In this document: one piece after another, positions 1 to 64,000 of the stretch
How the letters are laid out: each line of letters opens with the position of its first letter
How positions within the stretch are numbered: position 1 is the first letter of the stretch
DNA from: a phage
Reading direction: 5' to 3' (one strand)
Sequence record: PZ402300.1
DNA length: 64,000 nucleotides
The notes under the pieces: generated by a model
The model's input: the letters and a program-made list of their open reading frames with translations, nothing else
Told to the model about the DNA's origin: nothing
The model's database searches: none
Made by a program: the position numbers and the translations under genes

Positions 1-131
1 AGTTCATTACCATTAAGCATAAAGTTGTTGGTGCTGGAATTTTCGGTAAGTGGGTGTGGGCTGGGGCAGGTGCAATTATTGGTGTATTGGCTGCTGCAAG
101 ACGGGAGATATTCGCATGGTTCGCAGGCTAA
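1..131 (+). CDS. 3' end of a gene truncated by the window start; hydrophobic C-terminus (…VVGAGIFGKWVWAGAGAIIGVLAAARREIFAWFAG), possible holin or other lysis membrane protein
   Basis: Open frame 3 from position 3 to TAA at 129-131; Gly/Ala-rich transmembrane-like tail; sits directly upstream of the lysis cassette. Confidence 0.3.
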   Translation, partial: FITIKHKVVGAGIFGKWVWAGAGAIIGVLAAARREIFAWFAG

Positions 132-376
132 AAAGAAAGGTAGAGTTAGTACCTAACTGGAAAAGATGCTGGAAATGGGCATCCATTCAGATTAGTACAC
201 TTGGTTTAATTATGTTTTCTGCCATAGATATCATACAGCCAATGATGACAGGATTACCTCGTCACATCCTGGAAGATATCCCCCATGGTTCCAATATTGC
301 AATTGCACTGTTTGCCTTAAATATTGTAGGCAGATTAATACGTTTCCGACCAAAGGAAGATTCACATGAAAGCTAA
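116..376 (+). CDS. Small membrane protein with two predicted TM segments; holin/pinholin or antiholin candidate
   Basis: Track ORF 50..376; in-frame ATG at 116 preceded by GGAG at 103-106; hydrophobic stretches ASIQISTLGLIMFSAIDII and SNIAIALFALNIVGRLI; overlaps endolysin start. Confidence 0.45.
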   Translation: MVRRLKRKVELVPNWKRCWKWASIQISTLGLIMFSAIDIIQPMMTGLPRHILEDIPHGSNIAIALFALNIVGRLIRFRPKEDSHES

Positions 377-1001
377 ACAGAAACTTGCTGCGAAAGGTGG
401 TGCAGTGGGAGGAGTTGTCGCTGCTATCCTGGGGGCAGTGTTTTATATGGAAGGGGGTTATGTAAACAATCCTCGTGACCCAGGTGGGGAAACTAATCAT
501 GGTATTACTCAATCAGTTGCTAAGACTCATAAAGAAGTACTAGCTACTGAATACGGTTGGGATGGTTCTATGAAAGGTTTATCTAAAGAGATGGCTGCTG
601 AGATATACATTGATGACTACGTACTTAAGCCTAACTTCGTAGCCTTTGCTGATATATCTCCTGCTGTAACACACAAGCTGGTAGATGCTGGTGTTAACAC
701 TGGTGTAACCCGTCCTGCTAAGTGGTTGCAGTTATCTCTTAATGAGATGTCCCGTAATGGCAAAGACTACCCTAAAATACAGGTTGATGGTAAAGTCGGT
801 ACAAGTACTGTTAATGCATATAAAGCATTACAGAAAAAACGAGGCAAAGTTGCAGCATGTCAGGTAATGATTAAGTTACTTGATGCCAAACAACTGAACC
901 ACTACACCTCATTAAACATGCCAGACTTTACGTATGGTTGGGTAGCTAACCGAATAGGCAATGTGCCACTGGAGGCATGTAATGAAGATGCTAATCACTA
1001 A
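366..1001 (+). CDS. Endolysin, GH108-type N-acetylmuramidase with C-terminal peptidoglycan-binding domain; N-terminal Gly/Ala-rich hydrophobic segment suggests a SAR endolysin (N4 gp61-like)
   Basis: Motif MEGGYVNNPRDPGGETNHGIT typical of GH108 lysins; N-terminus KGGAVGGVVAAILGAVFY is SAR-like; position next to spanins. Confidence 0.75.
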   Translation: MKAKQKLAAKGGAVGGVVAAILGAVFYMEGGYVNNPRDPGGETNHGITQSVAKTHKEVLATEYGWDGSMKGLSKEMAAEIYIDDYVLKPNFVAFADISPAVTHKLVDAGVNTGVTRPAKWLQLSLNEMSRNGKDYPKIQVDGKVGTSTVNAYKALQKKRGKVAACQVMIKLLDAKQLNHYTSLNMPDFTYGWVANRIGNVPLEACNEDANH

Positions 1002-1488
1002 GGGTTGGCCTTATCTTCTGGTGGTGGTCCTAGGGGCCACCATTTACTTTTGGGGAAATTCCAATGGGCAGTCTACTGTTCAAAAGAAATGGGATGACCA
1101 AAAGGTTGAAGATCAGAAGGCAATACAAAAAATACAGGACAAATACAATGCTCTCCAAAGAAACCATAGTTATGAAGTCGGGTTACTCACTTCCCGGTTG
1201 CAGACGGCTGAGAGTAATTACGCAAGCGAGCTTGCTCGCGTTAGCAGTGATTATGACAGCCGGATGCAACAGTCTGAAAGACGAGCATCGGTATATAAAC
1301 GTCAAGCCGAAGCCGGAACCTTTGAGTGCAGAAGTCTTGCAAGCCATGCAGCCAGACTCGACAACAGTCTTGAAGAAGGCAGACGTTTGGTTGAAGAACT
1401 CAGGGCAACTGTTAGACTCCGTGACAGCCAACTAATTGAGTTGGGTAAACAGATTCAGGCTGACCGTAAACTTTTTGAACAGGAATAA
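982..1488 (+). CDS. i-spanin (Rz-like): N-terminal TM segment followed by coiled-coil periplasmic domain
   Basis: Track ORF 961..1488; likely start ATG 982 after GGAGG at 971-975; [26 protein letters not shown] then charged helical region; contains embedded o-spanin. Confidence 0.6.
1172..1435 (+). CDS. o-spanin (Rz1-like outer-membrane lipoprotein) entirely embedded in the +1 frame of the i-spanin gene
   Basis: [32 protein letters not shown]: basic n-region, hydrophobic core, lipobox-like TAGC; proline-rich mature part. Confidence 0.55.
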   Translation: MKSGYSLPGCRRLRVITQASLLALAVIMTAGCNSLKDEHRYINVKPKPEPLSAEVLQAMQPDSTTVLKKADVWLKNSGQLLDSVTAN

Positions 1489-1490
1489 CT

Positions 1491-3761
1491 ATGGAACACC
1501 AAGACACTTTTAAGCCTTTACCAGACCCGGCTCAATCAGAGAAGTTAACGGACTGGAAGAAGGAACCAAGTATCCAATTACTGAAAGGTGATTTGGAATC
1601 AGCTAAACCTGCTCACGATGCAATCATGGCTCAGATTCGTGAGTGGAATGATTTGATGGAAGTTAAGGGTAAGGCTAAACCCCCAAAGGTTAAAGGACGT
1701 TCACAAGTCCAACCTAGACTGGTTCGCCGTCAGGCAGAGTGGCGTTATGCACCATTGTCTGAACCATTCCTCTCATCCAACAAACTCTTTAAGGTAACTC
1801 CCGTTACTTTTGAAGATGAGTTAGCTGCACGACAGAATGAACTAGTTCTTAACTACCAATTCCGTACCCAGCTTAATAAAGTAAAACTGGTAGATGATTA
1901 CGTACACAGTGTAGTGGATGATGGTACAGGTATTGCTCGTATTGGTTGGGAACGTAAGACTGTTAAGATTAAAACGGAAACTCCAGTATTCCAGCTGTAT
2001 CCAATTGAGAACCAGGAACAAGCAGACATTCTTCAGCAGGCTCTTCAGCTTCAGGCAGAGAATCCTCGTGAATATGATGAAACAATGCCCGAAGATATTA
2101 AGGAAGCTGTTAACTACTTCAATGAAACTGGAGAAGCTACCTATGCAATCCAGACTGGCGTTACTGAAGTAGAGGTAGAGAAGGCACTGGTTAACAGACC
2201 TACTGTTGAAATGCTTAACCCAAATAACGTAGTTATTGACCCAAGCTGTAATGGTGATTTGGACAAGGCTCTGTATGCAGTTATCTCATTTGAGACTTGC
2301 AAAGCAGACCTAATGAAGAACAAAGACCGTTACCACAATCTGGATAAGATTGACTGGGAAAGTTCCAGTCCTATGACTGATCCAGACCATGAAAGTAAAA
2401 CTCCTGGTGATTTCCAGTTTAAGGATGCACTTCGTAAAAAAGTCATTGCTTATGAATACTGGGGATTCTATGACATCAATGATGACGGTTCACTTGAACC
2501 TATTGTTGCTACCTGGATTGGTTCTACTCTTATTCGTATGGAGAAGAACCCATTCCCTGACGGTAAGTTACCGTTGGTAGTTGTTCCCTATATGCCACGT
2601 AAACGTGAACTCTATGGTGAAGCTGATGCTGAACTGTTAGGGGATAACCAAGCAATTCTTGGTGCAACTATGCGTGGGATGATTGACCTGTTAGGTCGAA
2701 GTGCAAATGGTCAACGTGGTTATCCTAAAGGGATGTTAGATACCCTTAACCGTCGTCGATATGACGATGGGCAGGATTATGAATACAACCCAATGCAGGG
2801 TAATCCTAGTCAGGCCATTATGGAGCACAAGTTCCCTGAGTTACCTCAGTCGGCAATAGTAATGACTCAGATGCAAAACCAGGAAGCAGAAGCACTAACA
2901 GGTGTTAAAGCATTTTCTGGTGGTGTAACTGGTGAAGCTTACGGTGATGTTGCTGCTGGTATTCGTGGTGTACTAGATGCAGCATCAAAACGTGAAATGG
3001 CAATCCTTCGTCGATTAGCTAAAGGCATGGCAGACATTGGTACTAAGATTTGTGCAATGAATGCTGTGTTCTTATCTGAGAAAGAAGTGGTACGTATTAC
3101 TAATGAACAGTATGTAGAAATTAACCGAGAAGACCTTAAAGGTAATTTCGATATTGAAGTTGATATTAATACTGCTGAAATTGATAACCAGAAATCTCAG
3201 GATTTGAGCTTCATGGTTCAAACATTAGGTAATACGGTTGATCAGACTATTACGTTATCTATTGTAGCTAAGATTGCAGAACTTAAACGTATGCCAGACC
3301 TCGCACATGAATTACGTACATGGAAACCACAACCAGACCTTATGGAAGAACAGCTTAAGCAGTTGGCAATTCAGAAAGCCCAGCTTGAGAATGAAGAGCT
3401 GAAAAGTAAGATTGCACTCAATAATGCTAAGGCTAAAGAAGCTATTTCTAGTGGTGACCTTAAAGACCTGGATTATCTGGAACAGGAATCTGGTACTAAA
3501 CATGCTCGTGATATGGAAAAACAAAAAGCACAATCCCAAGGAAACCAGAACCTTCAGATAACTAAGGCGTTGACAACACCTACTAAAGAAGGTGAAACTA
3601 CCCCCAACATATCTGCTGCTGTCGGATATAACGCTTTGACTAACGGGAACTCTTTACAGGAACGTGACTTAGCTGCACAGCAAGACCCGACTTATTCACT
3701 TAGTTCCCAGTATTATGACCCTAGCCAAGACCCAGCATCGGCTCTTGGTATGAACTTATAA
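1491..3761 (+). CDS. Portal protein (N4 gp59-like)
   Basis: 756 aa; size and position upstream of capsid genes in conserved N4-like late gene order. Confidence 0.75.
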
Positions 3762-3774
3762 GGCAGACCTTCAC

Positions 3775-4119
3775 ATGAGTAAAGAATCAACAATCGCAGG
3801 ACTGGAACATCGACTGGAAGCTGCTAAAGGTGCAGTTGCACATGCAGAGGATGTACGTAAACTTCTGGAAAACCCACTGTTCCGTAAAGTAATCCTTCGT
3901 CAGTTCTGTGTGGAAGATTGTGCACGTTACGTGCAGGAGTCTGGTGACCCACTGCTTGAACCTAATAACCGTGCAGATGCACTTAACATGGCTCAAGCTG
4001 CTGGTCACTTACGTCGTTGGCTCGACCTCGCCATTCGTATGGGTGAGAATGAAGCTGACGTTATTCTACAGGTAGAAGAAGAACTTGATGCAGTTCGTGC
4101 TGAACCTGAAGACGAATAA
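3775..4119 (+). CDS. Hypothetical virion-module protein (N4 gp58 position)
   Basis: 114 aa ORF, helical/charged; synteny only. Confidence 0.4.
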   Translation: MSKESTIAGLEHRLEAAKGAVAHAEDVRKLLENPLFRKVILRQFCVEDCARYVQESGDPLLEPNNRADALNMAQAAGHLRRWLDLAIRMGENEADVILQVEEELDAVRAEPEDE

Positions 4120-4138
4120 TTAACCGGAGATATTTCCT

Positions 4139-5359
4139 ATGACTACGGAAGCTGCAACCACAGCTTCCGACATTCTCGCAATGTCGGATGATGAGATTCT
4201 GAATATGGAAGCCCCAGCTATTATTGCTGAGGAAGACACTTCCACTCAGAACAACCCAGAAACCAACGGCGTACAGACTCCTGATGAAGAAGTTGACCCC
4301 TCTGCTGTTGAAGACCTACCAACCAAAGAAACTTCCCCTGAAACTGAACCAGTTGAAGATGATTCAGCAAATTCTTTAACTTCTGATAAAGTTGATGATA
4401 AAGTTGTTGACACAGAAGTTGATAGTAACGGCAAGCCGATTACTAAAGCTGAACCTTCTACTACTGAACCAGGCCAGGAACAGAAAGAAGAAGGCAAACA
4501 GTCTGAAGGTCTGCCTGCTGACTTCAACTATAAGGAAGGTTATGAGAAGTTGATGGCTCCTTTTAAAGCTAACGGCAAGATGATTACTCCCCGTTCTCCG
4601 GAGGAGGCCATTAGCCTGATGCAGATGGGTGCTAACTATACTCGTAAGATGCAAGAACTTCAGCCGTACCGTAAGGTAATGCTGATGCTACAGAACAACG
4701 GTTTAATGGATGAGGAAAAACTTTCTTTCCTGATTGACCTGGATAAGAAGAATCCTGAAGCCATTAAAAAGTTGTTGAAAGACTCTGGTACAGATCCTCT
4801 GGATTTTAATCCAGAAGAGGAAATTAATTACCAGGGTGGCAAACACCGTGTTACAGACACCGAAGCAGATTTTGCAACCGAAATTGACGACTTAAAGTCT
4901 ACTCAAGAAGGACAAGCTACATTAGGTGTTATTAGCTCGACATGGGATGCTGCCAGTAAAGATGCTCTTTATCATAATCGTGGCTTACTCCAGACTATTC
5001 ACGAACAGCGTGAGAATGGTATTTATGACACCATTGCTAACGAAGTGAATCGTCTCCAGATGTTAGGCCAGATTCCGGTAGGTACTCCATTTATTCAGGC
5101 TTATAACCACGTTGGTAACCTCCTTGCACAGCAGGGTGCATTTAACCAAGTGGCTAAGCCTGAACCGGTACAAGCAGTTAAACCAGCAGTTCAGCCGGTA
5201 GTGCGTGTAGCACGACCTAAGCAGACTCTGGCTAATAACGAGCAAGCTAAAGCAGCTTCCCTTAATCGGGCTGCTACACGTAAAGCTACACCTATTGTAA
5301 ACCCACTCGCTATGAGTGATGAAGATTTCGCTAAACTCCCAGTACCGGGTAGTCTTTAA
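4139..5359 (+). CDS. Hypothetical head-assembly protein with highly acidic low-complexity N-terminus (scaffold-like; N4 gp57 position)
   Basis: 406 aa; Asp/Glu/Pro/Thr-rich N-terminal third; immediately upstream of major capsid gene. Confidence 0.4.
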   Translation: MTTEAATTASDILAMSDDEILNMEAPAIIAEEDTSTQNNPETNGVQTPDEEVDPSAVEDLPTKETSPETEPVEDDSANSLTSDKVDDKVVDTEVDSNGKPITKAEPSTTEPGQEQKEEGKQSEGLPADFNYKEGYEKLMAPFKANGKMITPRSPEEAISLMQMGANYTRKMQELQPYRKVMLMLQNNGLMDEEKLSFLIDLDKKNPEAIKKLLKDSGTDPLDFNPEEEINYQGGKHRVTDTEADFATEIDDLKSTQEGQATLGVISSTWDAASKDALYHNRGLLQTIHEQRENGIYDTIANEVNRLQMLGQIPVGTPFIQAYNHVGNLLAQQGAFNQVAKPEPVQAVKPAVQPVVRVARPKQTLANNEQAKAASLNRAATRKATPIVNPLAMSDEDFAKLPVPGSL

Positions 5360-5375
5360 ACAGGAATGAGATGAT

Positions 5376-6578
5376 ATGTTAAACTATAACGCTCCAATTG
5401 ACGGTCAGAAATCTAGCATTGATGGTGCTGGTTCCGACCAGATGAATACCTATTACTGGCTGAAGAAGGCTATTATTCAGTCCCGTAAAGACCAGTATTT
5501 CATGCCTCTGGCTAACACCGTTAACATGCCGAAGAACTACGGTAAGACTGTTAAGGTGTATGAATACGTTCCTCTGCTCGATGACAAGAACATTAACGAC
5601 CAGGGTATTGATGCTAATGGTGCTACCATTGTTAATGGTAACCTGTACGGTTCTTCCAAAGACGTTGGTAACATCACTTCTAAACTGCCCCTGCTGTCAG
5701 AAAATGGTGGCCGTGTTAACCGTGTAGGCTTTACTCGTATTGCTCGTGAAGGCTCTATTCATAAGTTCGGTTTCTTCTACGAATTTACCCAAGAGTCCCT
5801 GGACTTTGATTCTGATGACCAACTGAAAGAACACCTGTCTCGTGAACTGATGAACGGTGCTGTACAGTTGACTGAGGCAGTTCTCCAGAAAGACCTGCTG
5901 GCTGCTGCTGGTACTGTACTGTATGCAGGTGCTGCTGTTTCTGATGCTACCATCACTGGTGAAGGTGATACCCCGTCTGTAGTTTCTTATAAGAACCTGA
6001 TGCGTCTTGACCAGATTCTTACTGAGAACCGTACTCCGACCCAGACTACTATCATCACTGGTTCTAAGCTGACAGATACCAAAGTACTTGGTGGTACTCG
6101 TGTAATGTACGTTGGTTCTGAACTGGTTCCAGAACTGAAAGCGATGAAAGACCTGTTCGGTAACAAAGCATTCATCGAAGTTCAGCACTATGCTGATGCT
6201 GGTACTCTGATGAACGGTGAAATCGGTTGTATTGATAAGTTCCGTATTATCCAGGTTCCTGAGATGCTTCACTGGGCAGGTGCTGGTAAAAAGGTTGGCA
6301 CTAACCCAGGCTACCGTTCCTCTATGGTTAGTGGTGAAGAGCACTACGACGTATTCCCGATGCTGGTAGTTGGTGACGACTCCTTCTCTACCATTGGCTT
6401 CCAGACTGATGGTAAGTCTGTTAAGTTCACCATCATGACTAAGATGCCTGGTAAAGAAACTGCTGACCGTAATGACCCGTATGGTGAAACTGGATTCAGT
6501 TCTATCAAGTGGTACTATGGTATTCTGGTTAAACGCCCAGAACGTCTGGCTCTGATTAAGACTGTTGCTCCTCTGTAA
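5376..6578 (+). CDS. Major capsid protein (N4 gp56-like)
   Basis: 400 aa; position after portal/scaffold-like genes; followed by GC-rich hairpin; codon usage consistent with high expression. Confidence 0.75.
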
Positions 6579-6595
6579 TAGTCATAAATAAAACA

Positions 6596-6615
6596 AGGGG
6601 GACGTATGTCCCCCT
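6596..6615 (+). terminator. GC-rich hairpin downstream of the capsid gene (attenuator or 3' stabiliser; weak U tract on + strand)
   Basis: AGGGGGAC-GTAT-GTCCCCCT stem-loop 18 nt after the MCP stop. Confidence 0.4.
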
Positions 6616-6645
6616 CTTAATAAAACTAAATGAACCACAGGAAAT

Positions 6646-7284
6646 ATGAACATGAGCATTAACGATAAACCGACCACTGACGTAGAAGTAAACGTACAGG
6701 GCAACGAAGATACCGTTAACGATATTGCAATGCCTAGCGAACTTGAAGTTCTTAAGCAACGTGCAACGTTGATGAATATCAAGTTCTCTAACAACATTTC
6801 CGTTGAGAAGCTTCGCGAGAAGATTGAAGCTGCACAAGTAAAAGATGAACCAGTAGTAGAAGCTGCTGTTAACCCATTGGGTGCTAATCAGGAATCTGGT
6901 GTTAAGAAGATGACCCTGGGTCAGAAGATTCGTGCAGAACAAACTCGACTGATTCGTGTACGTATCCAAAACCTTGACCCTAAAAAGAAAGACCTGCCAG
7001 GTGAGATTATCACCGTAGCTAACGAATATATGGGTACTGTACGTAAGTTTGTTCCGTTTGGTGAAGTAACCGACAATGGTTATCATATTCCGTACTGTAT
7101 CTACGAGTTCCTTAAAGAGCGTAAGTTCATCAACATTACGACTCGTAAAGGTAAGAATGGTTTACCGGATATCCGTGCAACCGAAGCACGTGAGTTCTCC
7201 ATTGAAGTACTGCCTCCGTTGACCGAAGCTGAATTAGCTCAGCTGGCTCAAGCACAGATTGCTGCTGGTAGCCTTAACGATTAA
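6646..7284 (+). CDS. Hypothetical structural protein (N4 gp55 position)
   Basis: 212 aa ORF between two hairpin terminators; synteny. Confidence 0.45.
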   Translation: MNMSINDKPTTDVEVNVQGNEDTVNDIAMPSELEVLKQRATLMNIKFSNNISVEKLREKIEAAQVKDEPVVEAAVNPLGANQESGVKKMTLGQKIRAEQTRLIRVRIQNLDPKKKDLPGEIITVANEYMGTVRKFVPFGEVTDNGYHIPYCIYEFLKERKFINITTRKGKNGLPDIRATEAREFSIEVLPPLTEAELAQLAQAQIAAGSLND

Positions 7285-7304
7285 CGTATAAGCTACAGTT
7301 CAAC

Positions 7305-7343
7305 ACGGCTCACTGGGGTAACTCCGTGGGCCGTTTCTTTTTG
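7305..7343 (+). terminator. Rho-independent terminator
   Basis: 9-bp stem ACGGCUCAC/GUGGGCCGU (one G-U) with 12-nt loop followed by TTTCTTTTT. Confidence 0.6.
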
Positions 7344-7354
7344 AACCAAGAGGA

Positions 7355-8197
7355 ATGATTATGTCTTGTTCTGCTGAGGTAGAAGCTAACCGACTCCTAG
7401 AAGAGTTAACTAAGGGTGATGACTTTACCCTTCCTGATATTGATATGTCTGGTCCTGAATGGGATATCCCTGGTGGGGATACTTCTCCAATCTTTGGTGC
7501 CATTACCAAAATAACCAATGAATCTCTTACTACCCGTGAAGTAGGAGGTAGTGGTACGTTTGATGCATTAATGGAATCTGCACACAATCACCTTAAAGCT
7601 GAGTTTAAGGCTAACCGAATTACAGGTGGTGAATATACCAAAGCCTATATTGCTATGATGGAATCATGCATGAGTAATGCTGTTCAGTTCTTACTTGGTC
7701 GTGACCAGGCATACTGGGCTGCTGCATTGGCACAGATTCAAGCAGTTACTGCTCGTGTTACATTGGCTACTTCTAAAGCTCAGTATGTGCTGGCTAAGAT
7801 TCAAGCACTGTCTTCTAAGAGTGAATACGCTCTTACTAAGATGAAGATTGCTACTGAGTCCGAGACGTACTGTGCTGCACTGTTTAACGTCGACCAGATG
7901 TTACCCCAACAGCTTAAGCTGATTACTGAACAGACCGAATCACAACGTGCACAGACACTGGATACTCGTACCGATGGTGCAGTAGTTAAGGGTTCTGTAG
8001 GCAAACAGAAAGAACTGTACTCCCAACAGATTACCTCTTACCAACGTGACGCAGAAGTTAAGGCATCTAAGTTGTTTACTGATGCATGGATTACTCAGAA
8101 GACTATTGATGAAGGCTTGAATCCACCTAATGGTTTCACTAACGCAAGTATTGATACCATTTTGACCAAGTTGAAGTCTAACAACGGGCTGAACTAA
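7355..8197 (+). CDS. Hypothetical virion protein (N4 gp54 position)
   Basis: 280 aa ORF; alternative start ATG 7361 with GAGGA RBS. Confidence 0.45.
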
Positions 8198-8198
8198 T

Positions 8199-10856
8199 AT
8201 GGGCTTATTCAGTGGGAAGACCAAAGTATACGTAGCATCCTCTGTCTATAACATGGCAGGGGATATACATAAACGTCCTAACTATATGAAGACCGTAGTT
8301 ATTGGGAACATCATTTCCAATACAGGATTCACTATGGCAGATACTATCTCTGATAGTTATCTGAATGGGCCTGGTATACGTATGCGACTGTTCTCCAGCT
8401 GGAGTAAGAACCACTATGATTCAGAAGTTGGTATGGCTGGTTCTTCATTGGGTGTACTAGCTAAGATTGACCCTACTGTAATAGAGGGTCAAATTACACC
8501 ACCTGCTGGAGAGTCTGTCTATGTTCAGGCAGCAGAGATTGGCTTTGCTGACTTTGAACAATGGTGTGACCAGTATCTTTATGAGAATGCCCCAAGTCGA
8601 ATCATGGAACGATTCGATATAGACATTAACGAAGATACCAATGAAATTACTATGACCTCCCTGGATGGAGGTTCTACTATTAAATTCACACCTACTAACT
8701 TTGAACCAGGTGCTTTGTATCTCTATGCTGATTACTCTTTCTATAAGTCTCCTACTACCAATCCACCAGTAGTAGGACCGACTACTGTCTATGATGATGA
8801 GGATGATTTACCATCCACTTTGCTATGGACTACCGTCTCAAGTGATACGACGGCTAATACAACCAATCTTACTAAGACCATACAGACTCATTCTGTTTAC
8901 TCTGATGGTAGACCAGATGAAGATAGTACTGTCACCGAACCAAGTGTGGATAACTGGAATTCCTACGTTAAGGTCTACCGTAGAGGATTCACTGAGAAAC
9001 CTGATGATGTAACTGTAGTTGTATCTGACAGGGTAATGACCCATAAAAAGTTTGGTGAGGTTCAATCCAGTACTACTGTAACTACTAATGTAGTTGATAT
9101 AGGTGGTGGTGTTACTCGTACTGATACAATTACTACAACCACAGAGACACTGGTTCGTAAGTATTCATCCCAGACTACTCGTACCGATACTGAGATGACT
9201 TCTGTTGGTACACCTAAGATGCTTATTTATAAACATAACTCTGGTAATGTTGCACTGGATTCACTGTTTGAGACTGAGGCTACTGACAACCGATTCTACC
9301 CATTCATTCCAATAAGGAATGATAAACGATGGGTAGAGAATGACCCAATCTACCCACACTGTAAGAAAGCTCTTTATAAAGCTACAGGTGGTAAGCTCAA
9401 TGATGTAGTAACTGAGCTTAAGAAGAATAAGGATATAGGAGATATCCAATACATTTATGGCACATTCGGTGTATCTCTTAATTCCCCTGAGGATACTGCT
9501 AAGGAATACATCTATCGTTTCTTTCAGATGGCTACTGAAGCATTCCCACCTGACCCAACCTATCCGACTTTGGAAGCAGTGATTGCAGGTTATCAGGCAG
9601 CAAACGATGCAGTCGATGCATACGTAAAATGGTGGAACAAGCCAGTAGGACAGCTTGCTGGAACACCTCCACCACCACTACCTGATTACCCAGTTATCCC
9701 CAAGAGGGAATTTAGAGTACATAGTAGTAAACACTACAAGTACGATATGACCATTGGTTGGAACTACGTATCAGAAACCACACATTCTGGTAAAGCATGG
9801 TCTGGTGCTAAGCAGGGGCAACTTCGATCCAGATATGCTGGAGATATAACTCTTACTCGCAAGAACATGAGGACAGTTCCTGGCTCCGGTTCTGCTAAGA
9901 AACTGGAGGTAACATACGCATTCTATTCAATGCAAGAGTATGAGTTACTTTGGCAGGATGGTAATAATTCCTACCGTAAACTCAGAATACTGGGTCTAAA
10001 CCACAACAATAGGGTATATAAGAATAAGTCTGTACACATTGATGTTGCCGGGGCAATGGGTGATGCAGAAGAGAGTGGGTTCATTATTCCACTGCACACT
10101 AACATCTACCGATCCATGTCACTGGTTCGTAGTACCCAATTATCCACTGCTTGCTCCTACTTAGTGATGAACTCATATAAGAAGGTTAAGAAGAAATGGT
10201 ATCAGACCGGGGCATTTAAAATTGTTGTTGTTGTGGTTGCTGTGGTTATCTCTGTATTTACAGCTGGTGCTGGTGGTGCAGGCATACTTGGGGCATATGG
10301 TGCAGTTGGTGCATCTCTGGGTTTTGTCGGATTAGCTGCTGTGATAGTTGGTGCTGTAGCAAACGCTATTGCTGGAATGATTCTGGTATCTATTATCACT
10401 GAAGTATCCGCCTCAATGTTCGGGGATAAGTTGGGATTTATTATTGCAGCTATTGCTTCAATGGTAGCTATGAATGTTGGTACTGCTATGTCTACAGGTA
10501 CATCCCTATCTACCCTGGCAAGTGAAATGATGAATGCACAAAACATCATGCAGCTCACCAGTTCAGTAGGTAATGGTATTAGCCAGTATATTAATGCATC
10601 TACGGCTGCTACTATTCAGAAAGCAGAGAAAGTAATGCAGCAGTACAATACTGATATGATGGCAATCAATAAGCAGTATGAAGAAATGTTTGGTACTGCT
10701 GGACAGGGTGTAATTGACCCAATGCAATTCGTGTCAATGGAGTCACTGGATTCATTCTTATCACGTACTCTCATGACTGGTTCAGATATAGCTGACCTGT
10801 CCCTAGATATGATAGGTAACTACTCTGACATGACCCTTAATACTGACCTTGTTTAA
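8199..10856 (+). CDS. Large virion protein with C-terminal cluster of Gly/Ala-rich transmembrane helices (N4 gp53 position); possible ejection or membrane-inserting protein
   Basis: 885 aa; residues ~665-760 form consecutive hydrophobic GA-rich segments (AFKIVVVVVAVVISVFTAGAGGAGILGAYGAVGASLGFVGLAAVIVGAVANAIAGMILVSII…). Confidence 0.5.
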   Translation: MGLFSGKTKVYVASSVYNMAGDIHKRPNYMKTVVIGNIISNTGFTMADTISDSYLNGPGIRMRLFSSWSKNHYDSEVGMAGSSLGVLAKIDPTVIEGQITPPAGESVYVQAAEIGFADFEQWCDQYLYENAPSRIMERFDIDINEDTNEITMTSLDGGSTIKFTPTNFEPGALYLYADYSFYKSPTTNPPVVGPTTVYDDEDDLPSTLLWTTVSSDTTANTTNLTKTIQTHSVYSDGRPDEDSTVTEPSVDNWNSYVKVYRRGFTEKPDDVTVVVSDRVMTHKKFGEVQSSTTVTTNVVDIGGGVTRTDTITTTTETLVRKYSSQTTRTDTEMTSVGTPKMLIYKHNSGNVALDSLFETEATDNRFYPFIPIRNDKRWVENDPIYPHCKKALYKATGGKLNDVVTELKKNKDIGDIQYIYGTFGVSLNSPEDTAKEYIYRFFQMATEAFPPDPTYPTLEAVIAGYQAANDAVDAYVKWWNKPVGQLAGTPPPPLPDYPVIPKREFRVHSSKHYKYDMTIGWNYVSETTHSGKAWSGAKQGQLRSRYAGDITLTRKNMRTVPGSGSAKKLEVTYAFYSMQEYELLWQDGNNSYRKLRILGLNHNNRVYKNKSVHIDVAGAMGDAEESGFIIPLHTNIYRSMSLVRSTQLSTACSYLVMNSYKKVKKKWYQTGAFKIVVVVVAVVISVFTAGAGGAGILGAYGAVGASLGFVGLAAVIVGAVANAIAGMILVSIITEVSASMFGDKLGFIIAAIASMVAMNVGTAMSTGTSLSTLASEMMNAQNIMQLTSSVGNGISQYINASTAATIQKAEKVMQQYNTDMMAINKQYEEMFGTAGQGVIDPMQFVSMESLDSFLSRTLMTGSDIADLSLDMIGNYSDMTLNTDLV

Positions 10857-10869
10857 CAGGAGAATCCCC

Positions 10870-11313
10870 ATGGATTTGTCATTCTTAACAGGCAACCAAA
10901 CCCCACAGCCAGCTGCTATGTCTTGGATGTCTAATAACAATCAAAACTTTAATACCCCGGCTATGAACTATAATCCCGGTGCAGCTATTGGTATGGGTAC
11001 GAATTTTGGAGCATCTGCCCCTAATACTTTCATGTCTGGCTCGGCTAGTCAGTTAGGCATGAACATACCTACCTTCCAATTAGGACTGGGTGCACTTGGT
11101 TCATTAGCTAATATCTACAGTGGTTTCCAGGCTAATAAGTTAGCCAAAGACCAGTTGAACTTTGCTAAGAGTGTTACTAACACTAACCTGAATAATCAGA
11201 TTAAGTCTTATAACACTGCACTGGAAGACCGTGCTCGTAGCCGTGCTGTTGCAGAGAACCGTGACCAATCTACTGCTGATGCTTACATTGCAGCTAATAA
11301 ATTAACCCGTTAA
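10870..11313 (+). CDS. Hypothetical virion protein (N4 gp52 position)
   Basis: Track ORF 10849..11313; in-frame ATG 10870 follows AGGAG at 10857-10861. Confidence 0.4.
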   Translation: MDLSFLTGNQTPQPAAMSWMSNNNQNFNTPAMNYNPGAAIGMGTNFGASAPNTFMSGSASQLGMNIPTFQLGLGALGSLANIYSGFQANKLAKDQLNFAKSVTNTNLNNQIKSYNTALEDRARSRAVAENRDQSTADAYIAANKLTR

Positions 11314-11325
11314 TAGGAAACCATC

Positions 11326-13272
11326 ATGGCTCAAATTACATGGCGTAATGTTGATGCACCCAACTTCTCTGGAGTTGGTGACAGCATTCGCACATTTGGC
11401 AATATGATTGGTAACGCCACCTCCGGCTTAAGTGATGCACTGGGTAATTTCCAGAACGCTGCCAAGCAGGAGGCTGGCAATGCCGTCATGATGAATGCTA
11501 TGCAGTATCAAGACCCTACTGAGTATCGTAATGCTCTGGCATCCGGTGCATTATTTCAGGGGGTTGATCCTTCATTGGTAAGCCAGCGTACTCTACAGAA
11601 TCTGGATGAGCGAGCAGGTACTCTTCTGACTCAACAAGGTCAACAGGGAATCAATGACTACAATGCTTATCGTTTTGGTCGTTTACAGAATACTGACTCT
11701 GCATTAGATAATGCATCTCCAGCTATTCGTTTACTGTCTGAGGCTTATCAGTCTGGTGACCAGAACCGTATTAATGCTGCATTGAGTCAGACTCGTGAGG
11801 CACTGTCTGCACTTCCTGCTGACCAACAACTGGATATGTTGAGTCGTCTGCAAGGTCAGGGTGGTCAGGCCATTAACCAAGCACAGAACCGTTTTGATTT
11901 GGGTGTGGCTCAGCGTAATGATGCTGATTCACAAGCTGCATCCGGTATATTGACAGATATTTTCCGCAGTGCTTCTACGCCTATGGATGCTCTTACACTG
12001 GCAGAATCTGCCATGAAGAATGCTTCTCCTGGTGTACGTGCTGCAATTATGCGAGGTGTGAACCAGAGATTCCCAGGTACTTATGCCACGTCTGCTTCTG
12101 GCTCTGCTCCTGGTACTGCCGGTACTCGTTCTGGTTCTCCTTATGATGTAACCTACACTTTTGCTGCTACTGATAAGCCCATTACCGAGATGACTCTCGG
12201 TGAGGTTACTAATCATCAACAAACTATGATTAATAACCCATCGCAAGGTCATTCTCCTGTAGGTGCATTCCAGATTAATAAAGCCACTCTGGAAGACTAT
12301 GCTCCTAAGGTGCTTGGTTCAGATTGGCGTAATCAGCAAATGACTCCTGAAGTACAGGACAAAATAGCTGAAGCAATCTTCAATGACCGTAAGAGTGGTA
12401 ACCTTTCTAAGACTTGGGCTGCATTGCCTGACCTGGGTGTAGGTGGTTATAAGGATATGCCTTGGAGTGAAGCACGTCAGTTAATTGCACAGGCAGAAGT
12501 AGGTGCATCCCTTGAACAGTTACAGACCCAGCAAGTAGTCTCAAACATGGCAGGCAATACAGTTGCTGCTCGTCAGTCTGAAGATAATACTGGAACCATT
12601 ACTGCTAACTATGCTCGTGCATTACGTGATAACTCTACCATTGGTGAAGTAGCAGACCGTCTTCTTAAGGATGCTTTTAAAGGTTCTGAGAAAGGATGGA
12701 TGATTGCTCGATTGAATGATGTTATGCAGGAATCTGGGCAGTCTCCTGCTGTAGCTGCTGAGATTCTTAAGCAGTCTACTACTAACGTACCGGAAAGAAT
12801 GATTAGTCGGGCACTTGATGCACTTAACCCGTTCATCTCCAATGAAGGTGGTAATGGTATTCGTATTGATGATACCGTTGCCAGAGAACTAGCACGTTCA
12901 GTACGACGTGGGGAAGGTATTGAAGCTACTGCTCGTGATAATGTTCTTACTCAGGTACAGGGTAATATTGCTAATGCCCAGAACCAGGTAAACCAAGCAG
13001 AAGCTTTGCTTGCTGATACCCGTCGTCGTGTAGCTGCTGGACAAAGTGGACTTGCTGCTACTATCCCTGCTCGTGAAGCTGAGTTAGCAAGAGCACGTGC
13101 TGCACTGGATGCTGCTGTTAATACTGTGGTAGCTAACCAGGGAAATCTGGTTCCACAGAACTTCCGTTCTAATGCTTCAGTAGAACGTGAGCGTAGTCGT
13201 GAAGATGAAGAACGAGCTAAACGTTATCGAAAATTGGCAGAGGGTTTACCTCCCTATATGCAACCTCGATAA
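11326..13272 (+). CDS. Virion protein with a lytic-transglycosylase-like motif (N4 gp51 position)
   Basis: 648 aa; segment TEMTLGEV…GHSPVGAFQINKATLEDY resembles the E…G(L/A)(M/F)Q core of lytic transglycosylases. Confidence 0.45.
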   Translation: MAQITWRNVDAPNFSGVGDSIRTFGNMIGNATSGLSDALGNFQNAAKQEAGNAVMMNAMQYQDPTEYRNALASGALFQGVDPSLVSQRTLQNLDERAGTLLTQQGQQGINDYNAYRFGRLQNTDSALDNASPAIRLLSEAYQSGDQNRINAALSQTREALSALPADQQLDMLSRLQGQGGQAINQAQNRFDLGVAQRNDADSQAASGILTDIFRSASTPMDALTLAESAMKNASPGVRAAIMRGVNQRFPGTYATSASGSAPGTAGTRSGSPYDVTYTFAATDKPITEMTLGEVTNHQQTMINNPSQGHSPVGAFQINKATLEDYAPKVLGSDWRNQQMTPEVQDKIAEAIFNDRKSGNLSKTWAALPDLGVGGYKDMPWSEARQLIAQAEVGASLEQLQTQQVVSNMAGNTVAARQSEDNTGTITANYARALRDNSTIGEVADRLLKDAFKGSEKGWMIARLNDVMQESGQSPAVAAEILKQSTTNVPERMISRALDALNPFISNEGGNGIRIDDTVARELARSVRRGEGIEATARDNVLTQVQGNIANAQNQVNQAEALLADTRRRVAAGQSGLAATIPAREAELARARAALDAAVNTVVANQGNLVPQNFRSNASVERERSREDEERAKRYRKLAEGLPPYMQPR

Positions 13273-13287
13273 AATCTTACATACTAA

Positions 13288-13314
13288 TAAAGCCCCATCC
13301 GGGGCTTTTCTCTT
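13288..13314 (+). terminator. Rho-independent terminator immediately upstream of the vRNAP gene
   Basis: AGCCCC-ATCC-GGGGCT hairpin followed by TTTCTCTT. Confidence 0.5.
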
Positions 13315-13375
13315 ACATTCACTTACTGTACAGTGAATCTTCTTATACGATATAAGTTTGAACAGGAATCATGCT

Positions 13376-16300
13376 ATGTCAACATTTGACCGTCTGGCAG
13401 GTTTCGCAGACAGCATCACTACTGCTAAGCAAGTCGATGTCTCTACTGCAACCTCTCGGAAACAAGCTGAACAAGGGCAAAGCCCTTTCCAACTAACCCC
13501 ACAGAACGCTTACCAATTACAGGCAGGTCGTGCTGGTGACTTAGGTGCTGGTGCATTTGACCCAGGTTCTATTCAGGCAGATTTTACTAATGCCTCCCCC
13601 CTTGAAATCGTAAACAAATATGGCAATGAGCAGGGAATGGACATTCTCAATGCTCGTGTCAATGCAGCTAATGCTGTTCGTCGTGATTTAACTAAGAGTC
13701 GTACATATGGTGAAGCACTTGGTGATACCCTTTTTGGTGTTGGTCTTGGTGTTGCTAATACCCTTGGGGGCATTGCTGCTCTTGGCACAGGTTTGGTCAA
13801 TGATAATGCCGGGGCATCCATTGCTTCCGGTCTTGACTGGTTAAACAAAGGTGTACACAACCTACAGTCTGATGCACTGAATGCTCGTCGTAATGTAGTA
13901 CAGAACCAGAACGTAATATCTGCACAGGAAAATGAGAAACTCTATAAGCAGGATGTTGCTAAAGGGGAAAGTGAACTCGTTGCTTCTCTGTCTCGCATTG
14001 GTCGTGATGCTTACGATTCCGTTGCTAACACTTTATCCAATGGTATGGCTGCTACAGATGGTCTGGCTGAGGGTGTTGGTTCTCTGTTTACAGGTGGTCC
14101 ATTAATTCGTGGTGTATCTGCACTTGGTAAAGTAATGGTAGGTGGGGATAAAGCTGTTAAGGGTATTACCTTAGCTGCTGAATTAGGTTCACGTCCTGCA
14201 CGTACTGCATTAGCTACTGGTCGTGTTGCTGCACCTGCTATGGCAATTGGTGGTATGGAAGCTGGTGGTGCATACCAACAGACTGCTAATGAAATTATGG
14301 AAATGCCATTCAGTGAACTGGCTGCTAAATCTTCTGTATACCAACAGCATATTAAAGACGGTCTGCCTCCTGAAGAAGCTCGTCGTCAGACTGCATCTGA
14401 AACGGGTATTACTGCTGCTGGTTTAACTGCTCCGATTGCTGCTCTTACTGGCCCATTAGTATCCAAGTTTGAACTTAACCCACTTAAGGTAGGTTCACTG
14501 GCTGGTGCTGGTTCTAATATGCTACGTGAGACTGTAGAAGAAGGTATTCAGTCTGGTACAAGTCAGTTTGCACAGAACAAGGCAATTCAGGGTAATGTAG
14601 ATGCTAATCGTGACCTGCTTAAAGGTGTTGGTGAACAAACCGGGCTTGGTGCATTGTATGGCTTTGGCTCTGCTGGAGTTGCTCAAGCTCCTGGTGCAAC
14701 TGTTAAGGCTGCTGGTGCTGCCGTTGGTCCTGCTGTACGTACTACCCTGGCTGGTGCTTCTCTGGCTGGTAAGGCACTAGCAAAAGTAGCTTCTCCTATT
14801 ACTAACATCCTGGTTCAACGTGGAGAAGAAGTAGCTAAACGTAACGAACAAGCATCCCCTGTATCAGACGCTACAGTTAATGCTGCTGCACAAGAAGCTA
14901 CTGCTCAGGCAGAACAAGCGCAAGCAACTGTACAGGAAGCAGTAGATGCAATGGACATTTCTCCAGAAGAGAAAGCTGCTGCTACCCAATATGCTGCTGA
15001 CTTAACTCAGGTAATGAAGTTTGACCCAGTAGAACTGGAACAAGCTAGTCCTGCAATCCGTGAAGCTGTTTCTGGTTCCACTAACCGTGTTGAAGCTATT
15101 CAGAAGATGGCTGACTTGGTTAATACTGCTGAAGACCCTAATGTTCAAATGGAAGCTGCAATCCAGATGTATGACAACATCATGTCTATGGATAGCTTCA
15201 TTAACCGTGACCCGGGTGCATTAGCTAATCTGGAACAAGGTTCTCCTGCTGCTAATATTGTTGACCAGTTCTCTGGTCTGATGGCTAACGTTCAGAATAC
15301 ACCAAAGGTACTTCGTGCATTCCGTGCTATTCATTCTATGATTCAGGAACAGGCTGAAGCAGGTAAACTGAAAGCTACTGAGGAAGCCAATCAAGCTCAG
15401 GCAAACAATATTGCTATGGCTGCTGATATGTCTCCAGAAGTACTGGATGCAGATTCAGTGAACATGGTTCTGAAACATGCAAGTGAAGGTAAGATTACAC
15501 TGGGGAATCGTCAGCGTGCTGCCCTGCAATCTGCTGCTGCTCTATTGCAAGGAGCACGAGAATTTGACGCTAAAGCAGAAGAACTAGGCTTACGTCCTCA
15601 AGACATTGTTAGTAAACAGATTAAAACCGACGAATCTCGTTCTAATGAAGGCCAGTACTCTGCGTTGCAACATGCTAAACGCATTCGTTCTGCGTACAAC
15701 TCTGGTAACTTCGATTTGGCTTCCGCTTATCTCGACGACTTTATGAAGTTCGCCCAGCACATGCAGAATAAGGTCGGAGCGTTGAATGAGCATCTGATTT
15801 CTGGGAATGCGGATAAAAATAAGTCTGTTCATTATCAGGCTCTTACTCCCTCGCGTGAATGGGTACGTAGTCGTACTGGCCTCGGTGTCAATCCGTATGA
15901 TACCAAGTCGGTTAAGTTTGCCCAGCAAGTAGGACTGGAGGCCAAGACCGTAGCTGATATTGCTAACGCACTTGCTACGGCTTACCCGGAGCTTAATGTT
16001 TCTCATGTGAAAGTTACCCCATTGGATTCACGTCTGGACAAACCTGCTGCCCAGGTAGTTAAAGAGTTCCGTCAGGGCAATCTTGATGCTGCTCAATCCC
16101 AACAGACCAATGAACCAGTGAATCAGGTTGATGAAACTCCTGTTACGAAACAGGAACCAGTTACCCCTACTGTACAGACTAAACCCTCTGTTAGTGAAGC
16201 TGTTAAAACAGAATCCACTATTAAAGAGTCTAAACCACAGTCTGTAAAAGAACCTGAGAACCAGTCTGAAAAACAGGATGTTACCCTCACTAATGAGGAT

Positions 16301-19300
16301 ACCACTCAGGAAGTGGCTGAAACTAAAACAGAAATGGAAACAGTGTTCCCTGTCTATAACAATGAAAAGACACCGAACCAGTTCATTAAAGCATTTTCTC
16401 TACCAGAAGAACCTAAGTCTCGTACCATTGGTTCTGAGTCTCCTCTGACCGATGTTAAGAAAGCACTGTCTTCTGCTGCTCGTTTCGAAGCATTCACTCA
16501 AAAAGAAAATAACGCCCTCACAAGTGATGTGATTAAGCGTTATCAGGACTTATTTGATTTTGGTGAAATTCTGAAGACTACCCTGTCTGACCGTCTGGCT
16601 AAGTTCCTTGCTAATAAGAATGTTGGTAAACGTTTTGCAGAAGGTACTGAGGCTAACCGTTGGGTAGGTGGTAAGTTACTTAACATCGTAGAAAAAGATG
16701 GTGACACCTTTAAGTTCAATGACCAGTTGTTAGAGACTGCTGTACTTGCTGGTCTGCAATGGCGATTAACTGCTACACAGAATGCTGCTGTTAAAGACAT
16801 GAAAGACGTAGCTGCTATTACTGGTGTAGAAGCATCTCTGCTACCAGAAGGCATTTTGGCTGATTTCGAAAATGCTCAGACATTGGTTGAAGCTACTAAC
16901 TCACTGGCTCAAAAGATTGAATCTTATTGGGGACTTAACCGTAATGCTGATGCACCACTTGGTTATACCAAGGGTATCCCAGTGGCAATGGCTACAGAGA
17001 TTCTATCTTCTTTTATTGAGATGGGTGTAGTTAAAGAGTCTATGCTGGATGTGTCTGAGATTGACCCAGAATCTAAAAAGACTGTTGGTCTGTATACCAT
17101 TGATAAGTTAGAGGATAATGATGCCATTAATAATTTCCCTACTGCTATTGAGGAAGCTGTCCTTGTAGAACCAGCAGAGAAACTGTACCTAGGTGATGAT
17201 ATTCCTTCCGTGGCTCCTACTCAGTTACGTAACCCTGCTGTCCGTAATACTCCAGAACAGAAAGCTGCTCTTAAAGCAGAACAGGCTACTGAGTTCTTTG
17301 TACATACTCCAATGGTTCAGTTCTATGAGGCGTTAGGTAAAGACCGTATCCTCGAACTGATGGGTGCAGGTACTCTGGATAAAGATTTACTTAATAAGAA
17401 CCATGCTAAATCTTTGGAAGGCAAGAATCGTTCAGTAGAGGATTCTTATAACCAATTGTTCTCTGTTATTGAACAGGTAAGAGCACAGAGTGAAGACATT
17501 TCCACTGTGCCTATTCACTATGCATACAATATGACTCGTGTTGGTCGTATGCAGATGTTAGGTAAATATACCCCCCAATCAGCTAAGCTGGTTCGTGAGG
17601 CTATTTTACCTACCAAAGCTACTCTGGATTTATCGAACCAGAACAACGAAGATTTCTCTGGCTTCCAGCTTGGACTGGCTCAGGCATTAGGTATCAAAGT
17701 TCATAAAATGACTCGTGAAACTATGTCAGAGGAACTTACCAAAGCTCTGGAAGGTAAGCTGAAACCTGCTGTAGATATGATGGTTGAGTTTGATAAGTCT
17801 GGATACTTACCTACTGATGCAGTGGATATCTTAAGAACATCTCTGGGTAATGATAAATCCTTTGTGGCTCTCATGGCTCTTATGGAATATGCCCGTTACC
17901 TTAACAGTGATGACCGTGCCAACTTTAATACTCCTTTGTACGTTGAAGCCGATGGGGTAACCAACGGACCAATCAACGCAATGGTATTAATGACTGGTGG
18001 TAAGTTCACTCCAAACTGGATTAAGAATACTGCCAAAGGTGGTTTGTTCTTTGGTAAAGCTGGTAAGACTATGAATGAGCATCATACGCAGGATGACAGT
18101 GTTGACCTGTATGAAGCATCTACAAATAGTCTGCAATTCTATCTGAATGAATTACGTAATACTTACAGTAAAAATATTCCAGTTATAAACCAGATGGACC
18201 ATCTCCAGAAGTTAATGAACTTGTTCATTAAAGACTTCAATCTTAAGGAAGACGGTACTCTGGACCTGAAGCGTGGTATCGCTAAAAACCCACTTACCAT
18301 TACCATCTATGGTTCTGGTGCTCGTGGTATTGCAGGCAAGATGGTAAGTGCAATTACTGATACCATCTATGAACGCTTAAGCGACGTTCTGAAAGCCCGT
18401 GCTGTTGACCCTAACATTCCCCCAGCTATGGCGATGTTTGGTAAGGAGGCTGCGTCTGAGGCTGATGCTCAGGCTATGCTGGATACCTTCCTTACTTCTA
18501 TGAAAGCGTTGACTGGGAATATTCCAGCTAAGCGTAAAGGTAAGTTATTCATTAAGGAAGTAGACGGTGTTCTGACTGGTAAGTTAGACCCCCAGGAGTT
18601 TACTGTATCTGGTAATGCTCTTAAGAACTTACAAGAGAATATGCTGCATTTCTTTGTTGAGCCAATGAGGCAAAGTATCCGGTTCACTGTTGGTGAGGGG
18701 TTGATGCACTCTACTGAGAATTTGCAGAAAGCTACCCAGATTCAATCTCTGGTATTGCAGGATATGTTCCAACAAGCAGTACAGGCTAAGCTGGCAGAAA
18801 AAGAAAAAGACCCAACATGGAAGAAGGGTGATTTCTTAACGCAGAAAGAATTGAATGAAATCCAGAATAGCTTAGCTCCACTGGCTCCAATGATTAAGAC
18901 TGGTTCCCAGACTTTCTACATTGCTGGAAGTGAGAATACTGACGTTGCTAACCAAGTATTGGCTACCAACTTAGATGACCGTATGCGTGTGCCAATGAGT
19001 ATCTATGCTCCTTCGCAGGCAGGTGTTGCAGGTATTCCCTTTATGACCATCGGTACTGGTGATGGCATGATGATGCAGACCCTTTCTACTATGAAAGGTG
19101 CTCCGAAGAATACCCTGAAAATCTTTGATGGTATGAACATTGGTATCAATGACATTACTGATGCAAGTCGTAAAGCTAATGAGGCTGTATATACTTCCTG
19201 GCAGGGTAATCCTATTAAGAATGTATATGAGTCTTTCTCTAAGTTTGTTAAGAATGTTGATTTAAATAAGCTGTCCGATTCAGCAATAGATGCTATTGCA

Positions 19301-22300
19301 AAGTCTGCTTTAGACTTTGAGCAACGTGCTCATATTGCCAGGGTAGATGGTGATAGAGATTATAAAATTTCTATGATTAGAGATTCTGGTATTGCATTAA
19401 TTGAGCGTAACCTACGTAACATTGCTTTGGGTGTAGATATTCGTCACAAGGTAATGGACCAGGTACAGGTCACTGTTGACCAGATGGCTGCTGTTGGTGC
19501 TCCTTATGTGAACAACGGTAAAATCTCTCTGGAAGGTCTGACTATAGACCAGCAAGTAGCCAAGCTGAACGAACTGTTTGATGCTGAATTAAACAAGCGT
19601 CGTGATGCAGTACGTGCTGCTAAAGCGGAACCAACGAAGGCAGAACCAGTGAAGGAAGTGCCGGTGAAAGTTGTACCAGCTATGGAGAAGGTAGGTCGTG
19701 TACTGAAGTCTGGTGTACGCCTGTTGTCTAATGCTGCTATTACTAAGCTGGCTAAAGAGATGTCTCCTGAACAGCAAGCAGTATTGAAAGAAATACAGAA
19801 ATCTCTTGCTGCTAAAGACTACAAGGTTGTTTACGGTACACCTTCTCAACTGGATGCCTACGCTATTGAGAAGAACATTACTCGCCCAGCACCAGAAGAT
19901 ATTGAAGCTGCTGAAGCAGGTAATGCATATGGCTGGACTAACTTTGAAGATAAGACCATCTACTTAGTTACCCCTTCCTTAGAGACTTTGGTTCATGAAT
20001 TAGTACATGCTTCTACTTTTGAATCTGTACTGGCTCACTACGAAGGCACCCCTAATGAAGCTGTCCAGAACATTGAAGACCTGATGAACCAGTTCCGTGC
20101 TTTGGATGTTAAGGATGAATCCCCGGTAGTACGTGAAGCATATGCCGATGCACTGAATACCATTAATGGTCATTTGTCTAATGGCTTTATTGAACCAGCA
20201 ATGGCTAAAGCTGCTGCACTGAATGAGTACATGGCTTGGGGTTTAACCAACCGTGAACTTATTAGTAAGCAGAAGAAAACCACTGCACTTAAGACTATGG
20301 TTCAGGCTGTATATGAAGCAATCAAACGTTTGGTATTCGGACGTAAGAAAGCTCCAGCTAATGCAGATGATATGTTCTCGGGCTTATTGTTTAACTCTGC
20401 TGTAGTTATGCGTGGGCAGGCTCCTACTGCTGCTGTAGCCAAAGACACTACCCTGTTCCATAACAAAGCATATGGTGACAATACTCGTCTGGAAGAGTTA
20501 GGGAAAACCTTCGATAAGTTGATTACTGACTACATTGGTTCAGAACCAGTACAGCAAGTAATTCGTAAAGGTAAGTTTTCCGATGCAGTAGTGAATGCAA
20601 CTAAAGTAACTCGTGATGTTCAGGCTCATGGCTTCACCATGAATATGCAGGAACAGCGTCTCTTTACTAACATTGTTGCTGCTCTCGCTACCGAGGCTGC
20701 TATTAACCCTGCTGCTCTGGCTCGTGCACAGGAATACTACACGCATGTTACTAAGAATCTGACTGTTGAAGCATTTATGTCTGACCCTGATAGTACTAAC
20801 CCTGCTGACCGTTACTATGCACAGCAGAAGTTCGATACCATCATGGGTGCTAACAACATTGAGTTTGATGCACAAGGTCGTTCTTCCTTACTGCCTACCT
20901 TTGTTGGTCTGGCAATGGTAAGCGAAGAGGTACGTAAGGTACTGGCTTATATTCCTGTTATGAAAGCAGATAAGAAATCAGGCAATACCGTTGATGCAAT
21001 GCTGACTAATATCGGTACTGCTGCAATGGCTAGTTTGAATGCTCGTGTAGCAGGCGATACTAAAGCCACTAACGTACAAGAAGGTATGGATGCACTGGCT
21101 CAGACAATCATGCAGACCAGCCTTAATGCAGAGTCCTTCTATGATTCCGTTGCTACTCCTACCGGTAATGCTATTGACCGTGCTAACCAGTATCTGGTGG
21201 ATTCTATTGATGTACTGTCTACCCGTGCTTTAGAAGGTGCTCGTGAAGTTGCAGCTAATACCAAGAACCCATTGGTTAAAGGTGCTGCTCATGCTGCACA
21301 ACTGGTAGCTGCTATTGCTACAGAGAAGAATGGTTCAATCGTAGCTGAGGGTGTTATGGCTGCAATGAACCAAGGTAAAGTATGGCAACCTTTCCATGAC
21401 CTGGTTAATGACATAATCGGTCGTACTAAGAGCAATGCTTCTGTATACGATTTGATTAAAGCAGTACGTGCACAGGTACAAGCTGACCGTCAACAGTTCC
21501 GTGAACACCTACCTACCACTATCGCATCCAAATTCAGCCGTAAGCTGACTAATGATGAGTGGAAAGCAATGCATACCGGTATGGGTAAAACTGACTTAGC
21601 TGTTCTGCGTGACACTATGTCTCTGGCTGAAATCCGTGACCTACTGACTGACCAAAAGATTGTTGACCGTGAGGTTAATAAACTGGAAGCAGATTTGCAG
21701 AAACAAGCAGGACGTAACTGGCCTCTGATTAATCGTAAATCTAAGCAACTGGCTCAGTACATGATTAATGGTACAGTCGGTAATAACCTGCTGCGTAATG
21801 CTACTGCAATTTCACGTTTGCTGGGTGAACGTAAGACTACACGTTCTGTTGTAGATGTAGCTCAGCTGGATAAACTGATTACTTTATATGCACTGGAAGC
21901 AATGAATAAGACTGACCGTGAGATGTTATCTTCACTGGCTCAGACAGAAATTGAAGGTATGGACTTTGCTACATCTTACCTGGTTGGCCAGCGTAAAGAT
22001 GAAATGGCTAAAGTCAAGTCTGATAGTCGTGCAACTCTGAACCAGTACAAAGGGTATATTCCTGGTGAGACTAAACAGGGTGTTAACCTGATTGTTGCTG
22101 AAGATAGTCAGTTTGTTGATTTGATTGAGAAATCCTATGTACGTCTGGGGACTTATCAAGGTAGCTCTGCTAATCGTGGTCCAGCACGTAGTTACTACTT
22201 TGCACCAGTACAGGCACAGGCTCCATTCTCACAGGGTATCCTACAGAACGTTCGCAATACTGCTGGTGGTGTAGACCTCGGCACAGGCTTTACGATGGGA

Positions 22301-29055: not shown

Positions 29056-29808
29056 TTAAGCGTAGTATTCAGCCAGATGGTCTAAGAGTTTCTGGGCATC
29101 GTTGTCGATGTAAGTCTCGGATTTATCGAACATACCCATTGGGGAACGAAGTCGTTTACCAACAGACTTCTTGGTTGGACGGGTCTGGAATACGTGCTTA
29201 TATCCTAAGTCACGTTCTTCTTCCGTAATTTCTAACATCTTGTTCCCATACTTCTCCAGTTCTTTAATGTCTACACGTTCTGCGTAAACCACTGTAGAGA
29301 AGTAGGCTTCAAGCCCGTTATTCTTCAGAGAGCCTTTCACTGGGATGAACGTTTTCATCACACCAGCAGCTTCATCCAGTTCGTCTTTAGCATGAGCAGT
29401 AATAATTACTGGCTTACCAAACTTAACGACTTTCTGTTGCAGCAGTATCTTAAAGAACTGTGCAAAATCACCCCAAGCCTTTTGTGTGTTTGCAGAAGGC
29501 AATACGTATTGAGATTCCAGCATATCCATCATAAAGGTTGCTGAGTCAATGATGATACCATCGACATCATCTGCCATCTCCCCACCAGGAGATGCAACAT
29601 CAAATGCTTCCCAAATCTGATATGGGTCTTCGATGTTGTAGGTATTGAACTTATTACGGAAAGGCAGACGTTTACCTGCTTCAGTATTCAGATAGAGCCA
29701 GCGTTCCTGGTTCCGGATGTTACGCAGTGATGCTGATTTACCACTCGCTGAGAATCCTGCAATCAGGATTAGCTGAGTGTTCATATCATTGGGAATTACT
29801 TCGGACAT
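29056..29808 (-). CDS. P-loop NTPase (RecA-like/Sak4-like ATPase candidate)
   Basis: Walker A GFSASGKS near N-terminus; 250 aa. Confidence 0.55.
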   Translation of the reverse strand: MSEVIPNDMNTQLILIAGFSASGKSASLRNIRNQERWLYLNTEAGKRLPFRNKFNTYNIEDPYQIWEAFDVASPGGEMADDVDGIIIDSATFMMDMLESQYVLPSANTQKAWGDFAQFFKILLQQKVVKFGKPVIITAHAKDELDEAAGVMKTFIPVKGSLKNNGLEAYFSTVVYAERVDIKELEKYGNKMLEITEEERDLGYKHVFQTRPTKKSVGKRLRSPMGMFDKSETYIDNDAQKLLDHLAEYYA

Positions 29809-29864
29809 TATTTTTCCTCATTTAATTTAGGAGTCCTTCAAACCAAAGAAAGACTCCTGTTTGC

Positions 29865-32075
29865 TTACTTGCCAGCGAAGCGTTTAGCCACGGTGACCAT
29901 TACGGTTGCATTCAATTCATCATCTGGTAATGGATTAGCCAGTTTCTTATTGAATGAGTGGACGGCTTGCTGTACTCGGGCAAAATCCCAACCACTGTCA
30001 ACCAATGCCAGTGCGTACTTAATCATTTGATTATTACGATTACCGGTAGCAATACGACTAGCGAACCAACGCTCCAGATTATCCAACGACTGTACTTCCT
30101 TCATCTGGTTCTGGAACTGCTCGTTCTTACTAGTACGAGGAATAAAGTCACGCACGTCCAACAGATTTGCTTCAAGATTGTAATGATAAGAACCAGTCTC
30201 ACAGGACATCCACTTCTTGGCTCGCTGGTTAGCAGATTCATCCGTTTCGAACGGTAGCCAAGACATAACGTTATTCATGAACTCTTTGTATTCCTCAGTG
30301 TCTAGGTGCAACTCATAGTTCATTGGAATAATCAGTCGGAAGCGGTTCTCTTCATCAGAATGACGTTTAGTGGTATAGGTCATGAACTTATATTCCTTCA
30401 TCAGTTCATGGCACGTATGCAGTGGCACTCCACCATCACAGTCAATAACAATCATGTTAAATCCTGGAATAACGTTCTCTTCAGAACGGTGTCCATTCTT
30501 CATGTGATGGTTTACCCAGTGCATACCGGGAGCTTGGGTTAACACATGCAACTGGTCGAACGGTACACGTTCACCAATGTAGTCATAAGCAAAGCTATCA
30601 CTATATGCCACTATCATCTCATTGATGTCAGTTTCTTTCAGAGTCTCACCACGGAAGAACTCAATACCTTCGTTGAAGGTTTTCTTAATGATGATGTGCT
30701 GTTTGTAGCCCCATGCTGTAGCAAGGGTCATCATTTCATTACGAGCTGCATTGCCACTCTTATAGAACGGTAACGACTCCACCAAGTCAGCATGAGTTAC
30801 TTCTTTACCTACAGAAGCAATGTACTTAGCCAGCTTCACATAAGCCTTCTCACGATTGAGGATTGTCTGAAATGCTGTTCCAGATTCTTCTACAAGTAGA
30901 ATTGCTTGTTTAAGATGAGACATCTCAATGAATGAACTTTGATCAACAAACGCCAGTGCACCTGCCAGCTTAAGTGCTTTGAAATAACGGTGGGAAATTT
31001 CAGCTTTACGAATATCTTCGTGGTCAGCCATAGCTTCTGCTTGTTTCTCACAATCAATTTTGTAAGCAATCAGAGCAATACCCACTGCATCTTCTACAAC
31101 CATCTTAAAGCCGAATAAGTTTGGATCAGCCAGACTATGGAAATGGTTAGCCCACTTACCAAGAGTCTGTACGTTATCTTGTTTAATCAGGTTACGGTAG
31201 ATTTCTTCCGGGGTTAGTGTTGCATGTGCTCTCTTGTCTAAGTGACCAATGGCAAACAGACAGCGACGTGCATACCCTATATCAAGAAAGCCATAGAACT
31301 GGTCCTCGGTCTGACCACCATCCAGTAGCTTACTTGGCGTACCAAACAGCAACAGGTTAGTTGGAGTTTTGCCATCCAATTCTTCGCCACGAATGCTTTC
31401 AGCAGTATTCTTGGTTAGTTTCTGTTTTACTTTTCCCTGGTCATATAACTCCAGGAACAAAGTTAGTACATCCATGTTAGCCAACAGGTTCGAACCAATT
31501 TCATCAATCTGAAGGTTAATTGAACCACACCCAGCCATTAACAGTTTATGGCGTAGCTGTTTAACTGCTGGTGGAGTACCGGAGTCAAATGTAAACGGAT
31601 ATGCTCCGGCACGTTTATACTCTGCTTCAACTTTATCAAACTCATCATTCTGGTCTGTACCCTGACGAGCAGCACGTTCGTTAGCAATCTTCCATAAACG
31701 GTCATTTGCAATGACGGGCATGGTGTCTTCCATAAAACGTTTACGGAATCCAGACATAAACCCGTCTTCAATGATATTTACTGAGTGACCTTTACCGAAA
31801 CCAGATGTAGCCAACGCAATAGCGTAGATGTTTACCGGCAGGTCACCACGGTCTTTAGTTACAATGGTTGCACCCATGCAGGATGCCATTTTAGCCAAGA
31901 AGTAGGCTACTTCGACACGGAAGAATCCCCGGTCATTATTCTGGGTTTTATTGCAGAGCACATCTACGATTTCTTCAATCGCCGGATGATGCACTACTCC
32001 GGTAAGGTCAATACTCATGATGGAAAATATCTCTCTCTTTGTTTGCAAATGGATGCTACAGGGCAGTACAGACAA
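29865..32075 (-). CDS. DNA primase (primase-polymerase-like C-terminal domain; N4 gp43 position)
   Basis: 736 aa; motif NMIVIDCDGG resembles the hhhDxD catalytic motif of archaeo-eukaryotic-type primases; synteny. Confidence 0.55.
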   Translation of the reverse strand: MSVLPCSIHLQTKREIFSIMSIDLTGVVHHPAIEEIVDVLCNKTQNNDRGFFRVEVAYFLAKMASCMGATIVTKDRGDLPVNIYAIALATSGFGKGHSVNIIEDGFMSGFRKRFMEDTMPVIANDRLWKIANERAARQGTDQNDEFDKVEAEYKRAGAYPFTFDSGTPPAVKQLRHKLLMAGCGSINLQIDEIGSNLLANMDVLTLFLELYDQGKVKQKLTKNTAESIRGEELDGKTPTNLLLFGTPSKLLDGGQTEDQFYGFLDIGYARRCLFAIGHLDKRAHATLTPEEIYRNLIKQDNVQTLGKWANHFHSLADPNLFGFKMVVEDAVGIALIAYKIDCEKQAEAMADHEDIRKAEISHRYFKALKLAGALAFVDQSSFIEMSHLKQAILLVEESGTAFQTILNREKAYVKLAKYIASVGKEVTHADLVESLPFYKSGNAARNEMMTLATAWGYKQHIIIKKTFNEGIEFFRGETLKETDINEMIVAYSDSFAYDYIGERVPFDQLHVLTQAPGMHWVNHHMKNGHRSEENVIPGFNMIVIDCDGGVPLHTCHELMKEYKFMTYTTKRHSDEENRFRLIIPMNYELHLDTEEYKEFMNNVMSWLPFETDESANQRAKKWMSCETGSYHYNLEANLLDVRDFIPRTSKNEQFQNQMKEVQSLDNLERWFASRIATGNRNNQMIKYALALVDSGWDFARVQQAVHSFNKKLANPLPDDELNATVMVTVAKRFAGK

Positions 32076-32995
32076 CGCTTAACCTGCCCCTCCACGACCT
32101 TGATAGCACCCTTGCCACCTTTTTCAGCCATGAAGATACGAGCAGATGCCATATCGTCAAAGTTTTTGGTACTTCTGGCTCCAGGTACATCTACCTTAGA
32201 AGCATCAGAGAAGTACTTGAACTGTGGTTCTGTTCGCCACAACTCCTCGTCAGTACATTCAGGAATTTCTTCTTCAGGTGCATTCCAGTACTTCTCAATG
32301 AGGTGAATCTTCTCTTCTACCCAACGTTCAGTCTTATCGACAGATAGCAACGGAATATCCTTATGCATAATACGATTAGCAGGATAGTTCGGATTGCTAT
32401 TAGCCATATGCTTCATGAAGTCAGTGAAGATGTAGTTAATACGAATTACATCCTCGGTAATGATGTCGTTGTGAATCCAACGATACAAGCTACCTTGTAT
32501 CTTGTGTTCATCATCACGGGAACCAGCAACCCAGGAATAGGTTGAGGTAGACTTAAAGTCTTGCAACAGACCTTCTGTTACGATGTCAAACTTACCACCG
32601 ATAGTCCAACCCTTAACTACCCTGGTTCCACGTTGTTCAATGTAGATTGGGATAAGGTCAGGGTTAGCATCAAAGTCTGCTTTGGTTGGGTTAATTACTA
32701 CTGCATCAATTACTCGCTGAGGATACCCCAACTTTTTCAATGCAGTCTTATGACCTAGCTTCCAGGCTTTCTCGATAGAATCATGTAAACCAGTACCCAT
32801 TGATGTGGAGACGAAATCCATAACATCAATTGACTGGTCACTTAAATCTACACGATGTTTCATAACGATTTGCTTAATAGGCTTAAGCAATGTAGTAACA
32901 GACAGATACTTAGGATTGTCTACGTAGTCATACTCGTCATGTAATAGCCATACAGCCAGAGCCAGTGAGACATCATGATTGTTGGTTATCTTCAT
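32015..32995 (-). CDS. PD-(D/E)xK nuclease with C-terminal Cys cluster (Cas4/RecB-like exonuclease candidate)
   Basis: GGKFDIVTEGLLQDFK nuclease-like motif; cysteines in CTDEELW and CLYCPVASIC. Confidence 0.5.
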   Translation of the reverse strand: MKITNNHDVSLALAVWLLHDEYDYVDNPKYLSVTTLLKPIKQIVMKHRVDLSDQSIDVMDFVSTSMGTGLHDSIEKAWKLGHKTALKKLGYPQRVIDAVVINPTKADFDANPDLIPIYIEQRGTRVVKGWTIGGKFDIVTEGLLQDFKSTSTYSWVAGSRDDEHKIQGSLYRWIHNDIITEDVIRINYIFTDFMKHMANSNPNYPANRIMHKDIPLLSVDKTERWVEEKIHLIEKYWNAPEEEIPECTDEELWRTEPQFKYFSDASKVDVPGARSTKNFDDMASARIFMAEKGGKGAIKVVEGQVKRCLYCPVASICKQRERYFPS

Positions 32996-33468
32996 CGGTA
33001 AATAATCCTGTATTTATGTACTTTACCCCAATGGATTGCTCCAATATTATCCGCATAATAGGTAAATGGTGGAGACGCCTCATGCTGGTCCTTGTACATA
33101 ACCTCAATAAACGTGATCGGTTTAGTGAGTAGTGGTTTCTCATTGGAATAAATCCAATTACTCCACACAGAGTTAAGGACATTTTTGACTGTTGGCTCTT
33201 CTGCAATCTTCTCTTTAGCGAGAATACGATTAGCGTAATGAACCAATTTCTCACAGTCATAAACTGCGGTGTTTCCAGGTTTACCATTACCCATACGGGC
33301 AGCAGCATTTCGCCATAGAGCTTTAAAGGCACAACCTTCATCGAAGGTCATGCCCAGTGCTTGGATAATATCCTCACACTCTGCTTGGTATGGCTCTTGC
33401 TCTTCCCGTTGGGGATTCTTAATTAGAACTACATAGTAGTTATTAAGACCACCGGAGAGCTTAGTCAT
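32992..33468 (-). CDS. Hypothetical protein
   Basis: 158 aa ORF, ATGA start/stop overlap with neighbours. Confidence 0.45.
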   Translation of the reverse strand: MTKLSGGLNNYYVVLIKNPQREEQEPYQAECEDIIQALGMTFDEGCAFKALWRNAAARMGNGKPGNTAVYDCEKLVHYANRILAKEKIAEEPTVKNVLNSVWSNWIYSNEKPLLTKPITFIEVMYKDQHEASPPFTYYADNIGAIHWGKVHKYRIIYR

Positions 33469-33773
33469 TATTCCCCCTTGGGAATCATGTTTGCCTGGAA
33501 CTCTGGTTCAGACATCAGACCCAGGTTACTAAGAGACAGATAAACAATGTCTTTCAAATCAACTGAAGTGTCGAAACGTTGGTCCAGACTAATCTTCAGT
33601 GAGTGATTGGCACGAGCCAAATCTTTATAGGTCACATAAGGTTCATCAGTGAGCAACATTGTGTTCATGGTAAGCAGGGAACCATCATCCACTTTAGGAA
33701 GCTGGAAAACTACCTGTGCTGCTACCATCCAATGATATTTTCTGACTACAGTTTCTTTAGTACTTTTGGTCAT
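33468..33773 (-). CDS. Hypothetical protein
   Basis: 101 aa ORF coupled to DNA polymerase gene. Confidence 0.4.
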   Translation of the reverse strand: MTKSTKETVVRKYHWMVAAQVVFQLPKVDDGSLLTMNTMLLTDEPYVTYKDLARANHSLKISLDQRFDTSVDLKDIVYLSLSNLGLMSEPEFQANMIPKGE

Positions 33774-36349
33774 GCGAATGCCTTTTGAATTATTTGACGA
33801 ACTTCTTCTGGGGTAGCGTGATTTGGAATTTCAATCTCGTTAGCCCACGTTGGGTAAAACAAGGATAGTTCCCCACCCAAACCAACTTCTGGATGAGCAA
33901 TATCAGGATGGTCTTGCCAGTTAACGGCTTCAACCAAATGTTTGTTCGTGAACTGCAAGGTATCCATGTTGTCACGAATCATGAAGTACTGAGCATCGTG
34001 AATGTGAATACTAGGACGAATATCTAACCTGAACTCACTGGCTCTGACTTTACGCATAAACTCTGAACCAGCACGGTTATTCAGTAGACACCAGCTTTGC
34101 CCTAAAGCATTACCAGCAGTTCTGCCTTCTGCTTCTGCTTCATACGGAGTCTTACATGTCCCACGTAATACCTGAGCCAGTAAAGGAGTACGCACTCTCA
34201 AACCGAATGCGGCAGTAACATAACCAGTTTTGGCAGCTTCGTCTAGTTTAGCCTGAACCCACATGTCACTAACTACATAGAGGTCGTGATAACGTTTCTC
34301 TGTAGTCTTAGCCTTCTCTTCAGAGAAGCCACAGTTTTTCATTAAGCCCATATATGTACCACCATAAGTAAGCAAGAAGGTTGGAGCCTTCGAGTCACTA
34401 CGTAATGATTTGTACTTATGCTGAATGGAGTTAATGGATTCTACTGTGTCTTCTATGTCTGGCATCTGCTCACCAAAGTAAGCATATGCACGGAGACTGT
34501 GTCCATCATAGCCATCGGTATATACCTTAAGCTTCTGTGGGTCTTTAGTAGTTAAAGCTGAGATACGGTCTTCAAGGCTCGCAAAGTCCAGTCCACAAAA
34601 GATCCAACCTGGTGGTGCTTCGAAGCATTTCTTAATCTTCTTGGCGTATTTGGAACCAGACGGAATGGTTTGCAGATTTGGTTCAGAGGCGGATAATCTA
34701 CCAGAAACCGTTCCCCCCAGATTGAGGTTGCCGAATAGGTAGTGCCATCCATCCGGCCCAGGTTGGGCATTCCTGAAAGCTGGTATAAAGCTAGTGATAA
34801 TCTTATCCACGAGCTTATAGTCGATAAGTGCATTGAGCAGTTCCTTAACATCTTCACTCTGCGTATGTGTTCGCAGTGCTTTAATAGTGTCACCGTCAGT
34901 AGCAGGTTGCTTGCTCTTAGTAAGACCAAGAACTGGTAAGCCAATATAATCAAATAACAGCTTCTGTAGTTGTGGACCGGAGTTAGGATTAAACTCGATA
35001 TCACAATCAGCGAGTGTTACTTGTTTCTTTTTGAGCTTAGCATTCTTATCGTCTACCCATTCCTGACGAAGCATCAGGGTGAAGTTCTTCATGAGCTTAG
35101 ACTCACGAATAGTTTTCAGAGCCTGGTTCCTGTCAGTTTCCATCTCCTTAGCTACCTGGTTAACGGTATCCATATTCATAGGCATACCGGTTAACTGCAT
35201 CTGGATAATATCTTCACAGGCTGGCTTAAAGATGTTGTTGTAAACATCCAGTTGGTCATCAGCAATGAGAGTATCCCAGTGCTTCTCGTAGGTGTACCAG
35301 GTACACAGACCATCAATGAGGTTGTAGCGTAACAGTTGCTCATTAGGAATAAGACGAATGTCTTTAATATCATCCTGAGCATAGTTACCAGCATACTCCT
35401 GAGCCTGGTCTTTCAGACTAAGGTGATTACCAGCACAACTGTTAGTAGCCAGGTAGGTGATTAGCTTAGTACAGTCCCAATTACGTAGCATGATTTCCAT
35501 GCCATGTAGTAAGCCTTCTGTATCAATCAGGTTATCCATGAATAATTGATAGATAAGTACATACACGTCATAGCTAATGTTGTGATACATCTGCCGTTGG
35601 GTGTACTTAATGAAGAACTCACGTAGAAGATTTCGAACAATATCATTTCTGTTGATACGCCCATATGGTGCTTCAGTAGCCCCAGGAATCGGCTCGTAGT
35701 CCACATTAAAGGCTATGCCTTGTGTCTTACTCCAACAGAATGTAATTGTCCCTATACCGGCGTTATAGTGCTTTAAACCGAATGCTTCAATGTCTATAGC
35801 CAATGGCTTATTCATCTCAAGCAACTGGTCTAGCCAGGCTTTAATCTTCTCTGGAGTATCCGGATAGGCTTCAAACTCAATGATTCCTTGACCTGGTTCT
35901 GCATACTGTCCACGAATGTGGTTAAGTAATGCATCCATACCCTGAGCAATCTTGGATTTTACTACAGGTGGGTCATAAAAGACCTGCCTGTAGCTAGGTG
36001 CATAGATAACCTTCTGCTTACCCCATACTGAGTCACAAACATAGCCGAGGTTAGCCTCTGCTTTAGCTTCTTTAGTCAGTATTTTGAAGTAATCAGAATC
36101 GGTACAGATAATGTACTGAGTCTCTGCATCATCCAGTACTTGTTGCAACTCCTGCTGTATGAACTCCTTAATTTCCCTTGCAGGAGTCTTCTTCTTGCCG
36201 GGGGCAGAATGAAGTTCAATGAAGATGAAATCTTCCATGCTTAGGTCATTAGGCAGCAGGTAGGTTTTAATCATCTCCTCCCTTCGGATTTGATGACCGA
36301 GGATAGCAATAGGATACTTACCCGTATCTTGAGAGGTGATGTAACGCAT
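33770..36349 (-). CDS. DNA polymerase, family A (N4 gp39-like)
   Basis: 859 aa; motif A CGLDFASLEDRI (cf. DYSQIELR), motif B KAPTFLLTYGGTYMG, motif C HIHDAQYF. Confidence 0.85.
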   Translation of the reverse strand: MRYITSQDTGKYPIAILGHQIRREEMIKTYLLPNDLSMEDFIFIELHSAPGKKKTPAREIKEFIQQELQQVLDDAETQYIICTDSDYFKILTKEAKAEANLGYVCDSVWGKQKVIYAPSYRQVFYDPPVVKSKIAQGMDALLNHIRGQYAEPGQGIIEFEAYPDTPEKIKAWLDQLLEMNKPLAIDIEAFGLKHYNAGIGTITFCWSKTQGIAFNVDYEPIPGATEAPYGRINRNDIVRNLLREFFIKYTQRQMYHNISYDVYVLIYQLFMDNLIDTEGLLHGMEIMLRNWDCTKLITYLATNSCAGNHLSLKDQAQEYAGNYAQDDIKDIRLIPNEQLLRYNLIDGLCTWYTYEKHWDTLIADDQLDVYNNIFKPACEDIIQMQLTGMPMNMDTVNQVAKEMETDRNQALKTIRESKLMKNFTLMLRQEWVDDKNAKLKKKQVTLADCDIEFNPNSGPQLQKLLFDYIGLPVLGLTKSKQPATDGDTIKALRTHTQSEDVKELLNALIDYKLVDKIITSFIPAFRNAQPGPDGWHYLFGNLNLGGTVSGRLSASEPNLQTIPSGSKYAKKIKKCFEAPPGWIFCGLDFASLEDRISALTTKDPQKLKVYTDGYDGHSLRAYAYFGEQMPDIEDTVESINSIQHKYKSLRSDSKAPTFLLTYGGTYMGLMKNCGFSEEKAKTTEKRYHDLYVVSDMWVQAKLDEAAKTGYVTAAFGLRVRTPLLAQVLRGTCKTPYEAEAEGRTAGNALGQSWCLLNNRAGSEFMRKVRASEFRLDIRPSIHIHDAQYFMIRDNMDTLQFTNKHLVEAVNWQDHPDIAHPEVGLGGELSLFYPTWANEIEIPNHATPEEVRQIIQKAFA

Positions 36350-36358
36350 AGCTTTACC

Positions 36359-36889
36359 TTAAAAAATCAGATGGGAAGCTGCATAGTACTCAATAGAGGG
36401 AAGAATCTTCTCATACTGTTTTATTGCCATGGGATCCCCAGTAAGAGTCCAGGCTGCTTCACGAGTACGTGGCAGTTCCTTGTACTTACCAGTCTGGTCC
36501 TGAGCTATCAGGCATTCAGGCAAAGCATCACGTACATCCTGATAGGACATACAACCACGAACCAGGCGATAAACAGTCTGGTTCACAAGGTGTACTTCCA
36601 TAATCAGACGACTGGAGGCTTTCAGATACTTGTCCATTGCAGGCCATAGTTCTGGATTAAGTGTTAATCGTTCACCGTAGGTTGGAGGTCTGGAAGCATT
36701 AGAACGCTGATAGAACTCCCCTTGATAAAGGAATCCAGCCGATACATCAATACCATTGATACGGTCGTTCTTATCAATGATACCGTTTAACACACTATCA
36801 AGACGAACCAGTTCCGCTAAGAACAGGTGTTTGACTATCTCACTGCTATTGGCAACTTGACCAATAGTCGCTGAACCAATCTGAGGCAT
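36359..36889 (-). CDS. Hypothetical protein
   Basis: 176 aa ORF between polymerase and helicase. Confidence 0.45.
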   Translation of the reverse strand: MPQIGSATIGQVANSSEIVKHLFLAELVRLDSVLNGIIDKNDRINGIDVSAGFLYQGEFYQRSNASRPPTYGERLTLNPELWPAMDKYLKASSRLIMEVHLVNQTVYRLVRGCMSYQDVRDALPECLIAQDQTGKYKELPRTREAAWTLTGDPMAIKQYEKILPSIEYYAASHLIF

Positions 36890-36899
36890 ATATCCTCCC

Positions 36900-38210
36900 T
36901 TAGAAAGTTAGACCACCATACTTACTGGCAAGATTTCCATAGAACACTACTCGCTTACGGGCACGAGACACAGCGACGTAAAGCAGACGGGCAACCATAT
37001 CGGGTTGGCGACAGCTTGAGAGGTCATTTGCATCAATGAAGATTGTGTCGTAAGTAGAGCCTTGTGATTTATGGACAGTACATGCATGAGTAGCACGTAG
37101 GTCTGGAATGGTTTCTTTAAGACGAAAGTAAGGTTCCCAGTTCTTCTCTTTACCAAGCCACTTAACTAAACGGTTGAAGTATTCCGGGTCGGTAGGTACT
37201 GGAACTTCACTTACAATACCACCATAACCAAGGTCCAGAGTACTGTCACGAACTTCTAGTTCCAGGTCACCCGTAACAGGAATCATGCGAGTACTACTAT
37301 CCTGGTCGATAAGTTTTACGTCCTGCTCGATAGACAGACGATCATCCACACCTAAGTGAACAGCTGAGTTAGATACTAGTTGTTCACCGATGGAGTATTC
37401 ACCCACGTAGCCATTGGCTTCACGAATGTAGTTATTGTAATTAATAACCTGGTCATTTGTGTAAGCAACAATACGGCTATTGGTAGGTTGAGTGAAGTGA
37501 CTGAGAACCAGTTTCTCCATCTCTTCCCCTTGTACCCAGTCAATGATGCCTGGAATACATTTAATAGGCAGGAAGCCTGTCTTACCTTCTACCGTATCAC
37601 GCAATTGCTGGTGCAATGTTTTGAGTTCCGGTGCATCGGTACGCATCTGTTCAGTCAGATAGTGTGTTGGGATATTGCCTGCATATACTGGAGACTTATT
37701 CTCTTTAACAGGCAGAAGCTGAGAGGCATCGCCTACGAATACCAGTTTACACTGGTGAGTACCTTCACGAGCATACTTAAGTAACTGACGGTCAATCATG
37801 GATGCTTCGTCTACGAAGATGATTTTGTTCTTCTTAATATTGAATGATTTAGACGGTACGACATTAGCCTCACCTGTCTTAAAGTCATTCTTAACAATCA
37901 GTCCCTGGAAGGAATGATAGGTAGATGTTGGACGCCCAGTAGCCTGAGCCAGAACTTCAGCAGCTTTGTTCGTGGTCGCAGTCATAACAACTTCGTTATA
38001 CAGTGGCTTGGTTCCCATCAGAGAACAAGTTTCCATATATGCAGGCATAGTGTCATCAATGAGGTGCGACATCAGGAATGTCTTGCCAGTACCACCTGGG
38101 CCTGAAATTCCAAATTCGGTAGCATTAGGGTCGAGCAGGAAATCGAAGAACTCCTTCGCAACCGCTTCTTGCCCCTTGTTCAGCGGGGCTTTGGTAGGTT
38201 TGGAAAACAT
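36900..38210 (-). CDS. SF1 DNA helicase (Dda/RecD-like; N4 gp37 position)
   Basis: Walker A GPGGTGKT; C-terminal HKSQGSTYD motif typical of RecD/Dda helicases. Confidence 0.8.
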   Translation of the reverse strand: MFSKPTKAPLNKGQEAVAKEFFDFLLDPNATEFGISGPGGTGKTFLMSHLIDDTMPAYMETCSLMGTKPLYNEVVMTATTNKAAEVLAQATGRPTSTYHSFQGLIVKNDFKTGEANVVPSKSFNIKKNKIIFVDEASMIDRQLLKYAREGTHQCKLVFVGDASQLLPVKENKSPVYAGNIPTHYLTEQMRTDAPELKTLHQQLRDTVEGKTGFLPIKCIPGIIDWVQGEEMEKLVLSHFTQPTNSRIVAYTNDQVINYNNYIREANGYVGEYSIGEQLVSNSAVHLGVDDRLSIEQDVKLIDQDSSTRMIPVTGDLELEVRDSTLDLGYGGIVSEVPVPTDPEYFNRLVKWLGKEKNWEPYFRLKETIPDLRATHACTVHKSQGSTYDTIFIDANDLSSCRQPDMVARLLYVAVSRARKRVVFYGNLASKYGGLTF

Positions 38211-38223
38211 TAAAATCTCCAGT

Positions 38224-38245
38224 AAAAAACCCTCCGTAGAGGGTT
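38224..38245 (-). terminator. Rho-independent terminator
   Basis: Minus strand AACCCUC-UACG-GAGGGUU followed by U6. Confidence 0.55.
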
Positions 38246-38702
38246 AGATGTAAGGGGTTAAATCCGGGGGAGTGTAGTCTTTCCCTTTCATAACTTTCTT
38301 ATTCTCGTTGAAGACGGGTTCTCCATCTTCAAACTTAGAATAGTTTGAGCGATTGACTTCAGCCAATGCTCCAGGGACATTCATCCCAAGGAAAGTACCG
38401 ACGCCAGTTGCTGTAACAATCTGGTCTGCCAGTGAGTCCAGTAGTTCTACTGAATCTTTGATAACAATATTGTTATCCTTTTTAAGCAGATTACCTACAT
38501 GGTCAATTGCTGCCCGTAATGCATCAATTTGTGAGGCACGTTCCAGGTTATTACTGGTAATAGCATTAAGCATTTCTGCTACTTCTTCCAGATGACAGCC
38601 AATCTGGGTACTAATATTTTTACTTGTCGGATTTGGTACTGCTTTCCGGAACCAGGCTTCCGTATTTGCCAGCGTACAAACGGATGAACTTGTCATGCTC
38701 AC
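38244..38702 (-). CDS. Hypothetical protein, possible MazG-like NTP pyrophosphohydrolase
   Basis: 152 aa; HLEEVAEMLNA segment; start overlaps upstream ORF by ~80 nt so true start may be internal. Confidence 0.35.
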   Translation of the reverse strand: MSMTSSSVCTLANTEAWFRKAVPNPTSKNISTQIGCHLEEVAEMLNAITSNNLERASQIDALRAAIDHVGNLLKKDNNIVIKDSVELLDSLADQIVTATGVGTFLGMNVPGALAEVNRSNYSKFEDGEPVFNENKKVMKGKDYTPPDLTPYI

Positions 38703-39015
38703 TCTCTTGGTTAAGGTGGCGATTGTTATATGCCTCCAGAATCAAGTCTCTTACATATGAGCGAATCTCATAAGCAGGACCAACTTGTTTTGATAGCCAA
38801 TCAGCCACATGGGTTGGTAAAGGACGTAATACGTTTTCCATGAACGTCCGACGTGTATCGGCTGGTTCAATGTTTAGAGAACGCAATCGCAAAGTAACCG
38901 TAGTGGGGTGAACCCCCAACGTCTTAGCGATAGTTGCGAGGGACAAACCAACAGCATTCATACGAATGATGTCTTCATCAGTTGCTTTGCGATTACTTCT
39001 GAATACTTTAGACAT
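38620..39015 (-). CDS. Small helix-turn-helix DNA-binding protein
   Basis: 131 aa; AVGLSLATIAKTLGVHPTTVTLRL HTH-like. Confidence 0.45.
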   Translation of the reverse strand: MSKVFRSNRKATDEDIIRMNAVGLSLATIAKTLGVHPTTVTLRLRSLNIEPADTRRTFMENVLRPLPTHVADWLSKQVGPAYEIRSYVRDLILEAYNNRHLNQESEHDKFIRLYAGKYGSLVPESSTKSDK

Positions 39016-39077
39016 AGCTTATTTCCTCTTCAAAGATAGCCTCACTTTATTATAAGTGAGGCTATTTGAACAGGCTA

Positions 39078-41126
39078 TTACTTAGCAGCTTTGACCAGCT
39101 TGGTAGCTAACTTAGCTTCTTCTTCAGTCAGACCCATTGCAGTGAATGACTTCTTAGCATGACGTTTGTAGTCTTGCAGGGCATGGCCTTTCTGATAGTC
39201 AGAGTACGTCATATCGTTCAGGATGCTACGTAGATTATCAGCATGTTTACCAGACGGAGCTACTTTAGTGGCAGAAGCAGAGCGAGTAGGTTTAACTGTC
39301 TTATCCTGCTTAACAGCTTTAGGTGCAGGAATGCGAGTACTACGGATAGTAGCAATTGCATCCACCACATCGGAACTAACTCCTAAAGCAGCCCATGGCT
39401 TACGAGCCTTGCCTCGCATTTCCACAAGCAAATCAGCAGCAGCTAATTTATCTTCTGGTGTTGTTGCATTAAGGAACTCTTTAACCAGTTCCTGGATTTG
39501 TTCTTTCACAGTAGGAGCCTTCTTAATAACAGGTTTAAGGTCAGTAGCCTTCACTGGTTCAGCAGCTACAGCTTCATTTAGTGACTCTTCCATGTTCAGT
39601 GCTTCTTTACTAGCGACTGTACGGAATTGTTCTACAGAACCAGATGTGAGATTAGTGTATTTGAGGTTAGTACCATAATGACCACCAACCATAATAAGTG
39701 TGGTAGGTGAGCTATGGTTCCCAACGATGGCATCATTAAGCAGTTTCTTACCTACTTCTGTCTTAGACAGGTAGATACCATTGTTAACGTTATTACGTTC
39801 CTCTTCCGGTAGTTCAGCAATAATATGATATGCAGATACACGCATCTTATTGGTGCTGTACTGAGGAACAGCAAATACATCTTCCGGTGCTACTTTACCA
39901 AGGATGGTCACATTACCACCGAAGCCACGTAGATAGCTCATGGATGCTACGTGCAGACCGTTAGAACAATCCTGACGACGGTCAGGGTCTACCAGGTCTT
40001 CACGTACCTGCACTTTACAGCCTACCCATTGACGAATGTTACCCGAGTGACAGTCAACGAATACACGCTTACCGCCATTTACCTCTTTATACTTCAGACG
40101 TTTCAGGAATAGGATAGAACCATCATCAGCAATAGGCAGTTCAGCAGTTTCCATGAATTTCATCAAGTCTTCCACTGAGTGCAGACGGTCTTTAATAACC
40201 GGAGCCAGACGCTCAAGGAACTTAGTAAAGCCCTTGTAGTCTTTCAGCTTGGCTGACTGACGTAAGTGACGATGCAGGTTCTCAACTCCGGGGATAACCC
40301 CATTGTTGGTAACAGCAACAACTACTTCATCTTCCTTCACATCAGTGTGGAAGTTAGCATCATCAGTACTGATAGCACCCAATGCAGCTAGCTTCTCAGA
40401 AGCAGCAGCCAGCTTATCCTGGTTCGTAGTTTTAACTACTTCAATGTAAGGCAGTGGTGTTTGCTCACGACTGGTAAATACAATGTGTACTCCTTTGATG
40501 TGCTTAGCTTGTTTAACAAACTCACCCATTTCATCATCGGATACTGCACGGATTCCAATAGGCCATTCCCGTGCAAGGATGCGATTAGTATGGTCATAGC
40601 CCCAACCCAGTACGTCGTTAATAAAACGAACCAGTGCAAGATGGTTATGGTCCTTATCCCAGCCAGTAACCCACATCAGATTGTCACGCCTGTCGTAGCA
40701 ACCATTTGATATTGTTACTTCTGGTTCATTAGCCTGTACAGCCAGGAAGGTATCCATGGCTTTAGATACTAATGTCTTAGTAGGATTACCTAACTTAATA
40801 TCTGAGACGATACGTGCAGGCGGAACACCTGTACCATCCTGGAAGAACTCTTTAAGTTTAGCTTTAGCTACCTTGAAGAAACGGACGAATCCGTTAGTGT
40901 TCTTCTCTGCTTCCAGATATTCAGTACGCAGGTTTATTTCCGGTGCAATGTTTACTTCTATTTGGTCTTTGGTAGTTCCCAGACCCTTGGTTTGTGCTTC
41001 AGATACGATGCGAGCAACCCGTGGGTCGCTCTGAGGATACACAACCGTGGAGCCATCAGGCTTCCACAGTGTAAGGTTACGACTGTCAACTGCCAGTGCA
41101 ATGATAGAAATCAGTTCGATTTTCAT
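39078..41126 (-). CDS. rIIB-like protein (putative)
   Basis: 682 aa ORF immediately downstream of rIIA-like gene; assignment by synteny and size. Confidence 0.45.
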   Translation of the reverse strand: MKIELISIIALAVDSRNLTLWKPDGSTVVYPQSDPRVARIVSEAQTKGLGTTKDQIEVNIAPEINLRTEYLEAEKNTNGFVRFFKVAKAKLKEFFQDGTGVPPARIVSDIKLGNPTKTLVSKAMDTFLAVQANEPEVTISNGCYDRRDNLMWVTGWDKDHNHLALVRFINDVLGWGYDHTNRILAREWPIGIRAVSDDEMGEFVKQAKHIKGVHIVFTSREQTPLPYIEVVKTTNQDKLAAASEKLAALGAISTDDANFHTDVKEDEVVVAVTNNGVIPGVENLHRHLRQSAKLKDYKGFTKFLERLAPVIKDRLHSVEDLMKFMETAELPIADDGSILFLKRLKYKEVNGGKRVFVDCHSGNIRQWVGCKVQVREDLVDPDRRQDCSNGLHVASMSYLRGFGGNVTILGKVAPEDVFAVPQYSTNKMRVSAYHIIAELPEEERNNVNNGIYLSKTEVGKKLLNDAIVGNHSSPTTLIMVGGHYGTNLKYTNLTSGSVEQFRTVASKEALNMEESLNEAVAAEPVKATDLKPVIKKAPTVKEQIQELVKEFLNATTPEDKLAAADLLVEMRGKARKPWAALGVSSDVVDAIATIRSTRIPAPKAVKQDKTVKPTRSASATKVAPSGKHADNLRSILNDMTYSDYQKGHALQDYKRHAKKSFTAMGLTEEEAKLATKLVKAAK

Positions 41127-41130
41127 CAGA

Positions 41131-43698
41131 TTAGTTACCTTTCAGTTTATTTAGACGATTACGGTAGAGGGACTTAAACCCAGGAATATCCTCTGGATTC
41201 TTCTTGAGGTGTTTGACCAGACTACCTAAGTCCAGCGTCTGTAGGATGTCATTTTTATTCCAGCTATAGCTGAATAATCCTTTGTAATCATTAAGTATTT
41301 GGAAATACTTATGATTGCGTGGATTAACCATCATTGTATATGGCTCTAAGTCATCTACTGATTTAATACAACCCATTTCAACAAGTTTTTCTTTGTTGTC
41401 ATGTGGGCGATTACGTAGAAAGTCGTATGCCCATTCATACTCTGGTTTAAAAATCAGATTCTGTAATGGTTTGAATGTTAGACCCAGTATGTCTAGAATT
41501 TCCCAGTATTCCCTGTCATCTAGTCCTACATATTCCAGAATACCAATACGGTGTTCAGTAACATATTTCTTAAATCCCTTACTGGAAATAACAGACATCA
41601 ATTCGTTAAGACGAACGTCATCAATATGAATAGCACCTCGCCGTTTGGCCTTGTTAGCTTCGATTTGATTTCGGCAGACAACTGTCTCTGCTTTCATCTC
41701 ATCGGATAACTCATACCATTTCCACATGGTTCCAATTCGAGCAGTCATTGGACTACCGGAACCAACCTGATTGGCTAGTACGTAGTACTTAGGCTGTTCT
41801 ACCTCAACGAAACCATATTTCTCATGACGACTTGGGTCAGCAAATTCTTTCTGAATATACGGCTTGGGTTCCCAATCTCCATTTTTATTCCGCACCTGAG
41901 TAGCACCAAGAACTGCATTCAATGAAATCAGAGCATTGGTTTTACCTCCTGCTTTGATTTTATTTACAGCTATTGTCTTAGCACGTTTCTCAGCAGCTAT
42001 CCTAGCTTGCTCTCTGCGGAAGTTAGTTGGTTTGTCCCACTCATTATATTGAGTAAGGTCAATTACCCGATAACCCATAGCAGTGAACTTAGCTACAGCT
42101 TCTTCTGCTGCACCCTTCTTAGGACCAACGACGTGAACAAAAGCTGTACGCTCCAGGTCACCTCGGTTGTATTCCGGGAAGTATGAGAAAGAGTCTGCAC
42201 AATCAGATAAACGTCGGGTAACTACAACGTTCTTGGTAGTGAATATGCCAATACTCTGATGAGAGTTATGGAATATCCTAAAGTAGTCAGCGAGTTTACC
42301 CTTCTCCAAGTCAACACTGTTACCCTGGTTCACTATGTAACCAGACCACTTAATACCAGTAGCTTTTAAAGCAGCAAGCTGGGGTAAGTGCAGATGACGA
42401 TATATTAATTCATGGAATGGCGAGTATGTACTTTCTTCACGAGTATCCTTAAGTGCACGCATAGCTTTACCATAAAGCTTCTTAAGACCTGCATATTCAG
42501 GACGAGCTAATAATGCTTTATTAGATAAGTTACGCCAGTGCTTGATATGATGTTTACGTTGCTTAGCCCACAAGCTAGAGGACATATAGCGTTGAACAGT
42601 TCTGTCTGTAACAGCAAGTAGGAAAGACGGATATTCCCAAAAGCGGGTAGAGGATTCAGAAGCGTATTCTTCAACCTGTTTAATAGCTTCAGGAATCTTA
42701 GCTTTAATCTCTTTCTCCATACGGTCTACTAAATCTACACACAGAGTAGTAATACCATCGTCAGTTAACTTCTGGTTAGACAGTGTTTCTCGGCTGGGAG
42801 CAATAGCTAGAGTATCTGGTGCAGCCTGAACTACTAAATTGTCAGCACCAATAATATTCATGAAGTTGAGGATAAGACCCACAGCCTCTTCACTAGCTGG
42901 GCTGGATACAATTGGGTACATTACGTTACCGTAACGAACGAATATGTTACTGTTACCCATATATCTTTTATACCAGCTATCAGACATATCGTATGAACCA
43001 GGTTCAAATGACATGCCTAATGTATTCAGTAGAGTGTAGTCACCTTGTTGAATACTATTGCCTGCTTCTGTTTTAACAAGTTTAGGGATACTAAGCTCAG
43101 CTTTAATCTCACCGTTAAATACAATTGATGTGATGTAATGCACGAAAGTATTTACATCATGCTTACCTAACTGGAATTTAACTTCCAGACCAGATTCCTC
43201 AGTAGGAATATTAGTAACAATAGGAACAATGCCAGGCTTACCATCATTCTCAATTGCAGCCTTAGCTACATTATATACCGACATTTTCCCTTGGTTCCAT
43301 GAAGTAACCTGGAAGCTATCTGTATAAGCGAATGGGGATTTACATCCCAGACCAAAGCCACCAGTAACACTACTGTTAGACTTCTTAGTAGATGCACCAT
43401 AGACACCATAAATGGAACCAATGAGTTCATCGGGAATGCCATTACCGTAATCACGGAAGGTAATAAAGTTGTCTGTATCAATGGTGATACGAATAGGAGT
43501 ATCAGTCTTGCCTGCTTCAATATGAGCATCCCAACTGTTACAGATAGTTTCACGAACTACTGCCAGCGTAGGATTGTTATACAAGGAAGTACTTAATACG
43601 TGAAAGAATGTCGGATCATCAGAGATGCCAAAGGCAATCGTTTCTTTGCCACCCAGTGTCGCTGAGGTAGCTACTTCATTGGTGTCTGCAACTAACAT
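41131..43698 (-). CDS. rIIA-like protein with N-terminal GHKL-type ATPase domain
   Basis: 855 aa; N-box ETICNSWDAH, G1 box RDYGNGIP, G2 box GGFGLGCKS. Confidence 0.7.
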   Translation of the reverse strand: MLVADTNEVATSATLGGKETIAFGISDDPTFFHVLSTSLYNNPTLAVVRETICNSWDAHIEAGKTDTPIRITIDTDNFITFRDYGNGIPDELIGSIYGVYGASTKKSNSSVTGGFGLGCKSPFAYTDSFQVTSWNQGKMSVYNVAKAAIENDGKPGIVPIVTNIPTEESGLEVKFQLGKHDVNTFVHYITSIVFNGEIKAELSIPKLVKTEAGNSIQQGDYTLLNTLGMSFEPGSYDMSDSWYKRYMGNSNIFVRYGNVMYPIVSSPASEEAVGLILNFMNIIGADNLVVQAAPDTLAIAPSRETLSNQKLTDDGITTLCVDLVDRMEKEIKAKIPEAIKQVEEYASESSTRFWEYPSFLLAVTDRTVQRYMSSSLWAKQRKHHIKHWRNLSNKALLARPEYAGLKKLYGKAMRALKDTREESTYSPFHELIYRHLHLPQLAALKATGIKWSGYIVNQGNSVDLEKGKLADYFRIFHNSHQSIGIFTTKNVVVTRRLSDCADSFSYFPEYNRGDLERTAFVHVVGPKKGAAEEAVAKFTAMGYRVIDLTQYNEWDKPTNFRREQARIAAEKRAKTIAVNKIKAGGKTNALISLNAVLGATQVRNKNGDWEPKPYIQKEFADPSRHEKYGFVEVEQPKYYVLANQVGSGSPMTARIGTMWKWYELSDEMKAETVVCRNQIEANKAKRRGAIHIDDVRLNELMSVISSKGFKKYVTEHRIGILEYVGLDDREYWEILDILGLTFKPLQNLIFKPEYEWAYDFLRNRPHDNKEKLVEMGCIKSVDDLEPYTMMVNPRNHKYFQILNDYKGLFSYSWNKNDILQTLDLGSLVKHLKKNPEDIPGFKSLYRNRLNKLKGN

Positions 43699-43725
43699 TT
43701 ATTTACTCTCCAGATTAAATGTTGC

Positions 43726-43986
43726 TTACATTAGAACTTGTTTACACTTATTAAAAATAGCTTTACGAAGTTCAGCTTCTTCCTGTGGTTCATCATTAGG
43801 GTGGTAACCCAGTGGACTGTTTTGAAAAGCATTCATTAGGAATAAGACCTGATACTCAGTTAAGCCATTAATCTGAATGCTATACGTTTTCTCTGAGGCG
43901 ATATTTACATTAGCCATTTCGTTTACCTGCCATTGCTTGAAGGACAAATACCACAGCGTCTGAAATTTGGTCATCAGTTGGTTCAA
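43726..43986 (-). CDS. Hypothetical small protein
   Basis: Track ORF; likely internal start MANVNIASEK. Confidence 0.35.
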   Translation of the reverse strand: MNQLMTKFQTLWYLSFKQWQVNEMANVNIASEKTYSIQINGLTEYQVLFLMNAFQNSPLGYHPNDEPQEEAELRKAIFNKCKQVLM

Positions 43987-44272
43987 CTAATTGACCGTTC
44001 TCATCATACATTTCTTTCAGAAGAGCATTCAGTTCAGCCATACCAGCCAGTATCATTTCCTTGCTTGGTTCCAACCATAACTTACGTTCTTCTGCTAGTG
44101 CAGCGATGCACATACATAGAGAAACAATGTTTGCAGGGCAAGCAGCAATATCACCTGTAACTGCAATCTCACTAAGCGGGACAGCCTTACCGGTTTTACT
44201 ATGAATTACTTCAGGGTTAATCATGGATTTGCTCCAGGTTATGGGCAGGAATAGGAAAGCATGGATAGTCAC
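43910..44272 (-). CDS. Hypothetical small protein
   Basis: Track ORF, 120 aa. Confidence 0.35.
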   Translation of the reverse strand: MTIHAFLFLPITWSKSMINPEVIHSKTGKAVPLSEIAVTGDIAACPANIVSLCMCIAALAEERKLWLEPSKEMILAGMAELNALLKEMYDENGQLVEPTDDQISDAVVFVLQAMAGKRNG

Positions 44273-44429
44273 CGGTAGGGTCCAGTGTTACTGACACATG
44301 CAGTGTATTGGTCATTTGGGTTAACATCTGAGCAGCATTGAAATCATCCTGTATACAGGCATATACAATGTCACCCTTCTCACCCTCACACATTACGGGT
44401 GTGTCTTTGATACGGTATTTAGCAGGCAT
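44217..44429 (-). CDS. Hypothetical small protein
   Basis: Track ORF, 70 aa. Confidence 0.35.
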   Translation of the reverse strand: MPAKYRIKDTPVMCEGEKGDIVYACIQDDFNAAQMLTQMTNTLHVSVTLDPTGDYPCFPIPAHNLEQIHD

Positions 44430-44454
44430 ATGCCCTCCTGAAAGAGTTAATTGA

Positions 44455-44484
44455 AACCAAAAAAAGACCTCCCGGGGGAGGTCT
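44455..44484 (-). terminator. Rho-independent terminator
   Basis: Minus strand AGACCUCC-CCCG-GGAGGUCU followed by U7. Confidence 0.6.
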
Positions 44485-44489
44485 TAGGT

Positions 44490-44729
44490 TTACTTACGAA
44501 TTTGTTCTACATAGCGTATCATTTGTTTTCTCGCTTCTTCTTGCTCACGAATTGCTTCGTAGTCACGAGCAAAGTAATAGACACACCATAAACCAATTTC
44601 ACTTACAAAGAACAGAATACTTGCTCGAATGAACTGCATATCTGTTTCTACGACAAAGGCAATTTTGTATGCGTAGGTCAGTGTTAGTAAGGCACTAATT
44701 AGCATTGTGTATAGAGCTAGTTTTTTCAT
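44490..44729 (-). CDS. Small membrane protein (2 TM)
   Basis: 79 aa; hydrophobic segments LALYTMLISALLTLTYAY and ILFFVSEIGLWCVYYF. Confidence 0.45.
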   Translation of the reverse strand: MKKLALYTMLISALLTLTYAYKIAFVVETDMQFIRASILFFVSEIGLWCVYYFARDYEAIREQEEARKQMIRYVEQIRK

Positions 44730-45670
44730 TCAGTAATAGTCTCGCCAGGGATTAATTTACGGAATTGGATAAAGTGAAGCAGGTTACCTGAGTACAGATT
44801 CCCTTCTTTATCCATGGATGTAACACCTTGTTCCCATGTAACTGGGTTCATGTTATTCACATATTTCTCACCAAGGTTCATAGGCGTAGCTTGATGTTCC
44901 GTTGGAGAAGCATGAATAGGTTGGTTTTCCACTAACTTAGTAAATAAGCCAAGGTCTTCTTCAATAGTAGAAGGTCGTCCTTCAAAGTTGTTATATGAAG
45001 CACGGGCACAACGTGCAGCACTTACTTTAAGAAGTAGGCCATGCACTTCTGCATCACTTGGTTCATCGCGTGTAATTCGATTACGTTTGCAGAAATTGTA
45101 AGCCCCAACACGGTCAATATGAGCAATATACGGCATATGCCATTGTCCATACGGTAATGCCCTTGGTGTACTTTCTTCATGTGCCTTACGCATTGCTTGA
45201 GCCAGTTCACGAATCTCTGGTTGTGCATCTTTGTGGTCACGCAGTCCATAGAAATTAGCCCAGCTAGTTGAGGTTACCACCACACGGATATGTGTGAATG
45301 GTTCTAGAATACGGTTAACAATCTGCTTATGTACTTGCCCACGACGTAGCTGTTCAGCATACACAGCAGCAGCAGATGCAGCGTTATCCCAGATAAACTT
45401 GGCATCCTCAATCTCCATAGGAGTGAGTTCTTTCTCTGCTTGCATACCTTTCTGGTTCTTGCCCCAGTGACTTGGCATCACTGGTTCATTACGAACCTGT
45501 TCGATAAGCTTAGAGGTGGGAATAGCACGACTGCTTGAAGCGTTACGGTTAAATACACGGTGGGTCATAAACTCACTGTGAATGAATCTGGGATAAACCA
45601 ATTCAAAGGTTGTGATACGGGTTCCTGTTTCTGGATGAACGGAATCTGCAATTACTGATGCCTTAATCAT
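44726..45670 (-). CDS. thyX: Flavin-dependent thymidylate synthase ThyX-like
   Basis: THRVFNRNASSSR matches ThyX (R)HR-x7-S motif; later DAQPEIRELA resembles ThyX AQxExR region. Confidence 0.6.
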   Translation of the reverse strand: MIKASVIADSVHPETGTRITTFELVYPRFIHSEFMTHRVFNRNASSSRAIPTSKLIEQVRNEPVMPSHWGKNQKGMQAEKELTPMEIEDAKFIWDNAASAAAVYAEQLRRGQVHKQIVNRILEPFTHIRVVVTSTSWANFYGLRDHKDAQPEIRELAQAMRKAHEESTPRALPYGQWHMPYIAHIDRVGAYNFCKRNRITRDEPSDAEVHGLLLKVSAARCARASYNNFEGRPSTIEEDLGLFTKLVENQPIHASPTEHQATPMNLGEKYVNNMNPVTWEQGVTSMDKEGNLYSGNLLHFIQFRKLIPGETITE

Positions 45671-46113
45671 TAGAATGACCTTAGATAGTTGGTGATACCA
45701 CTTCTCGTCTCTGTGATTCTCTTAACCTGAACGTATACCAGCTTAAACTCACTACGGGGTAGTTCTTGTAATACTGCTACACCTTCAGTAAGGGCCACAG
45801 AACACGCTATAGCGGTTTCTTCTTTAAAGGAGTACAAGTCTTCATACATGAGGGCTTCATACTCTTTACGGAGCATACAGAGAGCATGTCTTGCTTTATC
45901 ACTTACTTCTCGTGAACCAGCAGACATAGCTAAGCTGTATATGATAAAGACTTGTTCAAAAACAAAGTCCAGTAATCTATCAGGATTGTTAGTCCCCATG
46001 AATAGTTTTGTTGTGTAGGAACGAGCTTTACGGTTGAGTTCATACTCATTCTCTATACCTTTCTTATAAAGAACATGTCTTTGTTCTCTTTTTCTTAGGA
46101 ATGGGATACGCAT
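45670..46113 (-). CDS. Hypothetical protein
   Basis: 147 aa ORF, start-stop overlap coupling. Confidence 0.45.
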   Translation of the reverse strand: MRIPFLRKREQRHVLYKKGIENEYELNRKARSYTTKLFMGTNNPDRLLDFVFEQVFIIYSLAMSAGSREVSDKARHALCMLRKEYEALMYEDLYSFKEETAIACSVALTEGVAVLQELPRSEFKLVYVQVKRITETRSGITNYLRSF

Positions 46114-46523
46114 TAGTATTTACTACCTCTTCTATACCAGGGGTAGTGGTGAGTAGTACTTTTACTCTTGAACAAGTCACGAGTAATGGGATTCTTTCGT
46201 AATTGCTCCAGGTATAGGTACATGTGACCTTCTCCTGGATATGCCCAGAACTTATCTATGATTCGGTCTACCTTAGATTTCAGATGTGGTTCCGGGGGAA
46301 TGTATGGATGAAAAGATCTGCTAGTAGTCCATCCTTTTTGAACAAGAACCTGCATTGCTGCATAAACATCAGGATCAATTCCATTATCTTCTACTAGGTC
46401 ATGGATAGTTTTACCCAAAGTGAGTATTGCAGTTTGTTCTAGTTTACTTAAGTCCAGCCCATACAAGATAGACTTACCATTTCGTCTGTTTGTCATAAGA
46501 GTACCTGTAATTAAAAAGCCCAC
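46113..46523 (-). CDS. Hypothetical protein
   Basis: 136 aa ORF. Confidence 0.45.
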   Translation of the reverse strand: MGFLITGTLMTNRRNGKSILYGLDLSKLEQTAILTLGKTIHDLVEDNGIDPDVYAAMQVLVQKGWTTSRSFHPYIPPEPHLKSKVDRIIDKFWAYPGEGHMYLYLEQLRKNPITRDLFKSKSTTHHYPWYRRGSKY

Positions 46524-46612
46524 GGGTTAGGTGGGCTTGGGTTAGGAGATGGATAAGCAATGAGCTGGAAGTAACTTCCACAAGCACCACTATGTAATGA
46601 TGCTTAGGTTAG

Positions 46613-46891
46613 TTACTCTTCTTTGCTGCCACCATTGGTTTGTACAACAGTTACATTTGTAACCTGGCTCTGGCCTTTGTTGGACAATGCCCAAATCAGT
46701 GCTACTACCCAGAATACTAGTGTCCAGCCTAATACGATATTGAGTACACCAATACCCCACTTAGAGGCATGACCTCGCGAAAAAGCAATGATAGTAGGGA
46801 TAAGGTATACAGCTAATACAAACAACATAACAAGGATTGCTGCTAAAGATTCCATGATGGTTCCTATGTGGGGTTGAGTTAGTTTCTTCAC
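46613..46891 (-). CDS. Small membrane protein (2 TM)
   Basis: 92 aa; two long hydrophobic segments. Confidence 0.45.
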   Translation of the reverse strand: MKKLTQPHIGTIMESLAAILVMLFVLAVYLIPTIIAFSRGHASKWGIGVLNIVLGWTLVFWVVALIWALSNKGQSQVTNVTVVQTNGGSKEE

Positions 46892-46928
46892 AGATAGCCC
46901 AACTATGTTGGGCTATTTAGGCAGCTAC

Positions 46929-47132
46929 TTACTCAGCATCTTTACTTGCAGGAGCAAGGGCTTTCTTCAGGTAACCACGCACAGAGCGATAGCTTTCTTT
47001 CACAGATACAGAACGACCATCAATCAGATGGATTACAGCACCAGCCGGAGTTTCATCTACGTCTACTACGTTAGTTGCAACAATAGTTTTACGCATAGTG
47101 CTGTCGGTAGGGGTTACTTGAAATACTGACAT
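46929..47132 (-). CDS. Hypothetical small protein
   Basis: 67 aa ORF. Confidence 0.4.
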   Translation of the reverse strand: MSVFQVTPTDSTMRKTIVATNVVDVDETPAGAVIHLIDGRSVSVKESYRSVRGYLKKALAPASKDAE

Positions 47133-47141
47133 GTTGTTTCC

Positions 47142-47648
47142 TTATTTACTGCTTCTTGCAGCTACTGGTTTGTTTTCCTGGTTCATGTACTTGCCATTGT
47201 AATTAGCAGGTTCCTGAACCAGATGAAATAATACTTGAGCTATCCCGGAACCAGCCGGGATATGTAATTTCTTACGACCATGATAGACCAGTTCAAGGGT
47301 AAGATACCCTTTCCATCCTGGTTCTATTACGGTATTGAACACTGATAGTGCACGTCTTGCCCATGTAGACTTATCGTGAACGATTGCTACACAGGAAGGA
47401 GACATGTTGAACTTCTCAATTGCTGAAGCCAATGTGAATTTACCGAAATGTCGTGATACTTGATTTCCATCAACGACCTTCACCATTGGAATCAAACCAA
47501 ATAAGCGATAGAAGGTAATATCTTGTTTGATACGAATATCATAACCAGCTTCACCCAATCCATAGCTTACACCGTGCTCTGATACCTTACGGTCTGGGAC
47601 GTCCAGCAACTGAGATGAACGATATAGAGAATTACCATTAACAACCAT
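47142..47648 (-). CDS. dcd: dCTP deaminase / dUTPase-fold protein
   Basis: 168 aa; motifs GYDIR and VIEPGWKGYLTLEL typical of dCTP deaminase family. Confidence 0.6.
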   Translation of the reverse strand: MVVNGNSLYRSSQLLDVPDRKVSEHGVSYGLGEAGYDIRIKQDITFYRLFGLIPMVKVVDGNQVSRHFGKFTLASAIEKFNMSPSCVAIVHDKSTWARRALSVFNTVIEPGWKGYLTLELVYHGRKKLHIPAGSGIAQVLFHLVQEPANYNGKYMNQENKPVAARSSK

Positions 47649-48835
47649 TATTTCATTCCTTTAGGGATATGAACTACCTCCCCAAAAGGTACGGTAGCAT
47701 TGGGATTATTCAGAACACACCAGATGATAGGAATATCAAATGGCAATTCTTCCATAGGGTGAACATACATATCGGAGAATATGATTGCAGCGGTTGGCTT
47801 ATTCTTAACAATCCATTCGCGTACTGGTTCAAGGTTTGTACCACCACGACCAGTAATCTTAATCTCTTCAAAAGTATCTTCTTCAGTGATGTCTATCTCT
47901 TCCTGGATAACATCGTCGAAGGTGATTAGGGTCATCTTCTTAGGATTGAACTGGCTTTTAACGTAGGCAACCTCTGAGTTAAAACGCAGAGAGTCAGCAC
48001 TACTGATGGAACCAGATACATCTTCAAAGTAGGCTAGGTGTCGCAAACGTCCTTCATCATCTTCCAAAGAAGGTAGATAGATATCAGTGTAACGACGGTT
48101 AGGTCTGGCCCACGTATAGTGAGTGTCATCAATGTCGGTAAAGAAGTTCATGAGTACTTCTTGCCATGGAACCACTGGTTTAAGGAATTGGGTAATAACC
48201 TCTTCCATACGACCAGCACCTTTACCAGGCATTGTTCCACCAGCCATTTTCTGGCTCTGCATTGCACGTACTACGTTGTTGACGACAGCACCCTGGGACT
48301 GCCCCGAAGTGGGGGATTTCATGTCGCCAGCAAGACCTGCTCCAGCACCCCCTGACGGCTTCTGCCTTTTCTGAGGGTTTTTCATCAGGTCATCATAGAT
48401 GTCTTCTTCGACCCACCCTTTATATTGAGGGTCTTTGCAAATACCTTCATCAATACCAGTGAACTTGTAACCATCCTCCTCTAACTGAAGGTTAATGAAG
48501 TGATCACATGCCTGGTTCCAGACTTCTGGGTCACGGCTTCCACGACGGATGTCATGTAGATATGCCACATGCCAGAGTTCGTGCATTAATACTGTTTCTC
48601 TTGCATCTGGACACATCCAGATAAAGAAGTCTGGGTTGAAATGTAGTTCTATCCCATCAGTACATGCAGTGGGACAATCCTCACGTTTCCATGAGAATTT
48701 AAGACTACATAGTAATGAACCAAAAAAGGCTGCGCTGCGTCCCAGAAATGCCTGAGCCTGAATACGGTCATACTCACGCATGAGTTGTTCATCACTAAGA
48801 GTGTGCTGAGGAAATTGGTTCATTGTTTTATCCAT
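47648..48835 (-). CDS. vWA-like / putative zinc metallopeptidase domain protein (HExxH)
   Basis: 395 aa; LMHELWHVAYLH HExxH motif; translationally coupled to upstream AAA ATPase. Confidence 0.5.
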   Translation of the reverse strand: MDKTMNQFPQHTLSDEQLMREYDRIQAQAFLGRSAAFFGSLLCSLKFSWKREDCPTACTDGIELHFNPDFFIWMCPDARETVLMHELWHVAYLHDIRRGSRDPEVWNQACDHFINLQLEEDGYKFTGIDEGICKDPQYKGWVEEDIYDDLMKNPQKRQKPSGGAGAGLAGDMKSPTSGQSQGAVVNNVVRAMQSQKMAGGTMPGKGAGRMEEVITQFLKPVVPWQEVLMNFFTDIDDTHYTWARPNRRYTDIYLPSLEDDEGRLRHLAYFEDVSGSISSADSLRFNSEVAYVKSQFNPKKMTLITFDDVIQEEIDITEEDTFEEIKITGRGGTNLEPVREWIVKNKPTAAIIFSDMYVHPMEELPFDIPIIWCVLNNPNATVPFGEVVHIPKGMK

Positions 48836-49880
48836 GAATGTAGCGAGAGATATTAGCAGCAGCCTTACGCCATTCAGAAGTAGCCTGAAGTTCTGGCAAT
48901 GCTCTGCCTACTGTACGGAAGTACAGAATCTTATGGGTGAACGTTTTAAAGCGTTCAATGTACTGAAGAACATCAGCGAAGTTCTCTTCAGTAGTCTTGT
49001 TAGCCAGATGGTTAACAGTAGCCCAGCATAGGTTGTTATCTTCCGGTAGTGCACAGCCTAATGGGTCTTTGACTACCTTTTCAATCGTAATGATACGATT
49101 GTACACCTGAGTAAACTGAACAAATTCTGTAGCCTTACCAGCAGTAACGTGTCCTGCGTAGTAAAGAGAATCTTCATCAGGCAGAGCACCTTCTGGCAGG
49201 TTCTTGAGGTCTTTGTTAACAAAGTCCCATGTACGAGGGCAACAGAACGTTTTATTCTTGTGGGCTGGGTCGAAGTCATGTAAATAACCTGGGTTAGCAT
49301 GTAAGAATGCAACCAGACGTTCATCCCATTGCTGAGGAATCATTACGTCTTCAACAAAGATGTCGAAGTTAAGTTCCATTTCAAAATGAACCACACGAGA
49401 CTGCATTGCAGTACCTAGTGGGTTAACAATGGCACGGTCAGTGGCTTTGTTACCAGCACAGACAATCATCACATTAGGATGAAGTTTTTTCTGACCAGTC
49501 ATGCGGTCCAGAATCAGTTTGTATGCAGCAGCTACCACTTCTTTCTTAGCTGAGTTGAATTCGTCAAGGAACAAAATCCACCCGTTATATCCTTCTGGTA
49601 CTTCATCTCCCTCAATGGGGAATAAGTCAGCGAATGGAATAAACTCTGCACGGTCACCATTACGGAATGGCAGACCAGAAAGGTCTTCTGGGGCAGAAGT
49701 AGACAGACGATGATCTATCAGCTTCATACCAAATTCTTCTGCAATAGAACGAATGATTGCGGATTTACCCATGCCTGGAGATGAAGTCAGGAACGGTACG
49801 TTACCCGCTTTCAGAGCACGGATAATAAAGTTGCGAGCTTGACGTGAATTACATACAGTCAAGGAGTCGATGTTTGCCAT
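48828..49880 (-). CDS. AAA+ ATPase (MoxR-like)
   Basis: Walker A SSPGMGKS; 350 aa. Confidence 0.65.
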   Translation of the reverse strand: MANIDSLTVCNSRQARNFIIRALKAGNVPFLTSSPGMGKSAIIRSIAEEFGMKLIDHRLSTSAPEDLSGLPFRNGDRAEFIPFADLFPIEGDEVPEGYNGWILFLDEFNSAKKEVVAAAYKLILDRMTGQKKLHPNVMIVCAGNKATDRAIVNPLGTAMQSRVVHFEMELNFDIFVEDVMIPQQWDERLVAFLHANPGYLHDFDPAHKNKTFCCPRTWDFVNKDLKNLPEGALPDEDSLYYAGHVTAGKATEFVQFTQVYNRIITIEKVVKDPLGCALPEDNNLCWATVNHLANKTTEENFADVLQYIERFKTFTHKILYFRTVGRALPELQATSEWRKAAANISRYIHG

Positions 49881-49914
49881 TTACTTACTCTCCTAAAGCT
49901 AATGGAATTACTAA

Positions 49915-50241
49915 TTAAGATTTAATACATGGATATGCTGTATCAATTGCTAACAGAACCATGTCTGATGGTACTTTTACTGCATTAACCTTTCGGTCAT
50001 ACAGAATAATAGTGGCTACTTTGTCAAAGACATTTCCTAACTTTAAACTATCTGGTACGCAGTTCTTACCTGCCTCTACGCCCATAGTAACCATGCCCAT
50101 GAAGTAACCCTGGTTCACAAAGTTTGCATTATTGGCTTTGTAGTCAGCAGCAGCGTCTAACAGAGTTTCACGGCTAGATGCTTGAGCATTGAATGACAGA
50201 ACTGATAAAGCTACTACAGCAACAGCAATTAAAGTTTTCAT
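49915..50241 (-). CDS. Small secreted/periplasmic protein with signal peptide
   Basis: MKTLIAVAVVALSVLSFNAQA signal peptide with AQA-SS cleavage site; two Cys. Confidence 0.5.
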   Translation of the reverse strand: MKTLIAVAVVALSVLSFNAQASSRETLLDAAADYKANNANFVNQGYFMGMVTMGVEAGKNCVPDSLKLGNVFDKVATIILYDRKVNAVKVPSDMVLLAIDTAYPCIKS

Positions 50242-50427
50242 TTAGTTACCTTTTAACTCGTTGAGTTGAAGTACTCCGGTAGGGGTTAATGACCACCCAA
50301 GACCAGTATTGAACTGTACTAAGCCCAGCTTCTTAAGAGACTGTGCAGTTTTGTTATTACGGTTGCTGGTGGCAGAACCACCTTGAACCATACGAAGGAA
50401 GATTGCTTGGGACTGAGTTAATTTCAA
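50242..50427 (-). CDS. Hypothetical small protein
   Basis: 61 aa ORF, start-stop overlap. Confidence 0.35.
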   Translation of the reverse strand: MKLTQSQAIFLRMVQGGSATSNRNNKTAQSLKKLGLVQFNTGLGWSLTPTGVLQLNELKGN

Positions 50428-50633
50428 AGGTAATATCCTTCCAGGTTTATTGGTGTTACGAATGTACTTGCTGATAGACAGAAAGACTTACCAGTCTCTA
50501 CTGCAACAGCAGCAGGTTTACCATCAGGTAGGTGAATCTTTAGACATACCGTCTGGTTATAAATAAACCCATTAGCAGGCTCTACATCACCGAAAGTTAC
50601 TTCATTACTTTCAGAACGATTTGTTACTTTCAC
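50424..50633 (-). CDS. Hypothetical small protein
   Basis: 69 aa ORF, 4-nt overlap coupling. Confidence 0.35.
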   Translation of the reverse strand: MKVTNRSESNEVTFGDVEPANGFIYNQTVCLKIHLPDGKPAAVAVETGKSFCLSASTFVTPINLEGYYL

Positions 50634-50890
50634 TCATCTTCTCCTTCATCCGGTAGCGGTGACAAATCTACACCTAAATACTTCAGGCGTTTCTCTAAGT
50701 CATCTACCTTATTTTGATAAAACGACAGTAGATCAGGAAGTATTCTTGTACGAGCTTGTGGTCCTAAATCCGTATCGTAGAAGGATACTTTCACCATATG
50801 TGGAGCTTTCTTCAAACTAGCTAATTGCTGACGGTTGTCGTTGTATTCTTCATACAATTTTTCAACCAAATGTATGTTATGAATATTCAT
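50630..50890 (-). CDS. Hypothetical small protein
   Basis: 86 aa ORF. Confidence 0.4.
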   Translation of the reverse strand: MNIHNIHLVEKLYEEYNDNRQQLASLKKAPHMVKVSFYDTDLGPQARTRILPDLLSFYQNKVDDLEKRLKYLGVDLSPLPDEGEDE

Positions 50891-51108
50891 TTCTTCTCCG
50901 GTACGAACTGCATTACACAGTTTTGATTACGAGGGATATTAAGTTCACATTCATACTTGAGGGTTTGTGTTACAGAGTTTGGAGTATAACCAAAGTAGGT
51001 ATTAGAAATAGCTACAAATCCTGCACCTATCAAACCACCGAGTAAGAATGAGAAGAATGCAATCTCTTTATACATTTCCTGGCTCCAGATGTAGAAAACC
51101 CCAGTCAA
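50887..51108 (-). CDS. Small membrane protein (1 TM)
   Basis: 73 aa; IAFFSFLLGGLIGAGFVAI hydrophobic segment. Confidence 0.4.
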   Translation of the reverse strand: MTGVFYIWSQEMYKEIAFFSFLLGGLIGAGFVAISNTYFGYTPNSVTQTLKYECELNIPRNQNCVMQFVPEKK

Positions 51109-51136
51109 TGCTGGGGTTTACCTATCAGTTCATGCT

Positions 51137-51397
51137 TTATAGACCATGTGGTCGGCATAGACTACCCGAACCAAACGAACGGTGTCCAAGTCGGCCCAGG
51201 ATTAGATTGCTTACTTCAGCAGCAGCACGACTGAACGCTTTAAAATCAAAGACTACGACACCAAAGAGTGGGGCTGCAATAGCAGCTACCATGACTGGCG
51301 TCAGGTCAATCAATGACATACCCAAGATTACATGGGCAGCGTAGGCAATTAAGCCCATTACAGCACCACAACCATATCCAATAGCAATTTTACGCAT
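51137..51397 (-). CDS. Small membrane protein
   Basis: 86 aa; hydrophobic segments. Confidence 0.35.
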   Translation of the reverse strand: MRKIAIGYGCGAVMGLIAYAAHVILGMSLIDLTPVMVAAIAAPLFGVVVFDFKAFSRAAAEVSNLILGRLGHRSFGSGSLCRPHGL

Positions 51398-51453
51398 AGT
51401 TACCTTCTTAGTTAGTAGATTGATACATATTCATATAACAGACAAACAATAGT

Positions 51454-51483
51454 CAAAAAAAGACCTCCCTTCAATAGGGAGGT
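51454..51483 (-). terminator. Rho-independent terminator
   Basis: Minus strand GACCUCCC-UAUUGAA-GGGAGGUC followed by U7. Confidence 0.6.
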
Positions 51484-51534
51484 CAAACTTGAGGGTTTCA
51501 CTTCAGGGTTTATAACCCCAAACAAAGAATACCC

Positions 51535-52368
51535 TTATTCTGCAACAGTAACAGGGATGGTTACATCGACAGTACCGTTGGTAACTACTACAGAAGTAGC
51601 ATCACCAGCAGCTACTGGTTTAACTGTCAGTACGTTACCGGCAATGGTAGCCGTAGCACGTCCAGACTCTGGAGCAGTCTTGATAGACAAAGCACCAGAA
51701 GAAGAACCAACAGGCATAGCAACAATTGTTACGGTCTTACCATCAGTAGTATCGGCAGCAACAGACAGAGCCAGTGAAGCAGGAGTAGCTACCAGAGAGC
51801 TTGCTTCGTAGTAGCCTACAGCCAGCAAAGACTCATCTTCTACCGTGGTTCCATTAGCATCAGTAACAATCACCTTATAAGTACCGGCAGAGGCAGCTGT
51901 TACGTCTTTAAGAGTCAATGTTGCAGCAGCAGCGGATGGGTTAGTACTGGAGCTAATATCAGCGAATGCTGCACCAGCAGTATCAGCTTTGAACTGCCAT
52001 TTATAAGTAAATGGTGCTTTACCACCTGCTACATCAACATGCCAGTTAATATCTTCACCTTCGATAGCAGAGACTACACGAGGCAGTTTGGTAGCAATAG
52101 TCAGTCGTGGAGTAGCTTTCATATCAATAGAGATAGACTGCATATCTACGATATTGTTAGGCCAGAAGCCTTCTTCAGATGGGTCTTTAGCAGAGCGTTT
52201 ATACAGCAGATCACGAACACCATGGAAGATAACTAAGCTATCTGGGTAAGTGGCATCTGGGTGTATAAAAGTACCTACTTCTACGGAACCACCCGGGATA
52301 GAACCACTGGCATCCAGTACAGTTGCGACATTAGTGGTTTTGTTAAAACCTACTTTCAAAGTTGGCAT
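51535..52368 (-). CDS. Ig-like (bacterial Ig-like fold) domain protein forming its own transcription unit
   Basis: Track ORF 51535..52431; start reset to ATG 52368 (GAGGAAA RBS; the track start would overlap a terminator hairpin); β-rich repeats such as KAPFTYKWQFK and GTYKVIVTDANGTTV. Confidence 0.5.
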   Translation of the reverse strand: MPTLKVGFNKTTNVATVLDASGSIPGGSVEVGTFIHPDATYPDSLVIFHGVRDLLYKRSAKDPSEEGFWPNNIVDMQSISIDMKATPRLTIATKLPRVVSAIEGEDINWHVDVAGGKAPFTYKWQFKADTAGAAFADISSSTNPSAAAATLTLKDVTAASAGTYKVIVTDANGTTVEDESLLAVGYYEASSLVATPASLALSVAADTTDGKTVTIVAMPVGSSSGALSIKTAPESGRATATIAGNVLTVKPVAAGDATSVVVTNGTVDVTIPVTVAE

Positions 52369-52413
52369 ATCAATTTCCTCATAAGTAAATGGCAGAGTTA
52401 GTATACATGACAG

Positions 52414-52444
52414 ATAAAAAAATAAACCCACCTAGTGGTGGGTT
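52414..52444 (-). terminator. Rho-independent terminator
   Basis: Minus strand AACCCACC-ACUA-GGUGGGUU followed by U-rich run. Confidence 0.55.
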
Positions 52445-52658
52445 AGCTATTTACACAGTAAATAGCAAAAGCTATCCATCCTGTCATTACAAAGCAACCA
52501 AGTGAGTATGCCCCATAGTAGTAGTAAGCAAACTTAGACTTGTGGGCACGGACTATTGTAGTCAGAACCAGTACAGATAAAGCTATCAGTATTAACTGAA
52601 AGATTACTTCAAAAGTGATTAGCATAGTTGCTACCTCCAAGCAAAAAATATGCCTCAC
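52443..52658 (-). CDS. Small membrane protein (2 TM)
   Basis: 71 aa; hydrophobic segments. Confidence 0.4.
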   Translation of the reverse strand: MRHIFCLEVATMLITFEVIFQLILIALSVLVLTTIVRAHKSKFAYYYYGAYSLGCFVMTGWIAFAIYCVNS

Positions 52659-52676
52659 TCCCGAAGGAATGAGGCT
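52643..52676 (-). terminator. Rho-independent terminator (UUCG loop) after the RNAP II large-subunit gene
   Basis: Minus strand GCCUCAUUCC-UUCG-GGAGUGAGGC followed by AUAUUUUUUGC. Confidence 0.55.
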
Positions 52677-52682
52677 AGTTTA

Positions 52683-52796
52683 TTAACTTAATGCATAATC
52701 TGTTTCAAGGATGTCCTGCCAGAGGCTGTCATCCAGCTTACCAGCAGAGAACTCTTGTCCCAGTACCTGAGTCAGGATGAATCCCAGTAAGTCACT
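52683..52796 (-). CDS. RNAP II large subunit, exon 3 (C-terminal segment ending …WQDILETDYALS); 5' boundary uncertain (alternative exon start 52898)
   Basis: C-terminus aligns with T7 RNAP C-terminal …LRDILESDFAFA; lies in track ORF 52683..52979 whose N-terminal part overlaps the HNH ORF and is presumed intronic. Confidence 0.45.
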   Translation of the reverse strand, partial: SDLLGFILTQVLGQEFSAGKLDDSLWQDILETDYALS

Positions 52797-53839
52797 CTTA
52801 GCAATGTCAGACAGAATCTGATTGTACTGACGACGCAGGTCATTACCGTAGTTAGGATGGCATCTAAAACCATTAGTTAAACGAGTCGTTAGCTCGCCCT
52901 TACCTTCCATGATTAACATGGAAGCCATACGTAGCATCTGCTTCTTTACGAGCAAGCATTGCCTCCTCAAGTGTGTCATACGTACCCAGACCGATCTGTT
53001 TACGATTGACTGTGATGTGTGCCTGGAATCTACCAGAAGGTAATATTCTTACACCATTCACTTTGCTTGATGTATTACGTGATAAACCCATATTCATCTG
53101 GTTCTGTCTACTGGTTACATTTCTCAGATTAGACCAACGGTTGTCGTTTCTAATGTGATTGATGTGATCCACCTGGTTAGGTGTTTCCCCTGTTTCCATT
53201 ATCCAGATTATTCGATGCAGTAAGTACTCTTTACGACCCAGACTAACAGATAAATAGCCTTCTTTGTGAGGATACCCCACAATTGTTCCGGCTAATCCAC
53301 TAGCAGAGTCGTAACGATGAGTTACTAGCCCACTTTCTCTGTCATACCGTAAAACCTTCTTCAAAGATTCTTGGGTAATAGTATCCAAGTCTTTTATCAG
53401 GTTCTTACAGGTAGGACATAGGTGGCCTATTGGACTCTTTTTAGCATCATAGAAGTTGCAAACAAACTCACTAGAGCATTGCTTACAACTACAGATAGCT
53501 GTGTACTTACCAGTTTTACGTAATATTTGGGAGTTATCTAACATATGGATTCCTTAGTAATTTTGCATACAATTTCAGATTGTATCCTAACCAAGGAAGT
53601 AAGTCTCCAGTTTTCACTGGAGTATCGGACTATATCATCACCCACTAATCAGTGGGGCAAGGCGCTTGGGTGGTCACTTGACTCACCTACTCTACTCACA
53701 TACGAAATGTTTTCGATAGTCTCTGAACCTTCCCTCATGGAGGGCTTGGCTGCTGATTGGCATATCCATAGGACTTAGCTTTCCAGCAATTCACCTTGTT
53801 TTCGACACGGATTACTCCGTGAAGGATCATTTATGTTTA
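52797..53839 (-). mobile_element. Group I intron 2 (approximate boundaries) carrying an HNH-AP2 homing endonuclease gene
   Basis: Minus-strand core elements AAUUGCUGGAAAGC (P-like), AAUCAGCAGCC (Q-like), GGUUCAGAGACUAUCG (R-like, 53714-53729) and GAUGAUAUAGUCCGAUAC (S-like, 53622-53639); begins with UAA directly after the exon-2 …VHD codon; P1 not identified, 3' end could be 52899 instead. Confidence 0.55.
52900..53544 (-). CDS. HNH homing endonuclease with C-terminal AP2-type DNA-binding domain (intron 2-encoded)
   Basis: 214 aa; HNH motif VDHINHIRNDNRWSNLRNV; AP2-like region VNGVRILPSGRFQAHITVNRKQIGLGTYDTLEEA. Confidence 0.7.
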   Translation of the reverse strand: MLDNSQILRKTGKYTAICSCKQCSSEFVCNFYDAKKSPIGHLCPTCKNLIKDLDTITQESLKKVLRYDRESGLVTHRYDSASGLAGTIVGYPHKEGYLSVSLGRKEYLLHRIIWIMETGETPNQVDHINHIRNDNRWSNLRNVTSRQNQMNMGLSRNTSSKVNGVRILPSGRFQAHITVNRKQIGLGTYDTLEEAMLARKEADATYGFHVNHGR

Positions 53840-54446
53840 ATCATGTACAGTCATTACAGGGAATGGCTTCTTAGGTAAAGTATTGAGCATAGTCAGGATT
53901 ACATCTGTATCAACCAATGCAATGGTTTCTGAGTCCAGATAATCAAAGATACGGGTAGACAGAAAGCCTGATTTCTCATAGCTAGCCCACAGTGTATTAA
54001 CCGTTTCATGACTAGCACCAGGGACAACTATGTATTCACCAGTTCCTTCACAGAGGGACTTAATATAGTTCACCTGGTTCACGTTGAAGTTACAACGACG
54101 CAGCATCTCACGTACCACCATCCCATCAATAGAGTGAGTGATGTTAGCAGAGAGCATACGGGTCTTCTCTTCAGTACCCTGAACCATACGAGTGATGTCG
54201 AATGGCTTACCTAAGAAGTTAACAGTCTGTACTTCAGGAACCATGACCTTAATGACAGCATGGAAGTTGTCAGGAAGTACCCATACGTAACGGTTAGCAT
54301 CAGGATTACCACATTGCAGTAAGAACTTGTTAAGTGCCCAAGGACCACTAGCAACAGTTTCCATTACATTCTCAAAAGTCTTGAGACGAATACCTTCACC
54401 GAATACTTCTTTAGGCTTGGCTTCTGAGCCGTAGAATGCAGTCATA
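53840..54446 (-). CDS. RNAP II large subunit, exon 2 (motif B second half through motif C region)
   Basis: Track ORF 53837..54445 (MTAFYGSEAK…VMTVHD); TAFYGS aligns to T7 RNAP TLAYGS (Y639); TLWASYEKSG aligns to T7 TVVWAHEKYG. Confidence 0.7.
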
Positions 54447-55253
54447 CATTATGTTCAAGGGAGGTCGTTAGTCTCCCCCAGCAGCTTTACCTGCATCTCA
54501 CTGTTACCAGTGAGTTCGGACTATATCATCTAGACTGATAGTCTAGCCGGGCGCTTCGACCCACTTGGGCCTACTCTACTAAGTTCAGCTTTCGCTGCTT
54601 TTCGATAGTCTCTGCACCTTTTGGTTATTCAAAACAGCATCACACATATCAATAAAGTCATTGGTTGAGAGGTCACCCTTTGCTCGGTTTACACACCAAG
54701 CTAACCATTGAACATTACCAATACTGTATCCTTTACTTGGTTCTATCTGATCTAGTGATAGACACAAAGGATGCCCCGATTCAATTACTAAGGTTGCTCC
54801 AGTTAAAGCACATTTAAATTCCTGTGATTTAAGGATTTCAAATAAATACTCTACTGTACAATCTGGCATAGGCTTACCAAACTTTTTACACCGACTTCTT
54901 GCATCCTTTAGTCTATGGGAGACTGCGGAATACCATTTACGGTGTTCTTTTGGTATTGCTTTACGAACTCCAGTTCCATTGTAACCTGGGTTCTTTTTAC
55001 GCCATTCACGAGCTACAGCAGCCTTACAGGGTCTGCAACGATTCTCGTAATTAGTTTTGAATCCTGTGAGTGATTTTTTAGTCTCTGGGAATACTTCGAT
55101 AGGAAGTAATTTTTTACATCGACTACATGTTTTGAATTCTGACATAGAATGCTCCTTATTGAACTTTCTACGCTACCAACTTGGCTCATGATTGTCCACT
55201 AGGGATGTTCCATGAGTTCACCCGGTTTTAAGGCCGCCATGACTTAAAGGTTA
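54447..55253 (-). mobile_element. Group I intron 1 (807 nt) carrying an HNH/His-Me-finger-like endonuclease ORF
   Basis: 5' exon ends GGCCGU paired with intron GCGGCC (P1, U-G at splice site); intron AGUCAUG pairs with exon-2 start UAUGACU (P10); terminal G at 54447; R-like GGUGCAGAGACUAUCG (54602-54617) and S-like GAUGAUAUAGUCCGAAC (54514-54530). Confidence 0.75.
54585..55145 (-). CDS. Intron 1-encoded putative homing endonuclease (zinc-ribbon N-terminus, degenerate HNH/His-Me finger core)
   Basis: 186 aa; CSRCKK…CRPCK Cys pairs; LSLDQIEPSKGYSIGNVQWLAWCVNRAKGD resembles an HNH-type nuclease core. Confidence 0.5.
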   Translation of the reverse strand: MSEFKTCSRCKKLLPIEVFPETKKSLTGFKTNYENRCRPCKAAVAREWRKKNPGYNGTGVRKAIPKEHRKWYSAVSHRLKDARSRCKKFGKPMPDCTVEYLFEILKSQEFKCALTGATLVIESGHPLCLSLDQIEPSKGYSIGNVQWLAWCVNRAKGDLSTNDFIDMCDAVLNNQKVQRLSKSSES

Positions 55254-55675
55254 ACGGCCTGCTTAGTGTCACTACGCTTAATACGTGATGCTTCACCAAG
55301 GATGTCCAGCATCTTGTGATAGATAACTGTATAGGCATCACGGCGTAATGGCTTACCATTCTCATCCATGTAGTTAACTACGTTACACAGTTCAGCAGCA
55401 GAGCGGTCACCAGTCAGACAGGCCAGTAACTGTAAGCCTGATGATGTAGCATCCAGAGCTACAGCATAACCAATAGGCTTACCTGCTTTCATATCTTTCC
55501 ATGCATTTACACCTGCAAAGAACAGAGCAGAATCCTCTGCTTCATCTACCAGATTAAGCAGGTTAGCTTCATTCTCATCGAACCAGGCAATACGTTCATC
55601 CCATGTCTTTTTATCTAAGCCATAGTTATTAGCGATATCTACTTTCAGGTATTCACGAGCGGTTAACAGTTGCAT
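55254..55675 (-). CDS. RNAP II large subunit, exon 1 (motif A through first half of motif B)
   Basis: Track ORF 55244..55675; ALDATSSGLQLLACLTGDRSAA aligns to T7 RNAP [22 protein letters not shown] (D537); ends RSDTKQAV. Confidence 0.7.
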
Positions 55676-55882
55676 TTTATGTTCCTTTTGCTTCTTGGCT
55701 CCCCACTATGGAGAGCCTGCTTATTGGATGATTAGGCAGTTACTACGTCAGCAGATAGTTTATAAATAATGGTTTTACTCTCAGGGTTTTGAAGCTTGTA
55801 AAGTTTCGCAAAGTATAAGCACTTCACATATGTACCCGAGTAGACACACTCCTCATTAACCCATAGCTCATAGGAGCCAATG

Positions 55883-56701
55883 TTAGTCTTCATTTACTAA
55901 CTCCTTATCAGCGAACTCCAGTACAGCTTTGTTGTAACTGGTTCCCTGATAGTTGATGTGGTAGCCACAGGCATAGGTACGCCCACGTTTGTCGTATTTG
56001 TGAGCTAAGGAGAAGTTATTACCTTCTTTGGTCACTAGCTCCATTACTTCCTTAGCTGTACGGCTGTACTTCTCAAAGGCTTTAACACGTTTTTCATAGT
56101 CCTGACGGGTTTCACCTTCTTTAGGTTTATCCATGTTAGGACGAGAGTCTTTTACATAATTAGCAACGTCCCAGTTAATGCAGAGACGTTGGTTATTCAT
56201 GCGGTTGATGTGGTCAAGACAGACATCCATCTCATGATGGTTCTTCTTGAGGATGATGCTACCTCTGCTTTCGTAGTAACCAGTATCACGATTACACTTA
56301 ACAGGCTTAGGAGCACTTACGATAGGCAATGGATACTGGAATGCTTCCAGTTCCATCTGTACATCTTCACTAATCTCATAGATAACACCTAACTTGTCGA
56401 TGGTAGGGTCATAGTTGAAGCAGTCATTCTCTGCCATCTTATACAGACAGTCAGCAATGTACTGAGCATCATCTGAATGACTCATGAGAGAGCCAATCAT
56501 AGTCTGGATGTCAGCACGCTTATGTAGAGCAATCTGCACCATTGCATCAATGAGCAGCTTATAATCAATTTCCAAATAGGCAGCAAAAGCCTTAAAGTCA
56601 ATTTCTTCGGAGTCCTCGAATTCCTTCCTCATGCGAGGGAGTAATTGATTCTTGTTGAAAAGGATTTCAAGTCGCTTCTGATGTTCAATAGATGAGTACA
56701 T
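55883..56701 (-). CDS. RNAP II small subunit (N4 gp15-like; N-terminal portion of a split T7-like RNA polymerase)
   Basis: 272 aa; C-terminal KYDKRGRTYACGYHINYQGTSYNKAVLEF aligns to T7 RNAP DWRGRVYAVSMFNPQGNDMTKGLLTL. Confidence 0.65.
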   Translation of the reverse strand: MYSSIEHQKRLEILFNKNQLLPRMRKEFEDSEEIDFKAFAAYLEIDYKLLIDAMVQIALHKRADIQTMIGSLMSHSDDAQYIADCLYKMAENDCFNYDPTIDKLGVIYEISEDVQMELEAFQYPLPIVSAPKPVKCNRDTGYYESRGSIILKKNHHEMDVCLDHINRMNNQRLCINWDVANYVKDSRPNMDKPKEGETRQDYEKRVKAFEKYSRTAKEVMELVTKEGNNFSLAHKYDKRGRTYACGYHINYQGTSYNKAVLEFADKELVNED

Positions 56702-56754
56702 CGCTTATTCTCCTAAATGTGATTAATAACCGAAAGCTGCGGAGCAGCTATTAC

Positions 56755-57015
56755 CTAACGCTTAGTCCAAAAGGCAATACGAATGCTGTTCTCTTGACCA
56801 AGATAGTTGATACGTACATATAATCCATTACCATTAAATTCTTTTCTTTTTTCCTGATAAGGCCATACCAGACTACGCATAGGTATATTAACAAAACCTG
56901 ATATGTGACCTAACTTAGTACGACCTTTTAGTTCGTTTTGTAATGCACAATAGATGTCATGTCGTGTGAGTGCTCTGGCTCTGACTTGAGCAGACCACAA
57001 TTCTTCATATGTCAT
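56755..57015 (-). CDS. Hypothetical small protein
   Basis: 86 aa ORF. Confidence 0.4.
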   Translation of the reverse strand: MTYEELWSAQVRARALTRHDIYCALQNELKGRTKLGHISGFVNIPMRSLVWPYQEKRKEFNGNGLYVRINYLGQENSIRIAFWTKR

Positions 57016-57395
57016 GAGAAGGTTCCCCAGTAGATATAGTTATCCCCCAGAATAGGCTTCCAGGTTTCGTCGAACATGACATTGCCAGTAGCATTAGCAA
57101 ACATAGGAGCAATTTCTTCATCCTTATAGCCAGCTAATCCACAACCAATACGTGTTACTTTAAAGTCCCACTTTGGGTGTGCTGTTGCATATAGGATGAA
57201 TGCATCTACGAATGTCTTAATATCTTCTAAGGGCATAGTCTTGATTGACTGATCTTTGGTTGGGATTGCATAACTGCAACCATAATGGCCTACGCCCATA
57301 CCCCAACGAGCACCGTGCTTCTTATATGCAACCTTTGCTGCACCAGCACCATGACGCCCTGCTAAATTACTTCCGAATACGAAGATTTCTTTCAT
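57012..57395 (-). CDS. Hypothetical protein (Rossmann-like Gly-rich N-terminus FVFGSNLAGRHGAGAAK)
   Basis: 127 aa ORF; motif only, family not assigned. Confidence 0.4.
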   Translation of the reverse strand: MKEIFVFGSNLAGRHGAGAAKVAYKKHGARWGMGVGHYGCSYAIPTKDQSIKTMPLEDIKTFVDAFILYATAHPKWDFKVTRIGCGLAGYKDEEIAPMFANATGNVMFDETWKPILGDNYIYWGTFS

Positions 57396-57398
57396 GAA

Positions 57399-57779
57399 TT
57401 ATCCTTTTGGATTTTCTACAAAATAGTTATACATAGCCTTTACTAGCTTCTCTTTAATAACCTCACCATGACATGGTTTCGGATAACAGAAGCACTGTAA
57501 GACTAATCCCTTCTCGTCAATGGCTTTATTACCCAGACGATTAAGTTCATCCAGTACAACCGGATTACCTTTATCAATCTGTTCTTGTAACCAGACTTTA
57601 TACTTAGCAATTACTTGCTCTCTGGTTCCATGTTTACCAATGACGAATGGATTACCTAATGGTGAACCACGCCCAATATACTCACCGTATTTACCGTGAT
57701 GTTTGTTAACAATAGTAATTGGACGTGCAGATACACCAAGTAAAGCATTGGTATCGTCACCTAATGACATAATCTTCAT
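57399..57779 (-). CDS. DUF4326-like protein
   Basis: 126 aa; GSPLGNPF and C-terminal CFCYPKPCHG motifs. Confidence 0.45.
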   Translation of the reverse strand: MKIMSLGDDTNALLGVSARPITIVNKHHGKYGEYIGRGSPLGNPFVIGKHGTREQVIAKYKVWLQEQIDKGNPVVLDELNRLGNKAIDEKGLVLQCFCYPKPCHGEVIKEKLVKAMYNYFVENPKG

Positions 57780-58090
57780 GGTTTAAGTACCTGAAATGGA
57801 AATACAGGACGTTTACTACGCCACTGGTTCATAGCTAGTTCACTGGTTTCAGAACCATCATGTAAGTCATAGATAAATGAGATTACATAGTCTGGTTCTT
57901 CCGGGAAGTTCTCTGTAGAGAATGGTAAACCTGATTCTTTGAGGATAGGAACCAAAGGAGATTCAGCATTACAGTAGAGAGTAAACTCTTCATTGAATGC
58001 CTGGCTTGTCTGAGATACATAATCAATATTATGCATCATCTTATCTACATCGGTAAATGTAGAATCATGAACTACTAGAATAGTTTTCAT
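57776..58090 (-). CDS. Hypothetical small protein
   Basis: 104 aa ORF. Confidence 0.4.
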   Translation of the reverse strand: MKTILVVHDSTFTDVDKMMHNIDYVSQTSQAFNEEFTLYCNAESPLVPILKESGLPFSTENFPEEPDYVISFIYDLHDGSETSELAMNQWRSKRPVFPFQVLKP

Positions 58091-58341
58091 ACCTTTCTCA
58101 ATGTCCCATAGATGTTATTATCGACAATACTCAAATCACAAAAACCAATCTCTTCTTGTCTCCCAGAGGATACCCAGATATTGTTTTCTGTTAGCTTAGG
58201 CTTCTTAAAGAATCCTATTAATGAGGTATTAGCACTCTTATACTGCCGAGGTAGTAATGCTATATACTTAACCCAGTGAGGCACTTGAATAGTATGTTTC
58301 ATATATTCCACGATCTTACCCGTAGGATATGTAATAATCAT
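58087..58341 (-). CDS. Hypothetical small protein
   Basis: 84 aa ORF. Confidence 0.4.
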   Translation of the reverse strand: MIITYPTGKIVEYMKHTIQVPHWVKYIALLPRQYKSANTSLIGFFKKPKLTENNIWVSSGRQEEIGFCDLSIVDNNIYGTLRKV

Positions 58342-58559
58342 TTCTGATAACCTTCAATGAAGTTAGTACGACGAATGAGCTGAGTAGATGCTTTAATAGC
58401 TGTCCCCTTGAACTCATCTTTGTGCTGATTTTCCAGTATCTTATCCCATTCTTTCTGGTTCCGTCGTTTCTGTAGGATACGACTACACTTCTTATGATTT
58501 GCAACTCCTCTTCCTTTCTTACAGATTGGGCAGATTCCATAATTAGTGCTGAACAACAT
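58338..58559 (-). CDS. Small zinc-ribbon-like protein
   Basis: 73 aa; CPICKK…HKKC; preferred over overlapping frame 58316..58540. Confidence 0.4.
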   Translation of the reverse strand: MLFSTNYGICPICKKGRGVANHKKCSRILQKRRNQKEWDKILENQHKDEFKGTAIKASTQLIRRTNFIEGYQK

Positions 58560-58571
58560 TTTGCTTATTCC

Positions 58572-58805
58572 TTAGTAAGTATATTCAAGAGATGTTTTAC
58601 CATCTGTATAACATACAGATACTTTACTATCTATGAAGTACATCTTGCTATTAATACGTACTTCATCAATAGAGAAATTGCTAAAAGGTTTAGAGTACAC
58701 CTTACGAATAATAGTTCTGTTATTACCCTTTAGTTTAATTCGGGCATAACCTTTTCGGTCAACGAATATCTCATTACCTACAATTACATCACTGAGGTTG
58801 TTCAC
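58572..58805 (-). CDS. Hypothetical small protein
   Basis: 77 aa ORF. Confidence 0.35.
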   Translation of the reverse strand: MNNLSDVIVGNEIFVDRKGYARIKLKGNNRTIIRKVYSKPFSNFSIDEVRINSKMYFIDSKVSVCYTDGKTSLEYTY

Positions 58806-59106
58806 TTAGTGCCTCCATCAGTATTTTACGAATAACATTCACATCAGATTCAGTACCAATTAAACCAACAGGTTTACCTGTACTATCTGTTACAAAGGAT
58901 GCAATCCTTTCCATCTCTGCTGTAATTAACTTGTCACCACTAATAAGACGATTACGAAGGTAAGCCTCATAAGCTACCTCTACATCTTCTACTGTGGTTC
59001 TTTCATTACGAGAGAATGGATTGCTTAGTGGGAATGGTAGGTGGATACGTATATTCCGGTCAGCTATTTTAGCTGAATGTGGAAGTATACAAACAATTTC
59101 ATTCAA
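58789..59106 (-). CDS. Hypothetical small protein
   Basis: 105 aa ORF. Confidence 0.4.
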   Translation of the reverse strand: MNEIVCILPHSAKIADRNIRIHLPFPLSNPFSRNERTTVEDVEVAYEAYLRNRLISGDKLITAEMERIASFVTDSTGKPVGLIGTESDVNVIRKILMEALSEQPQ

Positions 59107-59146
59107 GGTTATTTCTCCTATTTAAATATATATCTAACTATTCAGG

Positions 59147-59179
59147 AATAAAAAATAGAAGTCCTCCTAATGGAGGACT
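59147..59179 (-). terminator. Rho-independent terminator
   Basis: Minus strand AGUCCUCC-AUUA-GGAGGACU followed by U-rich run. Confidence 0.55.
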
Positions 59180-59297
59180 CCTCATTATTTGATACATGGA
59201 TGATTGAAGGTAACAATCTTACGTACTGGTTCAGATGTCTGTTTCTTAGCAGTCAGACGTTCTTTTATCTTCTGTACGTCTTCTTTGGTTCCCATGA

Positions 59298-59480
59298 TTA
59301 AGGATTTACGCATGATTTAGTATTCCACATAAAGTTAAAAGGTTTATTGTTACGTACAATTCTTACAACCATTTGATAGCCATTGAGTTGCACAACACCA
59401 TAGTGTCGTTTCTGTACACCAGTGTGATACCTACGAAAGATACATTCTTCAATGGCATCTTCTATGTTAGTGAATATCAC
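59298..59480 (-). CDS. Hypothetical small protein
   Basis: 60 aa ORF. Confidence 0.3.
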   Translation of the reverse strand: MIFTNIEDAIEECIFRRYHTGVQKRHYGVVQLNGYQMVVRIVRNNKPFNFMWNTKSCVNP

Positions 59481-59681
59481 AGGTTCTCCGGTAATACTGA
59501 TAACTGAGCACAGGTAAATAACGTTTACACATCCCCACCTGGTTCATCTCTACCACGAGCATCACTCCCTATGACTACAAACATACCAATAATTACACCT
59601 ACAGCTAATAACCATGGAAATGCAGCTACCAGCAGTATCATTAATAAAGTACACAGAATTTCTACCAGTAGCTTCATAGCA

Positions 59682-59867
59682 TTATCCTTTGTGAAGTTTA
59701 CGTATCTGTTTACGGGTAGGTTTAGTTACAAAGAAGTGGTCATAGCAGCGACCATTTGCATCTTCTACAGATACCTGCCAACGAGCATTAAGTGACATCT
59801 TGCTGCCCCAAGGTTGTAACATAACAATCATCTTTTGTGGGTTATAACGGTTACATACTGTACGCAT
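59682..59867 (-). CDS. Hypothetical small protein
   Basis: 61 aa ORF. Confidence 0.3.
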   Translation of the reverse strand: MRTVCNRYNPQKMIVMLQPWGSKMSLNARWQVSVEDANGRCYDHFFVTKPTRKQIRKLHKG

Positions 59868-59970
59868 AATGGTTACTCCTTCATCTAATATAAATCTATA
59901 TCTATCTGATTACTGTTTCAGTACCCTTCGTCTAAAGATACTCAAAAAGTAGAAATAGCCTTTCGCATAG

Positions 59971-60001
59971 TTAAAAATAAAAGACTCCCCGAAGGGAGTC
60001 T
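59971..60001 (-). terminator. Rho-independent terminator (UUCG tetraloop)
   Basis: Minus strand AGACUCCC-UUCG-GGGAGUCU followed by UUUAUUUUUAA. Confidence 0.6.
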
Positions 60002-60010
60002 ATTGATTGA

Positions 60011-60391
60011 TTAGAAAGTCAGTTTACGAGCATATTTATTCTCGTCTGCTGGGATGTCAGCAGCCTCTGCTTTCACACGACGAAGTTGAACTTGCAGGTT
60101 AATGACTCCTTCTTCACCTGGTTCCAGGTTCTGAGCATATGCAATTAACTGTTCCAGCAAGTCGTTCTGTGCACAACGCATAGCACGGAAGTCAGCATTG
60201 CTGCTATTAGTAGGCAGCGGTTCCTGAGTATCCAGTGGAATACCAGTAGGCAGTGAGATGAATTTCTCATCATCAGAGCCTTCATTAGCTACATAACCAA
60301 TGTTCAGCCAGAACTGAGCTTTTGGTTTATCAGCTTTAGCAGTGGTAGCAGCAGCGTTAGATTGACCGAAAGTGAATTTTTGAATAGCCAT
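60011..60391 (-). CDS. Hypothetical early protein
   Basis: Track ORF 60011..60484; start reset to ATG 60391 (MAIQKF) preceded by GGAGAG RBS. Confidence 0.45.
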
Positions 60392-60520
60392 TTTGTACTC
60401 TCCAGATTTATGTGATTTACGGGTGAACTCGTCGGTGAGAACACCCAAACAAAGGGATAAAAGTTCAATGATTAGTGGATGCATTTACATCATCCATAAG
60501 ACGCGGAGCGTCGTTGCCTT

Positions 60521-60736
60521 TCAGAATGGACAACCTGTTTCAGCTTCCAGTTTATCCATGAAGTAGCCTGAGTTATGCAGATAAGCATGTAATTCAACAT
60601 GCCCTTGCATACGATACTCTTCGAGTAAGGATAGAAACTCTCCATACTCTTTATCTGTAGACCTTCTTGCATTGCTGAGGTTTACAGGTTTATTGCTAAA
60701 GCAATTCTCAATCATACGGATATTTTCTACGTTCAT
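60521..60736 (-). CDS. Hypothetical small protein
   Basis: 71 aa ORF. Confidence 0.4.
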   Translation of the reverse strand: MNVENIRMIENCFSNKPVNLSNARRSTDKEYGEFLSLLEEYRMQGHVELHAYLHNSGYFMDKLEAETGCPF

Positions 60737-60746
60737 GGATGTCTCC

Positions 60747-61001
60747 TTAATTGGTTGAAATGTATCCGTAAGCTGTGGAACAGCTTAGCTCTTCCTTATC
60801 TGGCTCTCCTTCACAGGATTCCCACTGCCATACATAACCAGTTAGTGGAAGGGTTTCTCCCTCCACAAAGTAGGGTTCACCATCTTTAATTTTTAAATCG
60901 GAATCTCTTGTAAGAGTGATTTCTCCATCCATCAATTCTCCTACGATAATTGTTCCAACAGGGACATCAGCAGAGCCTTCGATACAACGGAATTTGGTCA
61001 T
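60747..61001 (-). CDS. Hypothetical small acidic protein
   Basis: 84 aa ORF. Confidence 0.4.
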   Translation of the reverse strand: MTKFRCIEGSADVPVGTIIVGELMDGEITLTRDSDLKIKDGEPYFVEGETLPLTGYVWQWESCEGEPDKEELSCSTAYGYISTN

Positions 61002-61017
61002 GATTTTCTATCCTTAA

Positions 61018-61035
61018 AGTAGATAGTTATCTACT
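61018..61035. promoter_or_regulatory. 8-2-8 inverted repeat AGTAGATA-GT-TATCTACT (candidate operator) upstream of gene 60747..61001
   Basis: Perfect 8-bp arms; adjacent TTATCTATCTA repeat; 17-34 nt upstream of start codon. Confidence 0.4.
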
Positions 61036-61054
61036 TTTGATTATCTATCTAATG

Positions 61055-61083
61055 TTCAAAACAGGAGACTCCGAAGAGCCTCC
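61055..61083 (-). terminator. Hairpin terminator (UUCG loop, weak U tract)
   Basis: Minus strand GGAGGCUC-UUCG-GAGUCUCC followed by UGUUUUG. Confidence 0.45.
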
Positions 61084-61091
61084 TAGGTGAC

Positions 61092-61415
61092 TTAGTCTTT
61101 AGTCAGGATGTCAATTACTTTGGAATATTCTGCGTTATAGATACGAGCGTTCTCTGAATCCTTGCAGAATTCCTCAATACTTTTCTTACGCAGAGTCTCA
61201 GTCATAGCTGTTTCCTCTGCCAGTTTATTAACAAAGGTATGCATTTCTAATTTAGTACGAATGGCTTGTTTCTCTGCCATCGTACTTACATATGAATTAA
61301 GCATACCTACTGCTTTAGTTGCTGTACTGAATGTATCTGCAACAGTAGTAGCAGCTGAGTTAACAGTACCAAGTAAAGTTCCTGCGGTCATACGTACAGT
61401 AGCTTGAGTAGTCAT
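61092..61415 (-). CDS. Hypothetical small protein (Thr/Ala-rich N-terminus)
   Basis: Track ORF 61092..61604; start reset to ATG 61415 (MTTQATV) with GGAG RBS; upstream part of track ORF spans the G11 tract and is likely non-coding. Confidence 0.4.
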   Translation of the reverse strand: MTTQATVRMTAGTLLGTVNSAATTVADTFSTATKAVGMLNSYVSTMAEKQAIRTKLEMHTFVNKLAEETAMTETLRKKSIEEFCKDSENARIYNAEYSKVIDILTKD

Positions 61416-61497
61416 GATGATAGCTCCAATAGTTGATGATAGGACGACATGTCCATAACATGCGGAGCATGTGTAACGTGTAAGGTGGGGTAGGGTA

Positions 61498-61565
61498 GTG
61501 GCTACACCGTCAACATACCGGGGGGGGGGGCTAGCTGAGTGTAAGGGTGTAGCCCCAGCCACACC
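61498..61565. repeat. Imperfect inverted repeat enclosing an 11-G homopolymer (61520-61530) in a G-rich intergenic region
   Basis: GCTACACC (61501-61508) pairs with GGTGTAGC (61546-61553); upstream GGTGGGGTAGGGTAGTGG. Confidence 0.45.
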
Positions 61566-61597
61566 ACTGTAGTCATACCTACATAATGAATATTTAG

Positions 61598-61625
61598 TAT
61601 GCAAAAAATTATGAGGTAACTATCT
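61598..61625. promoter_or_regulatory. Repeat copy 1: TATGCAAAAAATTATGAGGTAACTATCT
   Basis: Near-duplicate of motif at 61665; contains CTATCT element shared with the 61018 inverted repeat. Confidence 0.4.
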
Positions 61626-61664
61626 GCATAAGGTTGTAGCCATACATAACTATGCTACTTTTCA

Positions 61665-61688
61665 TATGCAAAAATATGATAGCTATCT
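61665..61688. promoter_or_regulatory. Repeat copy 2: TATGCAAAAATATGATAGCTATCT
   Basis: Direct repeat of 61598 motif ~67 bp away. Confidence 0.4.
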
Positions 61689-62014
61689 TACTTATAAGCA
61701 GTTAAATAGGAGGGAGCATATACCAGGTGAGGGGTTCGTAGTTCACTCGTAATACCAAAAGTAAGAGTGTACTTATCTGTATTCACATGCCATGGTGAGT
61801 ACATGGAAGAAGGCCATGGTAGTTCCTTTCCTGGTTCCTGTAAGAATACTCTTACTTCTATTCCCAGTAACAAGGCTAACCCTTTTACTTCATGAAATGT
61901 TTGTTCATCCGGTACTAGTATAATAGTAGTAAGTCTATCTGGTATAAGGTTTTGTAAGGTTGTATGGATGGTGGGATTAGGCCCACCAGCATAACCTATC
62001 TTAGTAAGTTTCAT
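61688..62014 (-). CDS. Paralog-family small early protein A
   Basis: 108 aa; motif TIILVPDEQTFHEVKGLALLLG shared with five neighbouring ORFs. Confidence 0.5.
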   Translation of the reverse strand: MKLTKIGYAGGPNPTIHTTLQNLIPDRLTTIILVPDEQTFHEVKGLALLLGIEVRVFLQEPGKELPWPSSMYSPWHVNTDKYTLTFGITSELRTPHLVYAPSYLTAYK

Positions 62015-62348
62015 GGGATATAATCCTTACTCTCTTAAAATCTTTATTAGGTCTGCTATCTATAGTAAGTCCAACAAACCCTTCTTCTATCCTTGGTTCA
62101 AAGAACAAGAATGCAGATTCACCAGCAGGTATCTTTATGGATTCTCCTGGGTTGAGAATGGTTAACTTAGCTGGACTATTGAGAAGAAGGATGGAACCAC
62201 GGGTACTATCTGCTAACTCTCCTGATAGCATAACCATATGACAGTCTTGCGGTAGTAACCATTCAATAGCTTTAGTAATGTTCTCGGAGTAAACAGAGAC
62301 TTCATCCTTATACTGATGGAGATACAGTACTCTATTCATAAGGCACAC
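62001..62348 (-). CDS. Paralog-family small early protein B (divergent)
   Basis: 115 aa; MVMLSGELADSTRGSILLLN…LTILNPGE matches family pattern. Confidence 0.45.
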   Translation of the reverse strand: MCLMNRVLYLHQYKDEVSVYSENITKAIEWLLPQDCHMVMLSGELADSTRGSILLLNSPAKLTILNPGESIKIPAGESAFLFFEPRIEEGFVGLTIDSRPNKDFKRVRIISHETY

Positions 62349-62656
62349 TCGTCGCTAGATAAATATGAGGTAGAAGGATAGAGGGTAATAAGTCTACCAG
62401 TTAGAGTAGTAACTACCATAGGTTCACAAGAGGAGTAGATGTATACAACTACATTCTCTGGAGCTTCGATGGAAGTATCTATTTTAATAAAAGTAATAGG
62501 TACACCCAACATGAGGCAGGTTCCGATGAACTCATCCGCTTTTTCACATTGTTCATAGTACATTGTCATAGGCGTATTTATTCTCATCCAATGAGATTTA
62601 CCTACCCCCAGATTAAGGGGACTGGTACTACGATAACTCAAACCATAGAAGTGCAT
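62336..62656 (-). CDS. Paralog-family small early protein C (divergent)
   Basis: 106 aa; EQCEKADEFIGTCLMLG…IEAPE matches family pattern. Confidence 0.4.
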   Translation of the reverse strand: MHFYGLSYRSTSPLNLGVGKSHWMRINTPMTMYYEQCEKADEFIGTCLMLGVPITFIKIDTSIEAPENVVVYIYSSCEPMVVTTLTGRLITLYPSTSYLSSDECAL

Positions 62657-62659
62657 AGC

Positions 62660-62977
62660 TTACTTCCTTATGTAGAAGTAGCAGTATTCATCATTTACAT
62701 ACCTACTTTCCCATTGGTAGGCATCAGACACCAACATGTATGGAATAGGGTCACCTGCACTGTAGTTGGTATAAACAGAAGGAGGAATAATACATACAAC
62801 TTTACGGTCATTACCTGCTAAGAAGAGCTGACCTCTTACTTCATGGTAGTCCTCCAAGGTAGGAACCAGGATTACTTGCTGGGGATTGCTGTTCATGACT
62901 TCTTCTAAAGTGAAGTCAGTTGTGTACATAGACCCTACTTCTTCAGCATAGCTGGGGATGGTCATTATGAATTTCAT
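62660..62977 (-). CDS. Paralog-family small early protein D
   Basis: 105 aa; QQVILVPTLEDYHEVRGQLFLAGN. Confidence 0.5.
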   Translation of the reverse strand: MKFIMTIPSYAEEVGSMYTTDFTLEEVMNSNPQQVILVPTLEDYHEVRGQLFLAGNDRKVVCIIPPSVYTNYSAGDPIPYMLVSDAYQWESRYVNDEYCYFYIRK

Positions 62978-63338
62978 GATGGATTTTCCTTCCTTTAGGA
63001 ATAGGTCTGAAGTAAATGGAAAGTGTTTTATTAAAGACGTTATGGTCAGCTATCATTTCCCAGCCAGGTACTTTATAGAATCTGACTCCTGGGAATAATG
63101 TTTCGAAGTCTGCATACTCAGTAAGATCATACACAACTGGTTCAGTAAGTATACGTGTATTGATTTGCAGGTTACTTAAGAAAAATGAACCAACTATCTC
63201 GTGGGATTCTTCACAGTCTGGTAGGAAGACTACATGTTTAGATAGGAACTTACTTACCATCTCTGGTTCTCCAAGGTAGTAGGGTTCCTGCTTGCGTAGT
63301 ACACCGGTAATATCAATATCAAAAGCGTAGATGCTCAT
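62943..63338 (-). CDS. Paralog-family small early protein E
   Basis: 131 aa; HVVFLPDCEESHEIVGSFFLSN. Confidence 0.5.
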   Translation of the reverse strand: MSIYAFDIDITGVLRKQEPYYLGEPEMVSKFLSKHVVFLPDCEESHEIVGSFFLSNLQINTRILTEPVVYDLTEYADFETLFPGVRFYKVPGWEMIADHNVFNKTLSIYFRPIPKGRKIHHEIHNDHPQLC

Positions 63339-63352
63339 ATTTGCATACCTCC

Positions 63353-63389
63353 TGAAAAAGAAATGGGGTAGAGCCTCTCGACTCTACCC
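63353..63389 (-). terminator. Rho-independent terminator
   Basis: Minus strand GGGGUAGAG-UCGAGAGGC-UCUACCCC followed by AUUUCUUUUUC. Confidence 0.55.
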
Positions 63390-63538
63390 CTTACCGTTTT
63401 CAATCACGGGTCAGTTCATCACCCTAGATACATGTGTATCGTTAGCCTACTAGGTAGGAAAGGAGCCGGGCAACCCTGACTGTAGAAGTTATTAACTCTT
63501 TACGAGTACCGCCACTGTCTACTAGGCGACATGACTAA

Positions 63539-63829
63539 TCACATCGTCACCGTCATCCGAACACTGTCTTTGCTTCGCCTGACGGAGACACTATGAGGTA
63601 ATTTTGTGAAGAACACAAGAGAGGAAGGGCGTTTTTCTAAAGAGTAACTTTCTCTTGGTTCTAAGATCTTAATGCCCGGACGATTTTCTAAAAGCATCAT
63701 CCCAGCTAATTCATGGTAGGTGTCTTCATCATGTGTAATGATGATATCATCTGAAAGAATACCAGCCTTGGTGTGGTCTAGCTCCTTGTATTCATCTTTA
63801 GAGTCGTGGACTCTCATATAGATTCTCAA
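63539..63829 (-). CDS. Paralog-family small early protein F
   Basis: 96 aa; DDIIITHDEDTYHELAGMMLLENR. Confidence 0.45.
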   Translation of the reverse strand: MRIYMRVHDSKDEYKELDHTKAGILSDDIIITHDEDTYHELAGMMLLENRPGIKILEPRESYSLEKRPSSLVFFTKLPHSVSVRRSKDSVRMTVTM

Positions 63830-64000
63830 AGGTTACTCCTTTTGGGAATAGGGTCATCGGAACATTACATACTATACAGTATCATGAACTTTTTCTATAT
63901 CATGACTAAAGTGTAACTGTATGGTATCGTTTCTTCAAGGGGTATATCACCCCAAGAAAAGAATCTTCTTTAATAGACATAACTTTGTAGCGAGATAAGT

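Follow-up and report, generated by a model that had tools for sequence, protein, structure and literature searches.

The gp16 locus and its exons

The window (the whole stretch of 64,000 nucleotides analyzed here, sequence record PZ402300.1) comes from a Gamaleyavirus (G7C/N4-like) coliphage, and every feature described below lies on its minus strand. The gene for gp16, the large subunit of RNAPII (the heterodimeric middle RNA polymerase of N4 type), is arranged in three exons. The limits of exon 1 (55254..55675) follow from the spliced product being colinear with gp16 of intronless phage, and exon 2 (53839..54446) is colinear with both the intronless gp16 of phage St11Ph5 and N4 RNAP2 (PDB 6DT7_B). 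Exon 3 (52683..52870, stop codon included) encodes …CFRCHPNYGNDL…DILETDYALS-stop, and the reading frame with the end …SLWQDILETDYALS has its stop at 52683; directly 3' of this stop codon is a hairpin with a T-run resembling an intrinsic terminator (52652..52675). Intron 1 (54447..55253, 807 nt; junctions from intronless alignment) interrupts polymerase motif B (KQAV|MTAFYGS), and intron 2 (52871..53838, 968 nt; junctions set by comparison with six alleles lacking the intron) is a group I intron in motif C.

The predicted spliced product is 405 aa long, with a mass of about 46 kDa, and is of the same length as the intronless St11Ph5 gp16, with which it is colinear at 88.7% identity. It aligns from end to end with N4 RNAP2 (residues 1-405 against residues 1-404 of 6DT7_B, E 4.4e-192), contiguously over both junctions. 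This full-length colinear homology includes motif B (KQAVMTAFYGS in spliced gp16, KQAIMTALYGS in 6DT7_B) and motif C (TVHDCFRCHPNYGND and TVHDCFRCLPNYGND, respectively; the junction in the spliced protein reads …TVHD|CFRCHPNYG), identifying the product as an N4-type RNAPII large subunit. A sequence-only reading of this DNA had placed the polymerase C-terminus on a third exon beyond an intron at motif C and had proposed an alignment of the three-exon product to N4 gp16; both the placement and the alignment hold. We take motifs B and C of gp16 to be the equivalents of K631/Y639 and H811/D812 of T7 RNAP. A direct phmmer search of PDB with spliced gp16 (E≤10) matched N4 RNAP2 alone and did not reach T7 RNAP, and the Pfam RNA_pol match covers residues 8-148 only; the equivalence of motif C with T7 H811/D812 therefore draws on published N4 work. 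The RNA_pol match crosses junction 1, scoring 54.2 bits on the spliced protein versus 42 bits on exon 1 alone.

Exon 2 contains a divergent patch (aa 262-331), with 33-73% identity to St11Ph5 per 30-aa block, which we considered as a co-conversion tract brought in by the intron. We rejected this reading because HK2, PGN829.1, U1G and many other phages without the intron have the same patch allele (87-91% identity), and because ZQ2 and Moonfish, which do bear the intron, have the alternative one.

Splice sites and ribozyme core of intron 2

At the insertion site, the six intronless Gamaleyavirus alleles read CAT GAC TGC TTC CGT TGC CAT, and the window reads CAT GAT T[intron]GT TTT AGA TGC CAT. 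The 5' splice site follows U53839 (GAU U|AAAC) and the 3' splice site follows omega-G52871 (…CUAAUG|GUUUU), so that intron 2 splits the codon after the motif-C His-Asp. Exon 2 ends with …PFPVMTVHD (the Asp codon GAT at 53842..53840) plus the U of the Cys codon, and exon 3 starts in mid-codon with GU UUU AGA UGC (…C F R C H P N…). Splicing would be in frame (…GAU U|GU UUU…, HD C F), giving an open reading frame colinear with the intronless alleles; the predicted ligated-exon sequence is …CATGATT|GTTTTAGATGCC…. The intronless site reads …CATGACTGCTTCCGTTGCCAT… and the intron-plus exon junction reads …CATGATTGTTTTAGATGCCAT…. Homologous introns likewise end in G, terminating …AAAUG, …AGAUG or …AAGUG.

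These junctions revise the sequence-only reading in several respects. It had observed that …VMTVHD at the end of exon 2 is followed by TAA, as is the case, and had started the intron with UAA; the U is in fact the last exon nucleotide, the intron starts AAAC…, and the UAA stop straddles the splice site (U|AA). For the 3' splice site it had offered 52899 or a position near 52797, with an exon 3 beginning SDLLGF…; alignment with the intronless alleles places the site at 52871|52870, ∼730 nt downstream of the ribozyme core, and exon 3 begins with the codons given above. The range 52683..53839, put forward as the intron, covers both the intron (53838..52871) and exon 3 (52870..52683).

The Rfam model Intron_gpI (RF00028) matches 53848..53605 over its full length (model positions 1-253) at 92.8 bits (E 1.5e-22), a region comprising the core from P1 to P9 and 10 nt of exon 2 (53605..53848). 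With a gathering score of 50 for this model, the match is not due to chance. A scan of the whole window (E≤0.01) gave no Rfam match beyond introns 1 and 2. The P (AAUUGCUGGAAAGC), Q (AAUCAGCAGCC), R (GGUUCAGAGACUAUCG) and S (GAUGAUAUAGUCCGAUAC) elements that had been recognized by eye are present on the minus strand, and the group I assignment made from them agrees with both the covariance search and the covariation described below. A convincing P1 had been missed, and it is clear: in a hairpin at 53825..53842, GAUU|A (53842..53838) pairs with the internal guide UGAUC (53829..53825), and the splice-site wobble is U53839·G53828, a U·G that is invariant in 8/8 sequences (alignment columns 10/21). 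Three of the five P1 pairs covary with the exon sequence, and P1 tracks the exon codon (GAU/UGAUC versus GAC/GGUC versus GCGU/UUGCGC). By inspection, AAAU (53832..53829) can pair with the exon-3 start GUUU, making it a candidate P10.

We analyzed covariation more broadly across eight homologous introns, three of which are near-identical (window, ZQ2 and Moonfish), so that the set represents about five independent lineages (window/ZQ2/Moonfish, MIF8, ZC08, L053, L072, L063). Over 10 helices comprising 49 pairs, 97.2% of cells are paired, and compensatory changes on both sides occur in 21 of the 49 pairs, a level reached by none of 500 shuffles, while slid controls gave 1-3 pairs. Helices P5a, P6a, inner P8 and P7.1 were excluded from the formal pair count because their MAFFT columns are out of register. 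By eye, compensatory changes can be seen in the excluded hairpins as well (e.g. P5a, GUCC/GGAU versus GGUU/AACC). Support for P9.0 is not consistent: the two nucleotides preceding omega-G could pair with J7/9 in the window and L072 (AU/AU) and in MIF8 (GU/AC), but ZC08 does not conform. Between the P7 5' strand and the P3 3' strand lies a P7.1/P7.2 insertion (50 nt in the Rfam alignment); the P7.2 hairpin (53669..53687, GGUG-A-GUC…GAC-CACC) has 6 of its 7 pairs changed on both sides, and P7.1, assessed by eye only, is variable. By this insertion intron 2 is of subgroup IA type, an assignment made to the IA level only.

The core bears directly on whether gp16 is spliced at all or is a gene in pieces, divided by a free-standing homing endonuclease and read into fragments that assemble as proteins, as for NrdA/mobE of Aeromonas phage Aeh1. 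GenBank records can be read in the latter way, since those for ZQ2, Moonfish, ZC08 and MIF8 list separate 'RNA polymerase' CDSs around an HNH gene; in N4 itself, RNAPII already consists of two T7-RNAP fragments that form a heterodimer (PMC4496689), and the interruption in ZC08 is given only as a homing endonuclease insertion in PMC5418858. However, a complete covarying ribozyme core lies exactly at the break, and its P1 pairs, and covaries, with the last exon nucleotides. The break separates the catalytic Asp from the remainder of motif C, exon 3 starts in mid-codon, and the sole available ATG is within the endonuclease ORF, in a different frame (98-aa ORF, 52683..52979), so that translation from it would add unrelated residues. 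We consider fragments that assemble without splicing extremely improbable.

Downstream of the core, the RNAfold minimum-free-energy structure contains a P9.1-like hairpin (53550..53598). In this predicted fold the Shine-Dalgarno sequence of the endonuclease gene (AAGGA, 53555..53551) sits in the P9.1 3' strand, and the Shine-Dalgarno sequence or the start codon is predicted to lie inside a P9.1-type hairpin in all six sequences folded (the window and five homologues). The ribosome-binding sites of the T4 intron ORFs are reportedly buried in RNA structure as well. The 29-nt 3' tail of the intron (52871..52899) consists of a P9.2-like hairpin (CGAG-CUAACGA-CUCG, 52896..52882) and then UUUAACUAAUG up to omega-G. 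The P9.2-like stem covaries among the window, L072, MIF8 and ZC08, and its loop, (C/G)UA(A/G)CG, is conserved; a search for its partner found no complementary CGUUA-like segment in the core.

The intron-encoded endonuclease and probable mobility

The homing endonuclease gene (52900..53544, 214 aa) lies wholly inside intron 2, after P9/P9.1, and encodes an N-terminal Cys-rich segment, an HNH core and a C-terminal AP2-like DNA-binding segment. The ORF and its HNH domain stand as first described: Pfam HNH_3 matches at 1e-15 (57.5 bits, cut-off 24.8) and is also found in 5/5 homologues, and phrog_99 matches at 1e-58. The AP2 domain claimed at the same time is matched at E 1.4e-4, with a score (22.5 bits) below the 33.3 cut-off of PF00847; among the homologues the match occurs in 3/5 at E≤0.01 (best 8.3e-6). 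A search with a profile built from the ORF plus homologous sequences gave I-HmuI (1U3E) at 2.5e-4 and the plant ERF AP2 domain at 0.006, and in PDB the ERF096 AP2 domain is found at E 0.006-0.012.

Units of a homologous intron and endonuclease gene occupy motif C in Pseudomonas phage ZC08, Erwinia phage MIF8 and the IMG/VR contigs L053, L063 and L072/L073. The ZC08 intron interrupts the same codon at the same point (GAC U|GU UUU) and scores 88.9 bits in Rfam. Among the 67 related phage records matched, intron 2 is present only in ZQ2 (a record in two copies) and Moonfish, at 99% and 94% identity, respectively. The endonuclease is thus encoded in a putative self-splicing element that is sporadic among close relatives, as expected of a homing endonuclease. 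Relative to ZQ2, the ribozyme is 99.3%, the endonuclease gene 98.8% and the tail 100% identical, but identity falls to 75.8% over the neighboring 400 nt of exon 2. This difference between intron (99%) and adjoining exon (76%) points to recent transfer, although recombination within exon 2, rather than homing, could be another source of the discordance.

The same comparisons address the possibility that the element is decaying, with a ribozyme that still splices, an inactive endonuclease ORF and an intron that is now inherited only vertically. A homing cycle is expected to end with decay of the endonuclease gene, and the sub-threshold AP2 score would fit such a state. However, the ORF is intact in every copy for which the locus is complete, and among homologues from three genera that are only 43-51% identical, both the HNH catalytic residues (DH…H…NRW.NLR…N..N) and the AP2-like block are invariant; the histidine of the conserved DH is His127. 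Its sporadic occurrence, in two other phages among the 67 records, and the signature of recent transfer are likewise at odds with purely vertical inheritance. We judge a decaying element highly improbable; the segment 53838..52871 is very probably a mobile self-splicing group I intron carrying an HNH endonuclease gene at motif C of gp16.

Predicted splicing and homing in relation to known systems

The mechanism that we propose is predicted from sequence throughout, for splicing as well as for the activity of the endonuclease and its cleavage site. By analogy with N4 early genes, gp16 would be transcribed early. The core would fold and P1 would offer the U53839·G wobble to an attacking exogenous guanosine, after which P10 (AAAU/GUUU) and omega-G52871 would align the 3' splice site, and ligation of the exons would restore …TVHD-CFRCHPNYG… and the 405-aa polymerase subunit. 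In unspliced RNA, translation would stop at the junction, at U|AA, and burial of the endonuclease ribosome-binding site in the P9.1 stem would place that gene under translational control. In a mixed infection, by analogy with I-HmuI and PhiPA3 gp210, the HNH enzyme would nick or cut intronless gp16 near GAC TGC TTC CGT, and repair off the intron-bearing genome would copy the intron in. Five synonymous differences flank the insertion site (GAT T|GT TTT AGA); they create the predicted P1 and P10 pairings, and they probably shield the host allele from its own endonuclease.

Intron 2 is a well-known kind of selfish element and involves no new mechanism. The P7.1/P7.2 insertion is common to intron 2 and the IA2 phage introns (T4 nrdD (sunY)/I-TevIII, T4 td, nrdB and the SPO1 DNA polymerase intron), all of which are located in a conserved catalytic motif of an essential gene of nucleic-acid metabolism and have a U·G at the 5' splice site, an omega-G and an endonuclease ORF outside the core. 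The sunY ORF is said to lie 3' of P9, as the intron 2 ORF does, which would make its 3' splice site remote from the core. Unlike the T4 and SPO1 introns, intron 2 resides in the gene for a T7-like, single-subunit-type RNAP subunit, and its endonuclease is HNH with an AP2-like segment rather than of GIY-YIG or I-TevIII type. The HNH nickase I-HmuI of SPO1 (1U3E) has a similar HNH core and is likewise found in a phage group I intron, but the likeness is confined to ∼85 residues, the AP2-like C-terminus and Cys-rich N-terminus being features of the 214-aa ORF. Homing endonuclease genes of the HNH-AP2 class are known from T4-related and other phages (Petrov et al. 2010, PMC2993671; Magnani et al. 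2004, cited there); the table in PMC2993671 lists them in a separate column from intron-encoded genes, whereas the 214-aa ORF is intron-encoded.

A functional precedent is PhiPA3 gp210, an HNH endonuclease in a putative group I intron of a phage RNAP gene (Birkholz et al. 2024, PMC11620839). That intron is placed immediately after the conserved aspartates of the catalytic region, and gp210 introduces nicks into the intronless allele of a phage with which PhiPA3 competes (PMC11620839). The host genes differ: in PhiPA3, a jumbo phage, the gene encodes a beta-like subunit of a multisubunit RNAP, and here, in an N4-like podophage, it encodes the palm/fingers subunit of a T7-like RNAP. Nicking by gp210 has been seen, whereas nicking or cutting by the intron 2 endonuclease is predicted.

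[quoted passage not shown] The result also corrects a recurrent annotation error, in which gp16 is listed as two or three 'RNA polymerase' fragments plus an endonuclease (ZQ2, Moonfish, ZC08 and MIF8; JWAlpha and HN02 at the motif-B site). Cases of 'gp16 split into two genes' were noted as an unexplained oddity in a 2015 review (Lenneman and Rothman-Denes 2015, PMC4496689), and both PMC5418858 and PMC4496689 speak of a homing endonuclease insertion or a split gene, naming neither a group I ribozyme nor splice junctions. Fragmented gp16 records of this kind are instead intron-containing genes with definable splice junctions. Intron-plus and intron-minus Gamaleyaviruses offer a tractable E. coli system for homing, marker co-conversion and endonuclease-mediated competition.

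More tentatively, and by analogy, the motif-B and motif-C introns may form a family-wide homing pair that circulates in the Schitoviridae infecting Escherichia, Shigella, Erwinia, Pseudomonas, Burkholderia and Achromobacter. The HNH-AP2 enzyme of the motif-C intron may then serve not only for homing but also as a weapon against competing N4-like phages. If this doubtful proposal were true, gp16 of an intronless competitor would be nicked in mixed infections and its middle transcription crippled, as PhiPA3 gp210 does to PhiKZ. The two introns of the window had been described as related, and this is true in part: identity reaches 93 of 140 aligned columns over the 3' half of the core, and the 3'-terminal hairpin module of intron 2 is present in intron 1 too, but the architectures differ. 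The ORF of intron 1 (54585..55145, EndoVII-like endonuclease, phrog_1035 at 1e-31) is placed in the P6 region and that of intron 2 after P9, and the Rfam matches to intron 1 are sub-threshold (36.1 and 16.7 bits).

Splice sites of the motif-C intron in gp16

In this region of the window every gene is encoded on the minus strand. A search of GenBank phages with 52400..56800 (megablast) matched 67 records, mostly Escherichia and Shigella phages and classified Gamaleyaviruses (G7C-like, Schitoviridae, N4 relatives) among them, with query coverage of at most 70% in each. Comparison with the intronless relative St11Ph5 (gp15, 819 nt; gp16, 1218 nt) shows that gp15, the RNAPII small-subunit gene, is intact (55883..56701, −). 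Homology to gp16, the large-subunit (RNAP2) gene, forms three blocks (55784..55252, 54446..53841 and 52862..52417) with two insertions between them, and a terminator-like hairpin (52675..52652, −) lies 3' of the stop codon. We take VMTxxYGS to be motif B of T7 RNAP (K631…Y639) and HD to be motif C (H811-D812). In their review, Lenneman and Rothman-Denes assign the T7-like polymerase motifs A, B and C to gp16 (PMC4496689).

The junctions of the second intron (intron 2) were fixed by comparison with six intronless Gamaleyavirus alleles, all of which read …ATG ACT GT(A/G) CAT GAC TGC TTC CGT TG(C/T) CAT CCT…. The window reads …ATG ACT GTA CAT GAT T (intron) GT TTT AGA TGC CAT CCT…, and the sole in-frame join that restores His-Asp-Cys-Phe-Arg-Cys-His has its 5' site after U53839 and its 3' site after G52871; intron 2 therefore occupies 53838..52871 (−, 968 nt). 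Both canonical rules hold: exon 2 ends in U and the intron in G. The sequence-only reading had offered 52899 or about 52797 as the 3' site, both wrong, and had found no convincing P1. P1 is in fact clear: 5'-GAUU↓A-3' (53842..53838; arrow, splice site) pairs with 5'-UGAUC-3' (53829..53825), with U53839·G53828 as the wobble pair, and for P10 the AAAU directly 5' of the guide G can pair with nucleotides 1-4 of exon 3, GUUU. Across eight aligned ribozymes the splice-site U·G is invariant, and the flanking P1 pairs covary with the exon codon (GAU-U/UGAUC, GAC-U/GGUC, GCG-U/UUGCGC).

An in-frame stop (U↓AA or U↓GA; window 53837..53839, −) straddles the 5' splice site in 8/8 motif-C introns: those of the window, Moonfish (L002), ZQ2 (L004), MIF8 (L005), record L006 and the IMG/VR contigs L053, L063 and L072. 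Ribosomes reading the unspliced RNA would terminate right at the junction. Intron position 1 and its partner in the guide change together (A-U in four, G-C in four), which preserves the stop as well as the P1 pair.

With the predicted splices, the exons (55675..55254, 54446..53839 and 52870..52683) form a 1218-nt ORF of 405 codons, equal in length to St11Ph5 gp16 and 88.7% identical to it. Residues 1-405 align with 1-404 of crystallised N4 RNAP2 (PDB 6DT7 chain B, E 4.4e-192), unbroken over both junctions (KQAVMTAFYGS versus KQAIMTALYGS; TVHDCFRCHPNYGND versus TVHDCFRCLPNYGND). This colinearity with St11Ph5 gp16 and 6DT7 chain B bears out the earlier proposal that the polymerase C-terminus lies on a third exon. 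The alignment proposed for the three-exon product succeeded for N4 RNAP2, but T7 RNAP was not reached by direct sequence search with the spliced product. Judged from sequence, the original observation is real and its interpretation right, and the splice sites are now fixed.

The ribozyme and related introns

Rfam Intron_gpI matches 53848..53605 (−) over the full model length at 92.8 bits (E 1.5e-22; gathering score 50 bits), which confirms the group I assignment, and the P, Q, R and S elements proposed earlier all fall within this match. Some 50 nt inserted after the 5' strand of P7 and ahead of the 3' strand of P3 fold into P7.1 and P7.2, the feature that marks subgroup IA, which includes the T4 introns. 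Covariation was counted over ten hand-written helices, the P3/P7 pseudoknot included: in eight aligned ribozymes, three of them near-identical so that the independent sample is about five lineages, standard pairs fill 97.2% of cells and 21 of the 49 pairs show changes in both partners. These values were reached by 0/500 shuffles, and in a control with partners slid by 1-3 columns pairing was 27-45%, with 1-3 compensatory pairs. The 29 nt remaining 3' of the intron ORF comprise a hairpin, CGAG-CUAACGA-CUCG (52896..52882, −), followed by UUUAACUAAUG; its stem covaries and its loop is kept in L072, MIF8 and ZC08.

Copies of this intron occur in Escherichia phage vB_EcoP-ZQ2, at 99.0% identity across the full 968 nt, and in Shigella phage Moonfish, at 94.4%. 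The orthologous RNAP2 gene is also interrupted by homologous introns, each with a homologous ORF of ∼210 aa behind it, in Pseudomonas phage ZC08 (Zicotriavirus; Rfam 88.9 bits), Erwinia phage MIF8 (Efbeekayvirus; 94.4 bits) and the IMG/VR contigs L053, L063 and L072/L073. The insertion point of the MIF8 intron (L005 2980..4030) is shifted 3 nt downstream (HDA-F↓…) and follows base 1 of a Phe codon; in the window, ZC08 and the IMG/VR contigs the codon is Cys/Ala. The intronless phage EK8 (CAT GAT GCG TTT GGT TGC CAT) confirms the offset, which looks like a one-codon shift of the insertion site between homologous introns.

Intron 1 (55253..54447, −, 807 nt) splits motif B (GCC GU↓U AUG), with GGCCGU/GCGGCC as its P1. 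A 186-aa EndoVII-like ORF (54585..55145, −; phrog_1035, 1e-31) lies in its P6 region, which keeps its Rfam scores (36.1 and 16.7 bits) below threshold. The two introns had been called related; this holds for the 3' half, where 93 of 140 core positions are identical in long shared blocks and the terminal hairpin module is common to both, but not for ORF position or endonuclease family. No E. coli phage of the GenBank collection carries intron 1, and its homologues interrupt the same codon in Burkholderia phage HN02 and Achromobacter phage JWAlpha. L072 (3300011253_000949) and L073 (3300011254_000585), metagenomic N4-like phages with gp16 42-54% identical to that of the window, are interrupted at both the motif-B and motif-C positions, with 876 nt at motif B, similar in size to intron 1; the two-interruption arrangement is therefore not unique to this phage.

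The terminal-hairpin loop (C/G)UA(A/G)CG is common to intron 2 (52882..52896, −), its homologues in three genera and intron 1 (54462..54481, −), and the stems covary. A search for a pairing partner of this loop found none in the core.

The endonuclease gene and signs of mobility

The 214-aa endonuclease ORF (53544..52900, −) lies wholly inside intron 2, 3' of P9. Of the HNH and AP2 domains previously assigned to it, HNH_3 is above the Pfam threshold (1e-15), but AP2 (1.4e-4, 22.5 bits) is below the 33.3 cut-off; PHROGs assigns the ORF to phrog_99, 'HNH endonuclease' (1e-58). The corresponding intron ORFs are 94% (Moonfish), 51% (L072), 43% (MIF8) and 49% (ZC08) identical to it, with an invariant motif DH..H….NRW.NLR……N..N and C-terminal block. 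A profile built from these five sequences hits I-HmuI, the nickase of the SPO1 intron (1U3E, E 2.5e-4), as well as plant ERF AP2 domains (E 0.006), and AP2 is detected in 3/5 of the ORFs. Among T4-related phages, genes that combine HNH and AP2 form an established endonuclease class (PMC2993671). By folding, the segment from P9 to the start codon contains in every homologue a hairpin that buries the Shine-Dalgarno sequence or the start codon in its 3' strand (window 53598..53550, −, with AAGGA at 53555..53551). This resembles the translational masking reported for T4 intron ORFs.

Among the 67 related records, intron 2 is present only in ZQ2 and Moonfish. Between the window and ZQ2, identity is 99.3% in the ribozyme, 98.8% in the endonuclease gene and 100% in the tail, but just 75.8% in the adjoining 400 nt of exon 2; in exon 3 it is 94.7%. 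Five synonymous substitutions, all no more than 12 nt from the insertion site (GAC TGC TTC CGT to GAT TGT TTT AGA), set the intron-bearing alleles apart from all six intronless ones; Moonfish carries a subset of them. The predicted P1 and P10 complementarity is supplied by these substitutions, and we infer that they would also protect the intron-bearing allele from its own putative enzyme.

A patch of exon 2 (about 53880..54085, −; gp16 aa 262-331) exists as two strongly divergent alleles with ∼72% nucleotide identity, in Gamaleyaviruses that are otherwise 90-95% identical. Its reading as a co-conversion tract was rejected: both alleles circulate among intronless phages. On these alignments, the patch is a local recombination mosaic within the polymerase gene, unlinked to intron presence.

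Annotation and known background

Elements of this kind, phage group I introns that encode an HNH homing endonuclease and occupy a catalytic motif of an essential gene, are textbook cases. Functionally, the closest counterpart is the gp210 intron of PhiPA3, which lies in a multisubunit RNAP gene and encodes a nickase directed at the intronless allele of a phage infecting the same cell (PMC11620839). For N4-like phages, published accounts note an 'HE insertion' in ZC08 RNAP2 (PMC5418858), 'gp16 split into two genes' (PMC4496689), an intron in a thymidylate synthase gene (PMC5746245) and suspected introns in other genes (PMC3670811); we found no description of the gp16 ribozyme or splice junctions in the searchable N4-like phage literature. 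In the ZQ2 (L004 1380..1625) and Moonfish (L002 3701..3946) records, exon 3 is annotated as an 81-aa (246-nt) 'RNA polymerase' CDS. This GenBank/RefSeq CDS, which begins at an ATG of a different frame within the endonuclease gene (window ORF 52683..52979, −), is an artefact of the unrecognised intron. RNAP2 is likewise annotated in fragments in ZC08, MIF8, JWAlpha and HN02. The analysis is useful mainly because it corrects this annotation and offers an E. coli system well suited to experiments on homing and competition.

Elsewhere in the window, two adjacent tRNA genes lie at 25093..25247 (−; Rfam 64.8 and 42 bits).

Follow-up and report, generated by a model that had tools for sequence, protein, structure and literature searches.

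Two td-like group I introns in the RNA polymerase II gene of a G7C-like phage: most probably separate mobile elements rather than duplicates

The gene for the large subunit of the N4-type RNA polymerase II (RNAP2, a gp16 homologue) of a G7C-like (Gamaleyavirus-type) phage is interrupted by two group I introns. Both lie on the minus strand of the 64,000-nt stretch of DNA that was analysed (the window), and each carries an ORF for a putative homing endonuclease. Most probably they are two separate mobile introns of the T4-td-like IA2 type, which belong to different long-established site-specific lineages and entered the gene independently, and not duplicates of each other. The similarity between them, about 95 nt in length, is the conserved catalytic core common to this large family of phage introns. 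Overall, the locus represents expected mobile-intron biology and no new mechanism.

The interrupted gene, its ribozymes and their ORFs

The exact junctions were located by blastn against the intron-less gp16 of G7C. Exon 1 (55254..55675; minus strand, as are all features below) encodes residues 1-140 and 2 nt of codon 141, and its 3' end reads GGCCGU. Exon 2 (53839..54446) extends from the remainder of codon 141 to residue 343 and 1 nt of codon 344, with the 3' end CAUGAU-U, and exon 3 (52683..52870) from the remainder of codon 344 to the stop codon. Both introns have U at position -1 and G as their last nucleotide. At the boundary of exon 1 and intron 1 the identity changes abruptly, and nucleotides 1-807 of intron 1 were aligned in seven other contigs. 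Removal of both introns yields a 405-aa RNAP2, colinear with N4 RNAP2 and with the intron-less alleles; residues 1-405 matched residues 1-404 of N4 RNAP2 (PDB 6dt7_B) with E = 4e-192, gap-free at both junctions. When the whole window was scanned against Rfam with relaxed settings, no third intron came up.

Intron 1 (54447..55253, 807 nt) is of the IA2/td type without P2 and is inserted in codon 141 at polymerase motif B, between RSDTKQAV and MTAFYGS. It starts with UAACC and ends with ...UUGAACAUAAUG, the omega G being at 54447. Its 5' ribozyme segment (55146..55253) comprises the internal guide GCGGCC, the P3 5' strand CCGGGUG, the P4/P5 hairpin, P6, the P6a 5' strand and the Shine-Dalgarno sequence of the ORF (AAGGAG), while the 3' segment (54447..54626) comprises P6a', P6', J6/7, P7, P7.1, P7.2, P3', P8, P7', P9, P9.1 and P9.2, the last with a UAACGA loop. 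In P1 the guide GCGGCC pairs with GGCCGU of the exon, and the 3' terminus of the intron is AAUG. Because the 561-nt ORF splits the ribozyme and interrupts the Rfam model RF00028, each half scored below its gathering score of 50 bits (3' half 36.1 bits, E 5.6e-7; 5' half 16.7 bits, E 0.39). RNAalifold, applied to ORF-deleted orthologues from the same site (site 1), recovered P3, P4, P5, P6a, P7.1, P7.2, P9, P9.1 and P9.2; compensation was seen in 29 of the 71 pairs. Among these orthologues P3 occurs as CCGGGUG/CGCCCGG, CAUCGUG/CGCGAUG and CUUCGUG/CGCGAAG, and P4, P5, P6a, P9, P9.1 and P9.2 are likewise compensated.

Intron 2 (52871..53838, 968 nt) is of the IA2 type with P2 and is inserted in codon 344 at polymerase motif C, where it separates VHD, with the catalytic Asp, from CF. 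It matched the full RF00028 model (1-253) over 53848..53605 with 92.8 bits (E 1.5e-22), above the gathering score. The ribozyme from P1 to P9.1 occupies 53545..53838, with the Shine-Dalgarno sequence of the ORF within the 3' strand of P9.1. GAUU of the exon pairs with GAUC in P1, and the intron again terminates in AAUG. The terminal hairpin P9.2 (52871..52899) reads GCGAG-CUAACGA-CUCGU, followed by UUAACUAAUG, and the omega G lies at 52871. The counterparts in phage ZQ2 and in Moonfish match intron 2 over all 968 nt, with 99% and 94% identity, respectively.

The P6a loop, upstream of P7, houses the ORF of intron 1 (54585..55145, 186 aa), whose final 14 codons and stop codon overlap P6a'-P7-P7.1. 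The product, a putative homing endonuclease with an N-terminal CxxC...CxxC, matched PHROG 1035 ("endonuclease VII") at 1e-31 and HNH PHROGs more weakly, and it has LDQIEP where DH stands in many HNH enzymes. No match was obtained in Pfam, NCBIfam or PDB sequence searches, nor by exact look-up, and an IMG/VR protein-pattern scan returned distant relatives only (at most 52% identity). A large protein search found a 97% identical protein, P0001, and led to the contigs that encode it. Identity to the ORFs of other introns at the same site is 54% for HN02, 52% for JWAlpha, 46% for XC38 and 41% for Vibrio phi 1. The ORF of intron 2 (52900..53544, 214 aa) is flanked by P9.1 and the terminal hairpin P9.2. 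Its product is homing-endonuclease-like with the domains HNH_3 (Pfam, 1e-15; 57.5 bits against a cutoff of 24.8) and AP2 (1.4e-4), matched PHROG 99 at 1e-58, and shares this HNH_3-AP2 architecture with the counterparts in MIF8 and ZC08. The two proteins show no sequence relationship to each other (BLASTP E = 0.38). The first-pass annotation had assigned different endonuclease types to the two introns, with one ORF before the R element and the other after the P9-like hairpins, and had proposed that the genes were gained independently. All of this agrees with the present analysis: the endonuclease genes differ in both family and place, and therefore were acquired separately.

The shared core and its family background

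The first-pass annotation had also regarded the introns as paralogues with a duplicated core, based on the minus-strand segments 54617..54514 and 53729..53622. These segments indeed read as quoted and could be globally aligned with 79 identities in 116 positions (68%). The alignment score of 35.5, against -0.9 ± 4.0 in 1000 dinucleotide-preserving shuffles, places the similarity well above random expectation (z = 9.1). The blocks GAGACUAUCGAAAA, GUAGAGUAGG, CAAGUG, AAGCGCC and GAUGAUAUAGUCCGA were found in both segments, and the shared core itself runs from the P7 5' strand to the P7 3' strand (54519..54611 in intron 1; 53628..53722 in intron 2). Both elements are group I introns of one essential gene with a homologous catalytic core in common. 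Compensatory variation was seen as described, the P7.1, P7.2 and P8 hairpins differing by structure-preserving changes. The P8 sequences are wholly different and both fold (CUAGACU-AUC-AGUCUAG in intron 1, CCCACU-GAUU-AGUGGG in intron 2; foldability was checked in these two introns), but the "CCCGG" assigned to the P8 hairpin of intron 1 is the 3' strand of P3 and lies outside P8. Common to both introns are furthermore the inner sequence of P3 (GGUG.../...CGCC), an extended variant of P7.1/P7.2 and the UAACGA terminal hairpin. Away from the core the resemblance falls off: identity is 52% in the 5' halves (z = 3.1), the P9 regions show no relationship (z = 0.2), and P2 is absent from intron 1 and present in intron 2. 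Comparison of whole ribozymes with same-site orthologues gave 73% identity for intron 1 and JWAlpha (z = 12) and 77% for intron 2 and MIF8 (z = 14.6).

The shared blocks GACUAUCGAAA, GUAGAGUAGG, CAAGUG, GAAGCGCC and GAUAUAGUC are a family-wide signature of IA2 (T4-td-type) introns, present in dozens of unrelated phage introns. A scan with the family motif GTAGAGTAGG..CAAGTG matched at least 120 IMG/VR contigs; the complete core was present in at least 65 of 120 sampled contigs, in varied genes, and the host genes among the matches listed include terminase, Ig-domain structural and ART-polyvalent genes. The core identity of intron 1 and intron 2, 66.7%, compares with family medians of 65.5% and 61.9%. 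In a sample that was not neutral, since the family motif used to draw it is contained in both introns and the introns themselves served as BLAST queries for the Schitoviridae relatives, intron 2 ranked 26th of 68 among the neighbours of intron 1, and intron 1 ranked 22nd of 68 among those of intron 2; in a MAFFT alignment the ranks were 24th and 52nd of 85. More than 20 introns of other genes and phages are closer than the two are to each other, those closer to intron 1 including a DNA-polymerase intron of an Aeromonas T4-like phage and some from other genes. P7.1 and P7.2 are present in both introns and show covariation among 33 family members, with 17 and 12 double changes in P7.1 and 22 and 15 in P7.2, counts that leave out the hypervariable P8, not alignable by MAFFT. 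P7 (GACUA/UAGUC) was invariant among the family members compared and hence uninformative for covariation. The claim of a duplicated core was thus not sustained, because the blocks are family-wide, the identity is at the family median and the similarity is confined largely to the core. Recent within-genome paralogy was not supported either: the introns are not mutual closest relatives by any of these ranks, and their similarity does not extend over the whole element.

The core of about 95 nt is too short to establish a deep branching order. In neighbour-joining (NJ) analysis of this core, no bootstrap replicate contained a grouping restricted to site-1 and site-2 introns, the smallest clade of the point tree holding both introns appeared in 0 of 500 replicates, and the site-1 and site-2 groups themselves were recovered in 1-9% of replicates. 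Since the NJ bootstrap fails at deep relationships, the conclusions rest on ranks, full-length comparisons and same-site orthology, not on topology.

Same-site orthologues, allele states and alternative origins

Orthologues of intron 1 at site 1 were found in Burkholderia HN02, Achromobacter JWAlpha, Vibrio phi 1 and pVco-5 and the contig L143, and orthologues of intron 2 at site 2 in ZQ2, Moonfish, Erwinia MIF8, Pseudomonas ZC08 and pYD6-A, whose RNAP2 also has two introns. The same-site orthologues are full-length and occur in other N4-like genera at the same codon, with the same endonuclease family and the same ORF position. The RNAP2 proteins of those genera are 30-55% identical to the one described here, and therefore both intron lineages predate this phage group. 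The proposal that one lineage had colonised two sites of the same gene was not supported, since each intron resides with its endonuclease at a codon that it also occupies in distant N4-like genera.

A search for intron-less and single-intron RNAP2 alleles, as suggested by the first-pass annotation, found both kinds. Four allele states exist among the G7C-like phages: none (G7C), intron 2 only (ZQ2 and Moonfish), intron 1 only (contigs L137 and L138) and both (the window and L135). At least seven metagenome or Logan contigs contain intron 1 by itself, two isolate genomes contain only intron 2, and no isolate genome of the phage collection has both site-1 and site-2 introns. Between L135 and the window the introns are 96.4% and 95.1% identical, but the three exons are 80%, 73.5% and 83% identical, and therefore the two introns spread independently. 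When these two alleles were examined for co-conversion tracts, their identity rose to 90-93% within 60 nt downstream of each junction, in bins that also encode the conserved motifs B and C.

An unlikely but wider reading takes RNAP2 of the Schitoviridae as an unrecognised hot spot of mobile group I introns, in which a single ancestral RNAP2 intron, by ectopic movement between sites, would have given rise to the site-specific lineages, and the two introns would now circulate in G7C-like coliphages as independent co-infection "weapons". At least three RNAP2 sites would be counted here (motif B, motif C and near residue 240), with a possible fourth at motif A of a divergent polymerase. If true, introns acting as independent weapons would explain the coexistence of all four allele combinations. 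In a deep-clan version, reverse splicing or retargeting of the endonuclease would have carried one RNAP2 intron ectopically to one or more other RNAP2 sites early in the history of N4-like phages, which would make the site-1 and site-2 introns ancient IA2 sisters. This version is quite unlikely. The point NJ tree does gather the majority of Schitoviridae RNAP2 introns (from site 1, site 2 and site X of pYD6-A) into one loose 16-taxon cluster, held mainly by the P3' sequence AAGCGCC, and both introns lie on one side of a split of at most 20 taxa in 16% of bootstraps. However, the cluster has 0% bootstrap support; it takes in the Aeromonas AS-gz DNA-polymerase intron and two introns from other genes, L069 and L099, and it leaves out the Vibrio site-1 introns. 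P3' moreover covaries with P3 and can converge, and neither the 5' halves nor the P9 domains lend support. The host gene of L099, a close relative, has no Pfam hit and gave weak colinear BLASTP matches to RNA polymerase motifs A and B (E = 0.036 and 0.58).

It is very improbable that one lineage was duplicated within this gene or phage lineage, took a second conserved site and then gained different endonuclease genes in its copies. The two cores do resemble each other (68%, z = 9), the P3 inner sequence, the P7.1/P7.2 variant and the terminal hairpin are common to both introns, and the ORFs do differ in family and position. Every one of the shared features, however, is family-wide, and the pair is no closer than the family median, with more than 20 introns from elsewhere closer. 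Beyond the core the similarity is scant or zero, with P2 in intron 2 only, and each intron and its ORF have same-site orthologues in genera whose RNAP2 is 30-55% identical. An assembly duplication or similarity at random level is almost certainly not the explanation, given z = 9 against shuffles, copies only 68% identical and so neither a collapsed nor a duplicated repeat, and single introns in other contigs and isolates; an assembly artefact is ruled out by that divergence and by the recurrence of the double-intron allele in an independent public NCBI assembly, L135.

Proposed mechanism, significance and comparison with known systems

For two separately acquired mobile introns, the following sequence of events is proposed. 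In the transcript, each intron would fold into P1-P9 with the extra P7.1/P7.2 hairpins and, with a guanosine cofactor, would excise itself, so that the 405-aa reading frame is restored. At the DNA level, the endonuclease of each intron would cut its own conserved site in the intron-less allele of a co-infecting relative, and recombinational repair of the cut allele would copy the intron in (homing).

Public records show two or three "RNA polymerase" ORFs together with an "HNH endonuclease" or "hypothetical protein"; judged from sequence, these would really be one spliced essential gene. The core likeness of two group I introns in one genome is no evidence of duplication unless it is set against the family background. 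Furthermore, with intron-less, single-intron and double-intron RNAP2 alleles coexisting in close coliphages, the independent homing of two introns in one gene and intron-mediated competition could be studied in a tractable natural setting.

The T4 td intron resembles both introns in its core, GACUA - P7.1 - GUAGG - P7.2 (GUC-AAGU-GAC) - CGAAA/P3' - P8 - GAUAUAGUC, and in P9.2 with a UAACGA loop and a 3' end ...UGAACAUAAUG; the 3' ends of td (CUGAACAUAAUG) and intron 1 (UUGAACAUAAUG) are alike. The td ORF is placed in P6a. Intron 1 likewise has its ORF looped out upstream of P7, and the P6a location is backed by the compensated P6a pairs. In the sunY/nrdD intron the ORF stands 3' of the catalytic core, an arrangement as in intron 2. 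In contrast to td, intron 1 lacks P2, and the P7.1 of td is short (UCCCUUUGGGGA) whereas the introns of the window have the longer "UCGAAA...GAGUAGAGUAGG" variant. The td host gene is that of thymidylate synthase, and its endonuclease is the GIY-YIG enzyme I-TevI (T4 record), unlike the endonuclease VII-family ORF of intron 1. The nrdB intron has the same IA2 core layout as both introns, td and nrdB being annotated as group 1A in the T4 record, but nrdB and nrdD differ in host genes and endonucleases. The ORF product of nrdB, I-TevIII, is of the H-N-H family and annotated as defective in T4 (T4 record).

Close counterparts are the split RNAP2 genes of other N4-like phages (JWAlpha/JWDelta, HN02, Vibrio phi 1, pVco-5, ZC08, MIF8, E. 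coli ZQ2, Shigella Moonfish and Pseudoalteromonas pYD6-A), which have the same codons, ribozyme lineages, ORF families and ORF positions. In publications (PMC4837373, PMC5418858) and record annotations they figure as "two RNAP2 genes" or as the insertion of a homing endonuclease, and are not described as group I introns. Two group I introns were described in the ribonucleotide reductase gene of Staphylococcus phage Twort (Landthaler et al. 2002, as cited in PMC5418858 and PMC12908238). As far as those citations describe it, such genes are like RNAP2 in carrying several group I introns, some with endonuclease ORFs, at conserved motifs of one essential phage gene; the phage, gene and intron subgroup differ, and the likeness is one of description. 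A review (PMC12908238) presents introns with homing endonucleases as competition devices between co-infecting phages. The RNAP2 introns may be compared with these in function only, each being an endonuclease-bearing group I intron at an active-site codon of an essential phage gene. By this analogy, the four RNAP2 allele states are what such competition or homing would be expected to produce.

Two group I introns in the RNA polymerase II gene

The window comes from a G7C-like (Gamaleyavirus-type) phage whose two-subunit N4-type RNA polymerase II is encoded on the minus strand, with RNAP1 at 56701..55883 and the start of RNAP2 at 55675. RNAP2 was found split into three pieces, and blastn with the intron-less gp16 gene of G7C placed exon 1 at 55675..55254, exon 2 at 54446..53839 and exon 3 at 52870..52683, all on the minus strand. 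Joined, the exons give a 1218-nt ORF for a protein of 405 aa that shares 91% identity with G7C gp16; its residues 1-405 align full-length with residues 1-404 of 6dt7_B, the N4 RNAP2 chain of a solved structure (E = 4e-192), without a gap at either junction. Exon placement and the colinear spliced product thus set the limits of intron 1 (55253..54447, 807 nt) and intron 2 (53838..52871, 968 nt), both minus strand; each is preceded by U and ends in G. Judged by the T7-type polymerase motifs, intron 1 interrupts motif B (RSDTKQAV/MTAFYGS; site 1), and intron 2 comes after the catalytic Asp in motif C (VHD/CF; site 2).

Both elements are group I introns of the IA2 phage type. Intron 2 matches Rfam RF00028 with 92.8 bits over the full model, and intron 1 matches it in two sub-threshold pieces (36.1 and 16.7 bits) because a 561-nt ORF interrupts the ribozyme. 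A covariation fold of intron 1 and four same-site orthologues, computed by RNAalifold from an ORF-deleted alignment, recovered the long-range P3, P4, P5, P7.1, P7.2, P9, P9.1 and P9.2 as well as the P6a stem, which flanks the ORF on both sides; 29 of the 71 pairs are preserved via two-sided changes. The single hairpins of each intron fold as predicted, and both introns carry between P7 and P3' the P7.1/P7.2 insertion that defines subgroup IA; P2 is present in intron 2 and missing from intron 1. Both would be expected to self-splice in vivo.

The predicted endonuclease genes lie where the first-pass annotation had put them, ORF 1 (186 aa) in the P6a loop of intron 1 and ORF 2 (214 aa) between P9.1 and P9.2 of intron 2. 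They are of different types, as it had also stated: the products are unrelated in sequence, ORF 1 belonging to PHROG 1035 ('endonuclease VII') with no match in Pfam, and ORF 2 carrying HNH_3 plus AP2 domains. Both products would act as site-specific endonucleases and support homing. The last ~14 codons and TGA of ORF 1 overlap P6a', P6', J6/7, the P7 5' strand and P7.1 (54585-54626, minus), so that protein and RNA both constrain this stretch; an identical arrangement occurs in Achromobacter phage JWAlpha (L005; ORF 1981-2541, core from 2516). The Shine-Dalgarno AAGGA of ORF 2 sits in the 3' strand of P9.1 (53545-53575, minus), a long stem with the strands UUCCUUGGU and ACUAAGGAA, which suggests that ORF 2 translation would be masked when the ribozyme is folded.

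The RNAP1/RNAP2 spacer (55732-55893, minus) is a variable cargo slot, holding only a 53-aa ORF without a Pfam match in the window, the 193-aa free-standing HNH endonuclease gp15.1 in G7C, and 128-, 168- or 202-aa ORFs in related contigs. Elsewhere in the window lie two adjacent tRNA genes (25093-25247, minus; Rfam tRNA, 64.8 and 42 bits) and weak, sub-threshold tmRNA-like matches (26275-26427).

Extent of the likeness between the two introns

The introns had been read at first as paralogs, with a ~110-nt core duplicated by one lineage that colonised both sites. The two segments compared are as quoted, their similarity is beyond chance (68% identity, nine standard deviations over dinucleotide shuffles), and the hairpin differences are real, P7.1, P7.2 and P8 being changed with structure kept. 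This similarity is not specific to the pair. Scanning IMG/VR for GTAGAGTAGG-N(0-12)-CAAGTG gave at least 120 contigs, and the entire core ([A/C]GACUAUCGAA...GUAGAGUAGG...CAAGUG...CGAA(A/G)YG...GAUAUAGUC) is present in ~65 contigs among the 120 matches listed, where the host genes of core-bearing introns include terminase, Ig-domain structural, ART-polyvalent and other genes. The two cores are 66.7% identical, against a median identity to 68 other distinct cores of 65.5% (intron 1) and 61.9% (intron 2). When neighbours are ranked by closeness to intron 1, intron 2 comes 26th; in the ranking for intron 2, intron 1 comes 22nd. In an 86-sequence MAFFT alignment, to which T4 td, T4 nrdB, ZC08, pYD6-A and one Aeromonas intron were added, the ranks were 24 and 52 of 85. 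Intron 2 is further from intron 1 (p-distance 0.345) than the DNA-polymerase intron of Aeromonas phage AS-gz (0.18); introns of contigs L069, L099 and L040 (terminase), which lie in quite different genes, are also closer to intron 1. A terminal hairpin with a UAACGA loop, followed by U(G/U)AAC(A)UAAUG, was overlooked in the first reading; it is present in both introns, and the hairpin recurs in 40 of the 85 family members.

The similarity of intron 1 and intron 2 ends at the core. Their 5' halves are 52% identical (z 3.1 versus shuffles) and their post-P7 (P9) regions have no significant similarity (z 0.2), whereas the 5' half of intron 1 is 73% identical to that of JWAlpha (z 12) and the 5' half of intron 2 is 77% identical to that of Erwinia phage MIF8 (z 14.6). 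With the shared motifs family-wide and the ranks of the pair ordinary, neither a duplication nor the colonisation of both RNAP2 sites by a single lineage is supported, and the introns are homologous only as all IA2 phage introns are. A remote kinship among Schitoviridae RNAP2 introns may exist; the point NJ tree places them in a loose 16-taxon cluster with a common P3' AAGCGCC; introns from other genes belong to this cluster too, and its bootstrap support is 0%.

Same-site orthologues and RNAP2 alleles

Breakpoints in the RNAP2 of relatives were located by tblastn with the spliced window protein. At site 1, RNAP2 is broken at 141/142 in Burkholderia HN02, Achromobacter JWAlpha, Vibrio phi 1 and pVco-5, each with an ~186-aa ORF; among database sequences, ORF 1 matches these ORFs best (54%, 52%, 41% and 39% identity, respectively), and the 5' splice site GGCCGU/UAACC and the 3' ends are kept. 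At site 2, RNAP2 is broken after residue 343 in ZQ2, Moonfish and Pseudomonas ZC08 and at 346/347 in Pseudoalteromonas phage pYD6-A, with the ribozyme followed by an ORF in all four; in MIF8 the intron comes directly after the same HD codons (VHD/), the tblastn match extending to residue 353. The ~210-aa site-2 ORF of MIF8 and ZC08 has an HNH_3 domain. Since the RNAP2 proteins of same-site relatives are only 30-55% identical to that of the window, the two intron lineages and their endonucleases are old and site-specific. The two IA2-type RNAP2 introns of pYD6-A (L010 2362-2640 and 2939-3905) lie near residue 235-241 and at the motif C site, so that a double-intron RNAP2 is not unique to the window phage; together with an intron near residue 246 in the IMG/VR N4-like contig L036 (about 1490-1720), they give Schitoviridae RNAP2 at least three intron sites.

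An allele search, proposed with the first-pass annotation, found intron-less, single-intron and double-intron RNAP2. Most G7C-like phages of the isolate-phage collection are without RNAP2 introns, and ZQ2 and Moonfish carry intron 2 alone; none of the E. coli phages there has intron 1, and the double allele is absent, as no record covers at least 80% of the query. A large protein search found P0001, 97% identical to ORF 1, on 13 contigs. Both introns are present in L135, a 74,785-bp contig (JANDFC010000012.1) of NCBI assembly GCA_026132285.1, labelled Salmonella enterica; this complete-length N4-like phage genome was presumably carried along in the culture or sequencing library. Intron 1 occurs alone, with exons 2 and 3 fused, in the metagenome contigs L137 and L138, and all four presence/absence states therefore exist. 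Between L135 and the window, introns 1 and 2 are 96.4% and 95.1% identical while exons 1, 2 and 3 are only 80%, 73.5% and 83% identical, a pattern that marks the introns as elements spreading horizontally. Yet another phage contig of ~73 kb, L143, has a site-1 intron that is more distant (71% identical).

Two independent homing invasions, from N4-like phages already intron-bearing at the cognate site, are the most likely history. The separate acquisition of endonuclease genes proposed earlier is consistent with the data, with its timing moved to long before the window phage.

Related elements and known intron systems

L099 2186-2484, which ranks with the nearest relatives of the intron 1 core, lies in an unannotated gene. 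In BLASTP the flanking ORFs (...LDASA / ..MLQYIG..., FTPMLYGSG, IDIHDAF) match motifs A and B of RNAP2 weakly and in colinear order (E = 0.036 and 0.58), so the host gene may encode a divergent single-subunit RNA polymerase, with the intron in motif A. Two family members again lie close together, as a second such case, in the 93-kb viral contig L040: its introns are ~1.4 kb apart (11239-11332 and 12694-12787) and closely flank a terminase large-subunit ORF, one on the upstream side and the other on the downstream side. In another G7C-like phage, Escherichia phage SP5M (NC_070869.1), 32062-32143 matches intron 1 P9-P9.2 over 82 nt (74%) within a 'hypothetical protein' far from RNAP2 and may be a further intron; in the window, a relaxed Rfam scan gave no counterpart. 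In the split ATPase gene of ZC08 (L009), HNH endonuclease gp69 is closely followed by a td-like IA2 core (ACGACUAUCCCGCAAGGGAGUAGGGCCAAGUGGCUCGAAACGG...; 4631-4714). This insertion, described as a homing-endonuclease element (PMC5418858), is probably a group I intron too.

A homing-endonuclease insertion in ZC08 RNAP2 has been mentioned (PMC5418858) and 'two RNAP2' genes were reported for JWAlpha/JWDelta (PMC4837373); in the searchable literature no paper was found that names these RNAP2 insertions group I introns. The window introns, unannotated until now, belong to a very well known type of element. A td gene with a group I intron was described in an N4-like Vibrio phage (PMC5746245), and group I introns with homing endonucleases are known among co-infecting phages, with marker exclusion in Bacillus phage SPO1 (PMC12908238); the window introns could likewise play a role in competition between co-infecting phages. 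In layout, both introns match T4 td and nrdB (sequences from the T4 record), and td ends in the same UAACGA-loop hairpin.

What the first reader, a model, noticed from the sequence alone, without database searches (positions are those of the whole stretch)
54447..55675. Group I intron with endonuclease ORF splits the T7-like RNAP II large-subunit gene inside polymerase motif B
Minus-strand ORF 55244..55675 ends …RSDTKQAV-NL-stop and ORF 53837..54445 begins MTAFYGS…; spliced together they read RSDTKQAVMTAFYGS, matching T7 RNAP motif B (RSVTKRSVMTLAYGS, K631/Y639). The intervening 807 nt (54447..55253) has group I hallmarks: last 5'-exon bases GGCCGU pair with intronic GCGGCC (P1, U-G at the splice site); intronic AGUCAUG just 5' of that guide pairs with exon-2 start UAUGACU (P10); the intron ends in G (54447); conserved R-like GGUGCAGAGACUAUCG and S-like GAUGAUAUAGUCCGAAC elements can form P7; and it encodes a 186-aa nuclease-like ORF. 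I do not recall an intron in the RNAP II gene of phage N4, so this may be unreported.
Basis: partly seen in the sequence, partly recalled or inferred. Interest (0 to 1): 0.85.

Follow-up and report, generated by a model that had tools for sequence, protein, structure and literature searches.

The report
Two self-splicing introns split phage RNA polymerase
The gene for the large subunit of this N4-like phage's second RNA polymerase is interrupted at its active-site codons by two mobile, self-splicing group I introns that each carry a DNA-cutting enzyme; this is a classic kind of selfish element in a gene where it had been seen but not recognised.

Summary
Window 55253..54447 (minus strand, 807 nt) is absent, to the base, from the uninterrupted gene of close relatives. 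It begins after an exon U and ends in G. It has a full group I core (P1, P3-P9.2, with P7.1/P7.2) supported by strong covariation in 11 homologues. A 186-aa HNH-like endonuclease gene sits in the P6a loop.

A second group I intron (53838..52871, 968 nt, Rfam 92.8 bits, HNH_3/AP2 endonuclease) splits the same gene at motif C. Joining the three exons gives a 405-aa protein collinear with N4 RNAPII gp16 (PDB 6DT7 chain B, E 4e-192).

Both introns are present or absent independently among near-identical phages. Between two phages they are about 95-96% identical while the exons are only 73-83% identical, which points to mobility.

The same intron and endonuclease lineage splits RNAP2 in at least five other N4-like lineages. 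Papers reported that gene as "interrupted, possibly non-functional". The lineage also splits the T7-like RNAP gene of some Autographiviridae at the same motif. It scores below Rfam's threshold, which plausibly explains why no record calls it an intron.

Verdict: real, a new member of a known kind, moderate interest. Splicing and cleavage were not tested experimentally.

The parts
55254..55675 (-). gp16 (RNAPII large subunit) exon 1, 422 nt; ends ...AAG CAG GCC GU
   Evidence: ORF list. Pfam RNA_pol hit on residues 8-125. Boundary fixed by comparison with intron-less St11Ph5.
54447..55253 (-). Intron 1: group I intron, 807 nt, IA-type (P7.1/P7.2 present), no P2. Begins UAACC, ends ...AAUG. An in-frame stop lies 4 codons into the intron.
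   Evidence: Absent to the base from St11Ph5, IME11, PGN829.1 and Moonfish. Covariation. RNAalifold. Sub-threshold Rfam hits.
55232..55244 (-). Internal guide region: P10 strand AGUCAUG (55244..55238) followed by P1 3' strand GCGGCC (55237..55232)
   Evidence: One search gives coordinates. P1: 6 pairs, 100% paired, 3 with compensatory exon/guide changes. P10: 88.7% paired.
55175..55225 (-). 5' half of the core: P3 5' (55225..55221), P4 (55215..55210 with 55191..55186), P5 (55205..55195), P6/P6a 5' strands (55185..55175)
   Evidence: Rfam local hit at 55215..55159 to model positions 60-142.
54585..55145 (-). Intron-1 ORF: 186-aa putative homing endonuclease with two CxxC pairs and an HNH-like C-terminal motif (SLDQIEPSKGY..GNVQWLAWCVNRAKGD). 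Has its own AAGGAG Shine-Dalgarno at 55157..55152. It lies in the P6a loop. Its last 41 nt also encode P6a', P6', J6/7, P7 5' and part of P7.1 (the conserved C-terminal KVQRLSK is encoded by the GGUGCAGAGACUAUCGAAA core).
   Evidence: PHROG 1035 'endonuclease VII', E 1e-31. AlphaFold model with pLDDT 87. Weak fold matches to PacI, Hpy99I, Cas9-HNH and T4 endo VII. No Pfam or NCBIfam hit.
54447..54625 (-). 3' half of the core: P6a'/P6' (54625..54616), J6/7-P7 5' (54615..54605), P7.1 (54599..54582), P7.2 (54571..54558), P3' (54551..54547), P8 (54546..54530), P7 3' (54524..54519), P9 (54514..54497), P9.1 (54494..54481), P9.2 with UAACGA loop (54477..54459), terminal G at 54447
   Evidence: Rfam 36.1 bits, E 2e-7.
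53839..54446 (-). gp16 exon 2, 608 nt; begins U AUG ACU (..V|MTAFYGS), ends ...CAU GAU U (..VHD|C)
52871..53838 (-). Intron 2: second group I intron, 968 nt, at motif C. The core P1-P9 lies at 53848..53605. The ORF is inserted after P9. The 3' tail has the same P9.2 hairpin with a CUAACGA loop and ends ...AAUG.
   Evidence: Rfam RF00028 92.8 bits, E 1.5e-22, full model. Exact boundaries from St11Ph5 and from the reading frame. 99% identical in vB_EcoP-ZQ2 and 94% in Moonfish.
52900..53544 (-). Intron-2 ORF: 214-aa HNH_3 + AP2-domain homing endonuclease
   Evidence: Pfam HNH_3 E 1e-15, AP2 E 1.4e-4. PHROG 99 E 1e-58.
52683..52870 (-). gp16 exon 3, 188 nt including the stop codon; begins GU UUU AGA UGC (C|FRCHPNYG...), ends ...ETDYALS*
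55883..56701 (-). Context: gp15-like RNAPII small subunit gene, uninterrupted
   Evidence: ORF of 272 aa. The syntenic gene is annotated as RNAP1/gp15 in relatives.

Best explanation
**What it is.** The window comes from a Gamaleyavirus (G7C/N4-like Schitoviridae). Its gp16 gene, the catalytic large subunit of the heterodimeric T7-like RNAPII that makes middle transcripts, is a three-exon gene interrupted by two mobile group I introns.

**Intron 1 (55253..54447)** sits between the 2nd and 3rd base of the Val codon in the motif B (O-helix) sequence TKQAV|MTAFYGS.

**Intron 2 (53838..52871)** sits one base after the catalytic Asp codon of motif C (VHD|CF).

**How it works (inferred).**
- After the early transcript is made, each intron folds into the group I ribozyme. 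Intron 1 has P1 with U.G at the 5' splice site, P3-P8 with the P7 pseudoknot, IA-type P7.1/P7.2, and P9-P9.2.
- Free guanosine attacks the 5' splice site. The exon-1 3'-OH then attacks after the terminal G, with P10 aligning exon 2.
- The ligated mRNA encodes a normal 405-aa gp16. Unspliced RNA yields only truncated peptides, because stop codons follow each 5' splice site within 0-4 codons.
- Each intron carries its own endonuclease gene with its own ribosome-binding site. Intron 1's is a zinc-finger plus HNH-like enzyme in the P6a loop. Intron 2's is an HNH_3/AP2 enzyme after P9.
- These enzymes most likely cut or nick intron-less gp16 alleles of co-infecting relatives. Repair then copies the intron and flanking exon bases into the cut allele (homing).

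**Shown versus inferred.** Shown in silico: boundaries, ribozyme fold, restoration of the reading frame, presence/absence polymorphism, and horizontal spread. Inferred: actual splicing, endonuclease activity, and target site.
For: **Boundaries.** The 807 nt and 968 nt are missing to the base from St11Ph5, IME11 and PGN829.1. Only one placement of each gives an exon-terminal U and an intron-terminal G.

**Ribozyme fold.** Intron 2 scores 92.8 bits against RF00028 over the full model. For intron 1, 72 pairs in 14 helices are 97.8% paired across 11 homologues. 39 pairs carry compensatory changes, 0 of 500 shuffles match this, and slid controls give 31-38%. The covarying pairs include exon/guide pairs in P1 and the long-range P3, P6 and P6a pairs that span the ORF. 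RNAalifold independently predicts the same helices, with 40 of 72 pairs compensatory. The MFE z-score is -4.3.

**Product.** The spliced protein aligns over residues 1-405 with residues 1-404 of N4 RNAP2 (6dt7_B), E 4.4e-192, with no gap at either junction. The Pfam RNA_pol match extends across junction 1, from residues 8-125 to 8-148 and from 42 to 54 bits.

**Mobility.**
- All four states exist among close relatives: both introns (window; GCA_026132285 contig), intron 1 only (ERZ27280694, ERZ929308), intron 2 only (Moonfish), and neither (St11Ph5 and others).
- Window versus GCA_026132285: exons are 73-83% identical, intron 1 is 96.4% and intron 2 is 95.1%.
- Every intron-1-plus allele has GCC-GU, which pairs with the guide. 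Every intron-less allele shown has GCA-GU.
- At site 2 there are five synonymous differences within 10 nt of the junction.

**Endonucleases.**

**Distribution.** All 8 metagenomic contexts sampled for the intron-1 endonuclease family lie between RNAP2 exons. The same holds in six GenBank lineages.
Against: - No RNA or biochemical data exist, so splicing and cleavage are inferred.
- Intron 1 fails the Rfam gathering score (36.1 and 16.7 bits against 50).
- Intron 1 has no P2, which many IA introns have.
- The intron-1 endonuclease lacks the canonical first His of the HNH motif (D-Q/K instead of D-H), gets no Pfam or NCBIfam hit, and has only weak fold matches, the best real hit being PacI at E 2.9e-3. 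It could therefore be inactive or have a different activity.
- The covariation set was assembled and the helices drawn by me from these same sequences, which inflates 'cells paired'. The compensatory-change counts and RNAalifold are less affected.
Confidence: 0.92

Rival explanations
1. Split gene without splicing. A free-standing homing endonuclease gene has inserted into gp16, and the pieces (143 aa, 202 aa, about 60 aa) are translated separately and assemble into an active multi-piece polymerase. This is how split genes next to free-standing endonucleases are described in some T4-like phages, and it is how public records annotate this gene.
For: Exon 2 happens to start with an AUG codon (MTAFYGS). 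GenBank records annotate the pieces as separate CDSs. N4 RNAPII is already a two-piece version of a single-subunit enzyme (PMC4496689).
Against: The intervening DNA has a complete, covarying group I core whose P1 pairs covary with the exon codons. Exon 3 begins mid-codon with no start codon, and no Shine-Dalgarno is visible ahead of exon 2. Exon 1 has no stop codon of its own; its reading frame ends only at a stop inside the intron. The break points fall inside the O-helix and one base after the catalytic Asp codon, which are very unlikely places for a tolerated protein split. The Met at the start of exon 2 is the conserved motif-B Met in uninterrupted genes.
Confidence: 0.03
2. Decayed element. 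The introns are real group I sequences but no longer splice efficiently, or their endonucleases are dead, so they are immobile relics, or gp16 is a pseudogene in this phage.
For: The canonical HNH His is absent from the intron-1 enzyme. There is no P2. The Rfam score is sub-threshold.
Against: gp16 is required for N4 middle transcription (PMC4496689), and the exons are intact and in frame. All helices are maintained by compensatory changes across distant phages. The endonuclease is conserved, with 26 invariant columns in 50 homologues and no frameshifts. The introns are about 96% identical between phages whose exons are 73-83% identical, which implies recent transfer.
Confidence: 0.05
3. Intein or translated insertion. 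The extra sequence is part of the protein and is removed after translation, or is kept as an insertion domain.
For: None beyond the location at an active-site motif, which inteins also favour.
Against: Stop codons follow both 5' junctions within 0-4 codons. The ORFs are in other frames, with their own start codons and ribosome-binding sites. No intein motifs were found.
Confidence: 0

Closest known systems
Phage group I introns of the IA type with intron-encoded endonucleases (T4 td, nrdB and nrdD; SPO1, Bastille, LUZ24 and T7-like DNA polymerase introns)
   Same: Self-splicing group I core with P7.1/P7.2. U/G boundaries. The ORF is looped out of a peripheral helix (P6a or P9) and its 3' end runs into the core. 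Insertion is at active-site codons of an essential nucleic-acid enzyme. Distribution among close relatives is sporadic. (Established knowledge; PMC12908238, PMC10914365, PMC3428280.)
   Different: The host gene is a single-subunit (T7-like) RNA polymerase rather than a DNA-metabolism gene. Intron 1 lacks P2. Its endonuclease belongs to a family with no Pfam or NCBIfam model and without the canonical HNH histidine.
Split RNAP2 of Achromobacter phages JWAlpha/JWDelta, and of Vibrio phi 1, pVco-5, Burkholderia vB_BpP_HN02 and Acinetobacter XC38
   Same: The same intron lineage and the same endonuclease family (40-54% identity). The insertion point is the same for JWAlpha, HN02, phi 1 and pVco-5.
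   Different: Published and annotated as an 'interrupted' or duplicated gene of doubtful function, not as an intron (PMC3915230, PMC4193335, PMC4837373). XC38 and three metagenomic relatives carry the intron 7 nt further downstream (ATGACCU|) and have a P2 hairpin. Those genomes lack the second, motif-C intron in the stretches examined.
PhiPA3 intron endonuclease in a multisubunit RNAP gene of nucleus-forming jumbo phages
   Same: A group I intron with a homing endonuclease interrupting a phage RNA polymerase gene. There it was shown to give a competitive advantage against an intron-less co-infecting phage (PMC12908238).
   Different: That polymerase is an unrelated multisubunit beta/beta'-like enzyme in a different phage group. 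No competition data exist for the introns described here.
[quoted passage not shown]
   Same: Precedent for group I introns in Schitoviridae (PMC5746245, PMC3670811).
   Different: Different genes (td; gp24, DNA polymerase and gp43 homologues). Neither paper reports an RNAP2 intron.

Membership tests
Group I intron (Rfam RF00028) | 5' exon ends in U paired with G of an internal guide (P1); intron ends in G | tested here: met
   Intron 1: GGCCGU|/GCGGCC with U.G invariant in 11/11 homologues and 3 P1 pairs compensatory; last base G at 54447. Intron 2...GAUU| with U.G in the Rfam alignment; last base G at 52871.
Group I intron (Rfam RF00028) | Conserved core helices P3-P8, including the P3/P7 pseudoknot | tested here: met
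   P3, P4, P5, P6/P6a, P7 and P8 are 94-100% paired. All except the invariant P7 have compensatory changes. RNAalifold agrees for all nested helices.
Group I intron (Rfam RF00028) | Covariance-model score at or above the curated gathering score (50 bits) | tested here: inconclusive
   Intron 2: 92.8 bits, met. Intron 1: not reached, with no hit in the whole-window scan and 36.1 + 16.7 bits as two pieces in a local scan. Homologues score 28-43 bits. The 549-nt P6a loop separates the two halves of the core. An ORF-deleted sequence could not be scored with the tools available.
Group I intron (Rfam RF00028) | Precise excision restores the host reading frame | tested here: met
   The 405-aa product is collinear with N4 gp16 (6dt7_B), E 4.4e-192, with no gaps at the junctions.
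Group I intron (Rfam RF00028) | Guanosine-dependent self-splicing | not testable with these tools
   Needs in vitro transcription and splicing, or RNA from infected cells.
Subgroup IA (phage-type) group I introns | Extra helices P7.1 and P7.2 between P7 and P3' | tested here: met
   Helices 9 and 10 are 96-100% paired, and 7 of their 11 pairs are compensatory. The junction motif AGUAGAGUAG..AAGU..CGAAGYGC occurs in 83 IMG/VR contigs and in T4-like Aeromonas phage sequences. Assignment to a finer subgroup (IA1 or IA2) was not tested.
Mobile (homing) intron | Presence/absence polymorphism at one exact site among close relatives; intron phylogeny decoupled from the host gene | tested here: met
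   All four intron states were found. Introns are 95-96% identical against 73-83% for the exons. Synonymous exon changes are linked to intron presence.
Mobile (homing) intron | The encoded endonuclease cleaves the intron-less allele | not testable with these tools
   Needs expression of the ORF and a cleavage assay on the St11Ph5-type target.
HNH / beta-beta-alpha-Me endonucleases (intron-1 ORF) | beta-beta-alpha-metal fold | tested here: inconclusive
   The AlphaFold model (pLDDT 87) shows two strands followed by a helix over residues 128-158. Foldseek hits are mostly HNH nucleases (PacI E 2.9e-3, Hpy99I, Cas9 HNH, Gme HNH, T4 endo VII), but none reaches E <= 1e-3. PHROG 1035 'endonuclease VII' matches at E 1e-31.
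HNH / beta-beta-alpha-Me endonucleases (intron-1 ORF) | Canonical catalytic His of the (D/E)H...N...H/N motif; match to Pfam HNH models | tested here: not met
   D132 is invariant, but the next residue is Q in this protein and Q or K among the six phage homologues aligned, not His. N144 and N153 are conserved. There is no Pfam or NCBIfam hit. G139-Y140 is invariant. From memory, PacI uses a Tyr in place of the His; this was not tested.
HNH_3 homing endonucleases (intron-2 ORF) | Pfam HNH_3 domain above threshold | tested here: met
   PF13392: 57.5 bits against a cut-off of 24.8. The AP2 match is sub-threshold.
N4 RNAPII large subunit (gp16) | Full-length similarity to N4 gp16; synteny with gp15 | tested here: met
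   for the full-length match. The gp15-like gene lies immediately upstream. PMC4496689 places motifs A, B and C in gp16.

The most novel reading that the evidence does not exclude
One intron and endonuclease lineage has colonised the same active-site (motif B, O-helix) codons of single-subunit RNA polymerase genes in two phage families: Schitoviridae RNAPII and Autographiviridae RNAP. In this phage it is paired with a second intron at motif C.

The more novel reading is that the introns are more than passengers. gp16 is needed for all middle transcription, so the two ribozymes in the early transcript could gate the early-to-middle switch. Their endonucleases could also disable intron-less RNAP genes of co-infecting phages, giving interference competition of the kind shown for phiPA3.

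The cross-family distribution is essentially shown here. The gating and competition roles are speculation.
Probability: 0.2. Interest if true: 0.7.

Novelty: new member of a known kind. Interest (0 to 1): 0.45.

Why it matters
- It settles a question left open in the N4-like phage literature. [quoted passage not shown] The gene is almost certainly intact after RNA splicing.
- It shows that a whole intron lineage is not labelled as an intron in the public records examined. Its members score 28-43 bits against Rfam's 50-bit cut-off, and its endonuclease has no Pfam model. As a result, core polymerase genes in Schitoviridae and some Autographiviridae are annotated as fragments.
- It adds single-subunit RNA polymerase genes to the list of phage genes invaded at active-site codons.
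- It offers a tractable E. coli phage system with all four intron states among near-identical phages. This could be used to study homing, co-conversion and possible intron-mediated competition.
- The endonuclease family may be a source of new site-specific nucleases.

Tried and rejected
- **Rfam, whole window at gathering threshold.** No hit for intron 1. This was rejected as evidence against the intron after the local scan and the covariation analysis.
- **Protein-family searches on the 186-aa ORF.** Pfam and NCBIfam gave nothing. A PDB sequence search with a 6-sequence profile gave only chance-level hits, with PacI at E 0.64.
- **Formal pair count including P2-bearing relatives.** MAFFT misaligned P1/P2, P7.1 and P9.1 for phi 1 and pVco-5 (A2). 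The count therefore used 11 P2-less site-A introns (A3). The P2-bearing and Autographiviridae members were inspected only by eye.
- **Search for intron 1 elsewhere.** No near match in GenBank phages; the best was 73% to Burkholderia phages. No match in complete E. coli genomes.
- **Literature.** Nine full-text searches found no paper that calls the RNAP2 or T7-like RNAP interruption an intron. Absence from this library does not prove absence from the literature.
- **Rejected explanations.** Separately translated subunits with a free-standing endonuclease, an intein, and a pseudogene (see the rival explanations).
- **Not pursued.** Homology between the RNAP site and the motif-B site of the DNA polymerase I intron of phage Bas89. 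The exon DNA sequences are not similar.
Full report
**Source and gene.** The region 52600..56800 is 90-96% identical, piecewise, to Gamaleyavirus (G7C-like, N4-like Schitoviridae) coliphages. On the minus strand, a 272-aa gp15-like gene (56701..55883) is followed by ORFs that match the T7-like RNA polymerase family only in fragments. In phage St11Ph5 (MG208881) the orthologous gp16 gene is one uninterrupted 1218-nt CDS.

**Observation check.** BLAST of the window against St11Ph5, IME11 and PGN829.1 shows collinear identity that stops at window 55252 and resumes at 54446. It stops again at 53841 and resumes at 52862.

- At the first gap the two alignments overlap by 2 nt (TA/TA).
These are P1 (GGCCGU/GCGGCC), P10 (AGUCAUG/UAUGACU), the terminal G, the R-like and S-like elements that form P7, and the 186-aa ORF.

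**The gene is split twice.** It did find a full-length group I hit (92.8 bits, E 1.5e-22) at 53848..53605, immediately after 'exon 2'.

- Reading-frame analysis against St11Ph5 fixes this second intron at 53838..52871 (968 nt). The exon ends ...CAUGAUU, with its last U paired to G in the Rfam alignment, and the intron ends in G.
- Joining gives VHD|CFRCHPNYG, identical to St11Ph5.
- Intron 2 carries a 214-aa HNH_3/AP2 endonuclease (53544..52900) downstream of P9.

The three exons (422, 608 and 188 nt) splice to 405 aa. This protein aligns over residues 1-405 with residues 1-404 of the solved N4 RNAP2 (6dt7_B), E 4.4e-192, with no gap at either junction. The Pfam RNA_pol match, which stops at residue 125 in exon 1 alone, extends to residue 148 across junction 1 in the spliced protein. 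gp16 holds motifs A, B and C and is required for middle transcription (PMC4496689). From established knowledge of T7 RNAP, intron 1 lies between the residues equivalent to K631 and Y639, and intron 2 lies just after the equivalent of D812.

**Is intron 1 a real ribozyme?** A local Rfam scan gives 36.1 bits (E 2e-7) for 54769..54497 and 16.7 bits for P4-P6 at 55215..55159. Both are below the 50-bit gathering score. The two halves of the core are separated by a 549-nt P6a loop that holds the ORF.

I therefore collected homologues.

- The endonuclease has at least 159 relatives.
- In GenBank it lies between two RNAP2 fragments in Burkholderia phages HN02/04/05, Achromobacter JWAlpha/JWDelta, Vibrio phi 1 and pVco-5/7, and Acinetobacter XC38.
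- In all 8 metagenomic or assembly contexts sampled it lies between an RNA_pol-positive exon 1 and an exon 2, on contigs of about 72-77 kb.

I removed the ORF loop, aligned 11 introns from the same insertion site (A3) and wrote out the group I structure.

| Measure | Result |
|---|---|
| Pairs / helices tested | 72 / 14 |
| Cells forming standard pairs | 97.8% |
| Pairs with compensatory double changes | 39 (121 cells) |
| Shuffles reaching the observed values | 0 of 500 |
| Pairing when the 3' partner is slid 1-3 columns | 31-38% |
| RNAalifold pairs with compensatory changes | 40 of 72 |
| MFE of the ORF-deleted window intron | -95 kcal/mol, z = -4.3 |

- Covariation includes three P1 pairs between exon codons and the guide sequence (GCC-GU, GCG-AU, GCC-AU, GCG-GU).
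- It also includes the long-range P3, P6 and P6a pairs that bridge the ORF.
- RNAalifold, run without my structure, returns the same P1, P3, P4, P5, P6a, P7.1, P7.2, P8, P9, P9.1 and P9.2.
- The MFE fold of the ORF-deleted window intron recovers most of these helices.
- P7.1 and P7.2 mark the intron as IA-type. There is no room for P2 (6 nt between P1 and P3), although phi 1, pVco-5, XC38 and others have a P2 hairpin.
- The ORF's last 41 nt double as P6a', P6', J6/7, the P7 5' strand and part of P7.1. This explains the conserved C-terminal peptide KVQRLSK.

**Mobility.** Among near-identical Gamaleyavirus sequences all four states occur.

| State | Examples |
|---|---|
| Both introns | window; a 74.8-kb contig in assembly GCA_026132285.1 |
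| Intron 1 only | ERZ27280694, ERZ929308 |
| Intron 2 only | Shigella phage Moonfish |
| Neither | St11Ph5, IME11, PGN829.1 and most others |

- vB_EcoP-ZQ2 also carries intron 2 at 99% identity. Its intron-1 state was not checked.
- Between the window and the GCA_026132285 contig, gp15 is 84% identical and the three exons are 81%, 73% and 83% identical. Intron 1 is 96.4% and intron 2 is 95.1% identical. The introns have therefore moved between diverged phages recently.
- All ten intron-1-plus alleles listed read CAGGCCGU|, where the C pairs with the guide. The four intron-less alleles examined read GCAGU at the same codon.
- At site 2 the intron-plus allele (GAU U|GU UUU AGA) differs from intron-less alleles (GAC UGC UUC CGU) by five synonymous changes within 10 nt.
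- These patterns fit co-conversion, or selection for P1/P10 pairing and loss of the target site.

**The endonuclease of intron 1.**
- It has two CxxC pairs and a C-terminal motif S-L-D-(Q/K)-I-x-P-x-x-G-Y-x-x-G-N-V-Q-W-x-x-W-x-x-N-R-A-K-G, with 26 invariant columns in 50 homologues.
- PHROG 1035 ('endonuclease VII') matches at E 1e-31.
- The AlphaFold model (pLDDT 87) has two strands followed by a helix in the motif region.
- Its best meaningful fold matches are HNH-type nucleases (PacI, Hpy99I, Cas9 HNH, Gme HNH, T4 endo VII), but all are weak, with none at E <= 1e-3.
- The canonical first histidine is replaced by Q or K, so catalytic competence is inferred rather than shown. From memory, PacI uses a tyrosine at this step, and G-Y is invariant here. 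That is a lead, not a test.

**Wider distribution.**
- The same intron and endonuclease lineage interrupts the single-subunit RNAP gene of Autographiviridae. Examples are Pectobacterium PPWS1 and Pseudomonas Drael01 and two IMG/VR contigs. The insertion is at the homologous motif-B position (KRPV|MTYVYG), and P1 guides are complementary to their own exons.
- A sub-lineage (XC38, L026, L029, L143) sits 7 nt downstream, at AUGACCU|.
- A related endonuclease lies in an intron, annotated as a joined CDS, in DNA polymerase I of phage Bas89.
- All members scanned score 28-43 bits against RF00028. This plausibly explains why no record labels them as introns.

**Literature.**
- Group I introns in N4-like phages are reported for td (PMC5746245) and suspected in other genes (PMC3670811).
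[quoted passage not shown] - Nine full-text searches found no paper that interprets it as an intron.
- An intron with an endonuclease in a multisubunit RNAP gene of jumbo phage phiPA3 is known and confers a competitive advantage (PMC12908238).

**Verdict.**
- It is a textbook kind of element (a mobile group I intron with a homing endonuclease at active-site codons of an essential phage gene) in a host gene where it had not been recognised.
- I file it as a new member of a known kind, of moderate interest (0.45).
- Its value lies in correcting annotations, resolving a published puzzle, the cross-family targeting of RNAP motif B, and a convenient system for homing and competition experiments.
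- Splicing and cleavage remain to be shown experimentally.

Noticed in passing
window 52871..53838 (-): A second group I intron (Rfam 92.8 bits) with an HNH_3/AP2 endonuclease splits the same gp16 gene one base after the motif-C Asp codon. It was not part of the finding as given. It is 99% identical in vB_EcoP-ZQ2 and 94% in Moonfish, where it is annotated only as separate CDSs.
   Followed up: yes
window 53839..54446 (-) versus L002/L004/L010: Exon 2, the stretch between the two introns, is mosaic. It is about 84-86% identical to St11Ph5, while exons 1 and 3 are 95-97%. It is 92.6% identical to PGN829.1. This may be a recombination or co-conversion tract linked to homing.
   Followed up: partly
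window 54459..54477 and 52882..52898 (-): Both introns end with a P9.2-like hairpin whose loop holds a conserved UAACGA, followed by about 10 nt ending AAUG. The loop is invariant (UAACG) across the 11 aligned site-A introns while the stem covaries. This suggests a tertiary contact, but no partner was identified.
   Followed up: no
L030/L058 (PPWS1), L059 (Drael01), L032, L035: The same intron and endonuclease lineage splits the T7-like RNAP gene of Autographiviridae at the homologous motif-B codons (KRPV|MTYVYG). The records annotate two 'RNA polymerase' CDSs and a hypothetical protein.
   Followed up: partly
L009 (XC38), L026, L029, L143: A sister group of these introns sits 7 nt downstream of the window's site (..AUGACCU|). 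These introns have a P2 hairpin and a shorter P7.1, which looks like a shifted homing site within the same O-helix codons.
   Followed up: partly
L149 (Escherichia phage KarlSchell_Bas89) 1007..3631: A related endonuclease (40% identity) lies in an intron within motif B of DNA polymerase I (..AKTFIYAFN|YGAGD). The depositors annotated this as a joined CDS. KBNP1711 has the same endonuclease. The 5' core of that intron resembles intron 2 of the window.
   Followed up: partly
one search hits H52-H74 (Aeromonas T4-like phages: phage 25, Aes508, phiAS4 and others): About 75-100 nt of the P7.1-P7.2-P3' core of intron 1 matches, at 77-83% identity, sequences in or next to the 'split DNA polymerase 43A/43B' region of Aeromonas phages. 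Those split genes may also hold unannotated group I intron cores.
   Followed up: no
window 55676..55882 versus L001, L004, L011, L012, L015: The gp15-gp16 spacer is a hot spot for selfish genes in relatives. Examples are the PGN829.1 'putative HNH homing endonuclease' gp15.1, Moonfish gp58, a 202-aa ORF in L011/L012, and an HNH_3 ORF in L015. The window has only a 53-aa ORF there (55732..55893).
   Followed up: no
L010 = GCA_026132285.1 contig JANDFC010000012 (74,785 bp): An assembly labelled Salmonella enterica holds what looks like a complete N4-like phage genome carrying both introns. It is probably a phage contig within a bacterial assembly.
   Followed up: no
window 25093..25166 and 25175..25247 (-): Two adjacent tRNA genes (Rfam tRNA, 64.8 and 42.0 bits).
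   Followed up: no

Follow-up and report, generated by a model that had tools for sequence, protein, structure and literature searches.

Candidate cis-elements on either side of the left-end module of an N4-like coliphage, and a one-strand AGATAG cluster around its genome end

The inverted repeat and the two direct repeats with CTATCT/AGATAG motifs that the initial annotation of this phage DNA had picked out may be two separate cis-elements that bracket the left-end module of the genome, a palindrome that would serve restart of transcription by RNAPII and a junction box, present as the two direct repeats, that would serve formation of the genome end, a reading in which our confidence is evenly balanced. 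Both repeats belong to a one-strand AGATAG cluster around the genome end. The functions that we assign below are our reading of position, homology, conservation and statistics, which are what the analysis of the window (the whole 64,000-nt stretch, record PZ402300.1) and of related phages shows.

RESULTS

Left-end layout

The window derives from an N4-like coliphage (Gamaleyavirus) and is in reverse complement; its top matches are Gamaleyaviruses at 85-97% identity, and its gp2 is 68% identical to N4 gp2. The left-end module runs in the order junction box, terminal repeat of ~406 bp with the early promoter P1, gp1, early terminator t1 and palindrome (Table 1). Canonical vRNAP hairpins with a GGA loop stand at 61459-61471, at 60500-60512 and around GCGGAGC at 56739-56745, and both the register and the flanks of P1 match those of N4 P1. 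The t1 hairpin, which has a GC-rich stem followed by TGTTTT when read by eye and is absent from the listing of our terminator scan, is kept in N4 and in all relatives. Behind it, all 14 sequences from Gamaleyavirus and Moovirus have ATTAGATAG, which N4 and phi1_146050 lack, and TAGA is present in 1 to 3 copies across relatives. We found no vRNAP hairpin between t1 and the next two genes, no Rfam match over 59-64 kb at E up to 1, and no Pfam domain, including no DNA-binding domain, in ten small neighbouring proteins.

Table 1. Positions in the window of the features at the left end
Feature	Coordinates	Strand	Basis or detail
Oriented AGATAG array, 11 sense-strand copies	58627..63199	-	Local-shuffle enrichment
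AGATAG, plus-strand start coordinates	58627, 58883, 59902, 61045, 61620, 61683, 61935, 61996, 62056, 62206, 63194	-	Motif listing
Perfect 10-2-10 AT-rich palindrome, AAAGTAGATA-GT-TATCTACTTT (minus strand AAAGTAGATA-AC-TATCTACTTT)	61016..61037	.	Inverted-repeat scan
AACTATC/TA core, candidate N4-type RNAPII (middle) promoter, -7 to +2	61020..61028	-	In right arm; putative start T 61021 (slash precedes it)
ATTAGATAGATAATC block, (TAGA)n, directly after terminator	61039..61053	-	Equals plus-strand TTATCTATCTA at 61041-61051
Intrinsic-type terminator hairpin GGAGGCTC-TTCG-GAGTCTCC + TGTTTT, after gp1 (early terminator t1)	61058..61083	-	Sequence reading
gp1 gene, homologue of N4 gp1	61092..61415	-	66% identity to N4 gp1, E = 7e-51
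Inferred direct terminal repeat, ~406 bp	61157..61562	.	Mapped by homology to IME11 pile-ups
vRNAP hairpin early promoter P1	61454..61471	-	Template (plus) strand CATGC-GGA-GCATG, +1 C at 61454
Terminal inverted repeat GGCTACACC / GGTGTAGCC	61489..61565	.	Start of terminal repeat, around G11/C11 tract 61520-61530
Inferred left physical genome end (5' end of packaged DNA)	61561..61563	-	Homology to IME11, N4, G7C
Junction box copy B, adjoining genome end	61563..61629	-	AGATAGTTACC - CATAAT - T6 - GCATA ... TATGACTACAGTGGTG; holds motif 61598-61625
Junction box copy A, distal	61630..61696	-	AGATAGCTATC - (TATCAT) - T5 - GCATA ... TATGGCTACAACC; holds motif 61665-61688
Sigma-70-like promoter match TTAACT-18-TATCAT	61676..61705	-	9/12, consensus match only

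Genome end and terminal repeat

Homology to phages with known or deposited ends places the left end and, next to it, a direct terminal repeat that probably occupies ~61157-61562. The IME11 termini come from read-start pile-ups, which gave a terminal repeat of 401 bp and read starts GTGGCTGGGG, TGTGGCTGG and TGGCTGG (PMC3896407). The first position of the N4 record, like that of the G7C record, aligns to 61561-61563, where we place the left end, and at least 15 related records begin or finish at window ~61561. Moreover, the Mimir124 record carries an annotated terminal repeat at 1-403, and the 24-32N record finishes ~401 bp past the junction. The putative repeat holds P1 and the 5' four-fifths of gp1. 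The terminal inverted repeat at its start is kept in N4 and, with a shifted arm (TACACCC/GGGTGTA), in G7C, and the homopolymer tract between its arms ranges from C7 to C11 in relatives.

[quoted passage not shown] Unlike them, this phage has two tandem junction boxes and a C11 tract, and its termini are assigned by homology. The intergenic region that the initial annotation put at ~270 bp does measure 272 bp (61416-61687), but it is not ordinary early-region DNA; by homology, it is the concatemer junction, and the direct repeats lie just outside the left physical end.

The direct repeats and the junction box

Every sequence described in the initial annotation is present where it had been placed, including the two near-identical motifs, TATGCAAAAA(A)T..CTATCT, at 61598-61625 and 61665-61688. 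These motifs turned out to be the centres of a more extensive tandem duplication (period 67 bp), whose copies share 70% identity over 40 nt ungapped and, once gaps are allowed, a mean column identity of 74%; the two junction copies of TTTTTGCATA are the only ones in the window. Copy A extends over the stop codon of the last gene at the right end. The 63-bp core of this copy (GATAG…GGCTACA) matches without a difference the single box of ECBP1 and of nithesis, where GGATAG stands in place of the AGATAG of the window. For copy B, we found no source among phage records at more than 82% identity.

The junction box is kept in 20 junctions from Gamaleyavirus, Moovirus, N4 and a Klebsiella phage, with differing upstream genes, and is retained even beside a leftward upstream ORF. 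It is single and abuts the left end in 18 of the 20, being doubled only here and, independently, in Moonfish, and the TAnnnT hexamer beside a T-run recurs in all 20 aligned junctions. Box B finishes at the predicted left end (61562/3) and so has, by homology, the adjacency expected of a terminase end-formation site.

We propose that the direct repeats are a tandem duplicate of a conserved box directly abutting the left cut site, with the order GATAG palindrome/hairpin, TAnnnT, T5-6, GCAT, ATAGCTATG, GGCTACAGTGGTG and cut, and that this box would be the signal region for cutting concatemers into a precise left end. Its AT-rich, promoter-like core of TAnnnT and T-run might help to open the DNA or serve as a weak host-type promoter in both directions, comparable to the promoters that flank the T7 terminal repeat. 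The recognition site may instead lie inside the terminal repeat, because the greatest cross-genus conservation near the cut is that of GGGGCTACACCCTTACAC, which is within the repeat and not in the box.

The palindrome downstream of t1

The inverted repeat, annotated as 8-2-8, is real but longer, a perfect 10-2-10 palindrome that lies 15-36 nt upstream of the minus-strand ATG at 61001. Folded as single-stranded DNA it reaches -6.0 kcal/mol (z = -4.3), and it is the sole AT-rich one among the six such inverted repeats in the window. By itself the palindrome is not statistically exceptional: about half of Markov-simulated 64-kb sequences hold an inverted repeat whose arms reach 10 bp or more. The case for it rests on conservation in relatives. 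Across ~10 Gamaleyaviruses the arms do not vary, and the centre reads AC, AA or TT. The palindrome is absent in G7C, Moo19 and CU10EC, is split by a 24-nt insertion in its centre in K57alpha1.2, and in N4 keeps its right half, with the dyad axis shifted by ~5 nt. This right half, the 17-mer ATAACTATCTACTTTAA, occurs once in each of the two genomes, without a difference and at homologous positions, and its 100% identity to N4 stands against ~67% for the proteins. In relatives, unrelated downstream genes join right after TACTTT (+6). That the elements are conserved non-coding signals is supported.

We read the right half as a candidate RNAPII restart promoter because it is identical in N4 and because it carries the T7-like core AACTATC/TA, which shares ACTAT at -6 to -2 with the promoters of T7, SP6 and K11 (T7-group core CACTATAG). 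The published minimal promoter of N4 RNAPII spans -7 to +2, is AT-rich, starts with T and has two motifs, and the right arm plausibly fits that description. Here the core, unlike the N4 RNAPII middle promoters, is embedded in a palindrome. From the putative start, the leader reads TACTTT, then a Shine-Dalgarno sequence AAGGA (61015-61011) and the ATG.

Five N4 spacers contain, on the sense strand, the motif AACTATCTA that is present in the right arm. We also searched with ARYTATCTW, on which the promoter match rests; it is a motif derived in this analysis and not the published N4 middle-promoter consensus. In N4, 8 of its 9 occurrences are on the sense strand, and 5 lie in post-terminator spacers, 12-21 nt before a Shine-Dalgarno sequence and ATG. 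In the window it shows no enrichment, occurring 10 times (7.8 expected), and the palindrome copy alone is in a spacer; the centre variants AAATATCTA and ATTTATCTA, from two relatives, break the ARY part of the core. That the elements are promoters of one class, as had been suggested, is plausible for the inverted repeat, which has AACTATCTA. Under our reading, AACTATC/TA would let RNAPII, together with gp2 and gp1, begin transcription anew beyond t1 and read into whatever genes follow, and the palindrome might help to open or extrude the AT-rich promoter site.

Two other promoter assignments were rejected. The 17-mer is unique in both genomes even at 3 mismatches, which argues against a multi-copy promoter. 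The N4 vRNAP hairpin promoters, like the palindrome, are short inverted repeats in the leftmost part of the genome and upstream of a gene; their rule is a 5-7 bp stem, a 3-nt GRA template loop (purine at -11, G at -10) and a G:C closing pair, as we found in P1, P2 and P3. The palindrome differs from them: its stem is AT-rich, its AT centre is 2 nt long (or 4 nt if the inner pair opens), and the GRA loop, the G:C closing pair and the G at -8 are all lacking. Neither 61016-61037 nor the boxes offer a register with G at -8 in the stem and, 11 nt from the centre of the loop, C at +1 of the template.

A one-strand AGATAG cluster around the genome end

Motif enrichment had been offered as a check on the shared element, and across the window AGATAG/CTATCT is not enriched (43 found, 42.2 expected); we observed a local excess on one strand instead. 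Within ~3 kb of the end, AGATAG occurs 11 times on the sense strand compared to 2.3 expected, a count that none of 1000 local shuffles reached, and it is the most locally enriched of all hexamers there. The copies span -1.6 kb to +2.9 kb relative to the end, and the strands differ sharply (11 AGATAG to 2 CTATCT). Seven copies are within genes, compared to 1.12 expected from codon shuffles (0 of 2000 reached 7), and these use both frames that avoid an in-frame TAG (five GAT-AGN, two ATA-G). The same cluster is found in five related phages; in N4 it is present on the right-end flank only. The half-site proposed as common to all elements meets with a mixed result, in that its GATA/TATC core recurs above chance nearby but the half-site of the box is not conserved in close relatives.

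Other forms of the motif gave no excess window-wide: TTTTTGCATA with one mismatch was found 6 times (7.1 expected), AGATANNTATCT with two mismatches 43 times (43.7 expected), and ATAGYTAT 10 times (6.8 expected; no global excess). The combination CTTAY-N1-6-AGATAG occurs 9 times in the window (0.6 expected); we do not treat it as a general motif because it is only partly shared by relatives. The copies were also considered as antisense RNAPII cores (W-AGATA-R-Y-T), and this was rejected, since 1 of 11 is a full core and three have the R-Y-T flank by eye, which is not above chance. Look-alikes of IHF sites and DnaA boxes, judged by eye and with one or two mismatches, were set aside.

DISCUSSION

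Alternative explanations

We considered that the boxes might be transcription signals only, namely a terminator for the rightward operon of the right end, alone or together with a weak promoter (late-type) for host RNAP, such that their adjacency to the end would be incidental, and we judge this rather unlikely. Part of the box may be a right-end operon terminator, because several lineages have a hairpin before the T-run; these lineage-specific hairpins fold at -11 to -13.6 kcal/mol with z of about -3 to -4.5 (values for ECBP1, IME11, PGN829, pSb-1, phi1 and N4), and they are weak or absent where the upstream gene runs leftward. Sigma-70 promoters have -35 and -10 hexamers 16-18 bp apart, with A2 and T6 in the -10; sigma-70-like scan matches fall on both strands at junctions (9-10/12; the G7C counterpart TTAACT-18-TATAAT scores 10/12), as would suit the N4 late promoters, which have been described as only weakly sigma-70-like; box B and the N4-type boxes have no -35 element. 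Against a purely transcriptional role, the box hairpins are AT-rich and stand 8-11 nt from the T-run in most Gamaleyaviruses (those of phi1_146050 and N4 come near the intrinsic-terminator pattern of a GC-rich hairpin with a T-run directly behind it), the terminator scan found no intrinsic terminator in the boxes, and RNA across both boxes folds no better than shuffled sequence (z = -0.08). Furthermore, conservation runs past the T-run to the cut (GCAT..CAAAAT..GATAGCTATGTATGGCTACAGTGGTG), which neither a terminator nor a promoter would need. That one dimeric regulator of phage or host origin recognises AGATA-NN-TATCT palindromes, in the inverted repeat as well as in both boxes, as the initial annotation had envisaged in its single regulator, is quite improbable. 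The three sites do share an architecture (AGATA-GT-TATCT at 61021, TGATA-GC-TATCT at 61677 and AGGTA-AC-TATCT at 61614). Moreover, of the six window sites that deviate by no more than one mismatch, four are located in spacers of the early region or the junction, GATANNTATC is found 4 times compared to 1.3 expected, and conserved arms with a free centre are typical of operators. A symmetric operator does not predict the strand-specific enrichment, however, and the seven in-gene copies have no palindromic partner; the closest relatives have GGATAG in the box, the dyad axis has moved in N4 and the K57alpha1.2 palindrome is split, and Pfam is blank for the ten neighbouring proteins. A single regulator is accordingly a poor fit.

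It is very improbable, in our view, that the elements are neutral leftovers, produced by (TAGA)n slippage, illegitimate duplication and the keeping of boundary sequences by recombination between mosaic phages. The variable TAGA copy number, the divergence of box B with no close match in phage records, the chance frequency of inverted repeats with 10-bp arms and the location of both elements at mosaic boundaries, where the genes that precede the box and follow the palindrome differ, would all be expected of such leftovers. These observations have to be set against the retention of the box across four genera, the complete identity of the 17-mer in N4 beside diverged proteins, and the excess of in-gene AGATAG above codon-shuffle expectation, which is replicated in the five relatives.

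Relation to T7, pac and cos

AGATAG (core AGATA-R) might be a one-strand signal, at the level of DNA or RNA, that covers coding and non-coding flanks of the Gamaleyavirus terminal repeat, although we consider this unlikely; if it were, the repeats of the initial annotation would be its densest non-coding copies. A same-strand array that flanks the terminal repeat is also the arrangement of the SRL/SRR-type arrays of T7. In the T7 record, A0 is at 224, phiOL at 405 and phiOR at 39229, and the CCTAAAG array (SRL/SRR) occupies 175-341 with a 13-bp period. T7 concatemer processing needs junction fragments with these promoter and array elements. Both phages encode T7-type RNA polymerases and have oriented short-repeat arrays beside a direct terminal repeat, and as phiOR, phiOL and the leftward A0 flank the terminal repeat of T7, so promoter-like elements flank the repeat here. 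The two arrays are unrelated in sequence, and those of T7 are tight and non-coding, whereas the AGATAG copies are dispersed, at about 1 per 200-450 bp over ~4.6 kb, and mostly in genes. In P1 pac (hexamers) and lambda cosB (R sites), too, a short motif recurs next to the point where terminase cuts precisely. The putative cut here is likewise accompanied by repeated copies of a short motif, but, unlike those of P1 pac and lambda cosB, they are spread over kilobases on both sides of the terminal repeat. By analogy, AGATAG could mark the concatemer junction for packaging, as a dispersed, oriented counterpart of the T7 arrays and the P1 pac hexamers. A second possibility would be an action on transcripts or on the displaced strand of the terminal small-gene cluster, in the early-to-middle switch. 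The oriented array appears to be undescribed, in a surrounding context of known biology.

Significance

N4-like phages serve as a model system for transcription that uses three RNA polymerases. In the N4-like literature that we searched, we found no description of the junction box, the palindrome or the AGATAG array, nor of signals for the precise left end or for restart after the early terminator. The present analysis locates three candidate signals, namely a conserved box at the cut site, a conserved palindrome with promoter-like features and an array of one hexamer on one strand. Among deposited genomes of this group, many are opened at arbitrary points, and the box together with GGGGCTACACC would mark the true end. 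Should the array prove to have a function, it would illustrate how a code for packaging or regulation can be superimposed on protein-coding sequence.

Probable position of the genome end

The 60-63 kb region matched 82 phage records, nearly all of them N4-like coliphages of the genus Gamaleyavirus (85-97% identity), including pSb-1, ST4, IME11 and G7C. Since the minus strand carries all genes from ~24 kb to 63.8 kb, and the virion RNA polymerase gene is on the opposite strand, the window shows the usual N4 map in reverse complement.

The base equivalent to window ~61561 is where at least 15 related records start or stop, and both G7C (TGACAGGGGCTACACCC) and N4 (TGGTGGGGCTACACC) have position 1 of their records aligned with it. 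In IME11, ends were measured by read-start pile-ups, with reads starting at GTGGCTGGGGCTACACCC (minor starts ±1 base) and a second boundary 401 bp from the first (PMC3896407). IME11 is 94% identical to the window across the genome-end stretch. Carrying these boundaries over by alignment, we infer that the left physical end would lie at 61562 (range 61561-61563; minus strand) and the other terminal-repeat boundary at ~61157, within gp1, which predicts a terminal repeat of about 406 bp. The repeat is annotated at 1-403 in Mimir124, and the 24-32N record extends about 401 bp beyond the junction. The terminal repeat opens with a terminal inverted repeat (GGCTACACC/GGTGTAGCC; 61489-61565), which flanks a homopolymer tract that is C11 here and in K57alpha1.2, C9 in N4 and C7 in most relatives.

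The initial annotation had placed two direct repeats in a 270-bp early intergenic region. Given the homologous end at ~61562, this region is instead the concatemer junction, in which the order on the minus strand is the last right-end gene, box A, box B and the left end, followed by the terminal inverted repeat around C11, the P1 hairpin and gp1. The three canonical virion-polymerase hairpin promoters on the template strand obey the published rules (3-nt GRA loop, G:C closing pair, G at -8, C at +1). Each is arranged as stem, GGA loop and stem, then TTAT/TTCG and a minus-strand G start, the layout of N4 P1-P3. An additional hairpin resembling a virion-polymerase promoter (AACGC-TCC-GCGTT) lies 3' of gp1 in G7C (L002, 494-512).

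Coordinates of features in the window
Feature	Position	Strand	Detail
Giant virion RNA polymerase gene	13358-23797	plus	
gp2 ORF	60011-60484		68% identical to N4
gp1 ORF	61092-61415		66% identical to N4
Right-end genes (G7C gp70 to gp71.2)	63829-61688		
Hairpin promoter P1	stem-loop 61459-61471, whole 61454-61471	plus (template)	CATGC-GGA-GCATG
Second hairpin promoter	stem-loop 60500-60512, whole 60495-60512	plus (template)	GACGC-GGA-GCGTC
Third hairpin promoter	around 56739, ~56731-56751	plus (template)	AGCTGC-GGA-GCAGCT
G/C run	61520-61530		C11 homopolymer tract
Box A (distal)	61630-61696	minus	
Box B (next to genome end)	61563-61629	minus	
gp1 terminator	61058-61083		
Palindrome	61016-61037		AAAGTAGATA-GT-TATCTACTTT

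Other elements of the map

Among the six small right-end proteins (61688-63829, minus strand), all without a Pfam match, at least those of ORFs 63539, 62943, 62660 and 61688 look like paralogues with a common ..(V/L)P(D/T)..(E/D)..HE..G.. stretch. ARAGORN called one tRNA-Ile (anticodon aat) and one odd tRNA-like gene (25092-25247, minus strand) in the long non-coding stretch separating middle and late genes. Two homologous non-coding minus-strand elements (54446-54584 and 53600-53760) have in common the blocks GTAGAGTAGG, AAGCGCC and GATGATATAGTCCGA, between which lie hairpins that differ in sequence with pairing kept; these elements may be small RNAs. GC-rich ATAGCC..GGCTAT hairpins followed by CT(T/G)TG occur at 39036-39065 and 46894-46916, and the N4 gp34/35 spacer has exactly the same flank, GCTATCTTTGAAGAGGA, with stems that differ in a compensatory manner.

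A duplicated box outside the left end

Both direct repeats, TATGCAAAAA..CTATCT at 61598 and 61665, are present as initially described, and exact copies of TTTTTGCATA occur in the window at just these two positions. They are the cores of a longer tandem duplication with a period of 67 bp. An alignment of 20 junctions (Gamaleyavirus, Moovirus, N4 and a Klebsiella phage) showed the same box directly outside the left end in every one, singly in 18 and twice in this phage and, independently, in Moonfish. Over its 63-bp core, box A does not differ from the one box that ECBP1 and nithesis have; a comparison of box B with 50,697 phage records yielded nothing above 82% identity. The box starts with a GATAG-containing palindrome or hairpin, a TAnnnT hexamer and a run of 5-6 T, and continues with GCAT (CTTAG in N4), CAAAAT, (G/C)ATAG(C/T)TATG and TATGGCTACAGTGGTG as far as the cut. 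Genes 5' of the box vary among phages, and the box is retained in two metagenomic contigs in which its neighbor is a small opposite-strand ORF. Thus, the constraint is on DNA rather than on protein. In the metagenomic relatives L029 (1713-1832, minus) and L025 (same place), a 39-aa hydrophobic ORF lies on the opposite strand directly left of the box and would need a leftward promoter within it.

Simple scans gave sigma-70-like matches (TTAACT-18-TATCAT in the window, TTAACT-18-TATAAT in G7C, and one more on the opposite strand). Several lineages have a hairpin 5' of the T-run, which elsewhere is weak or missing; its distance from the T-run is 8-11 nt in most Gamaleyaviruses, which explains why a terminator scan found none in the boxes. 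RNA folding of both boxes gave stability no greater than that of shuffled sequence. We tentatively suggest that the boxes act in left-end formation and contain a promoter-like core.

A palindrome after the gp1 terminator

The inverted repeat of the initial annotation is present, but as a perfect 10-2-10 instead of an 8-2-8. As single-stranded DNA it folds at -6.0 kcal/mol (z = -4.3). Inverted repeats whose arms reach 10 bp or more occur in about half of simulated 64-kb sequences, so the palindrome is unremarkable by chance. Of the six in the window, however, it alone is AT-rich; the rest are GC-rich stem-loops, most of them terminator-like.

The gp1 terminator is on one side of the palindrome, and on the other are the next gene's SD and ATG. 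Among Gamaleyaviruses the arms GTAGATA/TATCTAC are constant and the center varies (AC, AA or TT), with the exceptions of one relative with a 24-nt insertion at the center and three without the palindrome. The K57alpha1.2 insertion (L011, ~1040-1080 of the locus) holds a GATGC-GAA-GCATC hairpin with the look of a virion-polymerase promoter. At the equivalent N4 site, ATAACTATCTACTTTAA, 17 nt are identical, present once per genome, and the left arm pairs ~5 nt out of register. What joins on directly after TATCTACTTT in relatives is an unrelated downstream gene with an SD of its own. The TAGA unit after the terminator (61041-61053 and relatives) occurs in 1, 2 or 3 copies, like a small microsatellite, and two or more units (TAGATAGATA) place stop codons in all three frames.

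We searched from the terminator to the next two genes for a virion-polymerase hairpin and found none; thus these genes need read-through or a new promoter. Within the palindrome, AACTATC|TA (61028-61020) has ACTAT at -6 to -2 in common with T7-group promoters. In N4, eight of nine ARYTATCTW matches are on the sense strand and five are in spacers, where TATCT sites mostly follow a terminator, 12-21 nt upstream of an SD and ATG. Two papers describe the promoter of N4 RNAPII, the second phage RNA polymerase, as minimally -7 to +2, AT-rich, with a T start and two motifs. The ARYTATCTW pattern agrees with this description. Based on the N4 spacer sites, the published description and ACTAT, we consider AACTATC|TA a possible RNAPII promoter starting at 61021, and the palindrome could, with similar reserve, serve as an RNAPII restart promoter. 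ARYTATCTW is not enriched across the window, and center variants in two relatives disrupt the upstream part of the candidate promoter core.

An oriented AGATAG array and evidence against a common operator

From the shared half-site, the initial annotation had suggested either binding sites for a single regulator (phage or host) or promoter elements of one class. Indeed, AGATA-NN-TATCT is common to three palindromes and, with at most one mismatch, occurs at six window sites, four of them in early or junction spacers, while GATANNTATC is found in 4 copies against 1.3 expected. Against a common operator, however, the closest relatives have GGATAG as the half-site, the dyad axis is displaced in N4, and ten neighboring proteins contained no DNA-binding domain. 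Moreover, the AGATAG excess is confined to one strand: the sense (minus) strand at 58.5-63.3 kb has 11 AGATAG, compared to 2.3 expected (0 of 1000 local dinucleotide shuffles reach 11), and 2 CTATCT, compared to 2.1. Over the whole window, AGATAG/CTATCT shows no enrichment (43 found, 42 expected).

Eight array sites fall beyond the span of the initial annotation and so constitute an independent test. Seven of the 11 are intragenic, using both reading frames free of an in-frame TAG, whereas codon shuffling of the 18 small genes predicted 1.12 (0 of 2000 shuffles reach 7). In an unbiased comparison of all hexamers, AGATAG had the top local excess, with 11 copies here and 8 elsewhere (P = 2.7e-6; AGATA core, P = 1e-7). 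On coding strands elsewhere, CTATCT is commoner than AGATAG, about 2:1. G7C, ECBP1, pSb-1 and two metagenomic contigs have the same pattern, with 1.9-3.2 AGATAG/kb in relatives around the left end (about -2 to +3 kb), compared to 0-0.26/kb further in; in N4 it is restricted to right-end genes. The composite CTTAY-N1-6-AGATAG (9 found, 0.6 expected) is common to relatives just in part. The nearest verified precedent is the T7 CCTAAAG array (13-bp period), which adjoins the terminal repeat; the T7 promoters A0, phiOL and phiOR flank that repeat.

Implications

The initial observation is confirmed and extended, and its interpretation was right in part. What the analysis shows of the boxes, palindrome and array is their positions, homologies and statistics; their functions are all inferred. 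We are confident of the positional part of our explanation, evenly divided on position and functions combined, and more hesitant about each functional assignment. The N4-like phage literature that we examined contains no description of the junction box, its duplication, the palindrome or the oriented array; the genome-end context in which we place them is known biology for N4-like phages.

Follow-up and report, generated by a model that had tools for sequence, protein, structure and literature searches.

A long homopolymer near the left genome end of an N4-like phage as the candidate core of a conserved terminus-associated module

We found an eleven-base homopolymer at a distance of about 33-43 nt from the left genome end of an N4-like phage, and tracts of the same type recur at a matching position in distantly related members of the family. 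Our leading reading, which we hold tentatively and with slightly less than even confidence, is that this tract may form the core of a conserved cis module that would create the unique left terminus of the genome. Read on the coding strand, the proposed module would consist, in order, of the motif YAGKRTW, about 30 bp of (T)ACAC-rich sequence, a run of at least seven C followed by GG, a spacer of about 25 bp, the block CCC-N-CCCC and the hairpin of the early promoter P1. How one exact and one ragged end come to be made in N4-like genomes has been a question since the 1980s, and the comparison offers a candidate cis element for it. A second long-standing question is how a linear end about 100 bp from P1 becomes competent for supercoil-dependent extrusion. 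The candidate element itself (YAGKRTW and, after about 30 bp, a run of at least seven C with GG behind it) is short and mutable and is found in phages of Escherichia, Klebsiella, Achromobacter, Stenotrophomonas and Pseudomonas. It can be used as a marker of the true left end in permuted Schitoviridae assemblies, and it exposes small ORFs annotated over the tract as spurious; since the homopolymer count at this site is polymorphic and error-prone, reported lengths should be read with caution. Unusually long homopolymers have been remarked upon in N4-like phages, where they were left without explanation (Fouts 2013, PMC3670811). A literature search of incomplete coverage returned no function, terminal position or family-wide conservation described for the terminal homopolymer. 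The N4 left-end sequence and the direct terminal repeats (DTRs) of N4-like phages were already known; the window adds a C11 allele of this known kind of element, and the family-wide comparative pattern is a useful lead.

The initial annotation of the window (the whole stretch of DNA that was analysed, 64,000 bases) had drawn attention to a run of eleven G at 61520-61530 on the plus strand, preceded by G-rich sequence and placed in the loop of an inverted repeat. The sequence bears this out. The G-rich stretch GGTGGGGTAGGGTAGTGG is found at 61485-61502, and the repeat, one base longer than had been claimed, is 9 bp (GGCTACACC at 61500-61508 and GGTGTAGCC at 61546-61554) with a 37-nt loop that holds the tract. 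Since the genes near the tract are all on the minus strand, it reads C11 in the coding orientation. It is the sole homopolymer of eight or more bases in the window, where the next-longest G/C runs are three C6 and the A/T runs reach at most 7, and about 0.002 runs of G11 would be expected from independent base composition. An arm of 9 bp around the tract was attained in 0.4% of flank shuffles. The features of the region are collected in Table 1.

Table 1. Features around the homopolymer and their coordinates in the window
Feature	Position	Strand	Basis or remark
gp1 homologue, 107 aa, first early gene	61092..61415	-	PHROG 5020; DTR boundary inside gene
Predicted direct terminal repeat, ~406 bp	61157..61562	-	Mimir124 DTR, IME11 termini, record ends
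Virion RNA polymerase promoter P1 hairpin	61459..61471	-	N4 homology and pattern match; predicted +1 at G61454
Conserved C-rich block CCTACCCCACC	61484..61494	-	followed by TTACAC-G-TTACAC, 61483-61471
Distal repeat arm, GGTGTAGCC on minus strand	61500..61508	-	variable in relatives
C11 homopolymer (G11 on plus strand)	61520..61530	-	homologous tracts C6-C13
Terminus-proximal repeat arm, GGCTACACC on minus strand	61546..61554	-	holds first TACAC unit; part of near-invariant block GGGGCTACACC
CAGTGGT, window form of YAGKRTW, just outside left terminus	61563..61569	-	IME11, N4 and St11Ph5 ends

Searches with megablast and blastn identified the window as a Gamaleyavirus of the G7C/N4-like type (Schitoviridae, subfamily Enquatrovirinae). 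The blastn matches to N4-type phages span 61400-61625, and many GenBank records begin or end inside the window, several of them at the two predicted DTR boundary positions. Phages of the N4 type have a unique left end, variable right ends and a DTR of roughly 400 bp (PMC3896407, PMC4496689). Block-by-block alignment with nt 1-156 of N4 shows that the left-end sequence is homologous, and the termini of relatives map to 61559-61563 in the window; those of N4, IME11, phiAxp-3 and LUZ7 are experimental, and that of St11Ph5 is a record start only. Specifically, nt 1 of the N4 record (NC_008720) corresponds to 61560 and nt 1 of the St11Ph5 record to 61559. The high-frequency read starts of IME11 begin with GTGGCTGGGGCTACACC, with minor starts one base to either side (PMC3896407, Table 3); this start corresponds to 61562, and the other IME11 end, 401 bp away, corresponds to 61157. 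In addition, the annotated DTR of Mimir124 (403 bp) maps to 61157-61562. By homology, we therefore place the left terminus of the window phage at about 61562, with a presumed cleavage between 61563 and 61562 (±3 nt), and the DTR would be present as a single collapsed copy in a circularly permuted assembly. Since the termini of the relatives fall at 61559-61563, the flagged interval 61498-61565 corresponds, on this alignment, to the outermost ~60 bp at the left of the mature genome, inside the DTR. The DTR length stays near 400 bp across many unrelated lineages (401-416 bp for IME11, Mimir124, Axy11, Axy24 and phiAxp-3), with Pokken (627 bp) and LUZ7 (660 bp) as exceptions. At the right boundary of the DTR (~61157 in the window), no motif common to the lineages compared was found, and it may be that the right cut is placed at a measured distance from the left-end module.

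The left ends of distant N4-like phages, in which the gp1 homologues lie at record nt 116-190, have the same architecture in unrelated primary sequence. A C7 tract followed by GG (C8 in Axy24) starts at nt 31 in Axy11, nt 34 in phiAxp-3 and nt 31 in Axy24, all from Achromobacter, at nt 31 in Pokken from Stenotrophomonas and at nt 29 in LUZ7 from Pseudomonas; the ends were fixed by run-off sequencing for phiAxp-3 and, according to the record note, for LUZ7, and by PhageTerm for Pokken. Further uncultivated lineages also have the tract at the matching position relative to YAGKRTW, and in the permuted record of Pseudomonas phage inbricus the tract precedes gp1, and the cut-site motif lies 32 nt ahead of the tract. 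The flanks are alike as well, with (T)ACAC repeats before the tract and, about 25 nt after it, CCC-N-CCCC and then the GCTCCGC hairpin. When the sequences were aligned on the tract, YAGKRTW, a motif defined post hoc with a chance frequency of about 0.1% per position, was found 30-33 nt upstream in 14 of 17 lineages (for example CAGTGTT, CAGTATT and TAGTGTA; CAGTGGT at 61569-61563 in the window). The mapped termini fall at the 3' edge of this motif within ±3 nt. The distance from the tract to the P1 hairpin varies more, with gaps of about 40-65 nt between GG and the hairpin, and since the tract length ranges from 6 to 13, the spacing of its distal edge is not critical. Conservation extends past the mature end on the concatemer side, as seen both in YAGKRTW and in the comparison of the window with the right-end flank of N4, and the cut is thus flanked on both sides by conserved sequence at fixed spacing, as would be expected for a pac- or cos-type sequence. 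Erwinia phage Frozen, with its tract at nt 57, is off this pattern, and no tract was found at the record start of Vibrio VCO139. Judged from these alignments, the module is conserved across much of the Schitoviridae, though it is not universal; its location, homology, conservation, spacing and length polymorphism are established by the comparison.

Coliphage N4 is the closest point of reference. Its left-end sequence has been public since 1988, and its left terminus and direct terminal repeat were reportedly described by Ohmori, Haynes and Rothman-Denes in that year. The order at the N4 left end (NC_008720) is TGGTGGGGCTACACCCCTTACACCATAAGCA-C9-...GTGTAGCC...CCTACCCCACC...P1, with the C9 tract at nt 32-40 and TGTCTTTACTAGTGTAGCC directly after it. 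Common to the window and N4 are GGGGCTACACC, TTACAC, a poly-C tract, GTGTAGCC, CCTACCCCACC, the P1 hairpin, a ribosome-binding site, gp1 and a DTR of about 400 bp. They differ in the tract (C11 in the window, C9 in N4), in the repeat arms (9 and 8 bp) and in the two bases after the tract (GG and TG). In addition, the N4 ends were determined experimentally, whereas the window is a collapsed circular assembly with ends placed by homology.

In the mechanism that we propose, the terminase, possibly together with the portal, would read the module and cut the DNA at a unique, sequence-specific left-end site, some three helical turns away from the tract. [quoted passage not shown] The module would then be a termination-type signal with a logic like that of lambda cosQ beside cosN; both its part in forming the terminus and the packaging order are inferred. 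In lambda, cosQ is required for the terminal cut (PMC4669245). It is a short conserved element that sits a few tens of bp inward from the last-packaged chromosome end. The tract would have equal geometry, provided that packaging of the N4-like genome finishes at its left end; however, it has no sequence similarity to cosQ, and lambda has cohesive ends whereas N4-like phages have terminal repeats. The fixed spacing, the two-sided conservation and the asymmetry between a precise left and a ragged right end argue for a terminus-linked rather than a gp1-linked function, and the conservation outside the mature end fits a cleavage signal, not a purely end-binding element. The tract also has no alternative account, as it is not coding, has no Rfam match and is not a terminator. 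Rfam covariance models gave no match at E ≤ 1 in 61300-61800, with gathering-threshold matches elsewhere in the window, and the tRNA search came back empty at this site. We also rejected GCTGGGGC / TGGTGGGG as a Chi-like sequence, since only 5-6 of 8 positions match and the orientation is wrong for RecBCD entry at the left end.

The concatemer junction of T7 and T3 offers a second comparison; there, the terminal repeat is accompanied by pac sites and by short repeats in arrays (SRL/SRR). Like the phage studied here, these are DTR phages with a T7-like RNA polymerase and short motifs near the repeat boundary, to which the (T)ACAC units are comparable. However, their motifs are unrelated to those found here, and to our knowledge T7 has no such homopolymer. 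The processing of T7 involves pausing of RNA polymerase at the junction, a step that is not known from N4.

The early promoters of N4 are DNA hairpins with a stem of 5-7 bp and a 3-nt loop, and conservation extends from -17 to +1 (PMC4496689). In N4 these hairpins read GTTGC-TTC-GCAAC-TTATGGA before gp1 (hairpin nt 91-103) and GAAGC-TCC-GCTTC-TTTTGGA before gp2. The P1 element of the window has the features of a virion RNA polymerase (vRNAP) promoter, namely a 5-7 bp stem, a 3-nt loop whose central base on the template strand is a purine, a GC-rich heptamer and a +1 eleven nt from the loop centre; it reads CATGC-TCC-GCATG on the non-template strand, and its template-strand loop is GGA. In the 64 kb, exact matches to the pattern GCTYCGCNNNYTWTGGA, which was derived from the N4 hairpins, are confined to 61452-61468 and 60493-60509, and a hairpin with two mismatches to it was found at 56729-56745. 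Compensatory stem changes occur in the P1 of relatives (CATGC/GCATG versus GTTGC/GCAAC), and the promoter stems within the window differ yet are complementary (CATGC/GCATG, GACGC/GCGTC and AGCTGC/GCAGCT). A P2 hairpin, GACGC-TCC-GCGTC-TTATGGA, lies at 60493-60513 on the minus strand upstream of the gp2 homologue, and a weaker P3-like hairpin, AGCTGC-TCC-GCAGCT-TTCGGT, is at 56729-56751 on the same strand. The flagged inverted repeat was rejected as a promoter hairpin of this kind. It resembles the N4 promoters P1-P3 in being a DNA inverted repeat at the injected end; however, those have a stem of 5-7 bp and a 3-nt GGA/GAA loop, whereas here a stem of 9 bp encloses 37 nt of loop and the GC-TYC-GC heptamer is missing, and the true hairpin is 49 nt downstream of the tract.

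The main rival explanation, which we consider unlikely, is that the tract, CCC-N-CCCC, the ACAC repeats and the inverted repeat serve the leading end during early infection as a non-B structure (G-quadruplex, i-motif or cruciform) or as a protein site. [quoted passage not shown] That the left end is injected first and that a linear genome needs topological constraint for hairpin extrusion (PMC4496689) would agree with such a role, and the G-rich strand is the template strand. The structural results are divided. A non-canonical G-quadruplex pattern (GGGG-N1-3-GGG-N24-29-G7 or longer) was found on the template strand in 7 of the 10 lineages tested; this pattern needs one loop of 24-29 nt, and G7 is the minimum that yields two G3 runs. 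However, the extended pattern is missing in N4, LUZ7 and Frozen, and a canonical G-quadruplex (four runs of at least G3 with loops of 1-7 nt) was found neither in the window nor in 9 relatives. Inverted repeats that bracket the tract exceed those in shuffles in the window (p = 0.004), N4 (p = 0.01), G7C (p = 0.04) and Axy11 (p = 0.03), with p = 0.07 in LUZ7, and they recur with unrelated arms in LUZ7, Axy11 and the left end L078; no bracketing repeat was found in Pokken or Frozen. Among close relatives, the distal arm reads GGTGTAGCC, CGTGTAGCC, CCTGTAGCC, GGGTGTAC (G7C) or CATGTATGAC (KP8) while the proximal arm is fixed, and there is therefore no covariation to back this particular hairpin. 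The inverted repeat was thus rejected as the conserved feature, since its distal arm decays uncompensated in close relatives and two lineages are without it, and we keep it as a secondary feature.

Folding of either strand as single-stranded DNA, whether or not the bases past the terminus were included, gave z values of -0.9 to -2.1, with only P1 robust and predicted as a hairpin in every fold. A stable stand-alone structure was rejected as the main explanation because the fold energies were not clearly better than those of shuffles. In addition, conservation beyond the mature end would be superfluous for a structure at the end, and the spacing to P1 is more variable than the spacing to the terminus. 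The data on the module also agree with a role for the leading DNA end early in infection. The two ideas may also be joined: an ancient, cosQ-like C7+-GG stop signal of a DTR phage, three helical turns inside the cut site and common to most Schitoviridae, could be combined with a G-rich template module (G7 or longer plus GGG-N-GGGG) that helps to open or anchor the first-injected DNA and so lets the vRNAP use P1 on the linear end, with expansions of the tract (C9, C11, C13) tolerated or serving for tuning. We regard this combination as possible, though rather doubtful.

The tract had been suspected of varying in length, and comparison among relatives shows that it does. The comparison set comprised 44 distinct left ends homologous to that of the window, drawn from GenBank phages, IMG/VR and metagenome contigs by a pattern that called for GGGCTACACC, six or more C, and CCTACCCCACC; when IMG/VR was scanned with an exact 20-mer, just three known isolates came up, and gapped patterns found more. 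As CCTACCCCACC served as an anchor of the collection, its invariance there is by selection. Independent support for the C-rich block comes from CCC-N-CCCC, which phages of Achromobacter, Stenotrophomonas and Pseudomonas carry at the corresponding position. Among the 44 sequences, the tract was C7 in 31, C9 in seven and C11 in two (the window and Klebsiella phage K57alpha1.2), and C6, C8, C10 and C13 were found once each. C7 is the modal and ancestral length, and expansion appears to be tolerated; the C11 of the window is probably a slippage-expanded allele, with a miscount less likely.

It is quite improbable, in our judgement, that the functional tract is about C7 and that the other four C are a sequencing or assembly miscount or the product of neutral slippage without consequence. 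The predominance of C7 and the scatter of lengths 8-13 over different backgrounds would agree with this, as would the errors that homopolymers cause on several platforms, including 454 frameshifts in N4-like phages (PMC3670811). However, the independent phage K57alpha1.2 also has C11, C9 and C10 occur in Illumina metagenome assemblies, and C9 is present in the Sanger-era N4 sequence. Longer alleles thus exist, and the objection touches the length only and not the identity of the element. The tract lengths are mostly odd, with C7, C9, C11 and C13 against one each of C6, C8 and C10, and single-base slippage would make C8 commoner than C9, contrary to the counts; phylogenetic non-independence may explain part of this excess. 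Small CDSs annotated as 'hypothetical protein' span the poly-C in nithesis (L020, 503-595), Bas96 (L025, 496-594) and Mimir124 (L001, 204-314), and they are probably spurious, since the tract differs in length among relatives and precedes P1.

A role in replication or concatemer formation, in which the terminal repeat and the G/C tract would provide fold-back (hairpin) priming or strand invasion between the terminal repeats, is in our view very unlikely. The terminal 13 nt, GTGGCTGGGGCTA, are able to pair with TAGCCCC and AGCCAC in the window. However, the pairing with TAGCCCC is not conserved, since relatives have CCATCCCC, the 9-bp repeat would leave the 3' end unpaired, and the fold energies are unremarkable. 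The conserved motif outside the end would also be left unexplained.

The initial annotation had taken 61415 as the true gene start and the ORF 61092..61604, which runs through the tract, as doubtful. The gp1 profile supports both points, as PHROG 5020 (106 positions) spans residues 2-107 of the short form and covers no part of the 63-residue N-terminal extension of the longer, spurious ORF. The ATG at 61415 has GGAG 8 nt upstream and is the conserved start of the N4 gp1 homologue, with 66% identity to N4 gp1; gp1 of N4 is annotated at the equivalent position, and the equivalent gene of St11Ph5 is annotated 'gp1'. In addition, the 2- and 4-nt tract differences in relatives would shift the frame of the longer ORF.

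In contrast, the same annotation had placed the tract in the 5' leader of gp1 and had suggested that it could tune expression of the small gene, and neither proposal is supported. P1 is downstream of the tract, with its predicted +1 at ~61454, and the tract is at -66 to -76 relative to this +1, outside the -17..+1 promoter region. Because the +1 is downstream and the DNA end is only ~33 nt away, the left-end copy of the tract is outside the gp1 early transcript, and only the right-end copy or concatemers could give rise to RNA that includes the tract. With bacterial phase-variable loci the tract shares a G/C homopolymer with natural length polymorphism among isolates (C6-C13). Unlike those contingency loci, it lies neither in a real ORF nor among promoter elements, its presence and position are conserved across a virus family, and the left-end copy has no plausible expression read-out. 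A scan for intrinsic terminators (GC-rich hairpin and T run) found none on either strand in 60900-62100, and a sigma-70 scan gave a single weak promoter-like site at 61705-61676, fewer than in shuffles. Although the length polymorphism is real and, with no terminator detected in 61563-61687, read-through in the right-end DTR copy or in concatemers could put the tract in RNA upstream of gp1, a slippage-driven phase-variable switch or rheostat for gp1 is extremely unlikely: the tract is outside the region needed by the vRNAP, the nearby DNA end leaves the left copy no room for a promoter upstream of the tract, the presence of the tract and its C7 minimum across subfamilies keep their distance from the terminus and not from gp1, and turning an essential early cofactor ON or OFF would be of little use to a lytic phage with a single burst cycle.

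Several further features were observed around the left end. Just past the gp1 stop, a conserved hairpin at 61064-61083 reads GGAGGCTC-TTCG-GAGTCTCC and then TGTTTTG on the minus strand, and its N4 counterpart is GGAGGCTCCTCGGAGTCTCCTTTT. This hairpin is probably the terminator of the early transcript, and the generic terminator scan missed it because its T run is short. In phage PD205 (L033), a 26-bp insertion (ACACATGCTTGACTCACTTCGTTCGTCAGCGATGCTCCGCATG) splits the P1 hairpin region upstream of gp1 and leaves the distal hairpin intact; a duplication or an artefact of assembly may account for it. Immediately beyond the left terminus, a 125-bp spacer contains two copies of TTTTTGCATA, at 61598-61607 and 61665-61674 (minus strand), which are the only copies on that strand in 64 kb. 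They are retained in relatives with compensatory flanks (CATAT...ATATG versus GGTAT...ATACC), and the N4 counterpart is ATAATTTTTTC. With just two copies on the strand in 64 kb, TTTTTGCATA in 61563-61687 was rejected as a middle promoter of general use; a promoter of another kind or a further part of the packaging signal could be present here. Elsewhere in the window, two adjacent tRNA genes lie at 25092-25247 on the minus strand, one of them tRNA-Ile(AAU) and the other with an atypical anticodon loop (ARAGORN), and a group I intron is present at 53605-53848 on the minus strand (Rfam RF00028, 92.8 bits).
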